Part shown: piece by piece, positions 1 to 64,000 of the stretch
How positions within the stretch are numbered: the first letter of the stretch is position 1
Layout: the number at the start of each line of letters is the position of its first letter
Source: Candidatus Methanoxibalbensis ujae
GTDB taxonomy: Archaea > Halobacteriota > Syntropharchaeia > Alkanophagales > Methanospirareceae
Length of the DNA: 64,000 nucleotides
NCBI GenBank assembly: GCA_026134085.1
Contig: JAOQIN010000001.1
Coordinates: forward strand, 21,344 to 85,343
Direction of reading: 5' to 3'
Translations under genes and position numbers: made by a program
The notes under the pieces: generated by a model
Seen by the model: the letters and a program-made list of their open reading frames with translations, nothing else
Databases searched by the model: none
Told to the model about the DNA's origin: nothing

Positions 1-65
1 TTGATGAAATGCCTCGCTGCTGCCGATGACGCTGCTGCCGATGACAGCGCAGGAAGTCAGGCGCA

Positions 66-78
66 TTTTTATAAAAAG
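66..78 (+). promoter_or_regulatory. TATA-box-like element (ttttataaaaag) about 25-30 nt upstream of the uS14 start
   Basis: An A/T octamer sits at archaeal promoter spacing from the ATG at 99. Confidence 0.35.
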
Positions 79-98
79 AGGAGTCGCTACATATAGTG

Positions 99-254
99 AT
101 GGCGAAGGAGCGTCGGAAGATATACGGGAGAAGTGCACACGAATGCCGAAGATGCGGGCGCAAGCGAGGATTAATACGCAAATATGGCATATACCTGTGC
201 AGGCAGTGCTTCCGCCAGATAGCAAAAGATATCGGGTTCAGAAAGTATAATTGA
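99..254 (+). CDS. rps14: 30S ribosomal protein uS14 (type Z, zinc-binding)
   Basis: Hand translation in the third forward frame gives [51 protein letters not shown]. It has the CxxC...CxxC zinc ribbon and the KYGL/CRQCFR uS14 signature. The ORF-track frame (26..250) is a different, non-homologous frame. Confidence 0.7.
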
Positions 255-350
255 GAGGTAAGGAGATTGAGATTGTGATGAGATGATGATGATGAAAATG
301 AAGATAAAGATAAAGAGAGGGGAAGAAAGGAGAAAGAGGAACAGGGAGGA

Positions 351-749
351 TTGAAAATGTCGCTGAATGATCCGCTCTCAGACGCTTTGTCGCACATAAA
401 AAATGTTGAACATATAGGTAAAAGGGAGTGCATAATAAAACCTGCGTCAAAATTGATAGGAAATGTTCTGAGAGTGATGCAGGAAGAGGGATATGTGAGG
501 GAATTTGAGTTCATAGATGATGGAAAATCGGGAATGTTTCGTGTGAAGCTTTGCGGAAGGATAAACAACTGCAATGCTATAAAGCCGAGATTTCCAGTGA
601 AGGCTCGCGAATATGAGAGATGGGAGAAGCAATACCTGCCCGCAAGAGACTTCGGAATACTTATCGTCACGACTTCAAAAGGGGTGATGTCACATCGCAC
701 TGCGATTAAAGAGGGTGTGGGCGGTCGTCTGCTCGCATTTGTCTATTGA
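351..749 (+). CDS. rps8: 30S ribosomal protein uS8
   Basis: It is 132 aa. The N-terminus [16 protein letters not shown] and the overall length match uS8. It follows uS14 as in the spc cluster, but no uL6 follows. Confidence 0.8.
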
Positions 750-848
750 GCGTCGAGAGATTTCAATTCTGAAAGGGGATATTCTCAAAACGAGCGAGTG
801 ATAATCTCACATAAACTCTGTTGGCGATATTAAAAACGGAGGTGAGAG

Positions 849-1139
849 ATGGGGGAGCCGCCACCAACTGTGAAAGTGAGGTTTTACGCCACACTGCGCG
901 AGATAACGAACACTGCAGAAATTGACATAGCGTGTGAGAGATGTCGGGATGTTGGGGATGTGTTGAAAGTGCTCATCTCAAAATTCGGGGATGCTTTTGA
1001 GAAGGAGATATATGAAAAAGGAGATCTGAAAGTGAAGATATTACTGAATGGTCGTGATATTGAGTTCATAGATAGGCTGAGGAGTGCAGTATCAGCGGAT
1101 GATGTCCTTCATTTGTTCCCTCCGATAGGCGGTGGATAA
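849..1139 (+). CDS. MoaD/ThiS-family ubiquitin-like sulfur carrier (SAMP-like), C-terminal GG
   Basis: It is 96 aa and ends in PPIGGG. It has the beta-grasp-like length and pattern of MoaD/SAMP proteins. Confidence 0.55.
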   Translation: MGEPPPTVKVRFYATLREITNTAEIDIACERCRDVGDVLKVLISKFGDAFEKEIYEKGDLKVKILLNGRDIEFIDRLRSAVSADDVLHLFPPIGGG

Positions 1140-1179
1140 TTTTTGTCCTCTCAAAGCAATTGTTTCAATTCATCCAAAC

Positions 1180-1370
1180 CGCCAACATCCAACACTGACA
1201 TCCAACACCGCCAAACGCCGAAGTTCGCCAGCGCTCCACTCATCTGAGCGCTCTTTATATGCTGCTCGCCGCAATTTTTTCCATTTTTTTCCATTATTTT
1301 ATTTCCATTATCCATTATTTCCATTATTATGATTGAATTATTATGATTGAGACAGGAGAAGAGCGTGCTC
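1180..1370. repeat. Intergenic short tandem repeat cluster (catccaaca, tttttttccat, ccattatttccatta, attatgattga units)
   Basis: Several short direct repeats are visible between MoaD-like and the APS-kinase-like gene. Confidence 0.6.
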
Positions 1371-1423
1371 AATCTGCCTATCACGAATCATGGGGGATAA
1401 GACACAGCCACTCACAAAGCCAC

Positions 1424-1960
1424 TCACAATAAATGCTCCTTCACGAAATCCGCAATCCTCCTCGCACACTCCTCAGCACTCATTTTTTCCGTGTCAACGA
1501 CGACTTCGGGATGCAAGGGCTCTTCGTAAGGCACATTCACGCCTGGAACCGTTGCATGCTCTTTCAAAGCCTTCCTGTAAATTCCTGCAGGAGAATGCCC
1601 GGTTTTCCGCACTTTTTCACGATTCATCGCAGTTGAAAGCGAGCATTTCACATGAACTTCCGCAAACCTCTTAATAAGCGACCTTGCACGCTCCCTGAAA
1701 CGACGGCGGTTTGCGGTTGCATCGATTATAACAGGCTGACCGCACTCAACAAGCAGCTTCGCCATGTATGCGAGTGCGGCATAGACAATCTCACGCTCCT
1801 CCTCTGAGTATGTTGGGTGAGGCGTCAGAAACTTCCTTATTTCGTCAAGCTCAAGAATCCTTGCGGAAATCCTCATATCACTGAGCATTTCACGCAGTCT
1901 CATTGCAATCGTCGTCTTCCCGCTTCCTGGAATTCCAGTGAGCCAGATCGCAAAACTCAT
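1424..1960 (-). CDS. Adenylylsulfate (APS) kinase-like P-loop kinase
   Basis: The Walker A IWLTGIPGSGKTTIA closely resembles the CysC motif (WLTGLSGSGKST). The size is about 178 aa. Confidence 0.5.
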   Translation of the reverse strand: MSFAIWLTGIPGSGKTTIAMRLREMLSDMRISARILELDEIRKFLTPHPTYSEEEREIVYAALAYMAKLLVECGQPVIIDATANRRRFRERARSLIKRFAEVHVKCSLSTAMNREKVRKTGHSPAGIYRKALKEHATVPGVNVPYEEPLHPEVVVDTEKMSAEECARRIADFVKEHLL

Positions 1961-1984
1961 CTCCTCCGCCCCTTCCCGTTCTCA

Positions 1985-2057
1985 CATCGTGGGATTCGCA
2001 TCGTGGGATTCGCATCGTGAGATTCGCATCATGGGATTCGCATCATGGGATTTTCAC
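1985..2057. repeat. Tandem repeat of about 15 bp, about 5 copies (CATCGTGGGATTCG variants)
   Basis: The repeat is directly visible: catcgtgggattcg, catcgtgggattcg, catcgtgagattcg, catcatgggattcg, catcatggga. Confidence 0.75.
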
Positions 2058-2948
2058 ATCTTTTCCGAGTTTTCCGATGGCATCTGCCCTGCACCGACGG
2101 CAATGCATCATCTGCTTTATGTATTTTGCGCATTCTTCCTGCACTTTCCTCTTCTGCTCAGGCGAAGGAGGCGGTATATCCGCGAACTTGAACTGAGGGA
2201 TGAGCGGTATGATGTTATGGATGTAAGCGCCGAGCGCTGAAATGCGCTTTGCAATTTCCACAACATGCATGTCGTTCACTGTTGGTATTAACACTGTGTT
2301 AACTTTAACCAATATTTTCCTTTTTACCGCCTCCTCAACTCCCTTCAACTGATTCTCAATTAAAATTCTCGCACCTTCTTCGCCGCTGTATCGCCTGTCA
2401 TGATAGTTGATGAAGGAATATATGTTTTTGCCTATCTCAGGGTCAATTGCGTTTATCGTGACAGTGATTGTTGATATTCCGAGAGAATGAAGCTCATCTA
2501 TTTTCTCAGGAAGCAACAAGCCGTTCGTGCTGACGCATCTCAACAGGAAAGGAAATTCCTCCCTGAGCAGGCGAAATGTCTCAAATGTCTCACTGTTGAA
2601 AAGCGGCTCCCCAGGACCTGCAACCGCAACCACTTTTATGTAATGCAGCCTTTTCATCACTTCACGAACGCGCTCAATCGCCTCTTCAGGCGTCAGAACC
2701 TTGCTTGTGACGCCGGGTCTTGATTCATTCACGCAATCAAATTTGCGAATGCAGTAATTACACTGAATGTTGCACTTCGGAGCAACAGGCAGATGCATCC
2801 TGCCAAAAATGTGGCATGCTTCCCTGCTGAAACACGGATGTTCTTTTATTTTCCGAAGCTGCACGGGGTCAAATGGAACTTTCCTCCCCTCAACAACAGC
2901 GTATGACTGCTCATCGCCTCCTTCGCTTCTCCTTGATACAGAATGCAT
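2043..2948 (-). CDS. nifB: NifB-type radical SAM protein (FeMo-cofactor biosynthesis NifB core, no NifX domain)
   Basis: It has the HPCFSREACHIFGRMHLPVAPKCNIQCNYCIRKFDC motif, which matches the NifB consensus HPC...CNIQCNYCNRKYDC. The ORF track extends to 3422, but the first 158 codons are low-complexity antisense of the TiaS repeat. The start is probably M159 at about 2948. Confidence 0.65.
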   Translation of the reverse strand: MHSVSRRSEGGDEQSYAVVEGRKVPFDPVQLRKIKEHPCFSREACHIFGRMHLPVAPKCNIQCNYCIRKFDCVNESRPGVTSKVLTPEEAIERVREVMKRLHYIKVVAVAGPGEPLFNSETFETFRLLREEFPFLLRCVSTNGLLLPEKIDELHSLGISTITVTINAIDPEIGKNIYSFINYHDRRYSGEEGARILIENQLKGVEEAVKRKILVKVNTVLIPTVNDMHVVEIAKRISALGAYIHNIIPLIPQFKFADIPPPSPEQKRKVQEECAKYIKQMMHCRRCRADAIGKLGKDVKIP

Positions 2949-3093
2949 GCTTTTATCGTTGAGCTTTGAATTATATATCGTATTGTTTTTGTGTGCATTT
3001 TCAGTTGCTTCAGTTGCGGTGAGTTCAGGCTGCGAGCTCCGGTCTGACAGATCTTCCGGCGGGTGTGAGAAGAGAAGTGAGGTACTGTGAGGA

Positions 3094-4647
3094 ATGCTTG
3101 TAGGTATTGATGACACGGATTCGCGGAAGGGCATGTGCACCACATATCTCTGCGCTTTAATCGTGGACGAGCTGAGGGAGCGAGGATTTTCAGTGTCAAC
3201 GCCGATGCTCGTGAGATTGAACCCTGCAATACCTTTTAAGACAAGAGGGAACGGCGCAGTTTCCCTAGAAGTGCGAAAGCCGGGCACTTCCTCAAAATCA
3301 TCGCCAGCAGCATCATCTGAGGAGCCAGCAGCGTCCATAGAGTCCATAGGGTCCATAGGGTCCATAGAGTCCATAGAGTCCTGGGAAAAATATGTGCGAT
3401 CGTTTGTGATTGCATGCATCAATGATTATGCGGAGGTGGATGATGAGAACACGCATCCAGGTGCGGTATTTGCATATGACAGCATTTTGAAAGAGATCTG
3501 TGAGGACAGGGATAAAAAGAACATTCTCACAGGGTTTTACACAAGTGCTGTGAAAACAATGCTGAACACAGAAGATGCGTTGCGTGTGATTTCAGCGCTT
3601 CGCCTGGATTTTTTCGCGATGAAAAATGGGAGAGGTGTGATAGGCGCGTTGGCAGCACTCTCGTTTAACGCCGCTCTCCGTCTGGGTATATCGCATGACA
3701 TCACATATGAGCTGCTTGCGTATCGTCGTAGGGAGAGGTGGGGAACACGCCGTGAGATAGATGAAGAGAGCGTGTGGAAAGCTCATCTCGCCACATATCC
3801 TCTGACATGGGACACGGTTGACGAGGAAAACAGGAAAATTGTGTTCGCGCCTCATTCTCCCTGCCCGGTGCTCTTCGGCATTCGCGGCGACAGCATACCC
3901 TCAATTCTCACAGCACGCAGCATCATACGCTCTGAGCCCACTGAACGTGAAATGATTTTCATCACAAATCAGGGAACCGACGCACATCTCATCAATTTCT
4001 GCAGAGAAGCGCATGAACTTGAGGAGTTTCAGTCCTATGTGATCGAGGGCACAGTCGTTGAACCTCCAAAAAATCTGACAGGAGGGCATGTCGTATTCAC
4101 AATTGAAACCCGCTGCAGGTGGAATGAGCACCGTGATGAAAAGAAAAATGTGAACAGTGCGCGCGATGAAAACTGCGGTGAAAAAAACGATGAAACAGAT
4201 GAAAAATATATTGACTGCATTGCTTACGAGCCGACTAAGCAGTTTCGTGATGTTGTTCGGAGATTGATGATCGGTGATGAAGTTGTTGTTTTCGGCACTT
4301 TCAAGAGGAACACAATAAACCTTGAGAAGTTATGTGTGAAGAGTCTTGTCCGCCATGTAGTCAGAAATCCAAGATGTCCCTCATGTGGAAGGCGCATGGA
4401 ATCCGCTGGCAGAGGACAGGGTTTCAGGTGCAGGCAGTGCAGGACTTATGAGCAAAAAAAAGCGGTTGAGCGCATAGAAAGAAAAATAAAAGAAGGCTTC
4501 TATGAAGTGCCTCCATCAGCAAGAAGACACATCTCAAAACCAATCGTGAGAATGCAACTCAACACGCTCCCTCAACACACCCCGCTCACACCACTACGCT
4601 CACACACCACACACTCAGCGCACTCTCTCAAAAGAGAGAGATTGTGA
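3094..4647 (+). CDS. tiaS: tRNA(Ile2) 2-agmatinylcytidine synthetase TiaS
   Basis: The N-terminus MLVGIDDTDSRKGMCTTYLCALI matches the TiaS signature (IGIDDTDS..GMCTTY). It has a C-terminal zinc ribbon CPSCGRRM...CRQCRT. It also carries an in-frame ESIGSIGSIESIES insert. Confidence 0.7.
   Translation: MLVGIDDTDSRKGMCTTYLCALIVDELRERGFSVSTPMLVRLNPAIPFKTRGNGAVSLEVRKPGTSSKSSPAASSEEPAASIESIGSIGSIESIESWEKYVRSFVIACINDYAEVDDENTHPGAVFAYDSILKEICEDRDKKNILTGFYTSAVKTMLNTEDALRVISALRLDFFAMKNGRGVIGALAALSFNAALRLGISHDITYELLAYRRRERWGTRREIDEESVWKAHLATYPLTWDTVDEENRKIVFAPHSPCPVLFGIRGDSIPSILTARSIIRSEPTEREMIFITNQGTDAHLINFCREAHELEEFQSYVIEGTVVEPPKNLTGGHVVFTIETRCRWNEHRDEKKNVNSARDENCGEKNDETDEKYIDCIAYEPTKQFRDVVRRLMIGDEVVVFGTFKRNTINLEKLCVKSLVRHVVRNPRCPSCGRRMESAGRGQGFRCRQCRTYEQKKAVERIERKIKEGFYEVPPSARRHISKPIVRMQLNTLPQHTPLTPLRSHTTHSAHSLKRERL
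3338..3388 (+). repeat. In-frame tandem 9/12-bp repeat (catagagtccatagggtccatagggtccatagagtccatagagtcc) inside tiaS
   Basis: It is visible in the DNA and encodes the low-complexity ESIGSIGSIESIES segment. Confidence 0.7.
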
Positions 4648-4771
4648 GGAGAAGCAGCCTCTTGAGCCTGCATCCATCCATCCTCATCTACATCCAGCCT
4701 CATCCAAAATCGGCTTTCCGTGTTGTTGTTGTGGTGAGGAGGAGTGAGTATGCTGTCAGCGCGCTATCATT

Positions 4772-5926
4772 TTAGTGACGGTGAAGGGAGCTGTGGACAA
4801 AAAAGAAGGATAGTGCGGAGAGAAGCAGTATCGTTGATGATGGAATAAACACTTTATCAGAGATTGATATGAACACAGCGGACAGTGCGGACCCTGCTAT
4901 CAACCCGCCTATCTTGGCGATCTCAAAAATGCCTGAGAAGGAGCCATATCTGGAGCGAGGCACGATGTCAGCCACCCTTGCCTCCATGAGAGGCTCTGAG
5001 ATGGTGTTACCGATTGATGCAAGCAGAACAAACAGTATGAGGACTTCGTATGATTCTGAAAAGCTGAGAGGTATTGTTGAAACAGCCGAGATAAACATTC
5101 CGATTCCCACGAAAGAAGTCTTCCCCACGCGATCGCTCACCTTTCCCAGCGGAATTTGAATTATGATGAATGGTATCAGGGATACTGCGAACCAGAGAGC
5201 GATGTGAAAATGTCTATATCCCAAATTTTCAAGGAAAAGTGGACCGAAAACCCACTTTGCCGCATACCAGAAATACAGAGAGAATGTGCAGAAAAAAAGA
5301 AATCTGAGCTCCTTTTGAGAGGATGCATTTTTTTCTTCTGTTTTCCTGTCTCTCCGCTCACGATCCTCCTCATTCACTGTCTCCTCAAGACAGAACACTA
5401 TGGGAAGAGATGCGAGTGTGAGAAGTGTTGCGAACAGGTAGGGGGAGCGAAGTCCAAAATACATCTCAAGTGTTCCAGCGATGATCACACCTGCAAAAAA
5501 ACCTGCGTTCGCAAATGTTCCGAATATTGATCTGAACTCCCCTCTCCGCTCAACAGGCGATATGTCTTTTACAAACGCTTCTCCTGTTATCCAGAGAGGT
5601 AATGCAAACAGCACAAGACCCGTTTGAAGCGGTATGAGTGCAATGGCCATCTTATTCACATAAAATGCGAAGAATATGAGCGAAGTTGACACAAATGATA
5701 TTATGAGCATTCTCTTCCTTCCGATCGTATCGGAGAGTCTGCCCACGGGAAAACAGAGGATGATCTCAACCATATATGCGACGCTCGCTATCAGCCCCAC
5801 AAAACACTCATCAGCGAAGAAAGAACGCAGATATCTCGGGTGAACAGTCGCAACAGCAGCTGATGATATGCAGAAGAACAGCATAGCCACCGAGAACGCG
5901 ATCAGTTGCTTTTGCTGCACCATCAT
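4772..5926 (-). CDS. MFS transporter
   Basis: It is 384 aa with multiple TM segments and the GRLSDTIGRKRM MFS loop motif. Confidence 0.65.
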   Translation of the reverse strand: MMVQQKQLIAFSVAMLFFCISSAAVATVHPRYLRSFFADECFVGLIASVAYMVEIILCFPVGRLSDTIGRKRMLIISFVSTSLIFFAFYVNKMAIALIPLQTGLVLFALPLWITGEAFVKDISPVERRGEFRSIFGTFANAGFFAGVIIAGTLEMYFGLRSPYLFATLLTLASLPIVFCLEETVNEEDRERRDRKTEEKNASSQKELRFLFFCTFSLYFWYAAKWVFGPLFLENLGYRHFHIALWFAVSLIPFIIIQIPLGKVSDRVGKTSFVGIGMFISAVSTIPLSFSESYEVLILFVLLASIGNTISEPLMEARVADIVPRSRYGSFSGIFEIAKIGGLIAGSALSAVFISISDKVFIPSSTILLLSALSFFFVHSSLHRH

Positions 5927-5942
5927 TTTATTTTATCAGTGG

Positions 5943-6920
5943 ATGAAACGGGAAAATATGCGCAGGGAATGGCTGCATGAGGCATCAGATGTCAGCGCGG
6001 ATGATTTCGAACGGATACTCAACGAATCCTCCAAAATACTGAGCGAGGAGAGGAGGAGAAGACTTGAAAGCGGTCTCATATACATATCATCGCGCAGAAT
6101 AATGGTTGTTGGAGATATTCACGGAGATCTTGAGAGTTTATCCCGTATCATCAACGATTTTTTCACATATAATGTTGACAAAATTGTCTTTCTTGGAGAT
6201 TATGGGGACAGAGGAGACAGAAGTGTTGAGGTTTATTATACGCTTTTGAGATTTAAAATGATTGTTGATGCGAGCGCTGAAGAGGAGCATGCCTCCGAAA
6301 CAGAGCGAGAGCGGAAAGATGAAGAGGCGCGCGTGATACTGCTCAGGGGCAATCACGAAGGTCCGCCCGACCTGCCTGTGCTCCCTCATGAGCTTCCGTT
6401 CTTCTTCGGAAAAAAATACGGAGCGCGAGGAAGGCGGTTGTATGAGAGAGTTGTAGCCCTCTGGGATCTTCTGCCTCATGCAGTTTTCGTAAAATGTGAG
6501 AGAGGCGGAGGTTACCTGCTCATGCACGGCGGCGTTCCTGAAAACACCCGGTCTGTGGAGGACATCGCATACGCACACCTGCGCCACCCGCAGACGAGCG
6601 ATTTTGAAGAGATACTGTGGAACGACCCGATGGAGGACGAAGGTTGCACATTTTCTATGCGAGGTGCAGGAAAGAGATTTGGTAATGATGTGACAGAGCG
6701 AGTTCTGCGCATTATAAATGCGGATACGCTCATCAGGAGCCATGAACCATGTGAGAATGGTTATTCAATAGCCCATAACGGAAAAATTCTTACTATTTTC
6801 TCGCGAAAAGGTGCTCCTTACTTCAATAATCATGCGGCTTATCTTCTTCTGAACAGCAGCGCATTGATAAAAGCGAAAAATGCATACGAACTCGCATCTG
6901 AAAACATCGTGATATGGTAG
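5943..6920 (+). CDS. PPP-family metallophosphoesterase / Ser-Thr protein phosphatase
   Basis: It has the GDIHGD, GDYGDRGD and GNHE motifs. The ORF track starts at 5868, which overlaps the MFS gene start, so the start is more likely M26 at about 5943. Confidence 0.6.
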   Translation: MKRENMRREWLHEASDVSADDFERILNESSKILSEERRRRLESGLIYISSRRIMVVGDIHGDLESLSRIINDFFTYNVDKIVFLGDYGDRGDRSVEVYYTLLRFKMIVDASAEEEHASETERERKDEEARVILLRGNHEGPPDLPVLPHELPFFFGKKYGARGRRLYERVVALWDLLPHAVFVKCERGGGYLLMHGGVPENTRSVEDIAYAHLRHPQTSDFEEILWNDPMEDEGCTFSMRGAGKRFGNDVTERVLRIINADTLIRSHEPCENGYSIAHNGKILTIFSRKGAPYFNNHAAYLLLNSSALIKAKNAYELASENIVIW

Positions 6921-6929
6921 ATGCAATGA

Positions 6930-7793
6930 TCACTTCGCACGCAGTGCATCGGCAATTGCACCTGCAACACTCACTTTGCTGAACGCAGACTCAACTGTAT
7001 CTGTGGATATGATGTCACGAATGCCAGCTTTGCGCATTCTCAATAGCGCATTTTGCACAAATATTCCATGAACGCACGCCACAAACACATTCATCCCTCG
7101 CAATAAAGACGCTGCTTCAGCTATTGTTCCGCCCGTTGATATGATATCGTCAACTATGATGGCGTTTTCACCTTCAAGTGCTTTGTGCTCTATTTCAACT
7201 TCTTCTTCGCTTATCCTCTTTTTCCTGAGCACCTCATATCTGACTTTCTCACCGAACTTCTCGTAAATTGCATCTGCGAATGATTTTGCCATATCCTCAG
7301 CGCCTTTATCGGGTGCGATGACAACGATGTCGTTGAGATCTGAGAAATATGATGACAGCAGGGGGACTGCGTCTATCTCACATGCTGGAACTGTGAAATA
7401 TCGCAACACATGTTTTGAGTGCACATTCACCACAAAGACACGGCGCACATTTTCAGCGACAGCGCTTACACATCTCGCAACCACGCGAGCGCTCACTGCC
7501 TCTCCCCGCCTGAACTGCCTGTCCTGCCGTGCATAGCCCATGTATGGAATGACGACATCAACAGATTCTGTGAGGTGAGAAGCGGCATCTATGAGCTGAA
7601 GCAGACACATGAGGTCAGCGTCTGAGCGTATGCTCTGCACAACTACTGCCTCCTCATTTCTCTCCATATCAACTCGTGTGTATATCTCGCCATCCGGAAA
7701 TTTTTTGAACTCACAGAAGGCGAGTTCACATCCGAGAGCATCTGCCACGCGTGATGCAAGAATCTGCGATGAGATTCCAGATGCCACTATCAT
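6930..7793 (-). CDS. prs: Ribose-phosphate pyrophosphokinase (PRPP synthetase)
   Basis: It has the PRPP-binding region IIVDDIISTGGTI and the overall Prs architecture. The ORF starts with TTG at 7907, but the likely true start is M39 (MIVASGISSQ) at about 7793. Confidence 0.75.
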   Translation of the reverse strand: MIVASGISSQILASRVADALGCELAFCEFKKFPDGEIYTRVDMERNEEAVVVQSIRSDADLMCLLQLIDAASHLTESVDVVIPYMGYARQDRQFRRGEAVSARVVARCVSAVAENVRRVFVVNVHSKHVLRYFTVPACEIDAVPLLSSYFSDLNDIVVIAPDKGAEDMAKSFADAIYEKFGEKVRYEVLRKKRISEEEVEIEHKALEGENAIIVDDIISTGGTIAEAASLLRGMNVFVACVHGIFVQNALLRMRKAGIRDIISTDTVESAFSKVSVAGAIADALRAK

Positions 7794-7959
7794 CTCATCC
7801 GATTGGCAGCAAACTATATATTGATGGCTGTCGTGCTCACGATGGCGCCGTGCGGCTGTCCTCTCATCCTGCGGAGGATGCAATTTATATTTATGATGAG
7901 TGCGCAAGGAGTTTGCGAGTGCGTGAGGCGGTTGCGAGGAGAGCGGGTGTGTTCAAGCG

Positions 7960-10900
7960 ATGAATGCGCCACCTGAAGCAGAAAAGCGCGATGCAAAATT
8001 GAACAGCGGCGTGAGTGAGTCTTTGCGCAGACTCATAGCAGCAGTCCTCATGGCGGCATGCGGAATCACCTCAATCATCTCAATATTCTGGGCTGAGCCT
8101 TTCAATGCCCAGTTCTTCCTCGGAATTGTGGGTGCATTGTGCATACCAGCGGCATTATTTATACTGTCTGAATCCTATGAGAGAACGCTCATTATCTCAA
8201 TAATTTCCGTTGAATTTTTGATAATAGCATATCCAGTTGTTATATCCTTTGCGCCACATTTTGATTTTGATTTCAACTCCTATGCTGCTGTCGTGGTCAT
8301 ATGTGCTGGCATTCCTGCTGTATATCTCAGCGGTTTTCCGGATGAACGCGGAGCATCACGGCTCACTGTGTTCAATATTCTCTGGGCAATATTCGGAATT
8401 GCGCTGTTTCTCAGAGCTTTCCTGCCTTATCCGTATGTTTTCAGGGAACCTGTGAGATATGGTCCCGATGACCCCGTGTATCACATGCGTCTTGTGGAGA
8501 ACGCGCTCTTGGGCGATCATTTCCCATTCCGCATATTTTATGATGCATACACGTATTTTCCATTTGGCAGCCATCTGCATTTTGCACCTCTTTACGATCA
8601 AATTATGATATTTGCGGCATGGGTTATAGGTATGGGAAATGTAACACATGCTTTAATAGATGCTGTAGGTGCATATTATCCCGCAATTTTGGGAGCATGT
8701 GTTGTTTTTCCTGTTTATTTCATTGGTAAAACGCTTCATAATGAGATTACAGGCATCATCTCATCTGCTCTCGTTGCGGTTATACCGGGGCAGTTCTTCA
8801 ATCGCTCGCTTCTCGGATACACTGATCATCATGTCGCCGAGGTGCTTTTCAGCACGATTGCGATGCTCTTCCTCATTCTCGCAGTGAAGCATGCGAAGGA
8901 TGCGCAAGATCGAGTGAGAGATGTCGGGCGATCGATTCTCCTCGCGGATTTTGATGTTCGGAAGGACTGGGCAGTTGTTTTTTTCGCTTCAGGCGTGATT
9001 CTGCCCATAATAATGCTTCCATGGGCGTGGGGTCTCCTTATCTCATTCGCCTTTTTCTGCATGCTTCCTGTGTTCGCGATATTTGTGAGGGAGGAAGCGA
9101 AACCTCTGTTCTTCGCAATCGCAGCCGGAATATCGCTGGGCGTCTATCTCCTGATGTGGGTTGCTGGACTCATGTTCGCGTTCTTTATATTCATATATGG
9201 CATCCTCCAATACATCATTGATGTGATAAGTGGAAAGGATTTCTCATATTTGTGTGAAGTTCTTGCAGTTGAATATATCATTCCGCCTGTTATGCTCATT
9301 CCCTTTTACAATCTTTCGGCGTTTTATGATATAAAGCATGTGGCGACATTCAGTCTCGGGTTCATTGTTTTCTCATCTCCTGTCATTTTCAGGAGAATTG
9401 TTGAGCGCAGAAGCAGAGTTGCTGCTGTCAGCGCTTCCGTGCGTGGTGGAGGGAAGAGCGGGAGGAGTGGTGGCAGCGGAGGTGGCAGGAAAGCGGGAAC
9501 AGGGGGCGGTGTTGATTTTTTCATGCTTTCTTTTCCGTTTCTGACGCTTTTTCTGATTGCGATTGTCGGGTTTGCGGCGTTTCCATCTGCGACTTCAGCG
9601 GTTTTAGGTGCGTTCCGTGCTCTGGCGCCTTCTGGAGGTGCACAGACAATTGCGGAGGTCAGCCCGCTGTTCACGAGGAACTGGGCCTGGTGGACTGTTG
9701 AGCCGATAACGCTTTTCCTCTCATATCCCACATTTCTGCTGCTTGCATGGACGATCTTTGAGCGCCGTCGCCCCGAGCATCTTCTGATCTTGGTGTGGTG
9801 CATGGCAACGCTCGCAATAATCGGCGGCATAATCCCGACAATTGGACAGAACCGCTTCGGATACTACTTTGCTGTGAGCGCATCGCTTCTCACAGCGTTC
9901 TTCGTGACAAAGACATACGAAGCCATTGATACAGATCTCGGCGTTGAAGCGGTAGCGGAGCGAGGAGAGCGAGGAGAGCGAGGAGAGCGAGGAGAAAAAA
10001 AGACTGCGTTCACTGTGAGACGAGGGGTGAGCGCTGCCAGGAAGAAGGGAAGAAGAGAATACAGAGGAGCAGAGAGAGGCGAGTTTGATGTGATGCCGAT
10101 CGCTTTCGGAATATGCGTGCTGGCGTTGTTGATTGCTGGTGTGAAATATGTGGGATTATCCTCAATACCGGCATGGTTTGCATTTCTCGCAATTTTCGTC
10201 GTTTGGCTGTTCACCCGCCGGGAGAATCGTGGTGAGAAAAGCGAGAAGAACTTGCGCAGAGCGATGATTGCAATACTTCTCATCGCATTCATACTCTTCC
10301 CTTTCCCGCTGAACGCACTCGCAACACAGGGAGATTTTCCCTCAAACGGAAAGCCGGCTCTCATTTATTACTCGCAGTATATGGCATCTGGGCATCAGGG
10401 AGCGCCTGATGACTGGTATGATGCGCTTTTATGGATGAGAAACAACACGCCTGATCCGGGAATTGACTACTACACAACATACAAACTGAATGAGACGACA
10501 GGGCGCTACGATTATCCCGAAAGTGCATATGGTGTGATGAGCTGGTGGGATTACGGGCATATTATCACATTCATCGGACATCGCATCCCCAATGCGAACC
10601 CGTTCCAGGCGGGGATAGGTGGTCCTCCCGTTGTGAAATATTACGATGCAAACGGAGATGGCGGATACACAAGAGGAGAGACAATTGTCGCAGACAAAGA
10701 CGGAAACGGGAAATTTACGGAGGAAGATGCGGTTTTGTTCGGCGTAGTTCCAAGAATCAACGCAAAACTCAGGCGTTTCAGCATAGATGAGATGTATTAT
10801 GATGCCAACGATAACTATAAATATGATAAAGGAGAGGCTATTGTGCGTGACAATGATGGAGACAGCAGGTTCACAGATGGAGATGAGGTTCTGATGGGCG

Positions 10901-11658
10901 AGACTCCGCCTCATAATTCTGTGCTGAGAATTCTGGCGCTGAGACCTGGTGCATGCACATTCCTGCTCGCGCAGAATGAACATATAGCATCCAAAATACT
11001 GAATGAGCTCGGAACACGCTATGTCATCTCGGAGCACAGGATGATGGAATTCACATATGCAGTGTATCCTGTGTGGGCTGGGGAGCCCATTGAGGATTAC
11101 ATTGGCTATGTGCCGGTGGATGGAAAGATTGAGAGGGTATTTAAGCCCAAGTTCTGGCGGTCAATGGAAATAAGATTGCACATTTTTGACGGCTGCGGCG
11201 CGTCATTATCATACGGCAATGAAACATTATATGTGGAGCCGCTGAGACATTACAGGCTTGTGCATGAATCTCCCTCAACAACTGCGACTTTTGGAGATAA
11301 AGAGCTCAAGTTTGTGAAAGTTTTTGAGTATGTGAAAGGGGCACGCATAGTCGGAAACTCACCGAACGGCTCTGTTGTGGAAATATCAACAAATGTGACG
11401 ACGGGAAGCAGAAATTTCACATACGTTCAGCGCACATTCTCAAATGGCTCCTTCTCTTTTGTTGTTCCTTATTCAACGGAATGCCCGAGCCCTATATCCG
11501 TTGAGGAGGGAGGAACAAACTACAGCGTCTGTGCTTCTGTTTACAAACTGAGGATAGGCAATGTGAATGTGACTTCGGGCGAGATCTCATGGACGAGCGA
11601 GAAAGAAGTTGAAGTTCCCGAGCGCGCAGTGCTAAACGGTGGCATTGTTGAGGTGTGA
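7960..11658 (+). CDS. aglB: Archaeal oligosaccharyltransferase AglB (STT3 homolog), unusually long with inserts
   Basis: It has 13+ TM helices and the WWDYGH motif (SWWDYGHIITFIG). Inserts include a Gly-rich stretch (GGGKSGRSGGSGGGRKAGTGGG), an RGERGERGERGE stretch, and two Asp-rich Ca-binding-like repeats (DANGDGGYTRGE...DKDGNGKFTEED; DANDNYKYDKGE...DNDGDSRFTDGD). Confidence 0.8.
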   Translation: MNAPPEAEKRDAKLNSGVSESLRRLIAAVLMAACGITSIISIFWAEPFNAQFFLGIVGALCIPAALFILSESYERTLIISIISVEFLIIAYPVVISFAPHFDFDFNSYAAVVVICAGIPAVYLSGFPDERGASRLTVFNILWAIFGIALFLRAFLPYPYVFREPVRYGPDDPVYHMRLVENALLGDHFPFRIFYDAYTYFPFGSHLHFAPLYDQIMIFAAWVIGMGNVTHALIDAVGAYYPAILGACVVFPVYFIGKTLHNEITGIISSALVAVIPGQFFNRSLLGYTDHHVAEVLFSTIAMLFLILAVKHAKDAQDRVRDVGRSILLADFDVRKDWAVVFFASGVILPIIMLPWAWGLLISFAFFCMLPVFAIFVREEAKPLFFAIAAGISLGVYLLMWVAGLMFAFFIFIYGILQYIIDVISGKDFSYLCEVLAVEYIIPPVMLIPFYNLSAFYDIKHVATFSLGFIVFSSPVIFRRIVERRSRVAAVSASVRGGGKSGRSGGSGGGRKAGTGGGVDFFMLSFPFLTLFLIAIVGFAAFPSATSAVLGAFRALAPSGGAQTIAEVSPLFTRNWAWWTVEPITLFLSYPTFLLLAWTIFERRRPEHLLILVWCMATLAIIGGIIPTIGQNRFGYYFAVSASLLTAFFVTKTYEAIDTDLGVEAVAERGERGERGERGEKKTAFTVRRGVSAARKKGRREYRGAERGEFDVMPIAFGICVLALLIAGVKYVGLSSIPAWFAFLAIFVVWLFTRRENRGEKSEKNLRRAMIAILLIAFILFPFPLNALATQGDFPSNGKPALIYYSQYMASGHQGAPDDWYDALLWMRNNTPDPGIDYYTTYKLNETTGRYDYPESAYGVMSWWDYGHIITFIGHRIPNANPFQAGIGGPPVVKYYDANGDGGYTRGETIVADKDGNGKFTEEDAVLFGVVPRINAKLRRFSIDEMYYDANDNYKYDKGEAIVRDNDGDSRFTDGDEVLMGETPPHNSVLRILALRPGACTFLLAQNEHIASKILNELGTRYVISEHRMMEFTYAVYPVWAGEPIEDYIGYVPVDGKIERVFKPKFWRSMEIRLHIFDGCGASLSYGNETLYVEPLRHYRLVHESPSTTATFGDKELKFVKVFEYVKGARIVGNSPNGSVVEISTNVTTGSRNFTYVQRTFSNGSFSFVVPYSTECPSPISVEEGGTNYSVCASVYKLRIGNVNVTSGEISWTSEKEVEVPERAVLNGGIVEV

Positions 11659-11682
11659 TTGTGCACAGCTCGGTGACAGAAC

Positions 11683-13242
11683 ATGAAGAAGCAGAACATG
11701 AAGAAGCGCATTTGCATAAAAAATGGAATTGTGTATGATCCCCTGAACGGAATAAACGGCGAGAAGATGGACATATTCATTGATGGATGCCACATTGATA
11801 ATGAACTGAATGAACTGAGTGATGCTGAAGTTCTTGATGTGAATGGGTGCGCTGTGATGCCCGCTGGAGTTGATGTGCACAGTCATGTTGCTACATACGG
11901 GTTGAATTTCGCAAGATATATCTTCAATTTTCCGACTGTATCGGCCGCTGGACTGACATATGCGATGATGGGCTATTCTCATGTGAACGAGCCACTCATG
12001 ACCATTGACACAGCATCGTATGTGCATCACGAGCTCTCTTCAATACCATTCGTGGATGTTTCCGCGCTCCTGGCTGTGAGCCTTCGTGAGGTTGCAGATG
12101 AGATAAGGGAGGGGGATCACGAGACAGTGAGAGGCGTGTTCCGGCGTCTTGCTGAGATTACGAAAGCAATAGGCATCAAAATTTATGATAAGAGGGTCTC
12201 ATACGAGAGAAAAGGATATTTCTACAGGGAAATTGATATGGAAACATGCATTCAATTCCTCAAATCGGTTTCTCAGAATGATGTTCCCTGTGATTATGAG
12301 ATTGACGATAATGAGATGCGGATTGTGATGAAAAACATTCCCATTTACATGAGAACGAGTGAAGATATCCTGAGAGATGTGCCACTGGATGTTTTAAAGG
12401 CTTTCAGGCTCTCTCATATTTCATCCGGCATTACAGATGATGAGACATATGAGCGTGCGTTTAAATTTCTGAGAGATGGGGGCTCTGCTGACATAGGCAT
12501 TTCAATACCTCATGACGGACCGAGGATAACAGATGCAGCCGGTAGCGGTGTTTTCATAGACATCGGATTTGACAAACCGCTGATTTTCAGCGCAGCAGAA
12601 ACGGAAAAAAAATCAGAAATGAAAAAGGAGATGGAAGTTTCAGTGAGACTCGCAATGGAAGCACATGCGTTCAATAACATCGTTTTCTCAACTGACAGCC
12701 CCAACGGATGCATTTTCGCAGACTATCCGAAGGTGTTCGCAGCACTGATGGACAGGAACATGCGCAAAGATGTTTTCGGTGATGCCATTATCTCTGATTA
12801 TGAGTATTCGCTGTTTGATATTGCGCGCGTCAGAAGTGCGAATGCCGCAAGATTCCTCTGTCTTGACATGAAGGGTCATATGGGTGCGGGCGCAATCGCA
12901 GACATCGCAATATATGAAATAAACGAAAACACAAAAGGGCACGAGATTGAGCGAAAATTGCGAAAATGCAAATTCCTTCTCAAAAATGGGGATTTCGTCA
13001 TTTACAACGCTGAGCTCGCAGCACACCCCAACTGCCGCACAATTTATGCTGATTTTTTGAAGAAGGATAATAAAAAGAACGGACAGAATAATAAAAAAAG
13101 TAAAAAAAATGATAATAAAATAAAAAATAATAAAGATAACAAGGTGGAGGATAAAGTGGAGAGAGTTCTCAGGAGAATATGCGACAGCCGTTCATTCAGA
13201 AGGGAGCATATCCGTGTTGACAAAATATTCACAAGCAGATAG
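11683..13242 (+). CDS. fwdA: Formylmethanofuran dehydrogenase subunit A-like amidohydrolase with K/N-rich C-terminal tail
   Basis: The N-terminus IKNGIVYDPLNGINGEKMDIFIDG...VMPAGVDVHSHVA matches the FwdA/amidohydrolase metal-binding start. The C-terminal roughly 60 aa are K/N-rich, encoded by an A-rich tract at 13060-13160. Confidence 0.5.
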   Translation: MKKQNMKKRICIKNGIVYDPLNGINGEKMDIFIDGCHIDNELNELSDAEVLDVNGCAVMPAGVDVHSHVATYGLNFARYIFNFPTVSAAGLTYAMMGYSHVNEPLMTIDTASYVHHELSSIPFVDVSALLAVSLREVADEIREGDHETVRGVFRRLAEITKAIGIKIYDKRVSYERKGYFYREIDMETCIQFLKSVSQNDVPCDYEIDDNEMRIVMKNIPIYMRTSEDILRDVPLDVLKAFRLSHISSGITDDETYERAFKFLRDGGSADIGISIPHDGPRITDAAGSGVFIDIGFDKPLIFSAAETEKKSEMKKEMEVSVRLAMEAHAFNNIVFSTDSPNGCIFADYPKVFAALMDRNMRKDVFGDAIISDYEYSLFDIARVRSANAARFLCLDMKGHMGAGAIADIAIYEINENTKGHEIERKLRKCKFLLKNGDFVIYNAELAAHPNCRTIYADFLKKDNKKNGQNNKKSKKNDNKIKNNKDNKVEDKVERVLRRICDSRSFRREHIRVDKIFTSR

Positions 13243-13321
13243 CAGCATTTTCCATTCCATTCCATCTTATCCCATCCCATCACTCATTCGCACTCATTCG
13301 CTGATCAATTCGCTGAGCACA

Positions 13322-14449
13322 TCATATTGAACATTTGAAAACCTCCGCCGGCAGATTTCCATACATCACAGACCTTTCCTCCGTTATTTCTATTTCATTC
13401 GCCTCACATGCTGATTTAAACTCCTTTATTGCAGCTGTGACAGCGGTGAGAGTTGATCCACACGATATTTCTCTGAGAGATCTCAGGAAATCCCTGTATA
13501 GCGCGCCTATGATGCGTTTTCTTGAGGATCTTATACCATATGGAGGGTTCACCACGATGAATTCTGGCGAAAATTTTATATATTTACTGAGTTTTCTCGC
13601 ATCACCGCGAATGAACTCTATGAAACTGAGCACTCCCGCATTTTTCGCATTACGAATTGCACCCTCCAGGTGCTTTGAAGATATATCCATACCAGCTATT
13701 TTCACGTTCGGTTTTTCTATTTCTTTCTCCTTCATTCTCCTCACGATCTCAACATATAATTCTTCATTGTGAATTTTCAGTTTTCTGAAAGCGAAATCCC
13801 TGGTATTTGTTTTCTTTTTTGCCATGAGAACTGCTTCTATCGGGATTGTTCCTCCGCCGCACATGGGATCAAGGAATGAAAATGATGGTTTCCATCCGCT
13901 GAATTTTATGAGAGAAGATGCGAGTGTTGTTTTTATTGATGCATAATGCTGATATTCTCTGTATCCCCTCTTATGAAGAGAATCTCCTGTTGTGTTAACG
14001 GTCAAAATAAACTCTTTTTCCCTCAGCAACGCATGGAATTCAACATCGGGCATGTCAAGATTCACCTTAAGCCGCTCTCCTTCGGATTCGGCGAAGCTCT
14101 CCGTTATCGCTCTTCCCACTGTTGATGCTATTTCTGGGCTTTTGAAAGGGTGCTCTCCAATTCTCTTCGCCCTCACACCGAAACTCTGGTTTTTTGATAT
14201 TATCCATGAGTAATCAACTTCTCTGCACTCTCTGTATATGTCATCAAGACATTCAACATTGGCTCTGTGAATTATGATGAAGACTCTGTTTATGCATCTT
14301 GCGGCGAGATTTGTTTTGTAAAGTGTTTCCAGAGAGCCCCTGAACTCAACTCTTCCGCCGGCTTTTCTTATGATTTCAGCACCGAGTTCCCTCAGCTCCG
14401 CTCCCGCAACATCTTCAAGACCCTTAACAGCTGTTGCCATGAACTGCAT
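13322..14449 (-). CDS. THUMP-domain RNA methyltransferase (Trm14/RlmL-like, NPPYG motif)
   Basis: It has the DPMCGGGTIPIEA SAM-binding motif, the NPPYG catalytic motif and an N-terminal THUMP-like region. The start is likely M26 at about 14449; the ORF track extends to 14524. Confidence 0.6.
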   Translation of the reverse strand: MQFMATAVKGLEDVAGAELRELGAEIIRKAGGRVEFRGSLETLYKTNLAARCINRVFIIIHRANVECLDDIYRECREVDYSWIISKNQSFGVRAKRIGEHPFKSPEIASTVGRAITESFAESEGERLKVNLDMPDVEFHALLREKEFILTVNTTGDSLHKRGYREYQHYASIKTTLASSLIKFSGWKPSFSFLDPMCGGGTIPIEAVLMAKKKTNTRDFAFRKLKIHNEELYVEIVRRMKEKEIEKPNVKIAGMDISSKHLEGAIRNAKNAGVLSFIEFIRGDARKLSKYIKFSPEFIVVNPPYGIRSSRKRIIGALYRDFLRSLREISCGSTLTAVTAAIKEFKSACEANEIEITEERSVMYGNLPAEVFKCSI

Positions 14450-16394
14450 TTTGTTTTTTATCGCAGCTCTCCCCGCAGCTCTCCGCACTCTCCGCACTGT
14501 GCGAGGAGCCAATGCATCTTTCAATCACCTCCGCGACATCGTTAAGACCGAACTTCTCAAGCGTTTCTTTGCGAGGTATTCCTTTCTCATCCCATCCACG
14601 CTTCTCATAATAAGTGAGAAGCATTTTCTCATAACGCTCCTTTGAGATTCGTTTTCCTGCGTTCGGGCCGTTTTGCAGTGGCTCCTCAAACACTTTTTTG
14701 GGAGGATAGTCATCATTTTTTCGTATGCCGAGAAGAACTGCAACTGCTCTTGTGAGGTTATAAACCGCATTTGAGCGGAACAGGAGTTCTTCAATTGATG
14801 TTTCAACACCTGTTGTCGCTGAGAATGCATCTGCATAATATTTTTCAGGCAGACCGAGCTCAATCCAGGGCAGCCTGCAGACACCGAGCATGTCAAAAAG
14901 GGGGCGGACAGCCTGATGATAGAGGACTATGTCAACTTTCTCGTGTATTCCCCATTTCTGACCGACTTCAAGCTCCTTGGCGATAGGCCATGCGCGGTTG
15001 TGATGTGCTCCTATGTCGCATGTGCCGTATGCGAGCGCCATACATTCGGATGCATGCGCATCATATGCGCTCTGCTCGAGATATTTGACATGCGATATGA
15101 CGCTTTCCATATGCTTCCATTTTCGTATGATGCCGAATGAGCCCTCAGCCAGCACATCTCCTATGCCTCTGCGGCGGGCTATCATCTCAATCAATGAGAG
15201 CACTTTGTCCTTTTCACCCCATTTTATGCTGAATCCCACATCCTCCTCCGTGATTATTGATTTTTCCTGCGCTTCAATCAGTGCGGCTATTATATTTCCC
15301 GTTGATATAGTGTCCATTCCAAGCTCATCGCATAGATAATTCGCTCTCACGACGAATGAGAAATCATCAACCCCCATGTTTGAGCTGAACATGCATGTGG
15401 TCTCATATTCGGGGCCCTCAACGACAGTTCCTCTGAACCTTCCTTCCTTCACAAGACATATGTTTCCGCAGGCCATCGGGCATGCGAAGCATGAGGTGTT
15501 TCCTATTTTGAACCTTCGCACCATCTCCTCGCCGTTAATGCGCTCTGCATTTCTGAAAACGCCGGCTCTGAAGTTGAAAGATGGGAGGACTCCGACTGTG
15601 TTCAGGTAGTCAACAACGCTCATAAGCCCCTGTTCCTGCCACAGATCAAACAGGAAATGGTTTTGCAGATATTCAAATGCTCTTTCAGCGACTCTCAGAA
15701 GGCGATCTATGTCATGGACTGCGAGATCCTTTGAGCCACGAACTGCTATTGCCTTGAGATTTTTCGCGCCGAACACCGCGCCCATTCCTGTTCTGCCCGC
15801 GTTGCGACCCCATTCAGAGTTCACGCATGCGAAACGCACTTTGTTTTCGCCGGCAGGACCTATGCATGCAACACGCACCTCCTCATCGCCAATGTCTTTT
15901 TTTACGGCTCTCTCCGTCTCAACGCATCCTTTTCCCCTGAGTGATGATGCATCTATGAACCTGACCTCATCATCGTTCACAAATATGTATTTCAGCCTTC
16001 TCGCAGCGCCTCTTATGAGCAGTGCATCATATCCAGCCTGCTTGAGCTCAACGCCGAACATGCCTCCGAAGTTTGAATCGGCATATATGCCGGTTGCAGG
16101 CGATATTGAAGACATCGATGTCTTCCCCGCAGCCGGGAAATAAAGACCTGTTAGCGGTCCGGGGGCGATGAGGATTATGTTATCAGGCTTCAGAGCCTCC
16201 TCCCTGAACACCTCTCTTCGTGCAGGAACACTGTTTATCTTCTCCCTGAAAAAATCCCACACGAATTTCGCACCCAATCCCCTGCCTCCTATGAACTTCA
16301 GCAGGAGATCATCGCTCAACTCCCTGACTCTCACAGATTCATCGCTGAGATCAACATCCAGCAGCCGTTTTGTGTAACCTCCTTTCAGTCCCAT
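14424..16394 (-). CDS. aor: Tungsten-containing aldehyde:ferredoxin oxidoreductase (AOR family)
   Basis: It is 656 aa. The N-terminus [39 protein letters not shown] is typical of AOR, and the length matches. Confidence 0.8.
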   Translation of the reverse strand: MGLKGGYTKRLLDVDLSDESVRVRELSDDLLLKFIGGRGLGAKFVWDFFREKINSVPARREVFREEALKPDNIILIAPGPLTGLYFPAAGKTSMSSISPATGIYADSNFGGMFGVELKQAGYDALLIRGAARRLKYIFVNDDEVRFIDASSLRGKGCVETERAVKKDIGDEEVRVACIGPAGENKVRFACVNSEWGRNAGRTGMGAVFGAKNLKAIAVRGSKDLAVHDIDRLLRVAERAFEYLQNHFLFDLWQEQGLMSVVDYLNTVGVLPSFNFRAGVFRNAERINGEEMVRRFKIGNTSCFACPMACGNICLVKEGRFRGTVVEGPEYETTCMFSSNMGVDDFSFVVRANYLCDELGMDTISTGNIIAALIEAQEKSIITEEDVGFSIKWGEKDKVLSLIEMIARRRGIGDVLAEGSFGIIRKWKHMESVISHVKYLEQSAYDAHASECMALAYGTCDIGAHHNRAWPIAKELEVGQKWGIHEKVDIVLYHQAVRPLFDMLGVCRLPWIELGLPEKYYADAFSATTGVETSIEELLFRSNAVYNLTRAVAVLLGIRKNDDYPPKKVFEEPLQNGPNAGKRISKERYEKMLLTYYEKRGWDEKGIPRKETLEKFGLNDVAEVIERCIGSSHSAESAESCGESCDKKQNAVHGNSC

Positions 16395-18100
16395 ATCCCG
16401 CGCCCCTCACTCAACTGCTCACTCAACTGCCCTCACGCATCCCACACATCCAAAACCTCATAAATGATGTATCTGATAATAATAATGTGAGCGATAATAA
16501 TGCGAGCTGCGCTGACGCTGAGAATGAGGAACAATATGAGAGGGCATGTGCGGAGATAGCTGAGGCGCTCACTGCAGCGAGAAGCTTTGACATGAAGCAC
16601 CTGAACAGATTGAAGAAGGATGTGAGCAGAAAATACGGATTGAGAAGGATTCCTAAAAATTCGGATGTGCTGAAAACTGTAATGAAAACAATCGTGCCTG
16701 TCGTGCCGGAAACTCTCAAAGACATTGATTTGAGGGAGCATTTGAGGAGGAAACCAATGCGAACTGCATCAGGAGTGGCTCCCGTAGCCGTTATGAGTTC
16801 TCCGCATCCATGCCCTCACGGTCGTTGTGTCATGTGTCCGGGAGGTCCTCACTCCTCTTTCAAGTCGCCGCAGAGCTATGTTGGCATGGAGCCCGCTGCA
16901 TTGAGAGCATCGCAGAACGGGTTTGACCCATACAGACAGGTGATCGCAAGACTTCAGCAGCTTGAGGAGATAGGGCATGATTACGACAAGGTGGAGCTCA
17001 TAATGATGGGCGGAACGCTCACAGCCCGCAGCGAAGCATATCAGCGATGGTTCGTGAATCGCTGTATTGATGCGTTGAATGACTTCGGCGCAGCCCGCGG
17101 TCGTGCTGTCAGAAACACTGGAATAACATTTGAGACACGCCCTGACAAAGCGGGAAAGCGGGAAATTGACATCATGCTTGATCTCGGCGTTACAAAGGTT
17201 GAGATAGGAGTTCAGCATGTTCGCGATGAAATCCTGCACAGGATAAACAGAGGTCATACGGTCGCAGACTCCGTTGAGGCAAACAGAATGCTGCGTGATT
17301 CAGCGCTTAAAGTGGGATTCCATGTGATGCTCGGACTTCCAGGAAGCACCTTTGAAGACGACATGGAGATGTTTGAACGCATCTTCCACGATGATGAATT
17401 CAAGCCCGACTTCCTCAAAATATATCCGACGCTCGTAATCCGCGGAACTGAGCTCTATGATATGTGGAGGCGTGGCGAGTATGAACCGCTCAGCACGGAA
17501 GATGCTGTTGAGGTGATCGCATATGCTAAAAAAATGGTGCCTCGCTGGGTTCGTATACAGAGAATTCAGCGAGATATTCCCTCAAAATTCATAGAAGCAG
17601 GCGTGAAGAAGAGCAACTTGCGCCAGCTTGTGCATGAGAGGCTTGCGGAGGAGGGTCTCAGATGCGTCTGTGTCAGATGTCGTGAGGCGGGTCTGAGAGC
17701 ATTGCATGGAGATTTTCCGGAGAGGGTCGAGCTGTGCTGTGAGACATATGAGGCCTGTGGTGGCACCGAGTTCTTCATCTCCTATGAGGACATCTCAAAT
17801 GACATTCTAATCGCACTTCTTCGCCTGCGATTCCCCTGCAAACCTCACAGAGCTGAGCTTAAACGCGCTGCTCTCGTCCGTGAGCTTCATGTTTACAGCG
17901 AGCTCGCCCCACTGGGCACCAGAAAGGAGAGAAGCTGGCAGCATCGCGGCTACGGCGCAAAACTGCTCGCAAAAGCGGAGGAGATAGCAGAATCTGAGGG
18001 ATTCAGAAAGATCGCGGTGATGAGCGGAATAGGCGTCAGAGAATACTACAAAAGGTTGGGATACCACAGAGAAGGTCCTTTTATGGTGAAAAACCTGTGA
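16370..18100 (+). CDS. elp3: Elp3 tRNA uridine(34) carboxymethyl/acetyltransferase (radical SAM + GNAT)
   Basis: It has the radical SAM cluster [12 protein letters not shown], the Elp3 central domain and a C-terminal GNAT. The start is uncertain. The ORF track starts at 16370, an in-frame GTG lies near 16487, and the gene is divergent from aor. Confidence 0.75.
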
Positions 18101-18759
18101 TCCACATACATGAGACAGCACGGATATATGGTGAGACGCACATAGGTGAAAACTCAATCATAATGGAGCATGTTATCGTGGGATTTCCATCCGCTGATAT
18201 ATTGAAAGATATATCAGAAAATATCAAAGAAAAATGGGAAGAAAAGAACTATAAAGGAGCCAAAATTGGAAAAAATGCATTGATAAGAGCAAATACTGTT
18301 ATTTATTGTGATGTTGTCATAGGTGATAATTTCAAAACCGGTCATAATGTGATGATAAGGGAGCGAACAAAAATAGGTGATGATGTCCTTGTCGGAACAA
18401 ATACTGTCATAGAGGGTTACTCAACAATCGGAAATCATGTCAGAATACAGTCAAATGTTTTTATACCTGTCAATACAACAATTGAAGACTTTGTGTTTAT
18501 AGGTCCCAATGCTGTGCTCACGAACGATAAATATCCGCTTAGAGTGCGTGGTGAGCTGCGAGGGCCCGTCATAAGGAAAAGTGCGACAATCGGTGCGAAT
18601 GCAGTTATATTGCCCGATGTGGAGGTAGGAGAGGGTGCATTCGTCGCGGCGGGCGCAGTGGTCACGAGGGATGTGCCCCCATGGAAAATGGCTGTGGGAA
18701 CTCCCGCGAGAATAGTGGAGATGCCAGAAATGCTGAATGTGCTGAATGATGTGCGATGA
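18097..18759 (+). CDS. Left-handed beta-helix (hexapeptide-repeat) acyl/acetyltransferase
   Basis: It has repeated hexapeptide [LIV]-G-x-x-x-x units throughout. It overlaps the elp3 stop by 4 nt (ATGA), which indicates translational coupling. Confidence 0.6.
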
Positions 18760-18761
18760 TC

Positions 18762-18850
18762 AGCGGTGCAATGTGAAGCTGCAATGTGAAGCTGCAATGT
18801 GAAGCGTGATATGAGCGTTGATAATGGTGCGGTGAATGTGGTGCGGTGAA
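18762..18850. repeat. Intergenic tandem repeats (ctgcaatgtgaag x3; gtgcggtgaatg x2)
   Basis: Direct repeats are visible between the LbH gene and uppP. Confidence 0.7.
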
Positions 18851-19707
18851 TGATGCACGCACAGGCATTCCTCATAGGCGTGCTGCAAGGTGTTTTGGAA
18901 TGGCTGCCAGTGAGCAGTGAGGGCGTTATCTTCGTTATGCTCAATATCCTGGGCGCCGACCCGAGAGATGCGCTGTCTTACGCGATATTTCTCCATCTCG
19001 GAACAATGTTTGCATCAGTTCTGAGATTCAAAGGAGAATTTGCTTCAATGATGCGTTATATTGTATGTTCAATGAACCTTATCCGCAGGCGGGGCGGACA
19101 TGAGGAGGATGGTGTGCTGCTGCGTGTTGTTTTCATTGCAACTGCTGCAACCGGGATGACGGGCGTGCCTGTTCTGTTTCTGCTTCACGATCTCTTTGAT
19201 TATGTGAACAGCGTGAGCGGCGGAAGTGCGAGCGCTATAATCACACTTCTCATAGGGGCACTCCTCATTCTCACAGGCGTTGTCATAGGCCTGAGCGGTT
19301 CTGCAGCGTCTGACCACGAGCGATTCAGGAATATGGAGGACATGCGCCCGACTGAGGTTTTTTTTCTCGGCATTGTGCAGGGATTTGCGATTCTGCCCGG
19401 TGTTTCAAGGTCGGGGATGACGATAAGCTATCTGCTGTTGCGAGGAATAAATCAGGAAAGTGCATTGAGAGTGTCCTTTATCATAAGCGTTCCGGCAGTT
19501 CTCGGCGCTGTATCTGTGGAATCTCTGCGGCACCCCTTACCTTATTTCTCACTTAATGCTGCTATCATGTTCCTGACATCTCTCGCAATTGGATATGCAA
19601 CTATGGACATCCTGCTGAAAATTGCATCATCTCTCAATTTCTCAAAATTCTGCGTTTTCATAGGTATGATCGCAATAATGTTCGCAATTTTAATGATGTT
19701 ATATTAA
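18850..19707 (+). CDS. uppP: Undecaprenyl-diphosphatase UppP/BacA
   Basis: It has the EWLPVSSEG motif (compare EFLPISSSGH), 8 TM helices, and a second conserved region PGVSRSGMTI. Confidence 0.7.
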   Translation: MMHAQAFLIGVLQGVLEWLPVSSEGVIFVMLNILGADPRDALSYAIFLHLGTMFASVLRFKGEFASMMRYIVCSMNLIRRRGGHEEDGVLLRVVFIATAATGMTGVPVLFLLHDLFDYVNSVSGGSASAIITLLIGALLILTGVVIGLSGSAASDHERFRNMEDMRPTEVFFLGIVQGFAILPGVSRSGMTISYLLLRGINQESALRVSFIISVPAVLGAVSVESLRHPLPYFSLNAAIMFLTSLAIGYATMDILLKIASSLNFSKFCVFIGMIAIMFAILMMLY

Positions 19708-19835
19708 AATGATGTTATATTAAAAAATAACTGAACAATCAAAATAACAAATTTTTTCATATATATGAAAGAATTTTGAGATTGAAAAATACAATAATTT
19801 TATTTTATTGAGATTTTAAATGGGGGGAGTGGCGT

Positions 19836-20102
19836 GTGCGAGCCAGGGGCAAATGGGAGATAATTTCCGATATACTAAATGCGATGAATGAGGAGATAAG
19901 GCGGAGGGGTTATGCGAGGAAAACGAGAGTGATGCAAAAAGCGTTTTTGGACTGGCGAACTTTCCAGAAATATTTCGATTTCCTGATTGAACAGAAATTC
20001 ATAGAGGTGAATTCAAATGATAAAAAATATCGCATCACAGATAAGGGTCTTGAATTGCTCAGAAATCTGAGAGAAATAAGAAGATTTATGCATGATAAAT
20101 GA
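19836..20102 (+). CDS. Small winged-helix DNA-binding protein
   Basis: It is 88 aa and basic. Its helical pattern is consistent with a wHTH. It has an AT-rich promoter region upstream and a T-run downstream. Confidence 0.35.
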   Translation: MRARGKWEIISDILNAMNEEIRRRGYARKTRVMQKAFLDWRTFQKYFDFLIEQKFIEVNSNDKKYRITDKGLELLRNLREIRRFMHDK

Positions 20103-20139
20103 GAGATGTCTCCGCGTTATCCTCCTCACTGCAGTGAGG

Positions 20140-20200
20140 CGATGAAGTGCGGGCTTTTTTATTTTTTATTTTATCTTTTATATATGTCATGCTCCGTTAT
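20140..20200 (+). terminator. Oligo-T tract after the wHTH gene (gcgggcttttttattttttattttatctttt)
   Basis: This is an archaeal-style T-rich termination signal. Confidence 0.35.
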
Positions 20201-20269
20201 GCTGTTTTATCTTTTACGAAAATATCAAAAATATAATGTTATTTATGATAGCAGCATAAAGGTATTGCC

Positions 20270-22156
20270 ATGTGTGGGATAATAGGGTATATAGGCGAGG
20301 AGAATGCTGTTTATTTTCTGCTAAAAGGTCTTAAAAACCTTGAATATCGTGGTTACGATTCTGCGGGCATAGCTGTTCTGTCTGATGTGATAAAATGGAA
20401 GAAGGTTGCTGGCAGGGTTGAGGAACTGTGCAGCCGTGTGAACCCGAGAGAAATGAGCGGGCGCATAGGTATAGCTCACACGAGATGGGCGACGCACGGC
20501 GCTGTTACTGAGAGGAATGCGCACCCGCATTTTGATTGCACATTCAGTATAGCTGTTGTGCACAATGGCATCATAGAGAACCACCGGCATTTAAAGGAGA
20601 TTCTGCGTGAGAAGGGGCATAAGTTCAGCAGTGACACGGATTCTGAGGTGATTGCGCATCTGATAGAGGATGCGCTTCTTTTAAACAGGGATTTCGTGAG
20701 CGCGTGCATGCATGCTTTCTCATCGCTTGAAGGAAGTTTCGCCGCAATTGTGATGAAAGAGGGAGAGCATAAAATAGTTGGTGTGAGAAAGGACTCTCCG
20801 CTCGTCATCGGTGTCTCCGCGAGGGGCATATTCCTCGCATCCGACATACCTTCGTTTCTTGAGTGGACAAATCGCGTGATATATCTGCACAACTACGACA
20901 TGGTCGTCGTTGATGCTGATCCGGCACCGGATGCGTGCGGTGATGTGCGCAATGTGCGCGATATGTGCGATGTGCGCGATGTTAACAATCATTGCGGTGC
21001 CAGTCATTGCGGTGCGCTCAGTGCGCTGACGGAGAAGCATGCGAGCATCCGGATATATAATCTCAATGAGGGACTCGTTCAAAGACCTGTTGATTCTGTG
21101 GAGGTGGACATAGAACAGGCGAAAAAAGGAGAATTCAGGCATTTCATGCTGAAGGAGATAACAGAACAGGCGGACACAATAAAAAAAGCGATACAACAGG
21201 ATGAGGAAACTGTGAAGAATGTGATTGATGCCATAAAAAACGCGTTCGGTATATTTTTCATTGGATGTGGCTCAAGTTATCACGCATGTCTCGCCGGCAG
21301 TTATCTGTTTTCTCGCATTGCAAAGACGCATGTTAACGCAGTTCTCGCATCTGAATTTGAGAATTATGAGCATTTCCTCACAGATAAAACGCTTGTTTTT
21401 GCTGTATCGCAGTCTGGAGAGACGGCAGATGTGCTTGATGCTGTGCGTGTTGCGAGAGACAGGGGGAGCAGGGTGATAAGCATTGTGAATATGATGGGAT
21501 GCTCGCTCACGAGGGAAAGCGATGAATGCCTGTTGATGAACGCGGGTCCTGAGATATGTGTTCTCTCAACAAAAACATACACATCGCAGGTGACTTTGAT
21601 GGCGATGCTCGCATATGCACTCGCTGGAAATTATGATGATTTTGTATCTGAGGTCAAGCGATTGTATCTTGACATTTACAATCTCACCTCAAGAACTATG
21701 AGGGAGCGTCTGTGTGAAGTGGCGAAGATGCTCGCTGACAAAGAGCATATATATCTGATAGGCAGAGGTCTGCAGTATGCCACAGCGCTTGAGGCTGCTC
21801 TCAAAATAAAGGAGGTCTCATACATACATGCGGAGGCGTTTGCAGGTGGCGAGCTGAAACACGGACCCCTCGCTTTGATAGATAAGGGAACTCCCTGCAT
21901 AGTTTTCGTTTCAAAGGACAACGCCTCAAAAATAATCTCAAACGCGGAGGAAGTAAGAGCGAGGGGAGGATACATAATTGGAATATCTTCAGTGAATTAT
22001 GACTTTGACTGCTGGATAAAAGTGCCGGACAGTGATATGCTCAACCCCGTTGTTCAGATAATACCCGTCCAGATACTCGCTTATCAACTTGCACTGCTGC
22101 GCGGACTCGACCCGGATAAGCCGAGAAACCTCGCCAAAAGCGTGACAGTTACCTGA
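20270..22156 (+). CDS. glmS: Glutamine--fructose-6-phosphate aminotransferase GlmS with in-frame repeat insert
   Basis: It starts MCGIIGYIG with the N-terminal nucleophile Cys, has two SIS domains, and is 628 aa. The insert DACGDVRNVRDMCDVRDVNNHCGASHCGA is encoded by DNA tandem repeats at about 20930-21010. Confidence 0.9.
   Translation: MCGIIGYIGEENAVYFLLKGLKNLEYRGYDSAGIAVLSDVIKWKKVAGRVEELCSRVNPREMSGRIGIAHTRWATHGAVTERNAHPHFDCTFSIAVVHNGIIENHRHLKEILREKGHKFSSDTDSEVIAHLIEDALLLNRDFVSACMHAFSSLEGSFAAIVMKEGEHKIVGVRKDSPLVIGVSARGIFLASDIPSFLEWTNRVIYLHNYDMVVVDADPAPDACGDVRNVRDMCDVRDVNNHCGASHCGALSALTEKHASIRIYNLNEGLVQRPVDSVEVDIEQAKKGEFRHFMLKEITEQADTIKKAIQQDEETVKNVIDAIKNAFGIFFIGCGSSYHACLAGSYLFSRIAKTHVNAVLASEFENYEHFLTDKTLVFAVSQSGETADVLDAVRVARDRGSRVISIVNMMGCSLTRESDECLLMNAGPEICVLSTKTYTSQVTLMAMLAYALAGNYDDFVSEVKRLYLDIYNLTSRTMRERLCEVAKMLADKEHIYLIGRGLQYATALEAALKIKEVSYIHAEAFAGGELKHGPLALIDKGTPCIVFVSKDNASKIISNAEEVRARGGYIIGISSVNYDFDCWIKVPDSDMLNPVVQIIPVQILAYQLALLRGLDPDKPRNLAKSVTVT
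20930..21012 (+). repeat. In-frame tandem repeats inside glmS (gtgcgcaatgtgcgcgatatgtgcgatgtgcgcgatgtt; aatcattgcggtgccagtcattgcggtgcg)
   Basis: The repeats are visible in the DNA and maintain the reading frame. Confidence 0.7.
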
Positions 22157-22206
22157 CCCGTCATCCTGTTTTCTCTCTTCCTCTGTTTTCCTTTTTCTCA
22201 TGTCTC

Positions 22207-22872
22207 ATGTCATCGACTGACTCTGATGACTCAGCTGATTCTGATGACTCAGGAGAGTTCTATCACTTTCACTGGCGAAGCGTTATGCTTTTATTTTTTT
22301 CAGATTTTATTTTTGGCATGGGTGATGGCAGACTCAATATGACCGTGCTCGGTGAAAAATTGCGAGCGAACACAGAGGCTGTGAAGTTTGTCATAAAATT
22401 CGTTTCAATCATTATTGCGTTTTACACAGCATATTATCTGCTCTCAGCGGGCGAATCTCAGTTTATGTCGTCGCTCAAAAGCATTACAGCATCCATTACT
22501 GCTGCTGTCCTGTCTCTTTTCGGCATAAATACGAGTGTAACAGGAGCGCTTATCAGTGTGGATGGATTCTCGCTTGAGATCATAGATGAATGCACAGCGA
22601 TTTTCTCATCAATAGTGTATTCAGCATGCGTCATAGCATATCCAACATCATGGAGGAAAAGATGCATAGGAATCGCCATCGGCATACCATCCCTTTATGC
22701 ACTCAACATCACGAGACTCGTGATCCTGACGATGGTGGGCATACACAGTCTGAGCGCATTTGACTTCCTGCATGTCTACCTCTGGCAGGCATCCTTCATA
22801 ATATTTGTTGTTCTCATGTTCATGCTGTGGCTCATGTTCGTCGTGCAACATCGCAACGGAGACAGGGAGTGA
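22207..22872 (+). CDS. Exosortase/archaeosortase-family-like polytopic membrane protein (candidate)
   Basis: It has multiple TM helices. A Cys lies in a TM helix (EIIDECTAIF), followed by a basic loop (SWRKRC) and N-x-x-R (ALNITRLVIL). That spacing is reminiscent of the exosortase Cys/Arg/Asn catalytic residues. The true start is probably internal (MLLFF or MTVLGEK). Confidence 0.35.
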   Translation: MSSTDSDDSADSDDSGEFYHFHWRSVMLLFFSDFIFGMGDGRLNMTVLGEKLRANTEAVKFVIKFVSIIIAFYTAYYLLSAGESQFMSSLKSITASITAAVLSLFGINTSVTGALISVDGFSLEIIDECTAIFSSIVYSACVIAYPTSWRKRCIGIAIGIPSLYALNITRLVILTMVGIHSLSAFDFLHVYLWQASFIIFVVLMFMLWLMFVVQHRNGDRE

Positions 22873-22933
22873 GAATGAGAGTGAGAATGAATGAGAATGA
22901 AAACAAAAACAAAAAAAAGAGAGGGAGCGAGAA

Positions 22934-23566
22934 ATGGAAATAAGAATGGAAGCTCAAGCATTGAAAGATGCTGCGAAGTTCCTCATTTTTTTCTTATGCG
23001 CATCTGCAGCACTTCTGTCGCTCTGGTGGTTTGCAGGCAGGTTTTATCAGGATATCGTTTTCATATGCGGAAAGCATATACTGCTTGCGATGGGATACAC
23101 GCACGCTCAGATATACGCTGTGAGGTTGCGGGAAGCATATCTCACGAACTTCAACATTGTTGCACTGCTCTCACTCGCGATTGCAACGCCATCTCTTCGC
23201 ATCCGCGAGCGATTCAAAATGCTTGCTTACGGCATACCTCTCCTCTTCACAATACATCTCACGGACTTTGTCGCTCATTTCCCCGCTGTCATACACAATG
23301 ATGAGTTTGCGAAGTTCATTGTTCTCTCCATAGGTGTTGTCGGCATGGCAGCGCCCTTTGTGGTCTGGTTCTGCATATCTTATGATGCGCTGTTCAAACC
23401 ACTGCTTGCACATCGTACTGCTGTTTATCAATGCCCCGTCTGCAATATGGAAACACACGATATCATCGCCCATATAGTAGAGGCGCACGGTAAAAAGGCT
23501 ATTAAAAGCAGAAAAGTGCGGGAATTCCTCAAAAAACATCCTGAACTGAACTCATCAAAAAGGTAA
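22934..23566 (+). CDS. Membrane protein with C-terminal C2H2-like zinc-finger tail
   Basis: It has 5-6 TM helices followed by CPVCNMETHDIIAHIVEAH (CxxC...H-x4-H-x5-H). Confidence 0.35.
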   Translation: MEIRMEAQALKDAAKFLIFFLCASAALLSLWWFAGRFYQDIVFICGKHILLAMGYTHAQIYAVRLREAYLTNFNIVALLSLAIATPSLRIRERFKMLAYGIPLLFTIHLTDFVAHFPAVIHNDEFAKFIVLSIGVVGMAAPFVVWFCISYDALFKPLLAHRTAVYQCPVCNMETHDIIAHIVEAHGKKAIKSRKVREFLKKHPELNSSKR

Positions 23567-23728
23567 TCCTCTTTCCATCTCATATATATACGATTTTCTC
23601 CATCAATTGTTTCAAATTTGTTGCAAATATGTGAAATTTTTATTTATGTTTATTGAAATATTGCTGACAACATTGGTTGAGTTTAAATACCCCATCGGAG
23701 TTTTAAGTTTTTGGAGGTGATGCAGATA

Positions 23729-25678
23729 ATGAAATATCGTGTGGTATTGCTTATCGCCGCGGTGATCACGTTCTCCGCAACCGCAATCGCAACAATGAGC
23801 GGCAGTTCAGTGGAGCCGATGAGTCATTCTTCAGACTCAACTTTCAATCCAAGCACTGTGGGAGCGGATATGACTGTAAACATTGCATTGAACGTATCCA
23901 ACAGCGGTAATGACAGTATAACTGTGGTCTATCTCTACGAGTCCTATCCTTATGATAACTTCGATAATTTGAGCTATCTGACACCACCGGATGGCTGGAC
24001 AGCCTCAAAGGCAGTTTCGGGAGGTCAGGAGTATATAAAATGGGAGAGCACAAATGAATCGCAGTATAATATACCTGCGGAAGAAAGTTTGCAGTTCAGC
24101 TTCTCGGTGAAAACGCCTGCTTCAGGAGGCACATACACATGGAGTGTCAGGACATATGATAATGCAGGAGGCTATTTTGACGACACTGTTGGTCTTGAGG
24201 TGGATGCCACTCCTCCGCAGATCGGCAATATAACGCCGAACAAATCAGCGCCTGTTTACACGAAATATTGCGAAGAGATATGGGTGAACTTCACAACGGA
24301 CAGCTCTGCGGAGAACAACCCATATAACATCACGATATACAGAGATGGGGACATTGCGAACATCACTTCAGGAACAAATATAACAGAGGATGCCGCAGCA
24401 CACACGGACGGCAGATGGAGCTTCCTCATACACATAGACACGAATGAAAGCTGCAACTACACCGTGCGTGTTACGGTTGAGGATGAGTATGGAAACAGGA
24501 ACACCTCTGAAGAAACAGATGCGGTTATCATAGACAATGAGGCGCCCTCAGTGGACATAACATCGCCGACGGAATCGTCACCATACATATTGCCCGTAAC
24601 GGAGGACAATGTCTCAGTCAGCTTTGATGTGTCTGATAACAAGCCATTCGCACTGCAGTTTTACAACATTTCAGTTGGCGATGTCTGGTGCAACGGCACA
24701 CTTCCATCGCAGAACACCTCAATGAATGTCTCATGCGACATATCATCACTGTCGGAGGGCTGGCATGACATCACCGTATATGTGAGCGACAAATCTGGAA
24801 ATGAAGCAAGCGATACTGAGGTCAATGCAGTTTTGGTTGATAAAACAGCGCCCTCGCAGGTCACAGATCTGACAGTGGAATACAATGAGACCTCAGGATG
24901 TATTGACCTGAGCTGGAGTGCTGCAAATGATGCTCTGAGCGGCGTTGCATATTATCGTATATACAGAAATGACACAAAATGCTCAAACCTACCAGGAGAC
25001 CTTGTTGCTGTTGTGGATGCCAGCGATACATCGTGGACAGATGAAGCCTTCCTTGAGGATGGGCAGACATATTATTATGTGGTGACTGCGGTTGACAGTG
25101 CCGGAAACGAGAACAAATCAATAACAGGCGAGAACTGCGGCAGCGCTACATACACAGCGAAATATTACTCAATATCACTGACCAAAGGATGGAACCTCAT
25201 ATCACTGCCGCTTATTCCTGAAAACGAGTCCATAGACAGCGTTCTCGCAGATTGCATGGATGAGATAGACAGTGTGCATGCATATGATGCCCGGAACGGG
25301 ACATGGCTTACCTGGAGACCCTACTTTGGCGGCACGCTTACGACTATGACAACAGGAAAGGGATACTGGATATTTATGGATGATGCCTGCACATTCAGAT
25401 ACAGAGGCTATTACCTGAATCCTGGAGCGCTGCCACCGTCATATGAGGTTGTGGAGGGATGGAACCTCATCGGATTCCACTCATTGCGCACAAATGTCAC
25501 ACCGGCGCAATATCTTGAAGGGGTCCGCTACACAGAACCTCTCTACGGTTATGAGGATGGCAGATGGATACTGTATTGCAATGGTCTATACTGCGACAGG
25601 AATTTCATGGATATAGGCAAGGGCTACTGGGTTTATGTCACCCAACCGGGCACAATCGTGCCGCACGAAGAGCGGTGA
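23729..25678 (+). CDS. Secreted/cell-surface protein with signal peptide and fibronectin-III-like domain
   Basis: The N-terminus MKYRVVLLIAAVITFSATAIA is a signal peptide. A GGAGG RBS lies about 10 nt upstream of this ATG. It has an FN3-like segment (YYRIYRND...DTSWTDEAFLEDGQTYYYVVTAVDSAGNE) and many N-x-S/T sequons. Confidence 0.55.
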   Translation: MKYRVVLLIAAVITFSATAIATMSGSSVEPMSHSSDSTFNPSTVGADMTVNIALNVSNSGNDSITVVYLYESYPYDNFDNLSYLTPPDGWTASKAVSGGQEYIKWESTNESQYNIPAEESLQFSFSVKTPASGGTYTWSVRTYDNAGGYFDDTVGLEVDATPPQIGNITPNKSAPVYTKYCEEIWVNFTTDSSAENNPYNITIYRDGDIANITSGTNITEDAAAHTDGRWSFLIHIDTNESCNYTVRVTVEDEYGNRNTSEETDAVIIDNEAPSVDITSPTESSPYILPVTEDNVSVSFDVSDNKPFALQFYNISVGDVWCNGTLPSQNTSMNVSCDISSLSEGWHDITVYVSDKSGNEASDTEVNAVLVDKTAPSQVTDLTVEYNETSGCIDLSWSAANDALSGVAYYRIYRNDTKCSNLPGDLVAVVDASDTSWTDEAFLEDGQTYYYVVTAVDSAGNENKSITGENCGSATYTAKYYSISLTKGWNLISLPLIPENESIDSVLADCMDEIDSVHAYDARNGTWLTWRPYFGGTLTTMTTGKGYWIFMDDACTFRYRGYYLNPGALPPSYEVVEGWNLIGFHSLRTNVTPAQYLEGVRYTEPLYGYEDGRWILYCNGLYCDRNFMDIGKGYWVYVTQPGTIVPHEER

Positions 25679-25689
25679 ATGTGTATGAT

Positions 25690-25745
25690 TTGATTTCCTT
25701 TTTTTCTTTTTTGTTTTTGTTTTTTTTCTTTTTTGGGCTCGTGTA
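25690..25745 (+). terminator. Oligo-T terminator-like tract after the secreted protein gene
   Basis: The tract reads tttcctttttttcttttttgtttttgttttttttcttttttggg. Confidence 0.4.
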
Positions 25746-25800
25746 GGTGTCGGTGTCGGTGAGCTGGCGTGAAGAAATGAAGCGGAGGAGGTGTATATGA

Positions 25801-26868
25801 ATGAGATTGTATGTATTTGCAGCAGTTCTGTTATTTACCTGTGCAGTGTGCGGACAGCCATCACCACCTTGTGATGCAGTTTTCTGGGGAAATGTCACGA
25901 TAAACGGCAGTATCGCCCCTAATGGAACAATCGCTTCGGCATGGATAAATAATGTGATGATGGACAGTTGCGAAACGGAGAATTGGAAGGGGACCGCGTA
26001 TGGAAAGGTGTATAATTACAAGCTGCATGTTGGAGGAAAAAGCGGCGACATCGTTGAGTTCAAGATATACAACGCGACTGTTCACACAGACACGCTTGAC
26101 TGTGGAGAGACAACAAATCTCGACCTGCATCTCTGGGATGAGGATGTGGATGAAAGCGCACAGATCTCAATAAACTACACAGAAGGCAAAGCCAACCTGA
26201 CAGTTGAGTGGACAGCAGGACGTGACACGACCGGCATCTCGCATTATGAATTGTGGCGCAGATATGAGAGCGAAAATTTCACACTCGTCGCAAGGTTGAA
26301 CGCAACAGATAGGGAATACACAGATACAAACCTCCTCTCAGGTAACTACACATATAAACTCTGCACTGTTGACTTCGTGGGCAACAAGAACTGCACAGAG
26401 GCAAATGTAACCGTCGTTGGTGGAGTGGAGGGAGGAAAAATTATCGGGAGCGTGACATACACATGCAATAACACGGGCATTCCGAATGTGAGTGTGTCGC
26501 TTATGAGAGACGGGGAGATAATAAGAGACACGAAAACGAACGAAACGGGACAGTTCTTATTTGAGGACCTTAGTGAGGGCAATTACTCAATAAAAGTGTC
26601 AAAACCTCACTTCTTTGATAATGAAACTGATGTCTCCTTGATCGCAGGAGATGAATCCGACATATCATTGAGGATGTGGATCAAAGGAGATCTCAACAAC
26701 AACGGCAGAAGCGCTGATGCAGGTGATGTATCCCTCATGCTCAAGGGCTCAGTTCTCATTATAGAGCCGGACTGGAGATATGACCTGAACAACAACGGAA
26801 AACTCGCAGATGCAGGTGATGTCCTCCTGATCCTGAAGGCTTCCGTCGGTTATATAGAGCTGATATAA
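25801..26868 (+). CDS. Secreted protein with FN3 domain, carboxypeptidase-regulatory/Cna-B-like domain, and two C-terminal dockerin-like repeats
   Basis: It has a signal peptide (MRLYVFAAVLLFTCAVCG). It has an FN3 domain (YELWRRYE...GNYTYKLCTVDFVGNKN) and a CarbopepD_reg-like segment (GSVTYTCNNTGIPNVSVSLMRDGEII...TGQFLFEDLSEGNYSIKVSKPHF). The dockerin repeats are DLNNNGRSADAGDV and DLNNNGKLADAGDV. Confidence 0.55.
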   Translation: MRLYVFAAVLLFTCAVCGQPSPPCDAVFWGNVTINGSIAPNGTIASAWINNVMMDSCETENWKGTAYGKVYNYKLHVGGKSGDIVEFKIYNATVHTDTLDCGETTNLDLHLWDEDVDESAQISINYTEGKANLTVEWTAGRDTTGISHYELWRRYESENFTLVARLNATDREYTDTNLLSGNYTYKLCTVDFVGNKNCTEANVTVVGGVEGGKIIGSVTYTCNNTGIPNVSVSLMRDGEIIRDTKTNETGQFLFEDLSEGNYSIKVSKPHFFDNETDVSLIAGDESDISLRMWIKGDLNNNGRSADAGDVSLMLKGSVLIIEPDWRYDLNNNGKLADAGDVLLILKASVGYIELI

Positions 26869-26957
26869 CTCCCCCTCCTCTAACCTTCTTTTTCTTTATG
26901 TTTCAATAAACACAATAAAATCAAAAATTATTCCTCTCCTCATCCCCTCATCATTTT

Positions 26958-26995
26958 CTCATTCCTGAAGTTTTTCTCATTCCTGAAGTTAAAAG
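26958..26995. repeat. Direct repeat tttttctcattcctgaagt x2
   Basis: It is visible in the 690-bp non-coding region downstream of the dockerin gene. Confidence 0.6.
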
Positions 26996-27554
26996 CAGCT
27001 AAAAGCAAAAAACGGATACTGACCAAAGGGACTGAAACAGGATTAGAGAATGCTTCACGGAGATGCCGTATTCGTGGGCGCGTCGGCTTGAAAAAATAGA
27101 TGGCTTAAAAAATCTGAAGTTGTGAGACTGGACGCTCTTGACATATCACGAAGTTTTACAATGTGCTGGAGCATGCAGAATGGGTTAAAGTGCAACATCC
27201 GTGTTCTCATATTCGGACCAGCAGTGCGAGTTCCTGTTCAGCTCATATTAACGCGCGAGGTGCTGCGGAAGCAACTGCTCCACGCTCGTTCGAGTGCTGT
27301 ATTTCTTCTGAGAGGAGTGAGACTTTTTTCGCACAGACTTTTTTCGCACAAAAAGAAAACGTGCAAAAAGAAAAATCAGTCAGCAAAATCATGCCTTTAA
27401 CCTCCAGTTTTGCGAAATCCTCTTTTTTCATACCCGGCCCCCCACCGTCTTTTGTCGTTCATAATTTTTATGAAAAATTCTCAAATAGTTTTTTTATATC
27501 TCTCGCTTTTAGAGAGCAGGGAGAAACATCAGTGATAAAAAAAAGGGAGGAATT

Positions 27555-28649
27555 ATGGCAGACAAAAGAAGTTTCCCGGTATGCTGCTATTGTGGTGCGT
27601 GTGCTGCGTTCATAGATTTCAAGAAGTATAAGGAGGAGGAAGTGGTGTTTGACAAGGGCTGTGGCGGCATGGTGTCAAAAGGCTTCTGTTTCAGCTTCTG
27701 TCCTCGCTCATTCGCAGTTTGCCGTTTATGTGAGGGGGAGTGCCCGAGGATGGACGTATGTGATTTCAGCCCTCTCCCCTCCCGGCATGAAGAGCGAGTT
27801 CTTGGATACTATAAAGAAATGATATGTGCAAGGGCAGCGGACGGGAGGACGAGAGAGGTGGGACAGGATGGAAGTGCCGTAACTGCAATGCTATGTGAGG
27901 CGTTGAGAAGTGGATTTATAGATGCTGCCGTTGTCGCTGTGCGGACAGAGGACTGGAAAGCCGAACCTTTCATCGCCACCACACCGGAAGAGGTTTTGCG
28001 CGGCGGAGGTTCAAAATACACAGCATGCCCTTCTGTTCTTGGTGTATGGGAGGCGATAGACCGCGGCTATGAAAATATCGCAATGGTCGGCACGGGCTGT
28101 AATATAGAGGCGGTGAGAAGACTTCAGGCGTTGCATGACCCTGCTTTAGAGCTTGACAGAGTGAAAGTCCTGATCGGGCTTTTCTGCACTGAGGCTTTCT
28201 GGCACCGTGATCTGGTGGTGTTCCTCGCTGAACGGGGAATAGATATCAAAGAGGTGGAGAGGTTTTATGTTTCAAAGGGGAGATTCATTGTGGTTACAAA
28301 GGACAGAGAGCTCAGTATTCCCACCGAAGAACTGGAATCCTGCGTGCGTGCGACATGCAAAATATGTGAGGATTTCACCGCACAGCTTGCGGATGTTTCA
28401 GCAGGCTCTTCCGGTTCGCCGGAAGGATACACTTCATTGATAATAAGGACAAGAGCTGGAGAGGAGCTCGTAAGTGTCTCAAAAAAGGCAATAGAAACGA
28501 AGAAACTGGATGATGCCGGTATAAAAAAGATAGAAAGGCTTGCTTTTAATAAGAAGATGAGGAATTACGGCAGGATACTGGATCAGATGGGGATCTGTTC
28601 CGCGTGCTTAACCAATCCGTATTCTTTTACGTTGCAAACAGGTGATTGA
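27555..28649 (+). CDS. FrhB/FpoF-family protein (coenzyme F420 hydrogenase beta-subunit-like FAD/F420-binding Fe-S protein)
   Basis: It has an N-terminal Cys cluster (CCYCGACAAF...CGG...CPRSFAVCRLCEGECP) and the family-typical central region (GQDGSAVTAMLCEAL...GSKYTACPSVL...GTGCNIEA...LIGLFCTEAF). It overlaps the downstream GltS-domain gene by 8 nt. Confidence 0.6.
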   Translation: MADKRSFPVCCYCGACAAFIDFKKYKEEEVVFDKGCGGMVSKGFCFSFCPRSFAVCRLCEGECPRMDVCDFSPLPSRHEERVLGYYKEMICARAADGRTREVGQDGSAVTAMLCEALRSGFIDAAVVAVRTEDWKAEPFIATTPEEVLRGGGSKYTACPSVLGVWEAIDRGYENIAMVGTGCNIEAVRRLQALHDPALELDRVKVLIGLFCTEAFWHRDLVVFLAERGIDIKEVERFYVSKGRFIVVTKDRELSIPTEELESCVRATCKICEDFTAQLADVSAGSSGSPEGYTSLIIRTRAGEELVSVSKKAIETKKLDDAGIKKIERLAFNKKMRNYGRILDQMGICSACLTNPYSFTLQTGD

Positions 28650-30255
28650 AATGGCAGATATATATGCGAATGCGAGGTCCACCACGGGAACATCCGTGAG
28701 AAGGAGAGATGTGAATGCGCTGAGCGGGATGTGTCCGATATGCGTGAAGGAGTGCGAGGTGCTCTGCGAAATTGGAAAGAGTGCGTTCAGGGGAAGAGAA
28801 GTATTGTATCCGGAGCCAGAGCAATTTGGATGGAGTACTGCTGCGTCGAACAAGGATTACGGACTCGATTGGTCCGACTTCAACATACTGTCAAGGTTGC
28901 GTGGCGCCGAGGGGATAGAGGAGAACCCTGATGTCGCACTTTTCCACAATGTGAACATTGAATCAAATATAGGAGGAATTCCGCTGAAAATACCTGTTGC
29001 AATAGGAGCATTCGGCTCAACAGATGTCGCAAAGAACAACTGGGAAGCGCTTGCGATTGGCGCAGCTCTCTCAGGAATAATCATTATCATAGGAGAGAAT
29101 GTATGTGGTGTCGACAGAAATTCAGTTTTCACTGATGGAAAGGTTGAGAGATCGCCTGAAATGGAGCGCAGGGTGAAATTATTCAGGGACTATTGGGATG
29201 GAAAATATGGAGATGTGGCAGTTCAGACAAATGTGGAGGATCAGAGATTTGGTGTTGACGAATATGTGGTGTCAAAGCTTGAGGTCAACATTGTTGAGCG
29301 TAAATGGGGACAGGGTGCAAAGGCAATAGGCGGGGAAATAAGAATTTCATCACTTGAAAGGGCGATTGAACTGAAGAAGCGTGGCTATTTAGTGTTGCCC
29401 GATCCTGAGGACCCTGTTGTGCAGAATGCATTCAGAGAAGGTCTTTTCAGGACATTTGAGAGGCATAGCAGGGTTGGATTTCCGAAAGAGGATTTTGTTG
29501 AAGATGTTGAGTGGCTGCGCAGCATAGGTGCGAAGTATGTGACAATAAAAACAGGTGCTTACCGCCCTGTTGATGTCGCATGGACAATGAAAATGGCATC
29601 AGAAGCCAGGGTTGACTACATCACATTTGACGGCGCAGGCGGCGGCACTGGAATGTCACCGGTTCCCATGATGAATGAGATGAGCACTCCCACAGTATAT
29701 TTAGAAGCGCAAATACTGAAATGCGCTCGCATTCTTGATAAAGCAGGGAGATATGTGCCTGATATAAGCATGGCGGGCGGTTTCATAAACGAAACGCAGA
29801 TATTCAAGGCGATAGCACTCAGTAATTTCAACGGAAACAACGGCAGAGGACCATATGTGAAAACGATAACAATGGCAAGATCCCCTCTGACGGCAGCGAT
29901 GAAGTCCCTTTACTTCTGTGAACTCGCGGAGAAGGGAAAATTGCCGCGAAATTTCGCATCCCTGTACGGAAATTCGCCTGAGAGGTTCTTCATAGCTGCT
30001 GAAGCGCTCAAAGCAAAATACGGAGATAAAGTGGGCGGAGAAATACCATGGTCGGCTGTCGGCGTTTACACCTATCTCTATGAACGCATAGGAATAGGAT
30101 TGAAACAGCTGCTCGCAGGAACAAGGAAATTCAAGCTTGAACTCATAGACAGAAGCGACATCGCAGCACTGACCAGAATAGCATCAGAAGTCACAGAAAT
30201 ACCGATGATACATGAGGTAGAAGCAGATCTGTTTGAAGAAATATTGCTGTCATAG
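28642..30255 (+). CDS. Glutamate synthase large-subunit FMN-binding domain protein (archaeal split GltB domain 2-like)
   Basis: It has FDGAGGGTGMSP (the glutamate synthase FMN/TIM-barrel signature GxDGGTGA) and an upstream Cys motif CPICVKECEVLCE. The size is 537 aa. Confidence 0.6.
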   Translation: MIEMADIYANARSTTGTSVRRRDVNALSGMCPICVKECEVLCEIGKSAFRGREVLYPEPEQFGWSTAASNKDYGLDWSDFNILSRLRGAEGIEENPDVALFHNVNIESNIGGIPLKIPVAIGAFGSTDVAKNNWEALAIGAALSGIIIIIGENVCGVDRNSVFTDGKVERSPEMERRVKLFRDYWDGKYGDVAVQTNVEDQRFGVDEYVVSKLEVNIVERKWGQGAKAIGGEIRISSLERAIELKKRGYLVLPDPEDPVVQNAFREGLFRTFERHSRVGFPKEDFVEDVEWLRSIGAKYVTIKTGAYRPVDVAWTMKMASEARVDYITFDGAGGGTGMSPVPMMNEMSTPTVYLEAQILKCARILDKAGRYVPDISMAGGFINETQIFKAIALSNFNGNNGRGPYVKTITMARSPLTAAMKSLYFCELAEKGKLPRNFASLYGNSPERFFIAAEALKAKYGDKVGGEIPWSAVGVYTYLYERIGIGLKQLLAGTRKFKLELIDRSDIAALTRIASEVTEIPMIHEVEADLFEEILLS

Positions 30256-30420
30256 GCTCTTCTCCATTTTCTTCTTTCTTTTTTGTTTCTTTTTGTTTTG
30301 TTTTGTTTTGTTTTTTCTTTTTTTTTTTGTTCTGTTCTGTTTCTTTGTCTTGTTTTATTTCGTCCTGTCCTGTTTCGTTTTGATTCGGTGAATTTGATTC
30401 GGTGAATAATTCAGTAAAAT
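30256..30420. repeat. Microsatellite region ((TTTTG)n, (GTTCT)n, (GTCCT)n, gattcggtgaat x2) in a convergent intergenic region
   Basis: Repeats are visible. The region probably also serves as a bidirectional oligo-T termination region. Confidence 0.65.
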
Positions 30421-30472
30421 TCAAACGGCAAATCAGCATGAGCACCCCGCCTACAGAATTGGAAGAACAGCG

Positions 30473-31561
30473 TTAATGGGAAAAAATTTCTTTTAAAGCA
30501 GCGACAAGCTTTTTATTCTCACCCCTTCTCCCGACAGTTATCCTTATGAAGTTTCCGTTCAATCCCAATAAACCGGTTATACTCCTCGCAATTATCCCCC
30601 TTCTGTATAAAGATTCCGTCAGTTTATCATCAGGAATTTCAAACTTTGCGAGAATAAAATTTGCAGAAGAGGGAAATGGTTTCATACCCTCTATCTTTTT
30701 CAGAGACTCATATAGATATTCGCGCTCTCTGACAATTTTATCTTTTATTCGCCTGAAGTATTCAACATTTTTTATCGCCTGTATTGCTGCTTTCACTGCG
30801 ATTGAAGAAACTGCGAAAGGTTCCCTTATCTTCTCAAGGAGCGAAGCAATCTGCTGAGATGCGACGGCGTATCCTATGCGCAAGCCAGCGAGTGCGAAGA
30901 ATTTTGAGAATGAGCGCACGACAATCAGATTATCATGCTCAACAGAAAGATTGACAACACTTTCCCCTGAAAATTCAGCGTATGCCTCATCAACAACGAC
31001 AATTGCATTTGTGCACTCAACGATCTTCTCTATCTCAGCGGGATTTATGACCGCGCCAGTTGGATTGTTCGGAGAACAAAGGAAAATGATCTTCGCATTC
31101 CTGCCAGAATCAATGATATCATCTGTGGATGGAACGAAGTTGCGCTCCTCTGCCGATCTGACAAATTTAAGAGAGGCATCATGCATCATCGCATAAAATG
31201 CATACATCGTGTATGTCGGAACTGGTATTACAACAACATCAAAAGGTTCCAACAGATAGCAGATGCGCGAGAAAATCTCATTTGCCCCCCCTCCAACCGT
31301 TATGTTTGCGGAGGGCACATTGATGTATGAGGAAATCTCCGATTTGAGCTCCGTGTATTTTGGATTGGGATAGCGAGATACTTCCTTCGCTTCTGCGCAA
31401 ATCGCGTGCACAACATCCCTGGGAAGCGGATAAGGATTCTCGTTTGAGTTCAGATTCACAATTTTGCGAATTGCAATGCCGTATTTTCTGGACACATCTT
31501 CTGGAAAATCGCCGGCATCATAGGGTTCTATCAGCTCAAATTTGCTGAAATTCACGCGCAT
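30473..31561 (-). CDS. hisC: Histidinol-phosphate aminotransferase
   Basis: It is 362 aa. It has the N-terminal LNSNENPYPLP motif and the class-II aminotransferase PLP-lysine region (SFSKFFALAGLRIGY). Confidence 0.75.
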   Translation of the reverse strand: MRVNFSKFELIEPYDAGDFPEDVSRKYGIAIRKIVNLNSNENPYPLPRDVVHAICAEAKEVSRYPNPKYTELKSEISSYINVPSANITVGGGANEIFSRICYLLEPFDVVVIPVPTYTMYAFYAMMHDASLKFVRSAEERNFVPSTDDIIDSGRNAKIIFLCSPNNPTGAVINPAEIEKIVECTNAIVVVDEAYAEFSGESVVNLSVEHDNLIVVRSFSKFFALAGLRIGYAVASQQIASLLEKIREPFAVSSIAVKAAIQAIKNVEYFRRIKDKIVREREYLYESLKKIEGMKPFPSSANFILAKFEIPDDKLTESLYRRGIIARSITGLLGLNGNFIRITVGRRGENKKLVAALKEIFSH

Positions 31562-31624
31562 ATTCTCTTACCTTTTATCTCCGCTGCCTTCAGCCTCCTT
31601 CTCTTTCTCCTCGCCACATAGTTT

Positions 31625-31830
31625 CTAAGTTATTCCCGGTCTCAGGATCATTTCCAGTCTCAGGATCATTTCTGATCATTTCCAAGAAGCCTGCGAGAGC
31701 CCCGGATGAGCATGAGCTGCCCGAGTGATGAGGCAACAGTCACCTCTTTATGGAAACTCCATGAGCGATTGTGAGAGGTGAGGTTGTGGGGGGTGAGGTT
31801 GTGATTGTGAGAGGTGAGGAAGCCCCCGAC
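31625..31830. repeat. Intergenic direct repeats (gtctcaggatcatttc x2; gtgaggttgtg x2-3)
   Basis: The repeats are visible in the DNA. Confidence 0.55.
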
Positions 31831-33027
31831 TCATGCGGAATTACGGTCGCAGTGAGAGGCAAGGGGGCAGAGAGGATCTTCAGCCCATATATCGCCGAAT
31901 GCCGAAAGAGCCCTTACACGGCAGCCTCCGCAGATGTTTTTGAACTCGCATGCGCCACATGCACCTTTCAGATTTTTCTGTTTGTTTCTGAAAGCGTTCA
32001 GCACTTTGTTTGAGTCATCGTTCCATATCTCACTGAACCTGCGCTCTCTTATATTTCCTATTTTAAGCGAAGGTATCTGAGCGAACTGGCATGGATACAC
32101 ATTTCCCGCAGGGTCAACATTTGCAACGCGCTCACCCGCGCTGCATGTGTCGCCTGTGAACTCAATAAGCTTCAACGCACTTTCATACTCATCTTTCAAT
32201 CCGTTTTCTTTCATCTTCTGCATCAGAAAGACAGCGTCCTGAGGCGCATCAACTGTGAGTATCTCTATTTTGTCGCCGAGTTCAATTGCCTTTCTGTATA
32301 AAAAATCAAGGATGTTCAATGCTTCTTCGCAGCTCAGCTGCTGCCCGTATATGTCTTTCCCCCTTCCGCTTGGAACCAGCCAGTAAACGCAGAACCGCGG
32401 CACTCCCAAGGAGACCGCGATGTCAAGAAGTGCTCCTATCTCCCTGTAATTCTGTCTTGTCACTGTTATGCGAATGCCCGTTTTCAGTCCTGCGGAGATG
32501 CAGTTTTTGAGCCCCTCCATCGCTCTTCTGAAGCTTCCCGGCTGCTTCCTGAAATCATCATGCGTTCGCTCATTCGCGCCGTCGAGCGAGATTCCGACGT
32601 ATTCTATGTGGCATTCCTTCAAGTGTCGTGCAACTTCTTCATCAATCAGCGTCCCGTTTGTGCTCAGCGCAGTCCTCAATCCGCGGTCATGCGCATATGA
32701 TGCGATGTCCCAGAAATCCTCCCTCATAAGCGGCTCGCCGCCTGTCAGCATCAGCAATGGCACACGCATGTCCGCAAGATCATCAATGAACGCCTCGACC
32801 TCCTCAAATGAGAGCTCATCCTCCCACTCGGGCAGGGGTGATGCGGAGAGATAGCAATGAACACATCTCAAATTGCACTTCCATGTCGTGTTCCAGAAAA
32901 CCACAGGTCTTCTGATGTGTGAAAACGCTATAAAACCGCTCGGAATCTCCTGAACGCTCCTGTGTCTGTACTTCAACGCCTCGCTCACTGTCCCCTTTCC
33001 GTGCACAAGACATGAGATGCGTATCAC
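31831..33027 (-). CDS. Radical SAM protein with C-terminal SPASM domain (AhbD/NirJ-like)
   Basis: It has the CNLRCVHCY CxxxCxxC motif and a C-terminal Cys-rich SPASM-type segment (CSAGERVANVDPAGNVYPCQF...GACGACEFKNICGGCRVRA). Confidence 0.65.
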   Translation of the reverse strand: MIRISCLVHGKGTVSEALKYRHRSVQEIPSGFIAFSHIRRPVVFWNTTWKCNLRCVHCYLSASPLPEWEDELSFEEVEAFIDDLADMRVPLLMLTGGEPLMREDFWDIASYAHDRGLRTALSTNGTLIDEEVARHLKECHIEYVGISLDGANERTHDDFRKQPGSFRRAMEGLKNCISAGLKTGIRITVTRQNYREIGALLDIAVSLGVPRFCVYWLVPSGRGKDIYGQQLSCEEALNILDFLYRKAIELGDKIEILTVDAPQDAVFLMQKMKENGLKDEYESALKLIEFTGDTCSAGERVANVDPAGNVYPCQFAQIPSLKIGNIRERRFSEIWNDDSNKVLNAFRNKQKNLKGACGACEFKNICGGCRVRALSAFGDIWAEDPLCPLASHCDRNSA

Positions 33028-33105
33028 TTCTCACTATGTTCTCTCCTTTTCCTATTAAAATTATGGAACAAGTCCACTTTTAAAAAGGGAGACCCAAATA
33101 ATAAA

Positions 33106-33636
33106 TTGGATATGAGACTTGCAGTTGTACCAGAGCGCTGTTCCGGATGCAGGCTATGCGAGCTGGCGTGTGCATTGAGTAAATTCAACGTGATGAATCC
33201 GAAAAAAGCGGGGATAAGGGTGATCTCAATATATCCGCATCCAGTTGTGAGGATGCCAGTTTTTTGCAGGCAGTGCAAGGAGCCGAAATGCATGGCAAAC
33301 TGCCCAGTTGAAGCGATAAAGGAGAGTGATGGAATCGTCACAATAGACGAGAAGATATGCGTTGCATGCTATAACTGCGTGACATCATGCCCTTTCGGTG
33401 CAATATTCGTGCATCCTGATGTCAGTGCGCCTATAAAATGCGATCTCTGCGCTGGAAATCCGAAATGTGTGGATGTCTGCCCGACAAACGCGCTGTTGTT
33501 TGTTCCCGAACATCTTCTCGGACAGGCACACAGAGTTGGAAGTGTTCTGAAATACGCACATATGGAGGAAATTGAATACGAAGCAGGAAAGAAAAAACTG
33601 CGATATGCGGATATAGGGAACATAAAAACTGAGTGA
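33106..33636 (+). CDS. 4x[4Fe-4S] ferredoxin-type iron-sulfur protein (DmsB/HycB-like)
   Basis: It has four Cys clusters: CSGCRLCELAC, CRQCKEPKCMANCP, CVACYNCVTSCP and CDLCAGNPKCVDVCP. Confidence 0.7.
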   Translation: MDMRLAVVPERCSGCRLCELACALSKFNVMNPKKAGIRVISIYPHPVVRMPVFCRQCKEPKCMANCPVEAIKESDGIVTIDEKICVACYNCVTSCPFGAIFVHPDVSAPIKCDLCAGNPKCVDVCPTNALLFVPEHLLGQAHRVGSVLKYAHMEEIEYEAGKKKLRYADIGNIKTE

Positions 33637-33641
33637 AGCGC

Positions 33642-34691
33642 TCATGCATGTGTGCGGTTGTCATCTGCTTTCTCCTTTTTTCTGCTCTGTGTCCTGTGCA
33701 AATCGTATTCATCGTATATGCTGCCCACGATCTCCTCAAGCAGGTCTTCAAGGCTCACAAGTCCCTTAGCTCTGCCGTGCTCATCAACGACTATCGCGAT
33801 ATGCATCCTTCCCCGCTGAAATTCCTTCAGAAGCTCGTCAATTCTCTTGGTCTCAGGCACCATATATGGGCTCTTCATTATATCGCGCACTTTTTTATTG
33901 AAAAAAAGATTCCCCTGCATCAACATGTCCTTCGCATATAATATGCCCGTGATGTTTTCCTTGGTCTTCTCGCACACCGGTATCCTTGAGTATCCGTATT
34001 TTCTTATGAGAGAGACGGCATCCTCTGCCTTCTGATCTGCATTTATGCATACCATTTCGTCAATCGGCGTCATCACATCACGAGCTACTTTCTCATCAAG
34101 TCTCAGGACGCTCTCCATCATCTCATGCTCATCCTCCTCTATCACACCTTCCTCCCTGCCCATATCAAGGAATGTCCGCAGCTCCTCTTCAGAGATTCCC
34201 GGCTTTCCTTCGCGCATGTCCAGGCCTATCGCCTTCCCGAATATATTTGCGAACTTTGAAAGAAGCCATGCGACGGGTCTGAATACAGATACCAGCAACG
34301 AAAGGGGGGCTGCAGCAATGACCGCAAACTTCTCAGTGTGACGGATCGCGAGCGTCTTGGGCAACACCTCGCAGAATGTGAGTATGATCAATGTCATGAC
34401 TCCTGTCGCAACTCCAACACCTATTTCTCCAAACACATCAATTGCGATGGATGTGGCAATTGACGCAGCTGCAATGTTCACAAGATTGTTTCCGATGAGC
34501 ACAGTGGTGAGAAGCGCATCTGCATCTTCCATCAGCCTGTTTATCTTATCAGCATGCCTGGCACTTCGCTTCTGCATCGCCCTCGCTTTTACCCTGCCAA
34601 GTCCTATGAACGCTGTCTCAGAGCCTGAGAAAAATGCCGAAAGCATCAACAGTATGAACAGCACCAGTAATTCCACCAGTAGCAATAACAC
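33642..34691 (-). CDS. CNNM/DUF21 + CBS-pair + CorC-HlyC transporter-associated protein (putative Mg2+/Co2+ efflux)
   Basis: It has an N-terminal DUF21 TM region (FFSGSETAF), tandem CBS domains and a C-terminal CorC_HlyC-like end. Confidence 0.7.
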   Translation of the reverse strand: MLLLLVELLVLFILLMLSAFFSGSETAFIGLGRVKARAMQKRSARHADKINRLMEDADALLTTVLIGNNLVNIAAASIATSIAIDVFGEIGVGVATGVMTLIILTFCEVLPKTLAIRHTEKFAVIAAAPLSLLVSVFRPVAWLLSKFANIFGKAIGLDMREGKPGISEEELRTFLDMGREEGVIEEDEHEMMESVLRLDEKVARDVMTPIDEMVCINADQKAEDAVSLIRKYGYSRIPVCEKTKENITGILYAKDMLMQGNLFFNKKVRDIMKSPYMVPETKRIDELLKEFQRGRMHIAIVVDEHGRAKGLVSLEDLLEEIVGSIYDEYDLHRTQSRKKEKADDNRTHA

Positions 34692-34699
34692 TTCTACAT

Positions 34700-34790
34700 C
34701 ATCTCTTCATATTTTCATATTTATCCTGCTGCATTATCCTGCTGCACTGTATTATCCTGCTGCTGCACTGTATGATATTTCTCAGTCACA
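34700..34790. repeat. Intergenic direct repeats (ttatcctgctgc[a]ctgta units)
   Basis: The repeats are visible in the DNA. Confidence 0.55.
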
Positions 34791-34940
34791 AAATAAAATA
34801 AATATCTCTCCATCATCTCACGCACACATCACCGCCACGCATCACTCCTCCGCACTCTTTTCTCTGCCTTTCTCCGCACATACGCATTTGCCGGCAGCAG
34901 ATGGAGGGCATCATCTGATGCAAAACTCTGATGCAAAATT

Positions 34941-35975
34941 GTGCTTCATCATATCATGATGAATGCGAAGATGCGAATAGGCCTGGATATAGGAGGTGCA
35001 AACATAAAAGTTGCGAGCTCGGATTGTTCTATCGCACGCACGATATACGCGCCTCTGTGGAAGGACAGGACCGCACTCCACCGCATCCTCTCAGCGATCA
35101 GCTATGAGGATGGAGCGGAGGGGAGAGAAGAGCTGAGGAGCGCATCTGTCGGTGTTGTGATGACAGGGCAGCTGTGCGATTGCTTCAGGACAAAGGCGGA
35201 GGGAATAATATTCATAAAAAACGCGGTGGTATCAATTTTCAGAGGCGCGAAGTTCTTCAGCACAAACTGCTCTTTTGAGAATGCAAGCGTCGTTGACAGC
35301 CATCCATTGCTCTTTGACGCGACGAACTGGCTCGCATCCTCTTTTTATCTCTCAAAAGATATGAAAAATTTCATATTTACAGATGTTGGAAGCACAACAA
35401 CAGATGTTATACCAGTGGTGAAAGGAGAGATAAGAGCCGCTAAAAGGGATTATGAGCGATTAATGCGCAATGAATTGATATATGAAGGTGTTTTGAGAAC
35501 AAATATCGCATTTATATGCAGAAAATTTCGGATAAAAGGGGTTGAATGTGCTGCATCTTCTGAACTTTTCGCGATCACAGCTGATGCATATCTTGCACTC
35601 GGCCTTCTGTCTGAGGAGGGATACACATGCGACACTCCTGAAAGCGGAGGTGCTGAGAGAACAAAAGAGGCGGCTTTGAGACGGCTCTCACGCGTCGTGT
35701 GTGCTGATCTTGAGGAGATTGGACATGATGTTGCGATGGATATTGCGAGACAGGTCAGAGATGCACAGGTAAAACATCTCGCAGATGCTCTGCGTGAGAA
35801 GAGGGAGCGATATAATATCAATGTTGTTTTCTCAGCGGGAATAGGCGAGTTCATCGTCAGGGAAGCGGCTGATATGATAAATATGGAAACGATTTCAGCA
35901 TCTGAAATTTATGGAAAAGATATATCGGCTGTTTTTCCCTCATTTGCTGTGTCAAATTTGCTGAGCGATTTTTGA
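34941..35975 (+). CDS. Hydantoinase/oxoprolinase-family (H4MPT-linked C1 transfer pathway protein; possible MfnF-like)
   Basis: It has the ASKHA/actin-fold N-terminus MRIGLDIGGANIKVA and a second DVGSTTTDV motif. The size is about 340 aa, typical of the archaeal family. Confidence 0.45.
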   Translation: MLHHIMMNAKMRIGLDIGGANIKVASSDCSIARTIYAPLWKDRTALHRILSAISYEDGAEGREELRSASVGVVMTGQLCDCFRTKAEGIIFIKNAVVSIFRGAKFFSTNCSFENASVVDSHPLLFDATNWLASSFYLSKDMKNFIFTDVGSTTTDVIPVVKGEIRAAKRDYERLMRNELIYEGVLRTNIAFICRKFRIKGVECAASSELFAITADAYLALGLLSEEGYTCDTPESGGAERTKEAALRRLSRVVCADLEEIGHDVAMDIARQVRDAQVKHLADALREKRERYNINVVFSAGIGEFIVREAADMINMETISASEIYGKDISAVFPSFAVSNLLSDF

Positions 35976-36006
35976 ATTTCTCGGAGATTCAGTCAGATAT
36001 GTCAGA

Positions 36007-37371
36007 TCAGGTCATGATGTGCAATGCAGCGAGTATGCAGAAGACACCGAACATGTCGGTGAGGCTGGTGACAAGCGGTATCGTGTCGTTGTCGGGGTCC
36101 AAACCGGCTTTGAATGAGAGAGCGGCGATGTAATAGGTTGCGATATTTATGAATGATACGCATAACAGTCCCGCGATGACAGTGATCATGATCATCTCTC
36201 CGAGAGAGCCGCTTTCAATGCATGCGAACAGCATTGATAGCCACGAGAGCGCGCCTACCAGGACGAAGAAGGAAGACAGCCCATATATCAAAGTGAAATC
36301 AGCAATGCTGCGCCTATCGGGAAGAAATCCAGGCTTTATCATGCCCACGTGCAGCATTGACGATATGCGTGCGCTCAGTATGCCGCCGAGCGCACCGCTC
36401 ACACCGAGAAAGGGAGGAATAACTGCAAGAACAGAGGGGTTTGAGATGAGATACTCCAATCTTGATTCAAGAAGTGTTCCCGTAAGCAGGCCTATTATCC
36501 CGCATATAAGTAGCACGGGATAACTTTCTCCAATTATACGACTTATTTCGGTGCGGAGCCCTTTGTATGTGAGTATGAGTGAAAGTGTTACAGAGAGTGC
36601 GGAGATGATCATGGCAATTGTTTCTCTGCTCTCAAGATGCAGTAAGATGTGCGCTGCGAGATATAATGAGGGTATTGTCGTCATATCTCCTGCGGAGGTG
36701 ATGAGCGGTGATGAGAAATTATCTATGTCCAATTTGCGCCGATATGCAAATATTGAGATTGCAACAGTTATTCCGAGAAGGAAAATTCCAGATAAAATGC
36801 CGCCTAACACAGAAATAAATATGAAAAGCCATACAGAAATGCTCTGAATGCCAAATATACCGGCGAAAATCTTCGCAATAATTCCCAAAATAACGGAGAA
36901 TGAAAGTGTCAATGTGATTGTTGACTTTATGTTGTTGTATAAAACATTATCCCTGAGGGAGGGAGTGAAAATACCGAGATGCATGGAGGTTCCAAGCCGG
37001 GATGCCATCGCTCCATACACATTGCCGCGCATATCGTTGGCAGGAGGGATCAGTATGAGCAATCCCGGCATCAATTTGAGCATTTCGGACATTGAGCTGA
37101 AAACAGTGCCTGCAATAATTCCTGATAGCGTGCAGAGAGAAAGAGATAATGAAGATTGAATGAAAATTTGAGCATTATCATGAAAATATGAACGAATATG
37201 ATGAGTCAGGAGGAGCAGAGCACGCATGCATGCTGATATCTCCGACAATATGCCGGTGATGATGTGTTGGATGCGCTGGAATGCGGTGTGTGTTGTATCT
37301 TCGGAGCAGTGTTCTTCTTTCACATCTCCCTCCTCTTTCATTTTCATCACCACCGAGACACACGACAGCAA
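36007..37371 (-). CDS. Polytopic membrane protein, MgtE-like divalent cation transporter TM domain (tandem), tentative
   Basis: It has about 10 TM helices. The acidic motifs PPANDMRGN and DPDNDTIPLVTSLTDMFG resemble MgtE/SLC41 transmembrane signatures. Confidence 0.35.
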   Translation of the reverse strand: MLSCVSVVMKMKEEGDVKEEHCSEDTTHTAFQRIQHIITGILSEISACMRALLLLTHHIRSYFHDNAQIFIQSSLSLSLCTLSGIIAGTVFSSMSEMLKLMPGLLILIPPANDMRGNVYGAMASRLGTSMHLGIFTPSLRDNVLYNNIKSTITLTLSFSVILGIIAKIFAGIFGIQSISVWLFIFISVLGGILSGIFLLGITVAISIFAYRRKLDIDNFSSPLITSAGDMTTIPSLYLAAHILLHLESRETIAMIISALSVTLSLILTYKGLRTEISRIIGESYPVLLICGIIGLLTGTLLESRLEYLISNPSVLAVIPPFLGVSGALGGILSARISSMLHVGMIKPGFLPDRRSIADFTLIYGLSSFFVLVGALSWLSMLFACIESGSLGEMIMITVIAGLLCVSFINIATYYIAALSFKAGLDPDNDTIPLVTSLTDMFGVFCILAALHIMT

Positions 37372-38230
37372 CGGCTCTCAGCAGCACTGCAGTGATTGTG
37401 CAAAGCGGAGTTTCAGGATCGCCTCCCACATCACTTTCTACCGCGGACATCTCACACTATCTGCTGCTTATTACAACCTCCTCCTGTTCCGATCAGAAGG
37501 ACGGCCCCCATCAACCCCTCTCAGTCGGGAACCTTCAAACCCTCTCCATTTAAAACTTACCACGTAAACCACGTAACGCCTCCTCACAAAGACATGAATC
37601 GCACCAGCCCCTTCTCCACCTTCACACAATCTTCCCCGCACCTAAGCGATGCAGACTTTATACAATGTTTATCAGGTCTTGCACATCTTTAAGAAACAAG
37701 CCAGCTCAGGATCCTGTCTCTCTGAAGCTGCAAATAGGTGACATTTTCCGCCATTGCACAATGGCAACAGCAATTCGAGCTATCACAGGCTTTTTTACTT
37801 TCAAACTTAAGATTGTGAATTGATCCATGTTTGCTATCCCCGCCATGTGAACTCCGCCTCCTTCACCTCTGAGTTGAAGAGCTTTCTGAAAGGGCGACAT
37901 CGCCGAGAGATTCCGCATACGGGGCATACGGAGCAGGGTGGAGCGAACTGCGTGAAGAGGTGAAAGCAAGCTTCCTCTTTCGTTTCAGAGTCAAGACTTG
38001 TCTTTCAGTAATGAACAGCTGATTTGCCAACTTTTAAGAGTAAAGCGATTCTTCCGAGATGAGAGGAGATACATTGCCGCAACTTATGGACACTTTTTTC
38101 CTCTCAATGCATTCAGTAACTCAAGCAATCCATTTCGCCATAGATAGTTGTTCAATTATTTATGTTGCTTGATGCTCGGACACATCGGATATGCCAGAGT
38201 ATATTTATATGAGAAGGAAAATTAAAGAGA

Positions 38231-38581
38231 TTGGAGGGTCAGCGGGCAATGTATGCGTTGACGGGAGATGTGCTTTTTGCGTCATTCCGTAGAGGTCTCA
38301 GGAACGGAAATTGGAAGAAGCTGAAAGCGAGTGAGAGGGCTTTTTTCAAGGCAGCGCTTTTCTATCTGAGGCGAGGCGGAAGGATTGTGAGCGTGTCTGT
38401 TTTGGAGAAGCTCCGTTTGCTCATAGAGGAATTGAATGAGACTAGAAGAATGAGGATATTTAGAAAGGGATTCGAGAAAGCGATTGAAATTTTGAACGCG
38501 TGCGAAAATTTTGCATGGTATCCTTATTTAAAGAAATGGCTAAAAGAACCTGATTATATATTCTGGCTCGGAACAATATAG
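38231..38581 (+). CDS. Hypothetical small basic protein
   Basis: It is 116 aa with no recognisable motif. It lies at the left edge of the island. Confidence 0.3.
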   Translation: MEGQRAMYALTGDVLFASFRRGLRNGNWKKLKASERAFFKAALFYLRRGGRIVSVSVLEKLRLLIEELNETRRMRIFRKGFEKAIEILNACENFAWYPYLKKWLKEPDYIFWLGTI

Positions 38582-38739
38582 AAAATTATACTCACGTGCC
38601 AAAAATCTGAGTAAGAGAGTCCGCTTGATGGGAGGTGAGAAGCATACAAAATGAGTACGCAATGCAGATATTGGGAGGATATACGCAATGCGTATATGAA
38701 CGAGTTATCTGCCATTCCACTCAATGGAGTTGTTAGCCT

Positions 38740-40068
38740 ATGGAACAAATTTTCATAGCTTGGGGACGTAATAAAAACTTGGCCATTAAAGTGGCAGAGA
38801 AATTGAAAGAAAAGGGGTATAATCCCATTGTAGGTGGTGATGAAAAGAACCCGAAGGAGAAAGATTATTACTTAGGCAAAGAAGTTCTTAACCAAATTAA
38901 AAAGGCATCTAAGGCTATTATTCTTGCTCAACAATTAAGACCTAACCTAATGTTCGAATTTGGAATATTATTTGAAAGACTAAACCCTGCATCAATCTTT
39001 ATTTTTTTAATTGGAATTAAAAGAAGTAAATTTTTTACAGAAGCTTCAGACCTCGCTGGCATTAGATGTTTTGAAGTCCCTACTGATAAAAAAGATATAG
39101 AGGAAAGAGCAAACTTTATTGTTGAGAAATTTGTTGAAAATTTAGTTCCTACAATTATTGATCCCGAAAGTTTATTTATCAAGTGGGATGACTGGAAAAA
39201 TAAATTTAATTCTATTAAAAAAGGTGAAGTAAAAGAAAGTCAAGTAGTTTTGAATCAAGTAATTTTACACAGTCTTCAACCAGCCTACTATTTTGGCGAA
39301 ATAAATTTTTTAAAAGATTTTGTGTCTAAATTAGAATTGGATTCATCTTTAAAAACAATCATACAATCAGCATGTGAATATTATATGCTAACTGAATTAC
39401 CAGATTCAAGGCCTGAATTGGGCGAATTGCTCCCGTTAAAAGAGAGTTTGAACAATCCTATATCTATCAAATCGACAATTAAAAACTGGGTAGAACTTGT
39501 AAGAAATGACTTCCTTGGTTTGGTTTATCGTAGAATGTCAGAATCTTTGAAAGAGCAAAAAATAAATTATCTCGAAAAATCTAAGAAAGCTTTTGAGAAT
39601 TCAATAAGATATCTTGAAAAAATCCCAGAAAAGAGAGCATGTTGGCATTTATGGAAAGGATATATTTATAGAAACCTTGGAAGAACATATTGTGAACTCA
39701 ACAATCGTGAGAAAGGTCTGGAATTTCTTAAGGAATCCCAAAAACATAGAAGAGAAGCTTATTCAGCGTTTAAAGCATTAAATGTTTCAGACATTGTCTT
39801 AAATCAGATATTTTTGGAGATCAAAATAGTGGATTTAGATATTATGAGATATAGCACTGAAGAATTAGAATCGAAAAAGCAAAAATTGACAGAAATTATA
39901 GAAGCATTAAAAGTCCAGGGAAAACTCATAGTGAGACCTCTAATTTTATGGAATAAAGTAATAGTTTTGGCTAAAGATGTGGCTGAGAGAGAAGCTAACT
40001 TGCAAGGTATATATAGAGACTTAGAGCAAATTGAAAATCACATAAGAAAGTTGAAAGGAGGCTCTTGA
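38740..40068 (+). CDS. Protein with N-terminal TIR/DUF4062-like flavodoxin-fold domain and C-terminal alpha-helical (TPR-like) domain
   Basis: The N-terminus has the pattern IFIAWG...LA..VAEKLKEKGY.....GG......VL..IKKASKAIILAQ...NLMFEFGILFERL. That is a beta-strand/helix alternation like TIR-family domains (VFISY...IVVLS..SxWCxxEL). The rest is helical with W/Y-rich repeats. It is my assignment from pattern only. Confidence 0.35.
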   Translation: MEQIFIAWGRNKNLAIKVAEKLKEKGYNPIVGGDEKNPKEKDYYLGKEVLNQIKKASKAIILAQQLRPNLMFEFGILFERLNPASIFIFLIGIKRSKFFTEASDLAGIRCFEVPTDKKDIEERANFIVEKFVENLVPTIIDPESLFIKWDDWKNKFNSIKKGEVKESQVVLNQVILHSLQPAYYFGEINFLKDFVSKLELDSSLKTIIQSACEYYMLTELPDSRPELGELLPLKESLNNPISIKSTIKNWVELVRNDFLGLVYRRMSESLKEQKINYLEKSKKAFENSIRYLEKIPEKRACWHLWKGYIYRNLGRTYCELNNREKGLEFLKESQKHRREAYSAFKALNVSDIVLNQIFLEIKIVDLDIMRYSTEELESKKQKLTEIIEALKVQGKLIVRPLILWNKVIVLAKDVAEREANLQGIYRDLEQIENHIRKLKGGS

Positions 40069-40727
40069 TGCCAAAAGTTAAAAGAATTAATTTTAACAAA
40101 CAGAATATCAAAGCTATAGCTTTGGACTTTGATGGAGTAATTGTTGACTCACAGGATTTACACCTCAAAGCTTGGATAGAGACTTTGAAAAAATACCGTA
40201 ATAATTTTAAAGTAAGTTTAAGAGACATTACTGGACTATCAGTGTCAGAATTTATTCAAAGACTGAATATTCCACCAGAAGAGGGAGTAAAAATGGCGGA
40301 ATCGAAAAGAAAATATGTTGTTCAACTTGCCAGAATACATCCTCCACCGTTGTATACAAATGTTATCGAAACTTTACAAATCCTATCTAACTATTATAAA
40401 CTTGCGCTTGTAACCTCATGTGAAACAGACTTAGTCTATTTTGTGTTGGAGTACTATAATTTGAAAAAATTGTTTGAGGTTCTCATCCTTGAGGGTGATT
40501 ATAATAAGCCCAAACCAGATCCGGAACCTTACTTAGAGTGTCTGAAAAGACTGGGACTAGATGCAAAATCTGTGATTGCTATAGAGGACTCTCCAACTGG
40601 AATAAAGTCAGCCAAAAAGGCAGGTCTATTTACAATAGCTATCTCTACTACATTTAATAAAACTCAGCTATTTGAGGCTGATATTATTATAACTAATTTT
40701 AAAGAGTTATTATGTTTAATCCCATAA
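40065..40727 (+). CDS. HAD-superfamily phosphatase (beta-PGM/CbbY-like subfamily IA)
   Basis: It has DFDGVIVDS (motif I, DxD), a T/S in motif II, and K...EDSPTGIKSAKKAG (motifs III/IV). Its start overlaps the upstream gene stop (ATGA). Confidence 0.7.
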   Translation: MMPKVKRINFNKQNIKAIALDFDGVIVDSQDLHLKAWIETLKKYRNNFKVSLRDITGLSVSEFIQRLNIPPEEGVKMAESKRKYVVQLARIHPPPLYTNVIETLQILSNYYKLALVTSCETDLVYFVLEYYNLKKLFEVLILEGDYNKPKPDPEPYLECLKRLGLDAKSVIAIEDSPTGIKSAKKAGLFTIAISTTFNKTQLFEADIIITNFKELLCLIP

Positions 40728-40860
40728 GGCATGGAACATCCCATAAGGCATGGAACGGCAGATAACAGCGGGTATGTGGTTCGCTTACGCTCACCCAAAC
40801 CCTTACTGGCTTCGCATACCCGCAAAACGTTAGGCGAAATGCCTTGATGGGGAGAATCTA
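40728..40860. repeat. Island repeat element copy A (contains internal direct repeat atcccataaggcatggaac x2; ends ...ctggcttcgcatacccgcaaaacGTTAGGCgaaatgcc)
   Basis: It is homologous to copies B-D and ends in a GTTRRRY-type motif about 26 nt before the next ATG. Confidence 0.55.
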
Positions 40861-41490
40861 ATGAAATCTTTTGTAGTTGAGCTGTGGTCGGGGATATTCA
40901 GCATACTGAGATGGATATCGCCTTTTCAGGTGATCCGTACTTTGATTCCAGCCATCAGAGGAAGTCATGGCTTTGTTGATGGATGGGTTTTAGGAAATTT
41001 ACTACTTTCAATTGTACTATTATTGATGTGTTCAGCTCCGAGTCTACATTGGTGGGAGGTTATCGCTATTTGTTATGGGATAATTCGAGTTTTCGAAGTC
41101 TTTATCTACCAAATTAACGTGCTGTTATTTGATGAGTATAGGGCAAGAAAGGCAGGAAAAGCTTATGCTCTACGAGGCTTTCGCCGCCTTGTGATCCTTC
41201 TGCTACATAATTATGCCGAGATTATTTTTTGGTTTGCTCTTTTTTATCGTAACTTAGACTGGGCGTTTGAGACGGGCAAAATCAACCTCAATTCATTTTC
41301 TGTATCTTTAAACTTTAGTTTTGTTACAATGACTACTTTTGGCTATTCTACTATCTTTCCCAAGGAAACTTTAGGGTACATTCTCACTCTTACTCAGTCA
41401 ATAATTGGTTTATTCATGGCGTTGTTGATTCTCGCAAGATTTATATCTTTAATCCCTGCCCCTCAAACCATGGATGAATTTGAGAAATGA
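40861..41490 (+). CDS. Two-TM ion-channel-like protein (K+ channel pore-like TTFGYS filter)
   Basis: The hydrophobic helices flank a pore-helix/filter-like segment VTMTTFGYSTIFP (compare T-[TV]-GYG). Confidence 0.45.
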   Translation: MKSFVVELWSGIFSILRWISPFQVIRTLIPAIRGSHGFVDGWVLGNLLLSIVLLLMCSAPSLHWWEVIAICYGIIRVFEVFIYQINVLLFDEYRARKAGKAYALRGFRRLVILLLHNYAEIIFWFALFYRNLDWAFETGKINLNSFSVSLNFSFVTMTTFGYSTIFPKETLGYILTLTQSIIGLFMALLILARFISLIPAPQTMDEFEK

Positions 41491-41606
41491 TTATTATTTC
41501 GTCTAACAGTATCTGGCTTCGGTGCTTCGCACCTCCGCCCAAATTCCTCGCTCGGAACTTCGGATATGCCCAGAACGTTAAGTGAAATTCGGCTCATGCG
41601 TTAAGA
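41491..41606. repeat. Island repeat element copy B (starts cgTCTAACag...; ...ctggcttcggtgcttcgc...ccgcccaaattcc...aacttcggatatgcccagaacGTTAAGTgaaattcgg)
   Basis: It is homologous to A, C and D. It has a 5' RYYYAAC-like motif and a 3' GTTRRRY-like motif. Confidence 0.55.
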
Positions 41607-41646
41607 ATAAAATATAACTATAATAATAATTAAATAATGATATAGT

Positions 41647-41871
41647 ATGCTCGTAACATTTGAGATATACAATGATGGTGAATACTGGTGTGCAAGAGGT
41701 ATAGGAGTGGATATATTCACACAAGGAAAAACACTTGATGAGTTGATGGAGAATATAAAAGAGGCTGTTGAAGTACATTATGGAGAATTATTGGAAAAAG
41801 GTGAAGATATAAGGATATTATCAATATCAGAAATAGAGGTGCATTCAACTGCCAAAGTTACCAGTCGTTAG
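41647..41871 (+). CDS. hicB: HicB-like antitoxin (UPF0150 family N-terminal domain)
   Basis: The segment FEIYNDGEYWCARGIGVDIFTQGKTLDELMENIKEAVEVHY matches the HicB/UPF0150 pattern (Y.a..pdlpG..s.G.T.eEa..n..EAi). Confidence 0.5.
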   Translation: MLVTFEIYNDGEYWCARGIGVDIFTQGKTLDELMENIKEAVEVHYGELLEKGEDIRILSISEIEVHSTAKVTSR

Positions 41872-41893
41872 TGGGGATAAACTAATCAAACTA

Positions 41894-42097
41894 TTGACCA
41901 GATTGGGATACGAAATAGTAAGACAGAAAGGGAGCCACGTGCGTTTAAGAAAGAAAACAGAAATAGGTGAGCATAATATAACTGTGCCCAAACACAAAGA
42001 AATTGCAAAAGGTACACTAAATGATATTCTATCAAAGGTGTCTCTATGGAACAACATATCCAAAGAGGAATTAGTCAAAATGTTATCAAAAATATGA
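41894..42097 (+). CDS. hicA: HicA-like mRNA interferase toxin (YcfA family)
   Basis: It has GSHVRLRK...HNITVPKHKEIAKGTLNDIL (the HicA GSH..L and TVP.H.EI..GTL motifs). The frame is open upstream (LPKLPVVSGDKLIKLL), so the true start may be a non-ATG codon near 41850 that overlaps the hicB end. Confidence 0.55.
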   Translation: MTRLGYEIVRQKGSHVRLRKKTEIGEHNITVPKHKEIAKGTLNDILSKVSLWNNISKEELVKMLSKI

Positions 42098-42099
42098 GA

Positions 42100-42270
42100 G
42101 GTGGATATATGACGCATGAGCTCTCGTAACCCTTCGGTTTCACCCCTCTCGGGGCCACTTAACAGGAGGATATGTGGCTTTTACAGAGCCTAAATTTGCT
42201 CTTGCAAGCAAACTTCACATATCCCCGGTTGTCCGAAATCCCGAACGCCGCTCTTAAGAGGTGAAATAAC
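42100..42270. repeat. Island repeat element copy C (contains aacaggaggatatgtggctt and ccaaatttgc...caaacttcacatatc)
   Basis: It is about 90 nt and homologous to copy D. Confidence 0.55.
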
Positions 42271-42501
42271 ATGAATGATAAAATTGCACCAAATATAATA
42301 GATAATAGCCCAAATAGAGAGTTAATCAGAGTATTGAAAGATCAATTAAAAAAATCAAAAGAGGCTAAATTTGCCATAGGATATTTCTTCCTGAGTGGAT
42401 TTTCTCTTGTTAAAGATGACTTTCCAGAAAATTATGAAAAGATACCATTTCTTAAAATTGTGATGGGAAATGAAACTACATATCCAACAAAAGAGGGGTG
42501 A
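42271..42501 (+). pseudogene. Fragment resembling the N-terminus of PLD-like/helicase-associated proteins
   Basis: It is 76 aa and ends abruptly. The motif AKFAIGYFFLSGFSLV resembles the I.I.sgYf..SG PLD-like N-terminal motif. Tentative. Confidence 0.25.
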
Positions 42502-43208
42502 GATGCTTGATTTTAAGGAAATAGAATCTGATTTGTTTACTGAGGTGGAGGAAGTTGAGAAGTTTATCTTTAACAATATTTCCCTGCGAGCATGGATTGA
42601 GGAAGGAAGGATTGAAAGACAGGAGAGATGGGAATATCCACCAAAGGCATTGAGAGAGGCTATAGTAAATGCAATTGTCCACAGGGATTATCGTATTCCC
42701 TCTAAGATACAGATAAGAATATTTGATGATAGAATCGAATTATAGAATCGAATTCTGGAATCTAGGAAGATTACCAGAAGGTTGGACTGTTGAAACCTTA
42801 AAAGAAGAGCATACATCGGAACCATTTAATCCACTGATTGCGAGAATTTTCTTCGGGGTAGGATATGTGGAAGAGGTTGGAACTGGAACGAATAAAATGA
42901 TAAGGTGGTGTAAAGAATGGGGTCTTCCAGAACCTGAATTTAAAATAAAATCAAACAACATAGTGGTTATATTTAGAAAATCAAAACTTACTGAGGAATA
43001 TCTAAACAATCTTGATCTTACAGAAAGAGAAAAGGAAATAATTCAATTTCTCAAAGAGAAAAAGAGGATCACCAGTGCTGATGTCCAGAAAAAGTATGAA
43101 GTAAGTAGAGATACAGCAAATAGATGGTTGAATAAGCTGCTTGGATTAAACCTAATAGAAAGAAAAGGGAGAGGGAAAGCAGTGTATTACATTTTAAAGG
43201 AAAAATGA
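42470..43208 (+). pseudogene. AlbA_2/HATPase_c_4-family regulator (RecG-C-terminal-like ATP-binding protein) disrupted by a 13-bp tandem duplication frameshift; N-terminally truncated
   Basis: Two overlapping ORFs (42470..42745 and 42723..43208) carry PPKALREAIVNAIVHRDY and ...IEFWNLGRLPEGWTVETLKEEHTSEPFNPLIARIFF...GTGTNKM...GLPEPEF. The DNA at about 42730-42755 reads atagaatcgaatt-atagaatcgaatt. Removing one copy restores the single frame RIEFWNLG. Confidence 0.55.
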
Positions 43209-43438
43209 TGCGTCAGATTTGCGTCAGATAACTACGACCGCTGGGCTGAGCTTTACTGGAAGAAGCAAATTGAAGGAAATTTAACAGAAGGAGAGCAAAA
43301 GGAACTTGAAAAACTGGAAAAAGAGAATATGAAAACCATAGAAGAAGTTTATAAATTACTCATAGAAGATAAAAAAATACAAAAACAAATAGAAAAAATA
43401 AAATCCCATGAATGGGTTAAAGTAATAGAGGGGGAAGG

Positions 43439-43759
43439 ATGAACGAAAAGGTAAAGAGGATATTAACAGAGGTCAAAAAGTATTTGATTAAGAACTATGG
43501 AGACAGGATAAGGCAGGTTATCCTTTATGGCTCTTATGCACGGGGAGATTACAATAAAGATTCCGATATTGATATATTGATTGTGGTGAGCGATGATATA
43601 AACCCTATTGAGGTTGAAGAATCCTTAAACGATTTACTTTTTGAAATCCTTCTTAATGAAAATGAACTTTGCTCAGTCAGGGCGATACCAGAAAAATTGT
43701 TTAAGGAATACAATTCTCCATTCCTTTTGAATGTAAAAGAAGAAGGTGTGATGATATGA
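43439..43759 (+). CDS. Minimal nucleotidyltransferase (MNT) antitoxin
   Basis: It has the GSYARGDYNKDSDIDILIV NTase motif and is 106 aa. Its stop overlaps the next ATG (ATGA). Confidence 0.7.
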   Translation: MNEKVKRILTEVKKYLIKNYGDRIRQVILYGSYARGDYNKDSDIDILIVVSDDINPIEVEESLNDLLFEILLNENELCSVRAIPEKLFKEYNSPFLLNVKEEGVMI

Positions 43760-44137
43760 AAAAAGAAATAAAAGACCTTCTTGAGAAAGCTGATAGATAC
43801 TTAAGAAGTGCAGAACTATTATTAAAAGATGGCGACTTCGATTCCTGTGCATCAAGATGTTACTATGCCATGTTTTACTCAGCAGAAGCTATATTGCTTA
43901 CAAACGATTTGAAGGCATCTTCTCATGAGTAATAAGTTTATTCGGCATTTTATCAAAACAGGGAAATTGGATAAAGAATTGGGGAAGGCATTGAGAAGAG
44001 CATATGACTTAAGACAGAGGGGAGATTATGAAACCGGTTTTATGGTAACAGAGGAAGAGGCGAGAAAACTCCTGGAAATAGCAAAGAACTTTGTAAAAGT
44101 AGTCTTAGATTATTTGAGTGAGCGAACTGACTCATAG
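43756..44137 (+). pseudogene. HEPN toxin gene split by a +1 frameshift (cognate of the MNT)
   Basis: The N-terminal half 43756..43932 reads MKKEIKDLLEKADRYLRSAELLLKDGDFDSCASRCYYAMFYSAEAILLTNDLKASSHE*. The C-terminal half 43925..44137 in another frame reads ...FIKTGKLDKELGKALRRAYDLRQRGDYE. Together they reconstruct a canonical HEPN with its R-x4-6-Y motif. Confidence 0.55.
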
Positions 44138-44139
44138 TA

Positions 44140-44310
44140 ATAGAGTAGAGGGAGGAATATGAGCGGGGTTCGGGACTCTCCGCTTCCTTCGCTCGCTTCG
44201 GTGCTTTTGCACTCGGACAACAGGAGGATATGTGGCTTCGCCTTGCTCTGCCCAAATTTGCCTACGGCAAACTTCACATATCAAACGTTAGGCGACATGC
44301 AGAAATAGAA
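44140..44310. repeat. Island repeat element copy D (aacaggaggatatgtggcttcgcc...cccaaatttgcc...caaacttcacatatcaaacGTTAGGCgacatgc)
   Basis: It is homologous to A, B and C and ends in GTTAGGC. Confidence 0.55.
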
Positions 44311-44349
44311 AAGTAATTCAAAAAAAGAAATTAAAAAGTATACGATAAC

Positions 44350-44480
44350 AGATAAAAAATTGTACTTTATGGCACATATGCGAGAGGAGATGCCACAAAA
44401 GACTCAGACATAGATTTACTCATCGTTCCTGAAGGAGAAGTGATCTCAGGAGAAGAGACTGACACCGGGAGAAGAGATTG
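44350..44480 (+). pseudogene. Degenerate nucleotidyltransferase (MNT) remnant
   Basis: One frame reads ...IVLYGTYARGDATKDSDIDLLIVPEGEV... with no proper start and a stop. It is the remnant of a further cassette. Confidence 0.4.
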
Positions 44481-44671
44481 ACATGATGATGGACATAGTC
44501 ACAGAGATGAACCTATATGGTGTGTTACTGTTTATCCGAATCCAGCAAAGGAGAAAAGGATGTTATGAAATTGTTATGAAATATTGCAGTATAGCTCAAT
44601 AAATTCCCGAACGGATGCCTGAAGCAGGATTATTTGCACGGGCACTTTGCCTTTTGGGAAAGGAAATATGT

Positions 44672-47600
44672 TTATTCTCTCAAAATTTCCTCATATTTCT
44701 TCTTCCAAGCCTCCACTTCCTCTTTCGTCACGACATCTATGGAACCGCCCTGAAATTCGCCTTCAACGACTCCTATTTTTTCCTCCATCCACCCCTCAAC
44801 CTCCAGAAGCGCCGCCCTCAAGCCATCAATAACATCTTCAGATGCTTTCCACAGCCCTCTTTCATATGCCTCAATCAACCTTCTGCCGATCTCTTCAAGA
44901 GCCCAGGGATTTTCACCCTCAAAAAACTTTCGCATATTCTTATCAAGAACGAAAGTGCGGGCGATTTCATCAAAGATCCAATCACTCACTTCCTCTGTTG
45001 ATGCTTCCCATCCGTAAACTCTGCCTATTCTTTTTGATATTTCGCTTGCTCCGCTGTATCCGTGCTTTTTCATACCCTCTATCCATTTGGGATTCAGCAG
45101 TTTTGCGCGCACCACTCTCCTTATCTCCGAAGCAAGTGTTCTGACCTCAACATTATCAGAGCGCGTGTCTCCGTAGAGGGCGATCACATCTTTTCCCGAA
45201 ATCTCGCGAGCAGCAGCTGTGAGACCACCATGTGTGCTGAAGTAGCAGCAGCATCCGAGAATGTCGTATTCGTCTGTTGTTGTCTTGTTGAATGTTACAG
45301 AAACCGTTTTTAGCTGCGATAAGAGAGATTTGTGAGCTTTTATACCGAATTTCCTGTCACCGTAAGCGTAGCCGTTCCAGTATATGAATATCTCTGTAAG
45401 GTCCTTCTGCGTGTTCCATGCAGATGCATATACAGCGAGATTCACACCGCTGCCATATGTTCCTGGTTTTGATGAGAATATGCGTGCATGAGTGTCTTCA
45501 CATTTGTTTTCGTTCTCAATTGCGTGTTTTCTCAGGAAATTAAGCGAAGTTGGTTCGTCAAGAGATGAAACCTCCCTGAATGCGCGGTCGAGGAGCTCAA
45601 TGCAGTTGTAGAAGCAGTCTCTTATGATTGCGCTCACACGCACAGTCACATCTATGCGCGGTCTTCCAAGAGTTTCAGCGGGAATTATCCTGAAATCAAC
45701 CACACGACCGTCAGCATCCCAGACAGGTTCAACACCTATGAGATACATTATCTGAGCGAGCTGCTCTCCATCAGCCCACATTATATCTGATGCCATCCAG
45801 TACATGGCCACATTCTCCGGAAATTCCCCCTTTTCCTCCTCATATCTGCGCAACATCGCATCAGCAAGCTTCTTGCCGACTTCCCATGCGGCCTTTGTGG
45901 GTATTTTGAACGGGTCAAGCGAGTAGAAATTGCGACCTGTCGGCAGGATATCTGTTTTTCCTTTTGTTATAAGGCCTGAGGCACCCGGCTCTATGTATCC
46001 CGCATCAAATCCGTGCATAAGAGCACCCATTTCGTCTGTCGCATCCAATCTCGCTGCTATCTCCCTCACAGCATCTCTCAGCTCGGAGAACTCCGCTTCC
46101 ATGCTCTTTGCCGCGATTTTGAGAGCCTCATCCTCATGCTCCTCGCAGTCCTCGCAGGAGCGCAACGCAGCGGTGTCACCATCATCGCTCAAAAATCCGT
46201 GCAGGATTTTTCTTGCTGTGCTGTCAATGAACGCGTTGCTGTCACGATGCTCCTCTGACGCCTGCGCATTCATTTTTGCATTTGCCTTCACATTTACACG
46301 CTGAAGAAGTTTGCGCACGGCTTCTCTGAATTTCTGTCGCAGTACGGCGTATATGAAGTTCTCTTTCTGCGCTCCTTCAGGAGTCTCGCCGAACACATGC
46401 ATGCCTTCAGGAATCTGCGAGTCGTATATCTGAGACAAAGCCTCATGAACAGCATTCAGAAAATCATTGAAATCCTCATATACACGGATTTCATCGTATA
46501 TGCGGGTATTGCGGATCATATCCATGATCTGATTTCGCAGCGCATGAGCTCTCTCGGTGTTCTTTTGATTTTGAATTCTGCGATATTCATCTATTAAATC
46601 ATCAAGCGCTTTGAGATCCCCATACAAGCCGCTTTCAGTGAGAACAGCCTGAAGATGGTCTATGAGTGTTGCATAGCTGCGTCTCTTTGCTATTGTGCCT
46701 TCGGGAGGGTTGTCCGCGTTGTAGATGTAGAGATGAGGGACATCACCTATTGCGATATCGGGAAAACAGCACTCTGATAGGCCCACAGATTTTCCGGGAA
46801 GAAATTCAAGATTTCCATGCGTGCCAACATGCACAATCACATCAGCGCCGAATATGCGATCAATGTAATGATAGGTGGCGAGATACTGATGCGTCGGTGG
46901 TGTTTCCGGGTCATGAAGGATTTTGCACACATGCCCATCGCATCTCGCACCGGCACATCCTCTCTTTGGCTGCACGCACACGATTGCATTTCCATATCTG
47001 ATGCCTGTTATCACTATTTTTCCGTCATACACCATGGCATTACCCGGCGGCCTTCCCCAGACATCGCATACTTTCTTCCGCACCTCTTCATCCAAACTGT
47101 TGAACCAGCGCTCATATTCCTCACCGCTCAGATACAGTGCGCCTCCTTTTGCAACAATCTCATCCACAGTTGTCCATCTGAACTCTGATATTGCTTTTCT
47201 CCGCATTATCTCATCAATCAACGCCTTTCCATCCTCAGGCGGTTCTTCAATCGCATAACCCTCATCACGCAATCTTTTGAGAATGCGAGATACGCTCTCA
47301 AGCGCGTCCAGATGAGATGCGCTTCCCACAGTCGCCTCAACAGATGCACATGGCTTGTTATGCAGTATGAACGCAACCTTTCGCTCTGATTTGGGCTTCA
47401 TGCGAAGCGCTATCCACTTATTCACTCGCCGCACAACCTTCCTCACACGCTCCTCCAGAGGCACATGCTCAGTTGCTGCTGTCGCCGACTGTGCGGACGA
47501 TGAAGCTTTCACACCTGCGACGAGAGGCTCTATAAGACCTTCAAACTCCGGCATAGCGACACTCCATCCGACCTCGGCAGCGCTGAGACCGTGAGAATCG

Positions 47601-48445
47601 CCACGCCAATCACTCTCAGTTTTGTGATAAAGGATCAGCGGATGAAACACGGGCACATCAACCTTCTTCAGAGTGCTCACTCCATTTTCGGATGCAGCAA
47701 AAACAGGCTGTAAATTCACGATCGCATCAACATGGCCCATGAAAAACTCTCTTATGACATCCACACCCGTCTTCGCACCAGCATCTCTGTCTCCCATTCC
47801 CATGCTGAACACAGGAATCACACCGGTTCCGCTGCGCTCAAACTCGCGTATCAGTGCATCAACCACAGAAAGATCTCCGTTCAACCAGTATGTGCGATAG
47901 AAAAGTATGCCAACCATCGGACGACGATCATGACTCCCGAAATGCTGAAGATCATACCACTTCAGATAAGAAGCAACATCATCAAACACGCACTCCGCAT
48001 CTGGATGATAAATGCCCTGCCACGGATATTCCTTTGGAGGCTCGTACGGGACTTCAGCGCCTGTAAGCGTGTGCATTATGAACTTCAGCATGTTGACAAC
48101 ATTCTCATAGCCGCCGTATGTGAAATACGCGTTCGCCCTCAAAACAACTTCAGGCGGAACATTTGAGAGAGACATGTCCAAATTGTATCCAAGCGATATC
48201 ACAGGCTTATCTTTCCTCGGAAAATCACCCATCCATTCATGCTCACTCATCCATTCATGCGAGGGATGCAATATGATTATGTCGGCATCCTCAAGCGATT
48301 TCAGACATTCATCACGCCTCCCGGCATCCTTCAGATCATCATGCGTCCATAAAAGCAGATCAATCCCCAGATCCTCACATGCCCTCCTGAGAAGTCCCAC
48401 ATCACTGCTCCACACAACAGATCCTATCTTAACCATGACGCACAC
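44672..48445 (-). CDS. cobN: CobN/Mg-chelatase-family large subunit (cobaltochelatase CobN-like)
   Basis: It is 1257 aa with CobN-family length and motifs throughout. The identification rests on overall pattern. Confidence 0.7.
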   Translation of the reverse strand: MCVMVKIGSVVWSSDVGLLRRACEDLGIDLLLWTHDDLKDAGRRDECLKSLEDADIIILHPSHEWMSEHEWMGDFPRKDKPVISLGYNLDMSLSNVPPEVVLRANAYFTYGGYENVVNMLKFIMHTLTGAEVPYEPPKEYPWQGIYHPDAECVFDDVASYLKWYDLQHFGSHDRRPMVGILFYRTYWLNGDLSVVDALIREFERSGTGVIPVFSMGMGDRDAGAKTGVDVIREFFMGHVDAIVNLQPVFAASENGVSTLKKVDVPVFHPLILYHKTESDWRGDSHGLSAAEVGWSVAMPEFEGLIEPLVAGVKASSSAQSATAATEHVPLEERVRKVVRRVNKWIALRMKPKSERKVAFILHNKPCASVEATVGSASHLDALESVSRILKRLRDEGYAIEEPPEDGKALIDEIMRRKAISEFRWTTVDEIVAKGGALYLSGEEYERWFNSLDEEVRKKVCDVWGRPPGNAMVYDGKIVITGIRYGNAIVCVQPKRGCAGARCDGHVCKILHDPETPPTHQYLATYHYIDRIFGADVIVHVGTHGNLEFLPGKSVGLSECCFPDIAIGDVPHLYIYNADNPPEGTIAKRRSYATLIDHLQAVLTESGLYGDLKALDDLIDEYRRIQNQKNTERAHALRNQIMDMIRNTRIYDEIRVYEDFNDFLNAVHEALSQIYDSQIPEGMHVFGETPEGAQKENFIYAVLRQKFREAVRKLLQRVNVKANAKMNAQASEEHRDSNAFIDSTARKILHGFLSDDGDTAALRSCEDCEEHEDEALKIAAKSMEAEFSELRDAVREIAARLDATDEMGALMHGFDAGYIEPGASGLITKGKTDILPTGRNFYSLDPFKIPTKAAWEVGKKLADAMLRRYEEEKGEFPENVAMYWMASDIMWADGEQLAQIMYLIGVEPVWDADGRVVDFRIIPAETLGRPRIDVTVRVSAIIRDCFYNCIELLDRAFREVSSLDEPTSLNFLRKHAIENENKCEDTHARIFSSKPGTYGSGVNLAVYASAWNTQKDLTEIFIYWNGYAYGDRKFGIKAHKSLLSQLKTVSVTFNKTTTDEYDILGCCCYFSTHGGLTAAAREISGKDVIALYGDTRSDNVEVRTLASEIRRVVRAKLLNPKWIEGMKKHGYSGASEISKRIGRVYGWEASTEEVSDWIFDEIARTFVLDKNMRKFFEGENPWALEEIGRRLIEAYERGLWKASEDVIDGLRAALLEVEGWMEEKIGVVEGEFQGGSIDVVTKEEVEAWKKKYEEILRE

Positions 48446-48585
48446 CTCCTGACAAATCAGACAGTCACTCTCTGCTCCAAGCAGCGCCCCGCTCTTCCGC
48501 TTTCACATCCCCTCTTTTATCCCTTCTTATTATTTTCAAATCTTTATCACATTTTATTCAAAAATATCATATTTTGATGTTGATG

Positions 48586-48632
48586 CCCGGGCGAGGGGAC
48601 GTTTTGGGCGTCCCCCACTTCTTTTTATTTTT
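48586..48632. other. Hairpin (GGGGACG-ttttggg-CGTCCCC) followed by a T-run in the divergent cobN / 48721 intergenic region
   Basis: The inverted repeat is visible. Its position, upstream of both divergent genes, argues for a regulatory element rather than a terminator. Confidence 0.3.
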
Positions 48633-48720
48633 TATAATTAAAATAAAATTTTTATAACATAGACAAACATTTATATCTGCGAAAATTATATATAATAGAA
48701 GTTGAGAATATTGTGATGAG

Positions 48721-49515
48721 ATGAGAGTGGGTGTGAGCTCGTGTATAGTGCGTGAGCTTGGCGGGGGACCTTTGAGCATAGACGATGTTGATATTGTGGA
48801 GCTGAGTGCTGAGGACATACCGCTGTTCCACCGGGATGGGAGCATAAATCATGAGATGCTCCGTTCGCTGGACTCTTTTGATGTTGCGTTCTCCCTGCAT
48901 GTGCCGAACAGCAATGCGACTTTGCGTGAAATTCGCATAAATCTTGCGAAAAAACTGCGCAGAAATATTGAAGTGGTTGAGAGATGCCTGGAAATAGCAT
49001 CTTCGCTCGACATAAAGCATGTTGTTGTGCATGGAGGTGCGGCCTCCCAGTCGCTGCGCGATTATCGCATCGCATTCCTCAACACACTTGAAAATCTCGC
49101 ATATATCGCGGACCTCGCACGCGATCATCAGGTGCTGCTTTGCGTTGAGAACCTCTGCGATGATTGTGTGGGCTGCATTCCAGCTGAGTTGCTGGCGATA
49201 ATCCAGATGACAGGCGTATGCGCAACTGTTGACACGGGACATGCACTTATCACATCAGTGAAATACGGATTTGATCCTGAAGATTTCTTCTACACACTCG
49301 CACCTTTCGTGCAGCATGTTCATCTGCACAGCAATAATGGCCTGAAAGACGAGCATCTTCCAATATATGAGGGCATTCTTGATATAAAAAGCGTGATGAA
49401 TGCGATCTGTCATGTCCGCCCCGCCAATGTCATACTTGAAATACGCAGATTCAGCAGATATGAAGATGTGATAAAAAGCCTGAATACCGTGAGACAATGT
49501 GTGTTTGTTTTTTGA
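48721..49515 (+). CDS. Sugar phosphate isomerase/epimerase (xylose-isomerase-like TIM barrel) family protein
   Basis: It is 264 aa with a pattern of conserved H/E/D residues in a TIM-barrel-length protein. The call is generic. Confidence 0.45.
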   Translation: MRVGVSSCIVRELGGGPLSIDDVDIVELSAEDIPLFHRDGSINHEMLRSLDSFDVAFSLHVPNSNATLREIRINLAKKLRRNIEVVERCLEIASSLDIKHVVVHGGAASQSLRDYRIAFLNTLENLAYIADLARDHQVLLCVENLCDDCVGCIPAELLAIIQMTGVCATVDTGHALITSVKYGFDPEDFFYTLAPFVQHVHLHSNNGLKDEHLPIYEGILDIKSVMNAICHVRPANVILEIRRFSRYEDVIKSLNTVRQCVFVF

Positions 49516-49646
49516 AAAGATGTCATGCACGGCGGCGGCGAAGATCACCGCTCACATTTCCATAGGATCGCATGAGTGTCACGGGGAACATCAGGAGGAT
49601 AACAGAGCAGGGCCAATAATAACAATAAAACAAATCAATCAGGGAA

Positions 49647-51668
49647 ATGCATTGCGGCTGGCTTCTCTTCATAGCTGCGAGTTTTGTGCTCGGTTTATCA
49701 TGTATGCGTTTCAGCATGAGGAGATTGAGCATTGAGTATGTGATATTTTCACTGACATCAGGCATCACATTTGCTGTGTGGATTGCTTATATAATCGCGC
49801 TGTTGCGCAGGTCTGTTGATGATATCACGATATCCGCAACCGTCATACTGTGTATATTTCTGTCCCTTCTGCTGCATAAGTCAGCATCTCAGAATATTTC
49901 TCGGAGAGAGAAGAGCGTTGAAGTGCTGAAGGATATGTTGCATGGCACATCACGCATCTCCATCTCAATTATAATCATAATATTTATAACGATTTACGCT
50001 GTTATAATGAATTTATACTGCGTTCTTCGCCCGGAAAATGGAGATCTGTATGCCATGTATTCTGTTTGGGGAGATTATCCGTTTCATGCATCCGTAATAA
50101 CATCTTTCGTTTACGGTAATAACTTCCCTCCCGTCTATCCGCAGTTCATCGGAAAGCCCATGCATTATCCCGTTATTGTTGACTTTCTATCTGCTGTGCT
50201 CATGTGTGGAGGTCTCGACCTCAGAGCCTCAATATTGCTTCCCAACATAATACTGCAGATATGCATGTTCTGCTCATTCTTCTTCCTCGCACGCAGCCTC
50301 TCATCTGATTACATTGCGGCGATCTCAACACTTCTCCTGATATTCGGAGGATATCCGCCAGACATCACACCGGCAGGTCCAATACAAATACAATTTCTGA
50401 ACGCGGTTTACGCTGTGTTTCTTCCGCAGAGGTCAGCTCTTCTTGGATTCAGCATATCATTCCTCATATATATGCTGCTTGCGAGCGATGCGCCGCAGAA
50501 GAGAAATAAGCTGATTGCAGGAACGCTTGCGGGAACTCTCCCCCTCATACATGCACACTCTTTTATCGTTGTGTCATTCGTATCAGCATTCCTTGTGTTT
50601 TTCAGAGTTCTGTCATCCATATCATCAGTTCCATCCTCATTGTCACCCGGCTCAATTGCATCATTTGCATCATTTTTTATATCATCACTGAAGCGTGAGG
50701 CGATAATGTTTGCACCGCTCCTCGCACTCTCTGTTCCGCAGGTCCTCGCGATAAGATCGCAGGTGTCCGGTGATTTCTTCTCATTTTATCCCGGATGGAC
50801 CGATGCGAATGCGCGGGCAATAACACATCTCGACTGGTCAAATCCAGTTTCCGCATTTGTTTCATCATGTGTTGCTCTTCTCATCATGGTGAGCTTTTGG
50901 GGATTGAATCTGAATTTGCTTGCATTTTTAATTCCAATTGGTTTTCTTCATGCGAAAACAAAAATATTTTACACGCCTTTTTTCATCATATTCATAATTG
51001 CAAACCTCATTAAATTTCAACCTTGGTGGTGGGACAACTACAAGATACTTCTGCACTGGTATGCAATATCCACAATACTGGCGGCTTCGGCAATTGTTTT
51101 TATATATAAAATCAGCATGAACAACGCACCGACAGGTGAGAGGAAGGAAAACCGCACGAGAGCAGAAAGTCGTCGCGGCGCATTGATCTGTGCGGCATTG
51201 ATCTGTGCGGTTTTATTGATGATAACGACGATATCTGGCATTGCCACACACATATACATGTTTGAGAATCAGGCCGTCCTCTGGACAGAGGATGATTTTG
51301 AGCTTGCATCCTGGATAATTGAGAACACGCCGCCAGAATCTGTATTTCTCACAGCAGGCGGATATTCCGCGCACAATCATCCCGTCCCGGCACTTGCAGG
51401 CAGGCGCATACCGCTCGGATACATGGGATGGCTATGGTCTCACGGGTTCAACTGGTCGGAATTACAGAAAACAGAGAGGGATTTGACAGAGATGTTCAGG
51501 GGAAATGAATCTCTTCTCTCAAAATATGATATTGATTACATATGTGTCGGTCCATTTGAGGAGGATTTTGCGAGAAAAAAAGGTTTCAGTATAAACATTT
51601 CAGGATGTAAGCTTATATATGATCGGAATTTTTCCACCGGAAGATGGCGGATATATGTCAGGAACTAA
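49647..51668 (+). CDS. Polytopic membrane protein with C-terminal soluble domain, GT-C-fold glycosyltransferase-like (tentative)
   Basis: It is 673 aa with more than 12 TM helices and a C-terminal extracytoplasmic domain. The architecture resembles PMT/ArnT/AglB-like GT-C enzymes. No definitive motif was found. Confidence 0.3.
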   Translation: MHCGWLLFIAASFVLGLSCMRFSMRRLSIEYVIFSLTSGITFAVWIAYIIALLRRSVDDITISATVILCIFLSLLLHKSASQNISRREKSVEVLKDMLHGTSRISISIIIIIFITIYAVIMNLYCVLRPENGDLYAMYSVWGDYPFHASVITSFVYGNNFPPVYPQFIGKPMHYPVIVDFLSAVLMCGGLDLRASILLPNIILQICMFCSFFFLARSLSSDYIAAISTLLLIFGGYPPDITPAGPIQIQFLNAVYAVFLPQRSALLGFSISFLIYMLLASDAPQKRNKLIAGTLAGTLPLIHAHSFIVVSFVSAFLVFFRVLSSISSVPSSLSPGSIASFASFFISSLKREAIMFAPLLALSVPQVLAIRSQVSGDFFSFYPGWTDANARAITHLDWSNPVSAFVSSCVALLIMVSFWGLNLNLLAFLIPIGFLHAKTKIFYTPFFIIFIIANLIKFQPWWWDNYKILLHWYAISTILAASAIVFIYKISMNNAPTGERKENRTRAESRRGALICAALICAVLLMITTISGIATHIYMFENQAVLWTEDDFELASWIIENTPPESVFLTAGGYSAHNHPVPALAGRRIPLGYMGWLWSHGFNWSELQKTERDLTEMFRGNESLLSKYDIDYICVGPFEEDFARKKGFSINISGCKLIYDRNFSTGRWRIYVRN

Positions 51669-51791
51669 TTATAAAATCTGTGAATGGAGTGTTATGTTAT
51701 GGTCTGCGTCAAGTTGCAGCAATGCTATTCAATCATGGCCGGAGATCAGGAGTGGGTGTGAACTAAGAGGGATGAACACAAACAGCATCAT

Positions 51792-53024
51792 ATGGAGCGA
51801 AAGGGTGAGATGTCGGATGAGGAAGTTCTGAGCGCTCTGATGCGTGGCGATCTTAAGATGCATGAGATTGAGCGGGCTGTCGGGGGAGATGTCCCTCGTG
51901 CCGTTGAGTTGAGGCGTGCATTTGTGGAGAGGAAAACAGGAAAGCATCTCAGAAATATCGGAAATTTCTCCTTTGACGCTGAGATGGCAATGCGCCGCAA
52001 CATTGAGAACATGATAGGCGCTGCTCAGATCCCCATGGGCGTTGCAGGACCGCTTCTGTGTAAAGGCGATGCATCAGGTGAGTTCTTCATACCTCTTGCA
52101 ACGACAGAGGGCGCATTGGTCGCATCTGTGAACAGAGGATGCGCCGCCATCAACCGCTCAGGAGGTGCATATGCATTTGTCATTGCAGATGGAATGACCC
52201 GTGCCCCTGTCTTTCGAGCGAATTCGGTGCAGGATGCCATAAATGCGGTTAATTTCATTCGTGATAACGAGGATAAGATGCGTGAAATCGCAGAATCTAC
52301 ATCAAAACATCTGAAATTAAAGGAGATTCAGCCATTTTTTGTTGGAAGAAATGTTTTTTTGCGTTTTGTATGCGAGACAGGAGATGCGATGGGTATGAAC
52401 ATGGTGACAATTGCGACTGATGAAGTTTCTTCTTTCATAGAGGAGCATACATCGCTGCGATCAATTGCTATAAGCGGCAATGTATGTGTGGATAAAAAGC
52501 CATCCGCAGTTAATTTGATACTGGGCAGAGGGAAAACAGTCATTGCTGATGTTTTTTTGAGAGATGATGTTGTGGAGGATGTGCTTAAAACGACAAAAGA
52601 TGCGATGTTTGAAGTTGTGATGAGGAAATGTTTTGTCGGGAGCGCGTTTTCATCATCTCTCGGATTCAACGCGCATTTCGCAAACATCATCGCTGCGATT
52701 TTCATAGCCACGGGTCAGGATGTTGCGCATACAGTGGAGGGCTCACTCGGATTCACGACCGCTGAGGTCGAGGAGGGCGGCATTCATTTTGCGGTCACAC
52801 TGCCATCACTTCAAGTCGGAACCGTGGGAGGCGGCACCTCTCTCGGCACGCAGCGTGAGGCTCTGGATATCATGGGTGTCTCAGGAAGCGGCTCTCCCGA
52901 GGGCTCAAACGCTCGTAAATTTGCTGCAATTGTTGCATGCGCTGTCCTTGCGGGCGAGATATCGCTTATCGCGGCGATTTCAGCTCGCCACCTCACACAG
53001 GCTCATATGAGACTGAACCGCTGA
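51792..53024 (+). CDS. hmgA: 3-hydroxy-3-methylglutaryl-CoA reductase (class I)
   Basis: It has the signatures EMAMRRNIENMIGAAQIPMGVAGPL and GDAMGMNMV, the C-terminal region ...VACAVLAGEISL and the His-containing end. Confidence 0.85.
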   Translation: MERKGEMSDEEVLSALMRGDLKMHEIERAVGGDVPRAVELRRAFVERKTGKHLRNIGNFSFDAEMAMRRNIENMIGAAQIPMGVAGPLLCKGDASGEFFIPLATTEGALVASVNRGCAAINRSGGAYAFVIADGMTRAPVFRANSVQDAINAVNFIRDNEDKMREIAESTSKHLKLKEIQPFFVGRNVFLRFVCETGDAMGMNMVTIATDEVSSFIEEHTSLRSIAISGNVCVDKKPSAVNLILGRGKTVIADVFLRDDVVEDVLKTTKDAMFEVVMRKCFVGSAFSSSLGFNAHFANIIAAIFIATGQDVAHTVEGSLGFTTAEVEEGGIHFAVTLPSLQVGTVGGGTSLGTQREALDIMGVSGSGSPEGSNARKFAAIVACAVLAGEISLIAAISARHLTQAHMRLNR

Positions 53025-53073
53025 ATCTCTCAATCTCCCATCTATAAATATTTTATGCTGCAATGCCGTATAA

Positions 53074-53859
53074 ATGAGGGGACTGGACGAGGCAAGGGTT
53101 TCAGAAGTGATCGTGCGATCATACATGAATGCGTTTCTTGATGCGCTGAATATTGATGTTGCGGTCATTGGTGCAGGTCCTTCCGGGATGACTGCCGCTT
53201 ATTATCTTGCGAAGAGAGGTGTGAAGACTGCGATATTTGAGCGTCATATACATGTGGGCGGTGGCATGCCGGGCGGAGGTATGATGTTTCCGCGCATTGT
53301 AATTGAGGAGGAGGCGAGAGAGATCACAGAGGAGTTTGAGATACATATTGAGGATTTCGGTGACGGATATCTTGTTGCTGATGCAGTTGAAGCGGTTGCG
53401 ATGCTGTGTGCAAAATGTCTCAAGTCAGGTGCTCGCATATTCAATATGATAAGCGTTGAGGATGTTGTGTTTCGTGATGGTCGCATATGCGGTGTTGTGC
53501 TCAACTGGTCGGCGGCTGAGCGTGCGAAAATTCATGTTGACCCTCTTGTCGTCCGTTCTGATGTCGTGATAGATGCAACCGGTCATGATGCTGAGATATG
53601 CAGAATTGTTGAGCGCAAAATATCAGCATCACTGCGCACAGACACAGGCGGAGTGATAGGTGAGCGATCAATGTGGGCTGAAATGGGAGAGAAAGCGCTT
53701 ATAGAGAACACCAGGGAAATCTTTCCGGGTCTCATTGTTGCGGGAATGGCTGCAAATGCAGTTGCGGGATCTCCCAGAATGGGTGCTGTCTTTGGAGGAA
53801 TGTTCCTATCGGGAAAAAAAGCTGCTGAAATTGCATATGATATCGTGACAAGACGGTGA
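53074..53859 (+). CDS. thi4: Thiamine thiazole synthase Thi4 (archaeal)
   Basis: It has the FAD-binding DVAVIGAGPSGMTAAYYLAK motif, the HVGGGMPGGGMMF motif and the Thi4 length. Confidence 0.8.
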   Translation: MRGLDEARVSEVIVRSYMNAFLDALNIDVAVIGAGPSGMTAAYYLAKRGVKTAIFERHIHVGGGMPGGGMMFPRIVIEEEAREITEEFEIHIEDFGDGYLVADAVEAVAMLCAKCLKSGARIFNMISVEDVVFRDGRICGVVLNWSAAERAKIHVDPLVVRSDVVIDATGHDAEICRIVERKISASLRTDTGGVIGERSMWAEMGEKALIENTREIFPGLIVAGMAANAVAGSPRMGAVFGGMFLSGKKAAEIAYDIVTRR

Positions 53860-54662
53860 GGAGCATGCTTGAGATATCAGATCTGGCGGTTGAGGTCGGC
53901 GGAAAACTTGTGTTGGACGGCATAAATCTGCGCATAGGCGAGGGCGAAGTTCATGCACTTCTCGGACCGAACGGTTCCGGGAAGACATCACTGATAATGG
54001 CGATTCTCGGCTTCCCTGAATACAAAGTTGTGAGAGGCTCAATAAAGTTCAGGAGCGTTGAGCTCACCTCCATTCCGACGGATGAGCGTGTTAGGCTCGG
54101 AATAGGCATCGCGTTCCAGAGACCTCCCACAATACGCGGAGTGAAGCTGCTTGACATGCTGCTTGTGTGCAGGCGAGCGCAGCGTGATGGGCAGAAGAAC
54201 GATGAAGCTGTGCTTGACGAGGAGATGTTGAGGATGGCAGAGCGGCTGAAATTTGATGAAAATTTCCTGCACAGGGATGTGAATCTCGGATTCTCAGGTG
54301 GAGAGACGAAGAGAGCGGAGATACTGCAGCTCCTCATTCAGAATCCGGATTTGATATTGTTTGATGAACCGGATTCCGGCGTTGACATAGAGAATGTTGA
54401 GCTGATAGGAGAGGTGATAAATGAGATACTGCAGCGGGGTGAAAAACCCTCGGTGAGAAAGAAATCCGCACTTATAATCACTCATACAGGATTCATATTC
54501 AACTATGTGAGGGCTGACAGGGCTCATGTGCTTCTAAACGGAAAGATAGCATGCTCAGGAATTCCTGATGAGATAATAAAGCAGATAATGGAGGAGGGAT
54601 TTGAGAAATGCATCAGAGAATGCCTCAGCGAGCAGCAGGTGAGAGAAGGTGAGAGGAAATGA
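53856..54662 (+). CDS. sufC: Fe-S cluster assembly ATPase SufC
   Basis: It has Walker A GPNGSGKTSL, the ABC signature LSGGETKR and Walker B ILFDEPDSGVD. Its start overlaps the thi4 stop. Confidence 0.8.
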   Translation: MRSMLEISDLAVEVGGKLVLDGINLRIGEGEVHALLGPNGSGKTSLIMAILGFPEYKVVRGSIKFRSVELTSIPTDERVRLGIGIAFQRPPTIRGVKLLDMLLVCRRAQRDGQKNDEAVLDEEMLRMAERLKFDENFLHRDVNLGFSGGETKRAEILQLLIQNPDLILFDEPDSGVDIENVELIGEVINEILQRGEKPSVRKKSALIITHTGFIFNYVRADRAHVLLNGKIACSGIPDEIIKQIMEEGFEKCIRECLSEQQVREGERK

Positions 54663-55765
54663 ATGAGGATTTAAATGAACAGCGTGAGAGACTTCTCATG
54701 TCAGGCATTGACCTCAGTGAGAAGGAGCGCTCGGGCACTTTCATACAGAAAGATGCTGAGATATTGCTGACTGTGGCGAGGCATGCCGGGCTGGAGGTGA
54801 TGCCCATAGGCGAGGCTCTTGAGACATATGAGTGGCTGCGCCGGGATTATTTCTGGAAGGCTGTACCCGCTGATAAGGACGCATACACCAGAGCAGCATC
54901 CCGCGAGAGAGAGATCAGGGGCGTTTTCGTGCGCGCAAAAAGTGGCGTGAAAATAGAGTTTCCAGTGCAGGCATGCTTCTTCATCGCAACAGAGCGAACC
55001 GCACAGAAGGTGCATAACATCATCATCGCAGAGGATGACGCCGAAATTCACATGATCACAGGATGCTCAGTCCCTGAAAAGTTCGGAAGCGCCGTTCATA
55101 TAGGAATTTCTGAGTTTTTTGTTGGTAAAAATGCAAAAATGTCTTTCGCTATGATACATAATTGGACGAGTGATGTCGGTGTTCGCCCGAGAAGTGCGGT
55201 GATTATAAATGAGGGAGGCTCTTTCGTGAGCAATTATATATGTATGGAGCCTGTCAAGAGCGTTCAGATGTATCCTGTTGCGTATTGTGTGGGAGAAAAT
55301 GCGCTTGCAATATTTCAATCAGTTCTGTATGGCAGGGAGCATGCCAAAATGGATGTGGGATCTGCTGCCTTTCTCTCCGCGGAAGGTTCCCGTGCTGAAA
55401 TAAACTCAAGGGCTATCGCAACTGACAGCGCTGAGATAACTGCGAGAGGTGAGATAGTGGGCGAGAGACCCAGGGTCAAGGGTCATCTTGAATGCAGAGG
55501 TCTCATCCTATCTGAGAGGGCGATGATAAATGCGATCCCCTCGCTTAAGGCCACGCATCATGATGTTGAGCTCTCTCACGAGGCTGCAGTTGGCAAGATA
55601 GCGGAGGAAGAGGTGAGATATCTCATGGCTCGTGGACTCAGCGAGGAGGAGGCAACCTCTTTCATCATTCGTGGGTTCCTGAGCATTGACATAAAGGGAC
55701 TGCCTGAAAAACTCGCAGATCAGGTTAGAAGCATCGTGAAGATAAGCGCTGAAAGGCTTATATGA
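54659..55765 (+). CDS. sufBD: Fe-S cluster assembly protein SufB/SufD family
   Basis: It directly follows sufC with overlap. Its length and beta-helix-type repeat pattern are typical of SufBD. Confidence 0.65.
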   Translation: MNEDLNEQRERLLMSGIDLSEKERSGTFIQKDAEILLTVARHAGLEVMPIGEALETYEWLRRDYFWKAVPADKDAYTRAASREREIRGVFVRAKSGVKIEFPVQACFFIATERTAQKVHNIIIAEDDAEIHMITGCSVPEKFGSAVHIGISEFFVGKNAKMSFAMIHNWTSDVGVRPRSAVIINEGGSFVSNYICMEPVKSVQMYPVAYCVGENALAIFQSVLYGREHAKMDVGSAAFLSAEGSRAEINSRAIATDSAEITARGEIVGERPRVKGHLECRGLILSERAMINAIPSLKATHHDVELSHEAAVGKIAEEEVRYLMARGLSEEEATSFIIRGFLSIDIKGLPEKLADQVRSIVKISAERLI

Positions 55766-56382
55766 ATGCGGTGGTTCTTGCAGGCGGAAGGAGCAGAAGA
55801 ATGGGATTTGAGAAGGCAATAGCAGATATATGCGGAAGGAAGATGATAGAATATGTGCTTGATGCTTTGAAATGCTCTGAAGTGGATGGTTTTGTGGTTG
55901 CGACGAGTGAGCGAAATGCGCCAAAAACAAAAGAATATTGCGTGCGCATGCATTACGATGTCTTTGAAACGCCGGGCAGAGGATATCACGAGGATATACG
56001 GTTCATCCAGCATCACCTGTTCCGAGAATTTATATCAGTTGCATGTGACATTCCTTTTTTGAGAGGCGTGCACATTAACGCATTGATCCTCGCCTATAAA
56101 AAAGCGATGAAGGAGAGGAAGAGCATCACAGGCGTTGTGCCTTTGAGCATAATCCCGCATGGATTCTCGCCGAGCCATGTCATTGAGCTGAGTAATGTGG
56201 CTGAGCGGGTTGAGCGGAGAGTTGAGGTCGTTGAGAACAAATATGTGGCATTTGGATTAAATGTGGTATCCAAGAATGAAGATGCTATTTTCGTGTTTGA
56301 GGATGCTCTTCTCGGCATAAATGTGAATACAATGGCAGAGTTGAAGCTTGCAAATTATTTTATGCTCTCAAGAAAGACATAA
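55762..56382 (+). CDS. MobA-like NTP-transferase domain protein (molybdenum cofactor guanylyltransferase / CobY-like)
   Basis: It has the N-terminal NAVVLAGGRSRRMGFEKA nucleotide-binding motif. It overlaps the sufBD stop. Confidence 0.45.
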   Translation: MNAVVLAGGRSRRMGFEKAIADICGRKMIEYVLDALKCSEVDGFVVATSERNAPKTKEYCVRMHYDVFETPGRGYHEDIRFIQHHLFREFISVACDIPFLRGVHINALILAYKKAMKERKSITGVVPLSIIPHGFSPSHVIELSNVAERVERRVEVVENKYVAFGLNVVSKNEDAIFVFEDALLGINVNTMAELKLANYFMLSRKT

Positions 56383-56419
56383 CTCATCCCTGTATCTGTT
56401 TGCTCAAATGCTTGCAGCA

Positions 56420-56508
56420 TGCGCCGGCCGGGACTCGAACCCGGGTTAGAGGCTTTTTGCCCCGCAGAGGATGGCAAGCCTCTGTGATAACCACTACACT
56501 ACCGGCGC
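56420..56508 (-). tRNA. tRNA gene with anticodon-loop intron, probably tRNA-Gly(GCC)
   Basis: The reverse complement reads GCGCCGG-TA-GTG-AGTGGTTAT-CAC-A-GAGGC-TTGCCA-[intron ~17 nt TCCTCTGCGGGGCAAAA]-A-GCCTC-TAAC-CCGGG-TTCGAGT-CCCGG-CCGGCGC-A. The acceptor and T arms are perfect. Its 88-nt length implies an intron at the canonical 37/38 position. Confidence 0.6.
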
Positions 56509-56650
56509 CTCTCTTTTCTGTTTTTTATTTTTTTGTTTTTCTTTTTTTTGTTTTTATTTTTTTGTTTTTGCTTTTGTTGTTTTTGTTGTTTTTGTCTTTA
56601 TTTCTTATTTGCTTCTGATTTGCTTTTGATCATGATCCTGCATGAATGTC

Positions 56651-57904
56651 CTATTCTATGACATATTCATCGCCATTTTTTGGTGCGATGGCGTTGCAGC
56701 CGATGTTCTCGCGTATCCATGCGGCGAACTCCTCTGAATTATCGCCGTGCATTGTGAAAACGATTTCCGTGCCTTTTCTGCAGAAGTGTTCAACGAGTTT
56801 TTTAAGCTCGGAATCGCCTGCATGTGCGGAGAAATCATATTGCTCAACCTCAGCATGGACCCTCAGCATGCCTTCTTCGGTCTCAACGCTCTTATCCTCA
56901 AGCAGTCTCCTGCCATTTGTGCCGTCTATCTGATATCCCGTGAGGAGCACCTTGCTTTTCGGGTCATCATGCACATGTCTCAGATAATAAAGGACGGGGC
57001 CTCCGTTGAGCATGCCCGCGGTTGTGACTATTGCGGAAGGCTGAGACAGTGCCTTCTTTCGCTTTCGCTTACCGTTTATGAATTTCGCCTCCTTGAAAGC
57101 CGCTGACAGAGCCTCAGAATCCCTTATGAATGAGGGATGCCTCTCAAATATCTTGAAAACGCTTATGCCAAGACCATCAACATACGGAACGATGCCATGA
57201 GCATGGAGTATCATCACGATCTCCTGCGTCCTGCCAACTGCAAAGCACGGTATGATGGCATGACCTCCTCTTGAGATAGTGTCCTCAACGGAATCAACAA
57301 ATTCTCTCTCAAGCTCGCTCCTCTTCCTGTGTTCTGTGCCGTAATATGTGCTCTCAACGATGAGAACATCGGCACACGGAAATTCATCAAGCGATGCTGA
57401 ATTCAACAGTTTTGTGTTTTCCAGCTTTATGTCCCCTGTGTAGAACACGCTTATATCCTCGCGCTCGTTCCTGATGAACACGGATGCACTTCCGGGTATG
57501 TGTCCTGCGTTGAACATCTCACACACATATGAATCCACAACGAACTGCTTTCTGTAATTGAAGAGTCGTGCGCATTTTGCCACCCTCTCAACATCTTCGC
57601 TGTCATATATGTGAATGCCATGAGAATTTCCGAGCTTTATCGTGTCTTTCCACAGTATTAAAGCGATATCACATGTGACGGGAGTCATGAACAGATCAGG
57701 AAAGCTGTTCATCAGCTTCGGAATCATGCCTGAATGGTCAAGATGCGCGTGAGATACAATAACAGAGTGCACTCTCCCGTTGTGAGGTGCTGGCATTTCA
57801 GGTGGATCCGCGGGTCTTATGCCATAATCTATCAGAATCTTTCCATCAATCAACACTGCCGAACGCCCGACTTCAGAGCAGCCACCGAGAAACTTTATCC
57901 TCAT
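56651..57904 (-). CDS. beta-CASP / metallo-beta-lactamase-fold ribonuclease (aCPSF-like, no KH domains)
   Basis: It has the SHAHLDHSG (HxHxDH) motif and beta-CASP region motifs. The size is 417 aa. Confidence 0.7.
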   Translation of the reverse strand: MRIKFLGGCSEVGRSAVLIDGKILIDYGIRPADPPEMPAPHNGRVHSVIVSHAHLDHSGMIPKLMNSFPDLFMTPVTCDIALILWKDTIKLGNSHGIHIYDSEDVERVAKCARLFNYRKQFVVDSYVCEMFNAGHIPGSASVFIRNEREDISVFYTGDIKLENTKLLNSASLDEFPCADVLIVESTYYGTEHRKRSELEREFVDSVEDTISRGGHAIIPCFAVGRTQEIVMILHAHGIVPYVDGLGISVFKIFERHPSFIRDSEALSAAFKEAKFINGKRKRKKALSQPSAIVTTAGMLNGGPVLYYLRHVHDDPKSKVLLTGYQIDGTNGRRLLEDKSVETEEGMLRVHAEVEQYDFSAHAGDSELKKLVEHFCRKGTEIVFTMHGDNSEEFAAWIRENIGCNAIAPKNGDEYVIE

Positions 57905-57950
57905 TTCCGCATCCTCTCTTTTTATCTTCGCTGTTTTATTTTCCTCTCTC

Positions 57951-58529
57951 CTATATCTGCCTTTCTCCGATCTCAGTTTTCGTGATCTCTATGCGACGCA
58001 CAGGATATATCTTCTTCACACGCTTGTATATGTCTGAAGATAGCTTTCCGAGCAGTATCTCCTGCATGAATGGATGAAGTTCAAGGCTGCGTGCGCGCTC
58101 CTCTATGACGGATTCCATCTCCTTCCTTATCAGGGTTTCCTGCGCGTTGCTCGCACGCCTTACAGTGAAACATGAGCCTTTCACTCGCATTTTCTCACCA
58201 TCTTTTGTTGTGACGACAACATTCACATCTATCTTTGATATTCGCCTCCTCGCGAGGCTCCGCAGGTAATCGCTGTCCGTCCTGTGCCCTATGAGCTTCG
58301 TCTTCGCCCTGTCTCCTTCCACCTTATATATCTGCAGAATGAGCTTCGTGTATGAGCTCCTGATAAGACGCCCGGTCAGCTCTTCAAGCGTCAGCTCAAC
58401 CTTCCTGCCTATGAGCTTTGAGGGATCATCAGCAGGTGTCTCGCCGACCACCATCTCCCCAAAATTCTCAGGCGCATATATGGTATACCACTGCTTGACC
58501 TTCCTCCTCTCCCTATGCCCTCTTTTCAT
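57951..58529 (-). CDS. rps3ae: 30S ribosomal protein eS1 (S3Ae)
   Basis: It has KQWYTIYAPENFG, the S3Ae signature. The likely start is M8 at about 58529. Confidence 0.75.
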   Translation of the reverse strand: MKRGHRERRKVKQWYTIYAPENFGEMVVGETPADDPSKLIGRKVELTLEELTGRLIRSSYTKLILQIYKVEGDRAKTKLIGHRTDSDYLRSLARRRISKIDVNVVVTTKDGEKMRVKGSCFTVRRASNAQETLIRKEMESVIEERARSLELHPFMQEILLGKLSSDIYKRVKKIYPVRRIEITKTEIGERQI

Positions 58530-58729
58530 AGCAGCTCTCCATCCTCTCAATCTTTTTCATGCGTTGGATCGCGGCAGTTGCCGAAAGCGTCCGCTTCCAA
58601 AAGCGGCAGCAACATTAGTATGTTCCATTTCTATTTTATATTTTTTCCCTCTTCTTTATATACTCTGTCCCCCCCGGACCGCTCCATGCAGGAAGCAGGA
58701 ACAGATGAGGAATAAAAAGGAAAAAAGCA

Positions 58730-59971
58730 TCAAGCGAACATCACTCCACTTTCAAGTGATTTCGTGTATCTGCTCTGCTCACTTCTCATTATTTTTCGTA
58801 TTGCACGCTCAAAATCTTCCATTTCAACAGCATTTTTGCTCTGTTTAACAGCGAACATGCCCGCTTCTGTGCATATAGCTTTTATATCTGCGCCTGTTGC
58901 GCCCTCAGAGAGTGATGCGAGTTTTTTCAGATCAACATTTGGTGCAAGTTTCATTTTTGATGTGTGTATTCTGAATATCTCCTCACGACCTTCTGCGTCA
59001 GGCAGCGGTATGAATATGATTCTGTCAAATCTTCCGGGTCTGAGAAGGGCTGGATCAAGTATGTCAGGTCTGTTTGTTGCGCCGATGACTTTCACATCTC
59101 CTCTCGGGTCAAATCCGTCAATTTCGGCTAGGAGCTGCATCATTGTCCGCTGAACCTCCCTCTCACCTGATGTGCTGTCCTCATCCCTGCGAGCAGCGAT
59201 GGCATCTATCTCATCTATGAATACAATTGACGGTGCTTTCTCTCTTGCAAGCTCAAAAAGCTCACGGACGAGCCTTGCACCTTCTCCTATGTATTTCTGG
59301 ACGAGTTCAGAGCCTATCACTCGTATGAATGTCGCTGAGGTTCTGTTTGCAACAGCCTTTGCGAGCATAGTCTTTCCTGTGCCAGGCGGTCCCACAAGCA
59401 GCACTCCCCTGGGAGGTTCAACGCCGAGCTTTTCAAATCTCTCAGGATCGCTCAGCGGAAGCTCCACAACCTCACGAATCTCCTCTATCTGCTCCTTCAG
59501 ACCACCTATCATCCCATATGTGACATCAGGCGCCTCAATTACCTCCATGCCATACACAAACGGGTCCTTCTGCGATGGCAGCACTCCTATCACCGAGAGA
59601 GACTGCTGGTTCAGCGCCACCTGCACGCCGGGCTGAATGTCCCTTCTGTTGAGGAACTGCGAGTAATTCACCACAAAGCGAGGGCCAGTGCTGCTCTTCA
59701 CAATCGCTCTGCGGTCGTCAATAACCTCAACAATTGTCCCAACGATGAGCGGAGGAGCCCTCAGCCTCTCTATCTCAGAACGCAACTTCCTTATCTCACG
59801 TTCATATCTCAGTTTCAACTCCTCCTCACGACGCCTCTCACGCTCCAAACTTTCCAATCTCGTCTTCAATATAAGGTTTGCCTCTTCCAACTGCTTTATC
59901 TTGTCAAGCAAGTATTTTGCATAGTCCTCATCAAATGACGCGCTGCCACTACTGCTCACTTCTTTCATCAA
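58730..59971 (-). CDS. pan: Proteasome-activating nucleotidase PAN (AAA+ ATPase)
   Basis: It has an N-terminal coiled coil, Walker [14 protein letters not shown], Walker [10 protein letters not shown] and second region of homology LLRPGRFDR. Confidence 0.9.
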
Positions 59972-60194
59972 ATTATGTTTTATACGATCATTATAAAAAA
60001 ATGCCTCATAAGTCTGTGCCGGGAGGTCTACCTTCTGCCGGACTTCCTCCGAAAGGGGGAGGAGACCTCATGCAATATTTAAATAGTTTTAATTTCAATC
60101 ATAAATAATATTTTGGAGATGCACGGGATGGTGTGAGAAGAGCATGAGGCTGCCTGCGGAAAGCAGCTGAACTCCCTGCGCGGGGGTAGTTCAT

Positions 60195-60620
60195 ATGGCT
60201 GTGTATTGTGAGATATGCGGCTCTGAGATAAAAAGGGAAATACACTTGATACGGGTGAACTCCTCAGAACTCAGAGTCTGCAAATCATGCGCAAAATACG
60301 GCGAGGTTAAAAAAGTTTTGGAGAAGAATCAGTTAGCTCATTCTGCAGCTCGTTCACCCGCCTCATCCCCACAGATATCGCCGTCAGATGATAAAAAAAC
60401 AACAAAAATATATGAGCAGATGTTGCAGGATCTCAATGAAGAGGAGGATGAGGATTTTGGCAGGCGAGTTAAAGAAGCACGCGAGCGGAAAGGATGGAAA
60501 CAGGAGGAACTTGCACAGAAGATACATGAGAAACAATCTATCATACGGAAAATAGAGACAGGAGATATCATTCCCACAAAAGAACTGCGTGAAAAATTGC
60601 AACGTGTCCTGAATATCTGA
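60195..60620 (+). CDS. Archaeal MBF1-like protein (N-terminal zinc ribbon + C-terminal XRE-type HTH)
   Basis: It has CEICGSEI...CKSC, then a linker, then an HTH_3-like segment GWKQEELAQKIHEKQSIIRKIETG. Confidence 0.6.
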   Translation: MAVYCEICGSEIKREIHLIRVNSSELRVCKSCAKYGEVKKVLEKNQLAHSAARSPASSPQISPSDDKKTTKIYEQMLQDLNEEEDEDFGRRVKEARERKGWKQEELAQKIHEKQSIIRKIETGDIIPTKELREKLQRVLNI

Positions 60621-61821
60621 TATGATGGAGGATTGCTCTTCACTCCTCTCTTTTCTCTCTTTTTTCTTCTTTTTTTCTTCTTCCCACTTTTTTCTTCCCT
60701 TTTTTTCCTTCCTCTCTTTTTTCCTTTTTAAGAATATATTGCTGCCTATTGCTGCCGATTCCCGCCTTTTTAAATGGAGCATGTGAGTTTTGTGTGATAT
60801 GTGCATATCCAGAACGGATGAGAGGAGCCCTGAAAGCCTGTGTGGAGGAAGATCTACGCAGCAATGAGCTGTGGCAAGTCTCCTCAATGAGGAACATATG
60901 TCACTGTATGCCCCAGTGATGGGAGGAGGTCACAGTGGGGAGTGGGTGAACCACCCTGTGGCAGGGCTTCCTGATTCAGAGGGAAGTGACATTCTCCAAT
61001 CCCATCACCAATCGTTTCCGCCTCCCAGGACTTAAGGATCTGTTGTCTCATATGCCTATCTGACGGTGCCACCCGCCTCCAGTCTCAAAACAGAATTTCC
61101 AACTATCATAACGCCTTTCAAGGGCTTGAGTTCCCCGTTTTTCATACGTTCTGCGCCAAGTCACCTGATGTCGGAGATGCCGTGTGAGTATGACATCATT
61201 CACAAATATTCCATCTCTGACATCCCTCAACAATTCATCTTTTGTTGCGATTGTGTTGCTCTCAATGCATAAGGAGTGAGGTCGTATCCTCTGAATGCAT
61301 AAAGGTTCAGTATACCTTCCTCAACAAAACAGTGCGCTGTGAATGGACACTTTCTCCATCCTCCTGTGTTCAACAAAGGGCTGTGCCATTGTATTGTCGT
61401 TAAGATGCGACCTTTAAGATGAGACCTGTTCACCTATCGCGGAGAGCGATTTTTCTGCACACTCTCAGCGCTGAAACAAGCAGTGAGTGATATGATGTCG
61501 TGTTTAGTCAAGATTGCCATTTTTAAGCGGTTGTTTCCGTTGATGTATGTTCACAGTTAAGTGTATCGCAAATTTCGCGAATCCTTTATAGTTCCTTTCC
61601 CGCGACACTTCACAGCAAAGATAGGATGATAGGATAGCAGATGAACACCTCTCCCTCTGTATCGCCTCGCTTTCGCAAGAGAAAGCAGCGGAAAGTTAAT
61701 GGAGATTCAGATATGAAACTGAAAAACATATCAGATGCGGCTTATACGCATCAATTAAATTCATCATGGAGTGTGAAAAACGGCATCAAGTTTGTGATGA
61801 CGGTATAGCTGTGAATTGGCG

Positions 61822-63114
61822 TTATTGCATTGGAGACATCGCTTTTTCACGCCTCACGCGCTGCGTTTCTTTTTCAATCTCTGATGTCAGGAAATTTATA
61901 ATTTTATCGGCTGTCTCGTTTTCGGCTTCATTCTCAGCAAGTTTCTTAAGTGCGCTCACGAGGGGATGCAGTGTTTTGAACATGAGAGATCTTGAAAATG
62001 CATTCAGAACGCTTTCTGCATCCTTACCTCTCCTCAAATATGCGAGAGCCTCATTTATTTCTGCTTCTCCAACAGCTCTCCCGTGATTGTATATGGAGGA
62101 TATCAATCTTTCAACACGCTTCCGCTTCAAAATCTTCTCCAATATACGCAGTTCCTCCTCTATTATGCGCTCAACTTTGCTGACTTCGCCCAAGCGACGC
62201 CTGAGGTTCTCCTCACTTATCTCCCGCAGACAGTCTATATCAAAAAGCTTCACTCCCTCTATATCGGAAACACGTTCCTCAACATCTCTCGGATTTGCTA
62301 TGTCAATGATGAGAAGCTCACGGTTCCTCCGCTCAGCCATAACTTCCTTCACAGAATCGTATGTGAGTATGTAATGAGGCGCTGAAGTTGTGCTTATCAC
62401 GACATCACATACACGCAGATAATATTCCTTCTCCTCAAGCCGCGCTGCAAAGCCGCCAACTTCTCTCGCGAGCTGAATTGCCTTCTCAAATGTGCGGTTT
62501 GCGATGAACATGCCGCTCAGCTCCTTCTCCGCAAGCGCCTTCGCGACGAGTGTCCCCATCTCACCCGCTCCTATGACGAGAATGCTCTTTCCCTTCAAAC
62601 CTCCTGTCTCCCTCTCAGCGAGTTCAACAGCGGCAGAACCTATGGAAACAGAGCCCTCGTTTATCCTTGTCTCCCGTCTCACACGCTTGCCCACCTTGAC
62701 CGCACGGTCAAACACAATATCAAGAATCTCATCAATTGTCTTCGCTTTCTTGCAGTCAAAGTAGCTCTTCCTTATCTGACCCAAAATCTGGTCCTCGCCC
62801 ACAATCATGGACTCAAGCCCACATGAAACACGGAAAAGATGATTGATCGCATCAACGCCACATATGATATCTCCCTCTCCAAGATATCTCCTGAGATCCT
62901 CCAACACATCTGAGACATCTTCAGCAGACACATAGATTTCAACACGATTGCATGTGTTGATGAACACAAAACCGCTTACCCTTTTATCCTCGCTCAACAT
63001 TTCAGGTCTGAATCTCATGAAAATATCAGTCAAATCGTCAACCGTGCACCTCCTGTATGAGAAAGATAAGACGCCTATATCAGGCATTACCTCATCACCT
63101 TCCCATTTTTTCAT
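61822..63114 (-). CDS. hemA: Glutamyl-tRNA reductase
   Basis: It has the INTCNRVEIY catalytic-Cys motif, the NADPH-binding GAGEMG motif and the HemA length. Confidence 0.85.
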   Translation of the reverse strand: MKKWEGDEVMPDIGVLSFSYRRCTVDDLTDIFMRFRPEMLSEDKRVSGFVFINTCNRVEIYVSAEDVSDVLEDLRRYLGEGDIICGVDAINHLFRVSCGLESMIVGEDQILGQIRKSYFDCKKAKTIDEILDIVFDRAVKVGKRVRRETRINEGSVSIGSAAVELAERETGGLKGKSILVIGAGEMGTLVAKALAEKELSGMFIANRTFEKAIQLAREVGGFAARLEEKEYYLRVCDVVISTTSAPHYILTYDSVKEVMAERRNRELLIIDIANPRDVEERVSDIEGVKLFDIDCLREISEENLRRRLGEVSKVERIIEEELRILEKILKRKRVERLISSIYNHGRAVGEAEINEALAYLRRGKDAESVLNAFSRSLMFKTLHPLVSALKKLAENEAENETADKIINFLTSEIEKETQRVRREKAMSPMQ

Positions 63115-63222
63115 TTGAAAATATCCCGTTATAAATCCACATCATTTTTGCCGATATCAACATCTTATTTATATCAGCACAACTCATTCACTCCGTGCGC
63201 TGCACATCATACACAACCACAA

Positions 63223-63921
63223 TCACCGTTCACGGTTGTTCGGGCTTTTTCCTCTCTTTTTCTGCTGCGAGCATTTTTGCATCATTTCAATCATGCTATC
63301 AACGAAATTCGCGATACGCGCTTTTGAGGATTCAATGTCATCATCAAGTGCTTCCCAACACTCGGAGGAGTTAAGCACATTGTTCAAAATTTCCCTCCGC
63401 TGTTTGTGGTCATGCACGAAATTCCTCAAGTGCGCCCTGAGCCATGTCTGGATCCTGAGCATCTTCGCATCATCATCACATATTACAGATGCTATCCTGC
63501 GCTTCATGCGGCGAGCCATCGCTGGAGAGCTCCCTGATGTTGATATCGCAATTATGAAACCGTCCCTGCGGATGACAGAGGACATGAACATATCTCCCTT
63601 ATCTCCGTAATTCACAAGCGATGATGAGAATCTTGCAATTTCGTAAATGCGTTCGTTCAGCGCATCATCATCGGTGCATATAATGACAATAAACGCACCT
63701 TCAACAATCTTATCTATGTCAGCATGCCACAGGTCACATTTTATACATTCTATCTCCCCATTTCTGTATCTTTTCTTCAATTCATCTGCAAAATCAAGAC
63801 TATATACCTCAATATTCCTGCATCCAGATTCCAATATCTGCCGCACTTTGCGCTCTGCAACATTCCCCCCTCCAAATACCACAACCCTCTTCGCGGAAAT
63901 ATCCACAAACATGGGGAACAT
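63223..63921 (-). CDS. sirC: Precorrin-2 dehydrogenase / sirohydrochlorin ferrochelatase (SirC/Met8-like, siroheme synthase N-terminal domain)
   Basis: It has MFPMFVDISAKRVVVFGGGNVAERK, the CysG-N/Met8 Rossmann start. The likely start is M21 at about 63921. It sits downstream of hemA on the same strand. Confidence 0.7.
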   Translation of the reverse strand: MFPMFVDISAKRVVVFGGGNVAERKVRQILESGCRNIEVYSLDFADELKKRYRNGEIECIKCDLWHADIDKIVEGAFIVIICTDDDALNERIYEIARFSSSLVNYGDKGDMFMSSVIRRDGFIIAISTSGSSPAMARRMKRRIASVICDDDAKMLRIQTWLRAHLRNFVHDHKQRREILNNVLNSSECWEALDDDIESSKARIANFVDSMIEMMQKCSQQKKRGKSPNNRER

Positions 63922-64000
63922 TTCATATATATTCGCCGGTAAAGTTAAAAATCTTTCCGCTGATGATTCCTGCCTGAACATTAAAAGCTGTTGAATCAGA

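Follow-up and report, generated by a model that had tools for sequence, protein, structure and literature searches.

The locus examined here raises the question of what an archaeosortase acts on, and with which partner it works, when two secreted proteins are encoded beside it. It lies in a 64-kb stretch of DNA (the window) from Candidatus Methanoxibalbensis ujae, a methane-oxidising archaeon (ANME-1c). A sequence-only reading of the window had described four co-oriented genes following glmS, and all four open reading frames (ORFs) were found at the positions given there, on the plus strand. They encode the archaeosortase P1 (22207–22872, 221 aa), its partner membrane protein P2 (22934–23566, 210 aa), P3, a secreted Ig-like/FN3-like surface protein (23711–25678, 655 aa), and P4, a secreted protein composed of an Ig/FN3-like region, a CarboxypepD_reg domain and a dockerin-like module (25801–26868, 355 aa). 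P2 starts 62 nt downstream of P1, and intergenic gaps of 122–144 nt separate P2, P3 and P4. Overall, the locus probably centres on a pair of genes that make up an archaeosortase module from the XrtH/ArtB clade, in which P1 would be catalytic and P2 a dead subunit, with P3 and P4 as non-substrates.

The gene directly upstream of the cluster, glmS (glutamine-fructose-6-phosphate aminotransferase; ORF at 20270–22156, plus strand), is part of a cell-envelope and glycosylation neighbourhood. The plus strand also carries a gene for a BacA/UppP-type polyprenyl-diphosphate phosphatase (18850–19707), an enzyme of lipid-carrier recycling, and, about 10 kb upstream of the sortase cluster, the gene for the oligosaccharyltransferase AglB of the N-glycosylation machinery (7960–11658; Pfam AglB_core-like, STT3 and AglB_L1). 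The identities of glmS (Pfam GATase_6/7 and SIS) and of the phosphatase (Pfam BacA) were established on the orthologs in locus L033, which is 97.5% identical to the window across 14.7 kb.

P1 is a bona fide exosortase/archaeosortase of the exosortase H/archaeosortase B type, as the sequence-only reading had proposed at the level of the superfamily. It scores above the curated cutoffs of the exosortase models PF09721 (48.2 bits, cutoff 25.7) and TIGR04178 (53.7 bits, cutoff 23), and above that of XrtH (TIGR04177; 111.2 bits, cutoff 86), which makes it a member of that family. The ArtB model TIGR04144 gives 115.9 bits; P1 is not an ArtB member by the NCBIfam definition, because this score lies below the curated cutoff of 150, and the ArtA model gives 36.9 bits, under its cutoff of 75. 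NCBI names members of the P1 cluster ‘exosortase H [Ca. Methanoxibalbensis ujae]’, and many homologs are named ArtB by JGI. The protein is polytopic, with five hydrophobic segments, and has the motifs IIDEC129, a basic loop SWRKRC, N167-I-T-R170 and H189VYLWQ. Residues C129, N167, R170 and H189 are invariant in an alignment of 23 homologs, which bears out the exosortase-like character noted earlier for the Cys, basic-loop and N-x-x-R motifs, and each of 157 sortase sequences has the Cys, the Arg and the His (100% conservation). P1 has an atypical, acidic N terminus, in contrast to the Lys/Arg-rich N termini of all its homologs. Translation may in fact start at M38 (nucleotide 22318) or M45 (nucleotide 22339), corresponding to the NCBI versions of 184 and 177 aa.

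The new part of the locus is the partner, P2, the sortase type of P1 being already known. Across 25 distinct archaeal loci no neighbour of the sortase other than the partner is invariant; in 24 of them a gene of the P2 family lies downstream of the sortase, mostly as an overlapping ORF. About 22 of the 129 representative clusters hold fusions of the two proteins into a single chain, in hosts from ANME-2c, Methanosarcinales, Chloroflexota and Desulfobacterales; all six fusions compared with sortase models match them, N-terminally. Profile–profile alignment (hhalign) of partner against sortase gave 98.0% probability (E = 2.4e-13) over 142 collinear columns, and 97.1% when all fusion proteins were removed, compared with 1.8–2.0% for reversed-profile controls. 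These values come from deep profiles; with shallow alignments the comparison gave 28%. Some members of the partner family independently match the models of ArtE (2e-5), ArtD and pacearchaeosortase. The catalytic Cys, Arg and His are all lost in P2, the Cys through an eight-residue deletion. On this sequence evidence, P2 and the sortase are paralogs, and P2 is catalytically dead. The sequence-only reading had correctly seen a membrane protein with a zinc-finger tail, and had recognized neither the paralogy nor the constant partnership.

By homology that is transitive through diverse relatives, P2 is placed in the ‘exosortase H-associated membrane protein’ family, from which it has diverged considerably. 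Matches to the NF041730 (XrtH_assoc) model were found for 25 of 56 partner-family members, with a best E value of 9e-9; P2 itself reaches 9.7 bits (E = 0.66) and misses the cutoff of 35, and ORFs beside XrtH in Eisenbacteria and Saccharimonadaceae, detected with the ANME partner HMM, do not match NF041730. P2 thereby occupies the place of the XrtH-associated membrane protein expected next to XrtH. A Foldseek search of the P2 model (overall pTM 0.35) against the PDB gave no significant match. Descriptions of a P2-type partner as a dead sortase paralog, of the fusions or of the zinc finger were not found in the literature searched, and database entries may note them.

The C-terminal tail of P2 (23423–23566, plus strand; residues about 164–210), predicted to be cytoplasmic, holds the C2H2-like motif C167PVC170...H175...H180...H185 that the sequence-only reading had pointed out, and the motif is real and conserved. 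The conserved zinc ligands in the alignment are C167, C170, H180 and H185, which fit the C2H2 pattern C-x2-C-x(9-12)-H-x4-H, and the AlphaFold2 model shows a β-hairpin (residues 165–174) and a helix (residues 177–185) with pLDDT of 78–89, in the ββα order of such fingers; metal binding is predicted. The finger is followed by a basic helical segment that terminates in HPEL. C2H2 motifs are present in 36 of 66 standalone partners and in 18 of 21 fusion representatives. None of the Pfam zinc-finger models scored above its cutoff on the tail, with zf-Di19 at 15.8 bits against 27.5 (E = 0.017).

P3 probably begins at the ATG at 23720, giving a protein of 652 aa. P3 and P4 each contain a single hydrophobic segment, at the N terminus, and have none at the C terminus; their signal peptides were assigned by inspection. 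N-x-S/T sequons number 24 in P3 and 16 in P4, compared with 8.6 and 4.4 expected from composition, and cytoplasmic proteins of the window contain 0–2. The signal-like N termini and richness in sequons that had been ascribed to both proteins therefore hold. The FN3 label given to both fared less well: P3 reaches 24.1 bits against fn3 (PF00041) at residues 382–470, just under the cutoff of 25, and P4 has no fn3 match. Other Ig-like or β-sandwich domains score above cutoff in both; the matches are Big_13 (63 bits) and Big_3_3 in P3, and CarboxypepD_reg (49 bits) and SdrD_B (38 bits) in P4, in which an Ig-like domain lies below threshold.

The C-terminal module of P3 (25160–25678, plus strand; about 170 aa) contains two ‘GWNLI[SG]...GKGYW[IV]’ repeats and matches nothing in Pfam even at E ≤ 10. 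This double ‘GWNLI...GYW’ unit is an undescribed domain, and may serve as a further surface-attachment domain. Iterative searches (jackhmmer) found it again in loci L011, L017, L018 (four proteins), L020, L037 and L033/L034, and its carriers are large secreted proteins encoded near these sortases.

P4 ends in a duplicated Ca-loop/helix module (26677–26868, plus strand), which the sequence-only reading had called dockerin repeats. Both repeats, DLNNNGRSADAGDV (from residue 297) and DLNNNGKLADAGDV (from residue 328), occur in P4 in precisely the form given in that reading; they lie 31 residues apart, each with an EF-hand-like D-x-N-x-[ND]-G loop and a helix, and the duplication is conserved in two homologs. 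Pfam Dockerin_1 (PF00404) gave nothing at E ≤ 1 with full-length P4 or at E ≤ 10 with the isolated 64-aa module, so that on this measure the dockerin claim failed; on profile–profile comparison it gained ground. Aligned by hhalign with five bona fide dockerins, the module gave 71% probability and a score of 27.1, compared with 9.8 ± 2.2 for column-shuffled controls, none of 200 of which reached 27.1; the match thus depends on residue order and not on composition. The sole match of the module in a phmmer search of the PDB was the type I dockerin 3UL4_B (E = 0.18), aligned over nearly the full length, relative to which the P4 loop is one residue longer, and a three-sequence profile of the module found nothing in the PDB. 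As a homolog search with the C-terminal 77 aa returned only two proteins, a deep alignment of the dockerin-like region is impossible, and the AlphaFold2 model of P4 from a three-sequence alignment (mean pLDDT 36) is unusable. These comparisons weakly suggest that the repeats are dockerin-like.

No cohesin was found among the ORFs of the window that were scanned, including part of the small ORFs; cohesins are present in related ANME-1 loci. In one of these, L037, a protein with cohesin and Big_7 domains carries a sortase tail and is encoded alongside a protein with cohesin and Dockerin_1 domains, an arrangement that suggests two-tier surface attachment. Cohesin and dockerin domains are abundant in ANME-1 (PMC5244752, PMC9012536), and because this was already known the combination of genes at the locus is not unusual, contrary to what had been said of it for archaea; the sortase–partner pair, too, is conserved across ANME-1 and beyond.

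Genes for proteins with a candidate sorting tail adjoin the sortase in 14 of the 25 loci, usually just upstream. In ANME-1 relatives the tail consists of V-P-x-[LM]-[TM]-P-x-G (for example, VPVLMP, VPTLTP and VPALTP), followed by a transmembrane segment and an Arg/Lys cluster. A tail HMM detected it out-of-sample in loci L035 and L037 (E values of 5e-9 to 5e-5), there is weak similarity between the tails and the part of NF033207 that covers XrtH recognition, and bacterial loci have VPM[LM]xTWG tails. Neither a VPxLTPxG-type tail nor an IPTLxxWG-CTERM-type substrate was found within the 64-kb window, and the sorting activity of P1 in Ca. M. ujae is a prediction. A separate ORF of the window (4772–5926, minus strand), with a signal-like N terminus and a C-terminal hydrophobic tail, was considered as a substrate and rejected; it is polytopic and transporter-like (MFS-type by eye). 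P3 and P4 had been noted to have no PGF-CTERM-like tail, and indeed no tripartite tail of any type was found on them. Because they are without a sorting tail, P3 and P4 are probably not substrates of the sortase; they probably attach to the cell surface without it, P4 through its dockerin-like module.

The sequence-only reading had instead offered a non-canonical substrate next door, which would mean that P3, P4 or both are recognized without a C-terminal transmembrane tail. Their position immediately adjacent to the sortase pair, in the same orientation, and the absence of a canonical substrate from the window speak for this idea. We nevertheless regard it as very improbable, as P3 and P4 contain neither a C-terminal hydrophobic segment nor a basic cluster, candidate substrates near homologous sortases all have the canonical signal of VPxLTPxG, transmembrane segment and basic cluster, and proteins with the P3 module elsewhere are likewise tail-less. 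The exosortase and archaeosortase signals described so far are all tripartite, and the enzymes have a Cys/Arg/His triad (10.1101/2023.06.07.544157). That P3 and P4 merely share a cell-envelope region with the sortase, and have no functional link to it, direct or indirect, is a more serious contender, although we still consider it rather unlikely. The partner is the only constant neighbour of the sortase, the linkage of the pair to P3 and P4 orthologs is kept only in the very close, near-identical relatives L033 and L034, synteny with L033 ends right after P4, and the intergenic gaps that separate P2, P3 and P4 are also in keeping with coincidence. Against it stands the repeated occurrence of secreted proteins near these sortases, with the P3 module, PGF-CTERM tails or cohesin and dockerin domains, an enrichment that is qualitative.

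A different alternative concerns the partner, which could have an activity of its own, presenting or flipping a lipid acceptor or acting as a zinc-finger regulator, by means of an H108/D111/H115 motif. In 14 ANME-1 partners H108, D111 and H115-F-P show no variation, and for a C2H2 finger either nucleic acid or protein is a conceivable target. In the broader family, however, the motif is not conserved (His in 70% at H108, Asp in 50% at D111), and among 56 diverse members near-invariance is confined to W, Y, L, G, P and W; apart from the zinc ligands, this leaves no catalytic candidate shared by the whole family, and we hold this alternative to be improbable.

In the two-gene module that we favour, P1 would be the catalytic cysteine endopeptidase or transpeptidase; by analogy with ArtA, it would recognize a C-terminal tripartite signal and remove the transmembrane helix, so that the mature protein stays bound to the membrane, probably through a lipid. 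P2 would be an ancient duplicate of the sortase in which the catalytic residues have been lost and the membrane scaffold retained, with a C2H2 zinc finger on the cytoplasmic side. It would most likely act as a non-catalytic subunit, forming with P1 a pseudo-dimer that in other lineages is a single fused chain; a physical P1–P2 complex is suggested by synteny, fusion and homology. P3 and P4 would be Sec-secreted, heavily N-glycosylated surface proteins, and P4 would probably use its dockerin-like module for non-covalent docking onto a cohesin protein whose gene lies elsewhere. We infer the chemistry of cleavage and lipidation, the P1–P2 complex, the cohesin–dockerin docking and the function of the zinc finger.

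Exosortase and archaeosortase systems are widespread, and their experimental study has been confined to ArtA. A dead sortase neighbour that is often fused and usually zinc-fingered offers a testable model of a pseudo-dimeric sortase, and the assignment of the P2 family accounts for an otherwise ‘hypothetical’ gene that occurs in both domains, archaea as well as bacteria. For ANME-1, which oxidise methane in syntrophy and are uncultured, the analysis defines the sorting signal VPxLTPxG-CTERM and links the sortase to cohesin-bearing and adhesin-like proteins, which suggests how the abundant cohesin and dockerin proteins of ANME-1 may be organized at the surface. More tentatively, XrtH/ArtB sortases might possibly be obligate enzymes of an active subunit and a dead paralog, separate in ANME-1 and fused in ANME-2c, Chloroflexota and Desulfobacterales, with the zinc finger coupling anchoring to the cell interior; in ANME they might covalently anchor cohesin scaffolds and vWA-DUF11 adhesins for dockerin glycoproteins such as P4. 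An obligate two-part sortase of this kind, if true, would give a molecular basis for the cohesin- and dockerin-rich surface thought to mediate methane-oxidising consortia.

Among known systems, the locus is compared with that of exosortase H (TIGR04177), its NF041730 partner and IPTLxxWG-CTERM targets, with which it has in common a sortase above the XrtH cutoff and a downstream gene for a partner membrane protein. The targets have the core P-x-L-x-x-x-G in common with the tails of ANME-1 relatives; in the latter (V-P-x-L-T-P-[IVM]-G), Pro and Ile/Val/Met take the positions held by x and Trp in the bacterial motif, and P2 differs from the NF041730 family in its low score. ArtB is the best model for P1 by bits but stays below its cutoff, and the tails in P1 relatives literally fit the V-P-x-x-x-P of VPXXXP-CTERM targets. 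The only experimentally studied model is ArtA, which mediates cleavage and lipid attachment of N-glycosylated surface proteins (10.1101/2023.06.07.544157). ArtA of Haloferax volcanii, with its PGF-CTERM targets, has the superfamily and the Cys/Arg/His triad in common with P1; unlike P1, it is a longer protein for which no dead-paralog partner is known, and it recognizes a different signal.

Cellulosome scaffoldins can be anchored by sortases; ScaE of Ruminococcus flavefaciens, a cohesin protein bearing an LPXTG signal, is an example. These scaffoldins, and non-cellulosomal cohesin–dockerin pairs of archaea, resemble the arrangement in L037 in that covalent anchoring would be followed by cohesin–dockerin docking, although the scaffoldins use sortase A, which is unrelated to the archaeosortase described here. 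P4 departs from canonical dockerins in its longer loops, in the failed Dockerin_1 search and in the absence of a cognate cohesin among the scanned ORFs of the window. Rhomboid and iRhom provide a case of an active enzyme and an inactive paralog in intramembrane proteolysis. The parallel is one of analogy, the fold and chemistry being unrelated, and it lies in the retention of a dead paralog, as with P2 beside P1 or fused to it.

Four open reading frames (ORFs) lie on the same strand 3′ of glmS, exactly as the sequence-only reading had described them: the sortase P1 (22207–22872, +, 221 residues), its partner membrane protein P2 (22934–23566, +, 210 residues) and the secreted glycoproteins P3 (23711–25678, +, 655 residues) and P4 (25801–26868, +, 355 residues). 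Genes for AglB, a BacA-type phosphatase, a hexapeptide transferase and GlmS just upstream fit a cell-envelope glycoprotein neighbourhood. The organism, Ca. Methanoxibalbensis ujae, is a thermophilic, deep-branching ANME-1c archaeon of the Pescadero Basin vents (PMC9894754). Gene order is identical in contig L033 (GCA_053938205.1), which shares 97.5% identity with the window across 14.7 kb. Synteny stops exactly past the P4 stop codon (window 26866–27555 versus L033 14657 onward) at a strain-level rearrangement breakpoint, beyond which the window carries FrhB-like and glutamate-synthase-like genes and L033 carries other genes.

Elsewhere in the window, positions 38000–44000 have a GC content of 0.35, compared with about 0.46 in the remainder, and encode a CAP12/Pycsar-type TIR-domain protein (38740–40068), an MNT-type nucleotidyltransferase (43439–43759), a HAD hydrolase, an ion-channel-like protein and RecG-C/HTH fragments; the stretch probably represents an island of mobile or defence genes. 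A 673-residue ORF with a hydrophobic N terminus and zero Pfam matches (49647–51668, +) may specify a further uncharacterised envelope protein. At 56420–56508 (−), ARAGORN reports a tRNA of undetermined identity with a four-base anticodon, ‘tgcc’; the bacterial settings may have wrongly parsed an archaeal tRNA that contains an intron.

P1 is an exosortase/archaeosortase, as had been proposed from its residue spacing. It passes the cutoffs of PF09721 (48.2 bits, cutoff 25.7), the exosortase/archaeosortase signature TIGR04178 (53.7 bits, cutoff 23) and the XrtH model TIGR04177 (111.2 bits, cutoff 86); against the ArtB model TIGR04144 it scores 115.9 bits, under the cutoff of 150. An alignment of 23 homologues shows no variation at Cys129, Asn167, Arg170 or His189, and the Cys, Arg and His, the triad proposed for the family (Haft preprint 10.1101/2023.06.07.544157), are 100% conserved over 157 sequences. 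The 169 homologues found, nearly all from ANME-1/Methanophagales metagenomes, carry the name exosortase H at NCBI or archaeosortase B at JGI. Members of the 90%-identity cluster of P1 bear the NCBI name ‘exosortase H [Candidatus Methanoxibalbensis ujae]’, and the identity of P1 is thus already known through automatic annotation. The N terminus is acidic in the 221-residue ORF and Lys/Arg-rich in all homologues, and the starts annotated by NCBI, M38 or M45, give shorter proteins; the acidic segment is either an over-extension of the ORF or a lineage-specific N terminus. Its first 37–44 codons (22207–22340; MSSTDSDDSADSDDSGEF...) contain a hydrophobic stretch.

P2, in which no Pfam domain was matched, is the constant neighbour of the sortase. 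A homologue lies directly 3′ of the sortase gene, usually overlapping it, in 24 of the 25 distinct archaeal loci examined (21 GTDB representatives, L006–L026, together with L003, L035, L037 and the window type). On the Methanophagales contig L006, two partner paralogues (3032–3547 and 4672–5181) lie 3′ of one sortase. An exhaustive profile search placed the P2 family in 129 representative clusters, about 22 of which are single-chain sortase-then-partner fusions of 320–390 residues from ANME-2c (Ca. Methanogaster), Methanosarcinales, Chloroflexota and Desulfobacterales; sortase models matched the N-terminal part of all six fusions tested.

Comparison of shallow profiles by hhalign gave a hint of resemblance between P2 and the sortase (28% probability). 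Deeper profiles, built from the domain sequences of 98 partners and 157 sortases, aligned over 142 collinear columns with a probability of 98.0% (E = 2.4e-13), or 97.1% with all fusion proteins taken out of both sets, against 1.8–2.0% for reversed-profile controls. Individual family members match the ArtE (2e-5), ArtD and pacearchaeosortase models, and 25 of 56 match NF041730, ‘exosortase H-associated membrane protein’ (best E = 9e-9), to which P2 itself scores only 9.7 bits. Sortase and partner share the scaffold positions A-[YT]-P, Gly159/Gly100 and P..L[YF]. Mapped to the window residues, the sortase IIDEC129 motif falls within an eight-residue deletion of the partner, Arg170 is aligned to Asp111 and His189 to Val130. 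Because the triad positions are lost and no polar residue is conserved family-wide in the partner, P2 is best described, on these alignments, as a catalytically dead sortase paralogue.

The zinc-finger tail previously noticed on P2 is borne out: the motif C167-x2-C170-x9-H180-x4-H185 is present and kept in homologues. In the AF2 model this tail, a β-hairpin plus helix, is the most confident region (pLDDT 78–89). The motif occurs in 36 of 66 standalone and 18 of 21 fusion partner representatives, so that the zinc finger is the common state of the partner, lost in many ANME-1a/b-type loci. A cytoplasmic location of the tail would fit the basic residues at both ends of the partner.

P3 and P4, which had been suggested as possible non-canonical substrates of P1, each have a single, N-terminal hydrophobic segment and a 3–4-fold enrichment in N-glycosylation sequons; neither has a C-terminal hydrophobic segment, and on sequence grounds they are most likely not substrates. 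Beside homologous sortases, secreted proteins repeatedly carry a C-terminal tail made up of V-P-x-[LM]-[TM]-P-[IVMA]-G, then a hydrophobic helix, then a cluster of Arg/Lys residues. Where the bearer of this tail is encoded ≤100 nt upstream of the sortase, it is most often a vWA(DUF1194)+DUF11-repeat protein of about 540–680 residues (L010, L011, L014, L015, L017, L022 and L023); it is encoded close to the sortase in L003, L007, L016, L018 and L021. A tail HMM built with the L035 and L037 tails left out detects these tails (E = 5e-9, 1e-7 and 5e-5). The ANME-1 motif reads as the ArtB (VPxxxP) and XrtH (xPxLxxxG) signatures combined, and the tails weakly match the recognition region of the ‘midcut-by-XrtH’ model; in bacterial XrtH loci, the tail reads VPM[LM]xTWG. 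Since no such tail occurs among window ORFs of ≥60 residues (the best match, E = 2.3, is spurious), the cognate substrate of P1 would have to lie outside the window, if the genome has one at all.

Several ANME-1 loci also have PGF-CTERM-type proteins directly upstream of the XrtH-like sortase, at 108 to 254 nt in L009 (8913–9656), L020 (8331–9089) and L037 (5514–5918), and further in L003, L008, L011 and L017. According to one review, ANME-1 are without ArtA (PMC5244752).

The earlier FN3 label applies to P3 in part, its fn3 match being borderline beside a Big_13 domain; P4 shows a CarboxypepD_reg domain, with a duplicated DLNNNG.(S/L)ADAGDV module. P3 ends in a module of about 170 residues with two ‘GWNLI[SG]...GKGYW’ repeats (25160–25678) and no Pfam match. 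The module, about 160–170 residues long across its occurrences, recurs at the C terminus of large secreted proteins that ANME-1 genomes encode close to the sortase (L011 2063–6724, L017 2157–6866, four proteins in L018, L020 3824–8095 and L037 9490–12846) and may be a surface-attachment domain.

The dockerin repeats reported for P4 fail to match Pfam Dockerin_1, but hhalign aligns the module with five bona fide dockerins at 71% probability, both Ca-loops in register, scoring 27.1 against 9.8 ± 2.2 in column shuffles (0 of 200 reach 27.1). The sole PDB sequence match, nearly full length, is to the type I dockerin 3UL4_B (E = 0.18). For comparison, an archaeal dockerin of L037 that Pfam validates matches PDB entries only slightly better (E = 0.01–0.3). 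The module is dockerin-like, not a proven dockerin. Dockerin and cohesin domains are reported to be abundant in ANME-1 (PMC5244752, PMC9012536), so that in this clade the combination, previously called unusual for archaea, is to be expected.

L037 encodes a cohesin + Big_7 protein whose C terminus consists of ...VPLLGPPA, a transmembrane helix and KKTKK, a match to the sortase-type tail (E = 5e-5); it adjoins a cohesin + Dockerin_1 protein, and the pair is located 3–5 kb upstream of a sortase whose partner has a zinc finger. What the analysis adds is this example of a cohesin protein with a sorting tail, the ANME-1 tail consensus, and the characterization of the partner: a dead sortase paralogue that bears a zinc finger and is often fused to the enzyme. 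A limited literature search found no paper on any of them, and database curators may have recorded some. The tail-bearing cohesin protein of L037 and its neighbour follow the same logic as those scaffoldins of cellulosomes that are anchored by sortase. By this parallel, P4 and other dockerin-bearing proteins could be attached indirectly, through a sortase-anchored cohesin.

Follow-up and report, generated by a model that had tools for sequence, protein, structure and literature searches.

An F420-dependent glutamate synthase, which would channel the F420H2 pool into nitrogen assimilation, has been invoked since 2011-2012 for methanogens and for alkane- and methane-oxidizing archaea. The forms FGltS(I) and FGltS(II) go back to Kaster et al. 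2011 (PMC3087415) and Susanti & Mukhopadhyay 2012 (PMC3448663). A Methanothermobacter FrhB-like protein was described as glutamate synthase 'subunit 4' (PMC3087415), by which we understand a component beyond the canonical three. Chadwick et al. 2022, PLoS Biol (PMC9012536) then catalogued a further pair, FrhB10 [FGltS(III)-α] and GltB2; FrhB13, FrhB15 and FrhB10 have separate columns in their table. The idea of FGltS(III) has therefore been in print since 2022, as a putative enzyme, and F420-dependent GltS is still called 'putative' in literature of 2024 and 2026. This agrees with the description, in an earlier note on the DNA studied here, of FrhB-GltS associations as proposed and poorly characterized.

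The window that we analyzed, a stretch of 64,000 nucleotides from an Alkanophaga-like MAG, carries an orthologous copy of this pair on its forward strand, with 87% identity to Ca. Alkanophaga. Its second protein, which we call the core protein, is 82% identical to P0034 (C5S32_08095), listed as GltB2 beside FrhB10 (C5S32_08090); the assignment of the first protein to the published FrhB10 runs through this neighboring core gene. The window thus has a core gene orthologous to a listed GltB2, with a gene of the FrhB10 clade directly upstream. We put the probability that the pair encodes the putative FGltS(III), a heteromeric oxidoreductase that would form glutamate at the expense of F420H2, at roughly 0.62, as judged from sequence and gene context.

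The two ORFs lie where the earlier note had placed them: frhB at 27555..28649 (+, 364 aa, ATG start; protein 1) and the core gene, in its longest form, at 28642..30255 (+, 537 aa, GTG start; protein 2). The strings quoted from them, GQDGSAVTAMLCEAL, GTGCNIEA and FDGAGGGTGMSP, all occur in the translations. Each protein has hundreds of close homologues in our searches, so both ORFs are real genes. Core orthologues begin with M(A/T)D(I/V)YANARS, which in the homologue alignment corresponds to ATG 28651 of the window gene, and the homologue P0001 has 534 aa and is 100% identical to window protein 2. The probable form of the core gene, a GltS-synthase-domain-like FMN protein ('GltB2' of FGltS(III)), accordingly spans 28651..30255 (+, 534 aa, ATG start). 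The reported 8-nt overlap holds for the longest ORF, from GTG 28642, but not if the orthologues' start at ATG 28651 is used; because the orthologues begin there, and the frhB stop codon TGA occupies 28647-28649, the layout is likely a 1-nt gap, with tight coupling retained. ANME-1 loci likewise have a stop, 1 nt and a start between frhB and core (7999/8001).

Reading of the surrounding sequence yields candidate expression signals, all on the forward strand. A TATA-box-like TTTTTATAT at 27491..27499, about 55 nt 5' of frhB, is a candidate archaeal promoter; Shine-Dalgarno-like motifs are found 4 nt 5' of the frhB ATG (GGGAGGA, 27544..27550) and, for the core gene, within the 3' end of frhB (AGGTGAT, 28640..28646). 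The long T-rich tract that follows the core-gene stop (30262..30370) is probably an archaeal terminator region, common to the convergent aminotransferase gene. Scanning for sigma-70 promoters and intrinsic terminators addresses bacterial signals and is uninformative for archaeal DNA. The only match in the window to an NrpR-type nitrogen operator, GGAA-N6-TTCC, is at 2546, far from the operon and at the level expected by chance.

Protein 1 is a member of the FrhB family, as had been proposed: FrhB_FdhB_N (PF04422, 3e-23) and FrhB_FdhB_C (PF04432, 1.5e-38) both match over their full length, and the cluster cysteines are kept. The quoted signatures fall at residues 103-117 (GQDGSAVTAMLCEAL, 27861-27905) and 179-186 (GTGCNIEA, 28089-28112). 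It scores 195 bits against NCBIfam TIGR03289 frhB and 138 bits against NCBIfam FpoF, under the respective cut-offs of 331.5 and 475. On these profiles, the predicted F420-binding flavo-iron-sulfur protein at 27555..28649 is an FrhB paralogue distinct from FrhB proper and from FpoF, namely the orthologue of FrhB10 / FGltS(III)-alpha. In an alignment of 15 sequences (A3), C182, C268 and C271 are invariant, and C211 (GLFC) is kept in 11 of the 15, the other four, all close members of ANME-1 type, having D or S there; we take these four cysteines to be the [4Fe-4S] ligands of FrhB, as in the Frh and Fsr structures. FAD binding and F420H2 oxidation are the functions that we propose for this subunit.

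Two further regions of protein 1 stand out. Its N-terminal extension (27582..27761, +) has 11 cysteines across residues 10-69 (C10, C11, C13, C16, C36, C45, C49 followed by a proline, C56, C59, C63, C69), among which C10, C13, C16, C45 and C49, together with P50, are invariant in A3. In the Fsr-N / FpoF architecture, two ferredoxin-type CxxCxxCxxxCP motifs precede the FrhB core; the second motif here is CxxCxxxCP, which is deleted in P0309. The N terminus aligns with that of FpoF (NCBIfam FpoF, residues 6-341), and Pfam Fer4 gives no match in protein 1; by contrast, a Fer4 dicluster domain is clearly recognized in a natural fusion, P0188. The extension presumably holds one or more extra Fe-S clusters, the number and type of which we infer from the cysteine pattern. 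At the other end, a C-terminal CSAC (CxxC) tail (28596..28607, +) is particular to the FrhB clade paired with the core gene: every clade member has it, to identities as low as 47%, and outgroups at 31-34% lack it (A3).

The core protein matches a single Pfam family, Glu_synthase (PF01645; 3.8e-12, 46.5 bits, cut-off 20.4), so that all three profiles suggested by the earlier note, FrhB_N, FrhB_C and Glu_synthase, score above threshold. The PF01645 match covers residues 282-393 only, about 110 positions (188-296 of the 369 in the profile). When the core family was compared by hhalign with canonical domain 2, taken from locus L018 as a bridge, the probability was 98.3% (E 2e-14, 301 columns). Protein 2 gave zero phmmer matches in the PDB, and a profile search of the PDB with the core family gave nothing beyond de novo TIM barrels and, at E ~0.1, GltS; for comparison, canonical archaeal domain 2 as query reached 1e-66. 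Identity between the core protein and the GltS synthase domain is about 16-24%. An AF2 model of protein 2 (pLDDT 82.6) is an FMN TIM barrel, as are its Foldseek matches in the PDB, where IDI-2, lactate monooxygenase and glycolate oxidase score level with GltS. By these comparisons protein 2 is a homologue of GltS domain 2, albeit a remote one, and is a member of a deeply divergent paralogous family. The name 'GltS domain 2' given to it earlier is thus right as to homology, on PF01645 and hhalign, and wrong as to canonical membership, as the lack of a phmmer match in the PDB indicates. Reductive formation of glutamate from 2-oxoglutarate is the catalysis that we propose for it.

Motif counts over the 134 full-length members of the core family, with A. 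brasilense GltS numbering taken from the comparison of canonical domain 2 with the PDB, indicate what has been retained. GENV (residues 151-154), VQTNVED (194-200) and KWGQGAKAIGGE (221-232), together at 29092..29337 (+), align by hhalign with GltS GEGG, IKQ..RFGV and QGAKPGxGG, respectively; GE[ND]V is found in 127/134 members and QGAK in 130/134. The predicted FMN-binding motifs FDGAGGGTGMSP (residues 329-340, 29626-29661) and AGGFINETQIFKAIALS, identified at 29626..29823 (+) from the Pfam-aligned region, hhalign and conservation, complete the set: GENV, KWGQGAK and DGAGGGTGMSP match the active-site Glu, the QGAK-loop Lys and the FMN-phosphate DGxxGGTG of GltS (127-130 of the 134). At 29398..29472 (+), in place of the GltS ISPPPHHDIYSIEDL region, lies a family-specific segment, PDPEDP...FERHSR, with strict conservation of P253, P255 and F272 and near-invariance of R274 and H275; where GltS has its 2-oxoglutarate-binding Arg/Ser region (R...PPPHHDIYS), the core has RGY..PDPEDP..FERHSR, in a register that hhalign does not place reliably.

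The iron-sulfur sites differ. No conserved cysteine is found in the aligned region C-terminal to the barrel, either as Cx5Cx4C or as the archaeal CxxCxxC...C, whereas canonical GltS sequences in the same comparison retain their C-terminal 3Fe-4S cysteines. Instead, the core has an N-terminal CxxCxxxCxxxC motif, CPICVKECEVLC (C31, C34, C38, C42; 28732..28767, +), which is almost invariant in alignment A1, is present in 127/134 full-length members and has the form CxxCxxCxxC in P0188. Presumably this Cys4 motif binds an Fe-S cluster that replaces the canonical 3Fe-4S site. Of the FMN and Fe-S residues expected of a glutamate synthase, the former are therefore conserved and the latter are absent from their usual place.

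The two proteins almost certainly form a physical complex, as had been surmised from their tight coupling, because their pairing survives to about 50% FrhB identity and because FrhB and core are naturally joined in an 800-aa protein, P0188 (Fer4-FrhB-core), found in three assemblies. FrhB proteins at 67% identity or above make up an ANME-1/Alkanophaga clade, and a further tier at 48-52% is also paired with a core gene; at 31-32%, FrhB is in an Hdr cluster instead. Adjacency is retained in ANME-1, Alkanophaga and locus L003. A further protein, P0312 (540 aa, FrhB_C plus Glu_synthase), looks like a fusion but was rejected as a chimera, since it occurs once only, on a 1.8-kb contig, and passes from FrhB into core at about residue 145.

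For the cofactors of the complex, its electron path, its substrate and the direction in which it runs, we infer the following. F420H2 would donate a hydride to the FAD of the FrhB-like subunit, and single electrons would pass to the FrhB [4Fe-4S] cluster and to the extra cluster(s) of the Cys-rich N terminus. From there they would reach the Cys4 site at the N terminus of the GltS-like subunit and then FMN, at which 2-iminoglutarate, made from 2-oxoglutarate and ammonia, may be reduced to L-glutamate. In other archaea the catalytic subunit would run without FrhB, presumably on ferredoxin.

Across the core family, most loci lack FrhB: it lies upstream of core in only 2/67 assessable species-level loci. 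The scan behind this count was seeded on a pattern and evidently left most ANME-1 genomes undetected, so that the count demonstrates FrhB-free core in many lineages but is not an unbiased frequency. Members without FrhB occur in Bathyarchaeia, Hadarchaeota, Archaeoglobi and Anaerolineae. FrhB is thus co-conserved with core within ANME-1/Alkanophaga and the 48-52% tier, and not across the core family, and because of the low count we propose that it is a lineage-specific electron-input module of ANME-1, Alkanophaga, Syntrophoarchaeum and some other Halobacteriota. In many phyla the neighbors of core are nitrogen-assimilation genes. GDH lies no more than three genes away in 25/80 loci, GuaA-B in 9, GlnA in 6 and HisF in 4; the order is GlnA..FrhB-core-GuaAB-HisF in ANME-1 and isocitrate dehydrogenase, F420_oxidored, core, GlnA in A. 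profundus, and translational coupling of core with GMP synthase subunit B recurs among the loci.

Does the FrhB-core complex nevertheless work as a classical glutamine-dependent GOGAT, with a GltB1-type amidotransferase encoded elsewhere, and perhaps a GXGXG subunit, docking onto it and channeling ammonia? We think this possible but on balance unlikely. In its favor, GlnA stands beside core or in its operon in ANME-1, A. profundus and 6/80 loci, core shares a cluster with GltS domains 1/3 in L018 and L073, stand-alone domain 1 genes occur in lineages carrying the core family, and expression of GS and GltS genes has been reported for ANME (PMC5947290). But the window contains neither GltS domain 1 (the class II (Ntn) glutamine amidotransferase, GltB1) nor a GXGXG gene (domain 3, GltB3), the GlmS at 20270-22156 being unrelated; domain 1 is linked to core in 1/91 loci and domain 3 in 4/91, and in 76/80 loci both are unlinked. 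Moreover, loci with domains 1/3 also have a canonical domain 2, so that these domains are already partnered. For the label 'split form' used in the earlier note, the unlinked domains and the coexisting canonical GltS make glutamine dependence no more than putative. GltS domain genes are not listed in the Alkanophaga or Chadwick supplements; a GlnA-dom1-dom2-dom3 cluster is present on one 'Methanosarcinales archaeon' contig, which is not assignable to the ANME-1 lineage. With no glutaminase linked, we give free ammonia slightly better than even odds as the nitrogen donor, and glutamine, supplied through an unlinked GltB1-type glutaminase, slightly less than even. A broader reading, which we hold only tentatively, makes core a separate, widespread archaeal class of glutaminase-independent reductive aminases that would form glutamate from 2-oxoglutarate and free ammonia with low-potential donors, and not a GOGAT subunit; members in Bathyarchaeia, Hadarchaeota and Archaeoglobi would draw on ferredoxin, and those in ANME-1, Alkanophaga and Syntrophoarchaeum on F420H2, by way of FrhB10.

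Archaeoglobus sulfaticallidus has the core family alongside a complete canonical GltS, as does the L018 operon, and the role of core may therefore differ from GOGAT. Such coexistence would also suit an F420H2-dependent FMN/Fe-S reductase of another substrate, such as a 2-oxo acid, imine or enoate of amino-acid or purine metabolism, as would the remoteness of the GltS similarity, the equally good fold matches to other FMN TIM-barrel enzymes, the family's own PDPEDP...FERHSR segment at the position of the GltS substrate loop and the coupling to GMP synthase subunit B. We judge this improbable, given that the motifs most specific to GltS are kept (GE(N/G), the QGAK loop, DGxxGGTG(A/M)SP), that PF01645 is the sole Pfam family matched and that glutamate, 2-oxoglutarate or ammonia is a reactant of each of the neighbors GDH, GlnA and isocitrate dehydrogenase. 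That core uses ferredoxin and lies beside an FrhB paralogue serving a different partner would fit the lack of FrhB in most core loci; yet the ribosome-binding site within frhB, the 1-nt gap or 8-nt overlap, the persistence of pairing while FrhB diverges to 48% identity, the natural fusion and the C-terminal tail confined to the paired clade make incidental adjacency very doubtful. Equally slim are the chances that the complex runs oxidatively, reducing F420 with glutamate, even though FrhB modules are reversible in Frh and core adjoins GDH in peptide-fermenting lineages. The 2-oxoglutarate plus NH4+/glutamate couple lies at about -0.12 to -0.14 V and F420 at about -0.34 V, so glutamate oxidation with F420 would be strongly endergonic. 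The F420 potential of about -0.34 V is also quoted in PMC9012536, and ANME-1 are autotroph-like assimilators (PMC5947290).

If core is a reductive aminase, its driving force would exceed that of NAD(P)H-GDH by some 200 mV at zero ATP cost, and it would offer energy-starved anaerobes high-affinity ammonia assimilation, sparing them the ATP bill of GS-GOGAT. Whether core depends on ammonia or on glutamine would alter how nitrogen assimilation is reconstructed from the genomes of uncultured archaea, in many phyla of which this highly conserved family occurs uncharacterized. To our knowledge, no F420-dependent glutamate synthase has been purified so far, nor is there biochemical proof of one. The two-gene unit is the simplest that has been proposed, one FrhB-like and one FMN protein with a single-chain fusion available, and this simplicity and the natural fusion recommend it for an initial biochemical and structural test.

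Compared with known systems, the window pair is closest to FGltS(III) of ANME-1 and Syntrophoarchaeum (PMC9012536): the pair is the same, in the same order, frhB then core, and there is no essential difference. That paper names the cluster only, and does not report the divergence of core, its loss of the canonical Fe-S site, its FrhB-free spread or the fusion. FGltS(I) and FGltS(II) (PMC3448663; PMC3087415) embody the same concept, likewise unproven, in which a glutamate synthase receives electrons from an F420H2 dehydrogenase subunit of the FrhB/Fsr-N type, but their FrhB clades differ from FrhB10, and the pair described here links only a divergent domain-2-like protein. Like the synthase domain of canonical GltS (A. 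brasilense 1EA0/2VDC, Synechocystis 1OFD/1LLW) and of the archaeal split GltB1/GltB2/GltB3, the core is predicted to be an FMN TIM barrel and has a genomic context of nitrogen assimilation; the motifs that align are GE(G/N), the QGAK loop, DGxxGGTGxSP and the GG(x)7-K/A-ALGA type. Unlike archaeal GltB2, it has neither an N-terminal 2x[4Fe-4S] ferredoxin domain nor a C-terminal 3Fe-4S motif, but it carries the N-terminal CxxCxxxCxxxC instead, and the PDPEDP/FERHSR insertion is specific to the core family. Finally, the proposed architecture resembles that of the F420-dependent sulfite reductase Fsr and of FpoF, in which an FrhB-like F420H2-oxidizing module with N-terminal Fe-S likewise feeds a catalytic reductase. 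Their acceptor is a sirohaem sulfite reductase or a membrane complex, whereas that of FGltS(III) would be an FMN TIM barrel; the likeness to Fsr extends to the existence of a fused version, P0188.

The window holds two co-directional open reading frames, at 27555..28649 (364 aa) and 28642..30255 (537 aa), which an earlier note had read as an FrhB-like gene overlapping a glutamate synthase (GltS) domain-2 gene by 8 nt. The motif strings that it quoted were all found in the window at the expected positions. Full-length Pfam matches to FrhB_FdhB_N and FrhB_FdhB_C bore out the family membership of the first protein, which scores below the NCBIfam equivalog cut-offs for FrhB and FpoF. The overlap exists with the first possible start of the second gene, GTG 28642, but orthologues of its product (hereafter the core protein) start M(A/T)D(I/V)YANARS, corresponding to ATG 28651, so a 1-nt gap is likely. 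Taken with the frhB stop codon (TGA, 28647-28649), the AGGTGAT ribosome-binding site inside frhB (28640-28646) and a stop, 1 nt, start layout shared with ANME-1 loci, this shows the two genes to be tightly coupled, most likely across that 1-nt gap.

The two genes form a unit of their own, with a TATA-like element and the motif GGGAGGA 5' of frhB and a T-rich tract of ~100 nt (30262-30370) 3' of the core gene. The flanking genes are unrelated to the pair: upstream are GlmS, an archaeosortase and Ig-like surface proteins, and downstream a convergent class I/II aminotransferase, a radical SAM/SPASM protein and a ferredoxin; the aminotransferase synteny is common to the window and Alkanophaga. The low-complexity intergenic tracts at 25640-25800 and 30262-30370, T-rich on one strand and A-rich on the other, are probably archaeal terminator regions, and they give rise to spurious Lys-rich open reading frames such as those at 25638-25898 (-) and 30191-30445 (-). 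GlmS (20270-22156, +), with a GATase and two SIS domains, has an apparent ~45-aa Asp/Cys-rich insertion (…DADPAPDACGDVRNVRDMCDVRDVNNHCGASHCGAL…) between its amidotransferase and SIS domains. Elsewhere in the window, an 89-nt tRNA gene at 56420-56508 (-) scores 57.8 bits against the Rfam tRNA model and is called 'tRNA-???' with a 4-base anticodon (tgcc) by ARAGORN; the gene possibly has an intron or some other feature that is unusual for an archaeal tRNA. The segment at ~38000-44000, with a G+C of 0.35-0.37 against ~0.46 elsewhere and a strongly positive GC skew, may be an island gained by horizontal transfer.

The core protein is related to GltS domain 2 along the whole barrel, but it is not the canonical domain. 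Its Pfam match to PF01645 (Glu_synthase) exceeds the gathering score over residues 282-393 only, about 110 of 369 profile positions; an NCBIfam search gave no match, phmmer found no relative in the PDB, and a profile of the core family reaches GltS only at E ~0.1. For comparison, a canonical archaeal domain 2 whose gene shares an operon with a core-family gene (locus L018) matches solved GltS at 1e-66. Profile-profile comparison with canonical domain 2 nevertheless revealed homology across the entire barrel (98.3% probability, E 2e-14, 301 columns), pairing GENV with GEGG, VQTN..RFGV with IKQ..RFGV, KWGQGAK with the QGAKPGxGG loop, DGAGGGTGMSP with SGxxGGTGASP, and AGGF...KAIAL with DGGL...AAMLGA. 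Of 134 full-length family members, 127-130 carry these motifs. An AlphaFold model is an FMN-type TIM barrel (pLDDT 82.6, pTM 0.87), for which Foldseek placed GltS no higher than IDI-2, lactate monooxygenase or glycolate oxidase.

The family is compact and strongly conserved, with 797 cluster representatives at E<=1e-3 among 1.84 billion. A MAG labelled 'Methanosarcinales archaeon' encodes a protein 100% identical to that of the window; identity is 87% with the Ca. Alkanophaga protein and 79-87% with many from Methanophagales (ANME-1). Members at 62-74% identity come from Methanocaldococcus fervens, Archaeoglobus, Hadarchaeota, Bathyarchaeia, Baldr-, Odin- and Altiarchaeota, Korarchaeota-type Thermoproteota and Anaerolineae. 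A second paralogue subfamily, ~50% identical and carrying the motif DAAGGGTGMSPWRMMNEWGIPP, stands in tandem with the main type at L070 (4147-5742); at L003 it is represented by a 123-aa fragment only (9499-9870), near the operon.

In other lineages, the neighbours of the core gene handle glutamate, glutamine, ammonia or 2-oxoglutarate, which supports a glutamate-forming role. In 25 of 80 loci a Glu/Leu/Phe/Val dehydrogenase gene lies within three genes of it, and often there is one on each side. In Bathyarchaeia with two such paralogues around the core gene (L012, L019-L022, L026, L027, L031-L034, L036, L040, L048 and L064), the downstream one has the usual length (about 416-434 aa), and the upstream one, on the opposite strand, has 587-620 aa with a ~200-aa N-terminal extension that has no Pfam match. 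A KaiC-like ATPase gene lies directly 5' of the core gene at Bathyarchaeia loci. GMP synthase subunit B (ATP-pyrophosphatase) follows the core gene at L003 (7598-8557), L084 (9601-10560), L016, L060 and L065, often translationally coupled, with junctions from an 8-nt overlap to a 2-nt gap across three phyla (ANME-1-type archaea, Hadarchaeota and Altiarchaeota). ANME-1 has HisF as the following gene, giving the order GlnA..FrhB-core-GuaAB-HisF. GMP synthase subunit B and HisF are both ammonia-accepting 'synthase' halves of glutamine amidotransferases, here without their glutaminase halves. GlnA, HisF and an OCD/alanine-dehydrogenase-family gene recur beside the core gene. Archaeoglobus profundus (L082, 6293-11284) combines isocitrate dehydrogenase, a 210-aa F420_oxidored (Fno-like) protein, core and GlnA; the Fno-like protein may be an alternative F420/NADPH-linked electron input for a core protein without an FrhB partner.

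For the proposed split GltS, we found neither an amidotransferase (GltB1) nor a GXGXG (GltB3) gene in the window. GltB1 is linked to the core gene in 1 of 91 loci and GltB3 in 4 of 91, and those loci also encode a canonical domain 2 of their own. In A. sulfaticallidus a core-family gene lies away from a complete canonical Fd-Pyr_redox-GltB1-GltB2-GltB3 operon. The core family is thus a paralogue working alongside canonical GltS.

FrhB is the partner of the core protein within the window's lineage. The order frhB then core is kept in Alkanophaga, at L003 and on Methanophagales contigs, and also in a second tier in which FrhB is 48-52% and the core 62-64% identical; the next FrhB relatives, at ~32% identity, lie in Hdr-type clusters. 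An 800-aa single chain found in three independent assemblies joins a Fer4 dicluster, FrhB_N, FrhB_C and a core-family domain, and is a Rosetta-stone fusion. At L092 (204-8403) its gene is preceded by pylC and pylD (pyrrolysine biosynthesis), two glutamate dehydrogenase genes and a gene for an 81-aa ferredoxin. Another candidate fusion, P0312, was discarded as a chimera. Outside the lineage co-conservation fails: among 67 species-level loci whose upstream sequence was long enough, FrhB adjoins the core gene in only 2. The scan was pattern-seeded and missed most ANME-1 genomes, and so speaks to absence in other phyla, not to true frequency. FrhB is therefore a lineage-specific electron-input module, and other archaea use the catalytic subunit without it. 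In alignments, the FrhB partner retains the cluster cysteines and has a Cys-rich N-terminal extension with invariant C10, C13, C16, C45 and C49-P. Its C-terminal CxxC tail (C-S-A-C...TNP, 28596-28607, residues 348-351) is limited to the core-paired clade, being absent from outgroup FrhB proteins and the 800-aa fusion, and could form an interface or bind an additional metal.

Overall, we give a probability of roughly 0.62 to the reading that the pair is an F420H2-driven, glutamate-forming enzyme. Hydride from F420H2 would pass to the FAD of FrhB and electrons on to its [4Fe-4S] cluster, then to its N-terminal cluster(s) and the Cys4 site of the core protein; FMN would thereby be reduced and would convert 2-iminoglutarate to L-glutamate. 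For the nitrogen, free ammonia is narrowly preferred to glutamine supplied through an unlinked glutaminase. Of the FMN and Fe-S residues needed for GltS activity, the core family keeps the barrel motifs but not the canonical 3Fe-4S cysteines, which appeared in neither the family alignment nor the profile-profile comparison; instead it has a near-invariant N-terminal C31-x2-C34-x3-C38-x3-C42, which is CxxCxxCxxC in the fused relative.

The main rival is an FrhB-core enzyme with another substrate. Where GltS has its R...ISPPPHHDIYS substrate loop, the core family has RGY-x3-PDPEDP...FERHSR, and the 2-oxoglutarate-binding residues could not be mapped confidently there; set beside the nitrogen-related neighbours, this rival seems doubtful. 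Chance adjacency of FrhB and core, to be weighed against the conserved order and the fusion, is very improbable. Because of the redox potentials, the putative reaction should run towards glutamate only, and an enzyme operating in reverse is just as hard to credit.

The F420H2-driven glutamate synthase reading is broadly reasonable, but the FrhB10 and GltB2 pair is already known as a genomic prediction. An F420-dependent glutamate synthase was proposed by Kaster et al. 2011 (PMC3087415), and FGltS(I) and FGltS(II) by Susanti & Mukhopadhyay 2012 (PMC3448663). Chadwick et al. 2022 (PMC9012536) described an ANME-specific 'FrhB10' that clusters with subunits of glutamate synthase and may make up a third group; the pair is also present in Ca. 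Syntrophoarchaeum butanivorans. Their Fig 16 data sheet sets 'FrhB10 (FgltS(III)-alpha)' and 'GltB2' side by side, with C5S32_08090 and C5S32_08095 for ANME-1 GoMg1. C5S32_08095 is our homologue P0034, 82% identical to the window core protein. Papers from 2024 and 2026 still term the enzyme putative, and no publication that we found deals with the divergent core family itself. Our analysis adds a revised start codon that turns the overlap into a 1-nt gap, a natural fusion, and a pair in which FrhB is a lineage-specific add-on and no glutaminase is linked. It also shows that the GltS-like partner belongs to a family of its own, deeply divergent but widespread, whose Fe-S motif differs from that of canonical GltS.

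Follow-up and report, generated by a model that had tools for sequence, protein, structure and literature searches.

Integron-type arrays of gene cassettes have been described in both Bacteria and Archaea. Archaeal integrons and CALINs, arrays without a local integrase, were reported by Ghaly et al. (2022, Sci Adv; PMC9668308), ANME-1 metagenome-assembled genomes (MAGs) among their hosts. In these arrays co-oriented short ORFs lie between attC hairpins, mostly without an integrase, and the cargo is rich in toxin-antitoxin (TA) and restriction or defence genes. The sedentary chromosomal integrons of Vibrio (VCR arrays; bioRxiv 10.1101/2024.07.02.601686; PMC13108822) have family-specific homologous attC sites and interspersed TA cassettes, carry defence systems as cassettes ('biobanks') and turn over most at the array head.

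The window, the whole 64-kb stretch of DNA that was analysed, very probably contains a CALIN of this type in the slot between the MgtE and cobN genes of the 'Ca. Methanoxibalbensis ujae' chromosome. The host is a thermophilic methane-oxidising archaeon of ANME-1c; proteins of the window are matched exactly on a 145.5-kb MAG contig of this species. Unlike the Vibrio arrays, the window array has only 4-5 sites, lacks intI and an attI/Pc platform, resides in an archaeal host and, across the alleles of its slot, includes multi-gene cassettes of up to 7.6 kb. The published archaeal IntIs bear the IntI-specific domain (PMC9668308). Unlike the published archaeal CALINs, the window array has archaeal core genes on both sides within a contig of 145 kb, and its turnover is documented by three alleles of one locus. 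The experimentally tested Halobacteriota attC (PMC9668308) is of the compact, canonical 58-nt type, whereas the window sites belong to a longer family (about 94 nt) in which the R boxes are extended and two inner hairpins are conserved. This distinct, widespread attC family appears to be new, as does the turnover of cassettes between ANME-1c genomes.

The foreign segment and its recombination sites

The part of the window between 38.7 and 44.7 kb is foreign DNA. In 1-kb steps its GC content is 0.30-0.37 across 39-44 kb, against about 0.46 elsewhere. The island ORFs downstream of 38705 all have a GC of 0.29-0.38 and a GC3 of 0.21-0.38, ranges that lie below the minima of 40 core ORFs (0.409 and 0.385; means 0.469 and 0.491). 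ORF116, immediately before the first site, is core-like in both values, and the foreign segment is therefore placed at about 38705 to 44671. ORF116 matches no family in Pfam, NCBIfam or PADLOC, has 97% nucleotide identity to its counterpart in the ANME-1c contig L209, is also present in a second such contig, L208, and falls in a 90% cluster of 47 members; the alternatives for it are a resident platform gene and an old 'cassette 0'. The MgtE gene (98% nucleotide identity to L208) probably starts near 37092, as called in L208. An earlier note had described the stretch as AT-rich, with all genes on one strand between an MgtE-like gene and cobN, and as a horizontally acquired, cassette-structured and partly decaying defence/addiction array. 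Composition, strand (plus throughout), Pfam matches to both flanks, the cargo and several remnants bear this out.

Features of the MgtE-cobN locus in window coordinates (R1, model built from two of the four elements s1-s4; R2, model from metagenome copies only)
Feature	Position	Strand	Remarks
MgtE-family divalent cation transporter, left core flank	36007..37371	-	Pfam MgtE E=1.7e-32
ORF116, hypothetical protein directly 5' of first site	38231..38581	+	GC 0.436, GC3 0.496
s0, short hairpin site	38661..38718	+	crossover 38704|38705; R' GTTATCT
Cassette 1, TIR-TPR-like protein + HAD phosphatase + attC s1	38705..40829	+
TIR-TPR-like gene	38740-40068	+	CAP12-PCTIR_TIR E=3.9e-8
HAD gene	40065-40727	+	HAD_2 E=4e-33
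attC s1	40755..40843	+	R1 E=3e-7, R2 E=9.5e-14; R'' AAC at 40764-40766; R' GTTAGGC, G at 40829
Cassette 2, two-TM ion-channel protein (40861-41490) + attC s2	40830..41577	+	Pfam Ion_trans_2
attC s2	41496..41591	+	R1 E=8e-4, R2 E=4.4e-10; R'' GTCTAAC, C at 41507; R' GTTAAGT, G at 41577
Cassette 3, HicB antitoxin + HicA toxin + attC s3	41578..42228	+
HicB	41647-41871	+	HicB_lk_antitox E=1.8e-5
HicA	41894-42097	+	HicA_toxin E=1e-13
attC s3	42152..42242	+	R2 E=3.4e-13; R'' ACTTAAC, C at 42163; R' GTTGTCC, G at 42228; fold z=-3.3
Cassette 4, composite of gene remnants + attC s4	42229..44287	+
HKD+Snf2, N-terminal 76 codons	42271-42501	+	truncated near 42497
AlbA_2/HATPase_c_4-wHTH fragments	42470-43208	+	HATPase_c_4 E=2e-17
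Methyltransferase-like remnant	43209-43439	+
MNT	43439-43759	+	NTP_transf_2 E=1e-12
HEPN, frameshifted, two frames	43756-43932 and 43925-44137	+
attC s4, last site of the array	44210..44301	+	R2 E=5.5e-18; R'' GGACAAC, C at 44221; R' GTTAGGC, G at 44287
Terminal cassette remnant, frameshifted MNT pseudogene	44288..44671	+	without own attC; abuts cobN stop codon
cobN cobaltochelatase, right core flank	44672..48445	-	Pfam CobN-Mg_chel, 1289 bits

Each unit of the array consists of a single gene or small operon that lacks a promoter and, behind it, an imperfect palindrome of about 90 nt, in which R'' (ending in AAC) and L'' are followed by variable loops, L' and R' (beginning with GTT). Each cassette carries its own attC, and the boundaries between cassettes fall at G|TT in R'. 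The earlier note had recognised four homologous intergenic elements; the homology is real, the supposed length of 100-150 nt is not (measured, 89-96 nt), and their identity as attC-type recombination sites, assigned here with R1, R2 and folding, is absent from that note. R1 recovers the two elements that it was not built from (E=3e-7 and 8e-4), with no further match in the 64 kb. R2 recovers all four (E=5e-18 to 4e-10) and has no match in 1.28 Mb of unrelated control loci. Folded as single-stranded DNA, all four sites have their more stable structure on the bottom strand (in s1, -15.7 kcal/mol, against -11.2 kcal/mol on the top strand). The R' of s3 departs from GTTRRRY.

The site s0 resembles an attC without inner loops, and its R'' is degenerate (ATT, not AAC). 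It folds at -10 kcal/mol (z=-4.15), is weakly matched by R1 (E=0.17) and, being atypical, is not matched by R2. It bounds the most variable slot on the left and may have an attI-like role.

The same attC family is found on at least 120 metagenome contigs, and its sites are co-oriented in every one of about 40 contigs that have several. In an alignment of 104 sites, which was fitted to the structure of the model and so favours it, 95.8% of cells are paired (14-48% in slid controls), 14 of the 18 pairs have compensatory changes, and AAC and GTT are nearly invariant. An A/G difference that recurs among the sites results in G.T on the bottom strand; on the top strand it results in C.A. In the consensus the L box forms one uninterrupted helix of 8 bp, and it is the spacers that are asymmetric (5 nt and 7 nt). 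Canonical attC sites have a pattern of extrahelical bases; the helix of the L box is unbroken in the present family.

Recombinases beside related arrays

The window has 56 ORFs of 150 aa or more; among 40 of them, spread over its length and including all ORFs between 30.5 and 53 kb, Pfam detects no recombinase. When IntI1 and three cognate recombinases are compared with all 64 kb by tblastn, the best match has E>2. The array is therefore of the CALIN type, and its enzyme would act in trans, since 37 kb of upstream and 19 kb of downstream sequence encode none. By the mechanism proposed, the bottom strand of attC would fold as single-stranded DNA, and a tyrosine recombinase supplied in trans would cut it at AA|C and join it to the target site. 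Circular cassettes would be inserted preferentially at the head of the array, and recombination between two attC sites would excise them.

Arrays of the window family adjoin Xer/XerA-like recombinases without the IntI-specific domain at seven loci (L107, L153, L110, L202, L203, L205 and L206/207), four of which were selected solely on the length of the contig; this association also appears to be new. At all seven the sites lie immediately upstream of the recombinase gene, on the divergent strand, and the 10-kb downstream flanks contain no site of the family. The enzymes, of 269-278 aa, are from CPR bacteria and a DPANN-like archaeon. Over their whole length they can be aligned with XerA of Archaea (4a8e, 5hxy) and, by NCBIfam and PDB alignments, lack the insertion of IntI (I2 domain), which likens them to the enzymes of XerA/XerCD dimer resolution. 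The pdif modules of Acinetobacter plasmids are gene modules bounded by Xer-type sites and found in varied contexts; the XerC/XerD sites that bound them are 28 bp long and alternate in orientation. The cassettes are likewise discrete gene modules in different contexts, but the sites of the window family are long structured hairpins in a single orientation, each belonging to its upstream gene. Xer-exploiting elements (IMEX), of which CTX-phi is one, are discussed in PMC4792948; that a folded single-stranded hairpin is usable by a Xer enzyme is shown by CTX-phi. IMEX elements integrate singly at the chromosomal dif site (PMC4792948), unlike the tandem, co-oriented hairpins of about 90 nt that recombine at G|TT beside a recombinase gene.

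It is possible, if somewhat doubtful, that the array is an ordinary CALIN left or serviced by an I2-bearing IntI encoded elsewhere, and that the short Xer-like genes are housekeeping dimer resolvases near which arrays simply tend to be located. An ANME-1 MAG with seven attCs and one IntI is known, and several archaeal attCs are recombined by IntI1 (Ghaly et al. 2022, PMC9668308); recombinases near attC without intI_Cterm are not IntI according to Cury et al. (2016). The Xer-like family is also very large (at least 7,926 members), its members are labelled XerD by the sources, and FtsK is encoded two genes away in L202; they may serve CPR and DPANN genomes as their housekeeping dimer resolvase. 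Against this reading, the sites lie directly upstream of the short recombinase at 7/7 loci with a visible upstream flank, in unrelated contexts (rplS, lepA, rpoC, pol III, Mbh hydrogenase), and the downstream flanks are free of them. In addition, tblastn of IntI1 over 80 attC-bearing contigs found the short type only, and the tested Halobacteriota attC is of a different, compact type. As the Xer-like family is so large and possibly housekeeping, its role in cassette recombination is read from position alone; on that ground the enzyme serving the window array is most likely of the 269-278-aa Xer/XerA-like type.

Crossover footprint and cassette turnover

After a crossover at G|TT, the start of a cassette should be the reverse complement of R'' of its own attC, at the other end of the cassette. 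The start of cassette 1, TTATCTGCCATTCCA, matches at 15 of 16 positions and that of cassette 2 at 11 of 12. Cassette 3 begins with TTAAGTG, the reverse complement of its own R'' CACTTAA (an 8-nt run), and cassette 4 with TTGTCCGA, that of its own R'' TCGGACAA (a 9-nt run); pairs within the same site have a complementarity of only 0-4 nt. The 53 cassettes studied in 44 other arrays have an own-pair score of 6.1/9, where two controls have 4.3/9 and 4.45/9 (p=1e-14 and 2e-8), and each of three alleles of one slot obeys the rule. This complementarity is the footprint of integron-style recombination.

The cassettes at the head of the array differ between genomes. The comparison with relatives proposed in the earlier note shows different contents in the same MgtE/cobN slot: in L208 and L209 the TIR-HAD cassette is replaced by a type I restriction-modification (R-M) system, which is 7.6 kb long in L208, or by a nucleotide-metabolism module. 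The three sequences are identical as far as G|TTA at s0 and diverge beyond it, the homology of L208 and L209 to the window being broken at the crossover points (38707 and 42222). The slot directly after s0 thus holds three different cassettes in three ANME-1c genomes, and the downstream cassettes (channel, HicBA) are unmoved, a likeness to the turnover at the head of Vibrio arrays. In the second genome the flanks enclose a different gene set. Another array, L095, has a copy of cassette 2 (84% nucleotide identity) followed by a different cassette, and the similarity stops at 41579, at most 2 nt from the crossover. The same cassettes thus recur in other arrays beside different neighbours.

It is very improbable that the segment is a generic genomic or defence island which arose by another route, with elements that are REP/MITE-like repeats, sites of RNA processing or terminators. 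Like terminators, the elements form palindromes at the 3' ends of genes, and AT-richness and variability are common in defence islands. A role in RNA or termination, however, gives no reason why cassette starts should complement their own downstream R'' or why homology between genomes should break at G|TT. The stems are not followed by T-tracts, a terminator scan is below chance, no Rfam family matches, and neither flanking direct repeats nor a border tRNA was found. A bacterial (for example, CPR) array misjoined to an archaeal contig in assembly or binning is hardly credible, for while the GC of the cassettes is nearer to that of the CPR loci L107 and L153 (0.32-0.35) than to that of the host and MAGs under the labels Desulfofervidus and Armatimonadota also have cassette proteins, a single contig (~145 kb) joins the array to archaeal core genes on either side, the junctions are found again in independent assemblies (L208, with 95-98% in each flank and 98.5% amino acid identity in CobN; L209, which ends in the C-terminus of cobN), and cassette 1 is reproduced exactly by an independent Logan read assembly (contig L001, 100% identical, with breaks within both flanking sites).

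Cargo and decay of the cassettes

The CALIN carries TA pairs (HicAB, MNT/HEPN) together with genes that are known for defence or resemble such genes (TIR-TPR+HAD; type I R-M in the sister genome), a cargo that points to a changing stock of genes for defence and addiction. Pfam confirms the gene identities given in the earlier note, with the domains TIR, HAD, Ion_trans_2, HicB, HicA, HATPase_c_4 with wHTH, and MNT. The TIR domain of cassette 1 is of the CAP12/Pycsar type, and its gene overlaps the HAD gene by ATGA. The hope of an undescribed system at this locus holds for the TIR-TPR/HAD cassette, which belongs to no known defence family; it does not hold for the kind of array, since CALINs of Archaea, ANME-1 included, have been on record since 2022. 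Cassettes 1 and 4, like the R-M cassette of L208, are far above the typical size of integron cassettes.

The array is partly decayed by deletion and frameshift, as seen in the truncated HKD-Snf2 gene, the frameshifted HEPN and the MNT remnant. What the earlier note called a PLD-like fragment matches positions 3-62 of a 948-aa HKD+Snf2 model of PADLOC. A homologue of 91% nucleotide identity is an open frame of 1229 codons in contig L117, and the similarity stops at 42496. Within the methyltransferase-like remnant, 43242-43419 is 73% identical to methanococcal plasmids. The MNT/HEPN pair and the second MNT, also named earlier, are both present. The two HEPN halves have matches in L082, L090 and L098. 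The terminal MNT remnant (44321-44600), KIVLYGTYARGDATKDSDIDLLIV by six-frame reading, has 72% nucleotide identity to the MNT genes of L090 and L098 and is kept in L208.

Composition and boundaries of the cassette island

The AT-rich segment between the MgtE and cobN genes can with considerable confidence be regarded as an integron-type, integrase-less cassette array of an ANME-1c archaeon, with documented cassette turnover and partial decay. The fall in GC content described in the earlier note is real and amounts to 0.30-0.37 in the 1-kb windows from 39 to 44 kb versus about 0.46 in the remaining window. The ORFs between 38740 and 44137 have a GC content of 0.29-0.38 and a GC3 of 0.21-0.38, all below the minima of 40 core ORFs (0.409 and 0.385, respectively). 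ORF116, directly 5' of the island, is core-like in composition, and archaeal core genes (PAN, FrhB, TiaS and HMG-CoA reductase) are present in the window. The island is indeed flanked by MgtE and cobN, all of its genes are on one strand, as had been claimed, namely the + strand, and the domains proposed from the sequence alone were found by Pfam: CAP12/Pycsar-type TIR, HAD, Ion_trans_2, HicB, HicA, HATPase_c_4 with wHTH, and MNT. The suspected 'PLD-like' fragment exists as a 76-aa ORF, which matches the very N-terminus of a 948-aa HKD+Snf2 model of PADLOC. Its homologue in another contig (L117), 91% identical at the nucleotide level, is an open frame of 1229 codons, and the window copy is therefore a deletion remnant. 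The decay noted earlier extends to a split HEPN gene and a frameshifted MNT remnant, both found by six-frame reading.

The cassettes are bounded by sites that, on direct reading, share their layout with integron attC sites, having an AAC box, an imperfect palindrome and a GTTRRRY-like box, from which the core box of s3 deviates (see Table). Sites s1-s4 are 89-96 nt long, within the attC range of about 57-141 nt, with fold z-scores of -1.5 to -3.3, and each contains the R''/R' and L''/L' inverted repeats of an attC hairpin. In attC sites the bottom strand is selected through extrahelical bases and an unpaired central spacer; in the window's family the spacers are unequal, 5 versus 7 nt, and no base of the consensus L box is bulged out. 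In single-strand DNA folding the bottom strand of each of the four sites is more stable than its top strand; a recurrent A/G difference, which gives a C.A mismatch on the top strand and a G.T wobble on the bottom strand, favours the bottom strand. The sites are co-oriented and, as in attC arrays, less than 4 kb apart, with spacings of 741, 656 and 2058 nt, and they stand at the 3' ends of promoter-less ORFs. The first site, s0, at the head of the array, where a complete integron has its attI insertion site, is atypical, has the appearance of a shortened attC and precedes the most variable slot; no recombinase gene lies beside it. A search for the start of a 'cassette 0', the complement of the s0 R'' box, gave nothing above chance. 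A scan for sigma-70 promoters and terminators was also at chance level and has little meaning in an archaeon.

Coordinates of features in the window and in related loci
Feature	Sequence	Position	Strand	Observation
Mild GC dip	window	13001-14000		GC 0.397
Mild GC dip	window	30001-31000		GC 0.401
MgtE-ORF116 gap	window	37093-38230		1.1 kb, in part C-rich
Frame within the gap	window	37226-37567		113 aa
ORF116	window	38231-38581
Site s0	window	38661-38718
Cassette island	window	about 38705-44671	+
Tandem duplication	window	40719-40756		exact, 19 nt, ATCCCATAAGGCATGGAAC twice
Site s1	window	40755-40843		core box GTTAGGC
Site s2	window	41496-41591		core box GTTAAGT
Site s3	window	42152-42242		core box GTTGTCC
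ORF fragment in cassette 4	window	43242-43419		178 nt
Site s4	window	44210-44301		core box GTTAGGC
tRNA	window	56420-56508	-	89 nt, Rfam 57.8 bits; ARAGORN gives 4-base anticodon 'tgcc'
Counterpart of MgtE-ORF116 gap	L208	787-1284		165-aa ORF without family
Type I R-M cassette	L208	2324-9834		hsdM split into three ORFs
attC of R-M cassette	L208	9892-9983		chimeric appearance
attC compared with it	L209	5409-5502
Array of longer sites	L202	810-9041		sites of about 165 nt, 21-29 bits
Recombinase region	L202	10001-15111		ftsK, recA

The relationship among the sites was examined with two covariance models. The first was built from s3 and s4 only, because MAFFT misaligned s2 and s1. It recovers the full length of s1 (E=3e-7) and s2 (E=8e-4) and, weakly, s0 (E=0.17), and no site beyond s0-s4 in the 64-kb window. 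The second, built from metagenome sites only, recovers all four window sites (E=5e-18 to 4e-10) and none in 1.28 Mb of unrelated archaeal and bacterial loci. A degenerate attC pattern matches three window sites, where none is expected by chance, and at least 120 metagenome contigs; it has no match in viral contigs. On 80 of these metagenome contigs 104, and then 134, sites were located by covariance model, and about 40 of the 80 hold 2-5 sites, which are co-oriented without exception. In the aligned family of 104 sites 95.8% of the cells are paired, against 14-48% in partner-slid controls, and compensatory changes occur in 14 of 18 pairs, figures to be read with the caveat that the alignment was fitted to the structure of the model. 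The AAC/GTT boxes are near-invariant, their pairs being retained in 93-95 of about 98 members. In an array of a CPR genome (L202) the sites are longer and lower-scoring, and may represent a sub-family whose loop region carries an insertion.

No integrase accompanies the array. A Pfam search of 40 of the 56 ORFs of at least 150 aa, with every ORF between 30.5 and 53 kb covered, gave no tyrosine recombinase (Phage_integrase) domain, and tblastn of the whole 64 kb with IntI1, used as a probe only, and three cognate recombinases gave a best match with E>2. The array is therefore a CALIN, i.e. a cluster of two or more attC sites with spacings below 4 kb and no intI in the vicinity; here there are four confident sites and no recombinase in 64 kb. 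A complete integron (intI, attI, Pc and cassettes) differs in its adjacent integrase gene. In Xer/dif modules (pdif, IMEX) the 28-bp dif-like sites consist of two 11-bp arms and a 6-bp spacer, whereas the boundaries of the window array are structured, co-oriented hairpins of about 90 nt with AAC/GTT cores. A tRNA-targeted genomic island does not fit, the only tRNA being 12 kb away and neither an integrase nor a flanking direct repeat having been found.

Crossover points and alternative alleles

Integron recombination takes place at G|TT. The first bases of a cassette thus follow directly on this G, and they complement the R'' box in the attC of the cassette itself. The cassette starts in the window match their own R'' in 15 of 16 positions, 11 of 12 positions, a run of 8 nt and a run of 9 nt, while within one site R'' and R' have no more than the 3-4-nt core in common (0-4 nt). 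Across 53 pairs of consecutive sites from 44 arrays of the family, 6.1 of 9 variable positions obey this rule, compared to 4.3 for pairs from different loci and 4.45 within the same site (Mann-Whitney p=1e-14 and 2e-8). The ends of homology between arrays, at 41579, 38707 and 42222, agree with crossover at G|TT. The ion channel cassette, for example, recurs in another array (L095) with 84% nucleotide identity; the similarity stops at 41579, at most 2 nt from the crossover, beyond which L095 has a different cassette. A Logan contig with a sequence identical to that of cassette 1 breaks off inside both flanking sites.

'Ca. Methanoxibalbensis ujae' is an ANME-1c thermophile of the Pescadero and Guaymas hydrothermal systems. 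A search of genome contigs for related loci with MgtE found no relatives. Two alleles of the locus bear out the suggestion that the island is polymorphic, since its content varies at the shared MgtE/cobN slot. The contig L208 (GCA_053938205.1) has the MgtE...cobN-AP_endonuclease-HMGR synteny of the window at 95-98% nucleotide identity. Its island contains a complete, true type I R-M system of 7.6 kb with embedded MNT/HepT pairs in place of TIR-HAD, and a 347-aa ORF in place of the debris cassette. The R-M operon is a single cassette, in which hsdM, hsdS and hsdR are separated from one another by insertions, a HEPN gene and two MNT/HepT pairs. The second contig, L209 (GCA_030262725.1, JAJSZS010000035.1), carries DUF429, AdSS-like, DCD and dNK genes in the same slot; it has been assigned to a bin of 'Ca. 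Desulfofervidus auxilii'. Its two ends show synteny with the ANME-1c locus, with 97% identity upstream of s0 and the cobN C-terminus at the contig end, and the binning is therefore probably wrong. For the same reason cross-domain sharing with Desulfofervidus as the syntrophic partner was rejected. Its cassettes are 93-97% identical to those of the window; its cobN end is only about 73% identical at the nucleotide and 86% at the amino acid level.

The three alleles are identical in s0 up to G|TTA and diverge thereafter, and the cassette that follows begins in each of them (TTATCTGCC, TTAAGTG and TTATATGAC) with the reverse complement of its own R''. That cassettes have been swapped at the predicted crossover points indicates that integron-style gene capture has been active in ANME-1c populations. 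The genes that it brings, TIR-TPR/HAD, type I R-M and TA pairs, are those of defence and addiction. The attC of the L208 R-M cassette looks chimeric when compared with s1 and its L209 equivalent. In its 5' half (L'' GCGGATAAACG) it matches the allele of L209, in its 3' half (L' CGTATACCCGC) that of the window, and its L box pairs poorly because the halves match different alleles. This pattern suggests recombination or gene conversion inside attC sites. The adjacency of MgtE and cobN is not conserved in 80 distant cobN loci, and hence no 'empty site' can be demonstrated.

Recombinases adjoining arrays of the same attC family

In three metagenome loci (L107, L153 and L110) recombinase genes encoding 269-278 aa divergently adjoin arrays of the window's attC family. 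The proteins pass or approach the XerA-type model NF040815 and align with archaeal XerA end to end. With the integron-integrase model TIGR02249, whose cutoff is 265, they reach only 176-208, the match being broken into two stretches. Around patch III they have 20 residues, against 63 in VchIntIA (2a3v). The missing segment is the IntI-specific additional domain (I2), which defines integron integrases. The family comprises at least 7,926 proteins at E<1e-30, mostly of about 273 aa; the best 120 of them have 263-307 aa, except for one 401-aa protein with an extra Pfam domain. In Patescibacteria its members are named Xer or 'tyrosine recombinase/integron integrase'. The L153 locus is from Ca. Moranbacteria. 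The L110/L206 recombinase adjoins an Mbh hydrogenase, whose closest named relatives are from Aenigmarchaeota and Diapherotrites; an assignment of the L206-type gene to ANME-1c was rejected because this neighbour points to DPANN-like archaea.

Further members of the family were picked solely for the size of their contigs. In all four with a visible upstream flank, attC-family sites lie immediately upstream on the divergent strand, and none were found in the downstream flanks of the same four loci. The linkage between the recombinase and the attC family, for which the evidence is purely positional, is therefore systematic. The array-adjacent enzyme could also be the housekeeping Xer. In the CPR genome L202 its gene lies upstream of ftsK, at a distance of four genes, and near recA, a context that fits chromosome-dimer resolution too.

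The kind of array described here is already known. Ghaly et al. 2022 (PMC9668308) reported integrons and CALINs, mostly the latter, in 75 archaeal MAGs, with TA and restriction genes as cargo. Their data S1 list two ANME-1 assemblies, GCA_013374555.1 with 7 attCs and 1 IntI, and GCA_017883965.1 with 2 attCs. The Halobacteriota attC tested by these authors is a compact, canonical site of 58 nt, unlike the window's family. These first archaeal arrays were mostly on short MAG contigs without archaeal markers; the window array is held in place by core genes on either side, in a methane oxidiser of biogeochemical importance. What appears new is the attC family, its occurrence in ANME-1c as well as in CPR bacteria and a DPANN-like archaeon, and the recombinase without I2 that is its partner. 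Full-text searches of the literature gave no account of integrons in CPR or of integrases without I2 next to arrays, and the ANME-1 genome paper does not mention integrons. According to Cury et al. 2016, recombinases without intI_Cterm near attC are rare, stand beside fewer than 3 sites and 'are not IntI'.

It is possible, with somewhat less than even probability, that the attC family and the adjoining I2-less Xer/XerA-like recombinases form a separate, very widespread integron-like branch, in which an Xer-type enzyme captures and shuffles hairpin-bounded cassettes, and whose range takes in CPR bacteria, DPANN-like archaea and, as integrase-less arrays, ANME-1c. Such a branch would be a surviving 'proto-integron' or a cassette system exploiting the host's Xer. 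Escudero et al. 2016 (PMC4792948) described a 'chicken-egg paradox' of the I2 domain and attC and noted that Xer-family enzymes do not have I2; a separate branch would provide a concrete case for this origin problem. Many arrays scored as CALINs would then have an unrecognised integrase, and the low-GC cassettes of ANME-1c would record cross-domain flow from ultra-small episymbionts to a methanotroph. If the Xer-like enzymes recombine cassettes, integron detection based on intI_Cterm and PF00589 misses a large class of CPR/DPANN elements, and the origin of integrons from Xer becomes directly testable.

Cargo and neighbouring sequences

The TIR protein belongs to no PADLOC or NCBIfam family, and the HAD and channel proteins have no PADLOC match; the window MNT matches the PADLOC candidate PDC-S09. 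A word-based search found only four clusters of TIR protein homologues, while an exhaustive profile search found 297 representatives, mostly of full length. In some of these the C-terminal helical domain sits on other N-termini, as in P0412 and P0459, proteins of 718 and 800 aa with different N-terminal regions. The AlphaFold model (pLDDT 79.8) consists of a TIR domain followed by a TPR-like solenoid; a PDB fold search gave weak TIR and TPR matches only. The TIR and HAD genes are found together on many contigs, and P0147, in a 90% identity cluster of cassette proteins, is a 657-aa TIR-HAD fusion. An ancient TIR-HAD pairing was rejected because the 31% identical homologue P0348 stands alone, with neither a HAD partner nor an attC. 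The TIR-TPR protein, which has an invariant E73, is a candidate sensor-effector defence protein, and the HAD protein its putative phosphatase partner.

In comparisons with plasmid and phage sequences, the island has no phage match and a sole plasmid match, the unassigned ORF fragment in cassette 4. This remnant is 73% identical to small plasmids of Methanocaldococcus jannaschii (NC_001733.1) and Methanothermococcus okinawensis (NC_015632.1), in the latter of which the matching region is annotated as 'DNA methyltransferase'. The tandem duplication near the end of cassette 1 covers the HAD stop codon and enters the extended R'' flank of s1.

Outside the island, two milder dips in GC content occur. 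An Rfam scan of the window identified one tRNA and no other family; the tRNA probably contains an archaeal intron. An exact protein look-up of MgtE from the long TTG start gave no match, probably because this start is wrong. The frame in the MgtE-ORF116 gap is shorter than its L208 counterpart, and comparison of the two suggests that it may have been frameshifted in the window.
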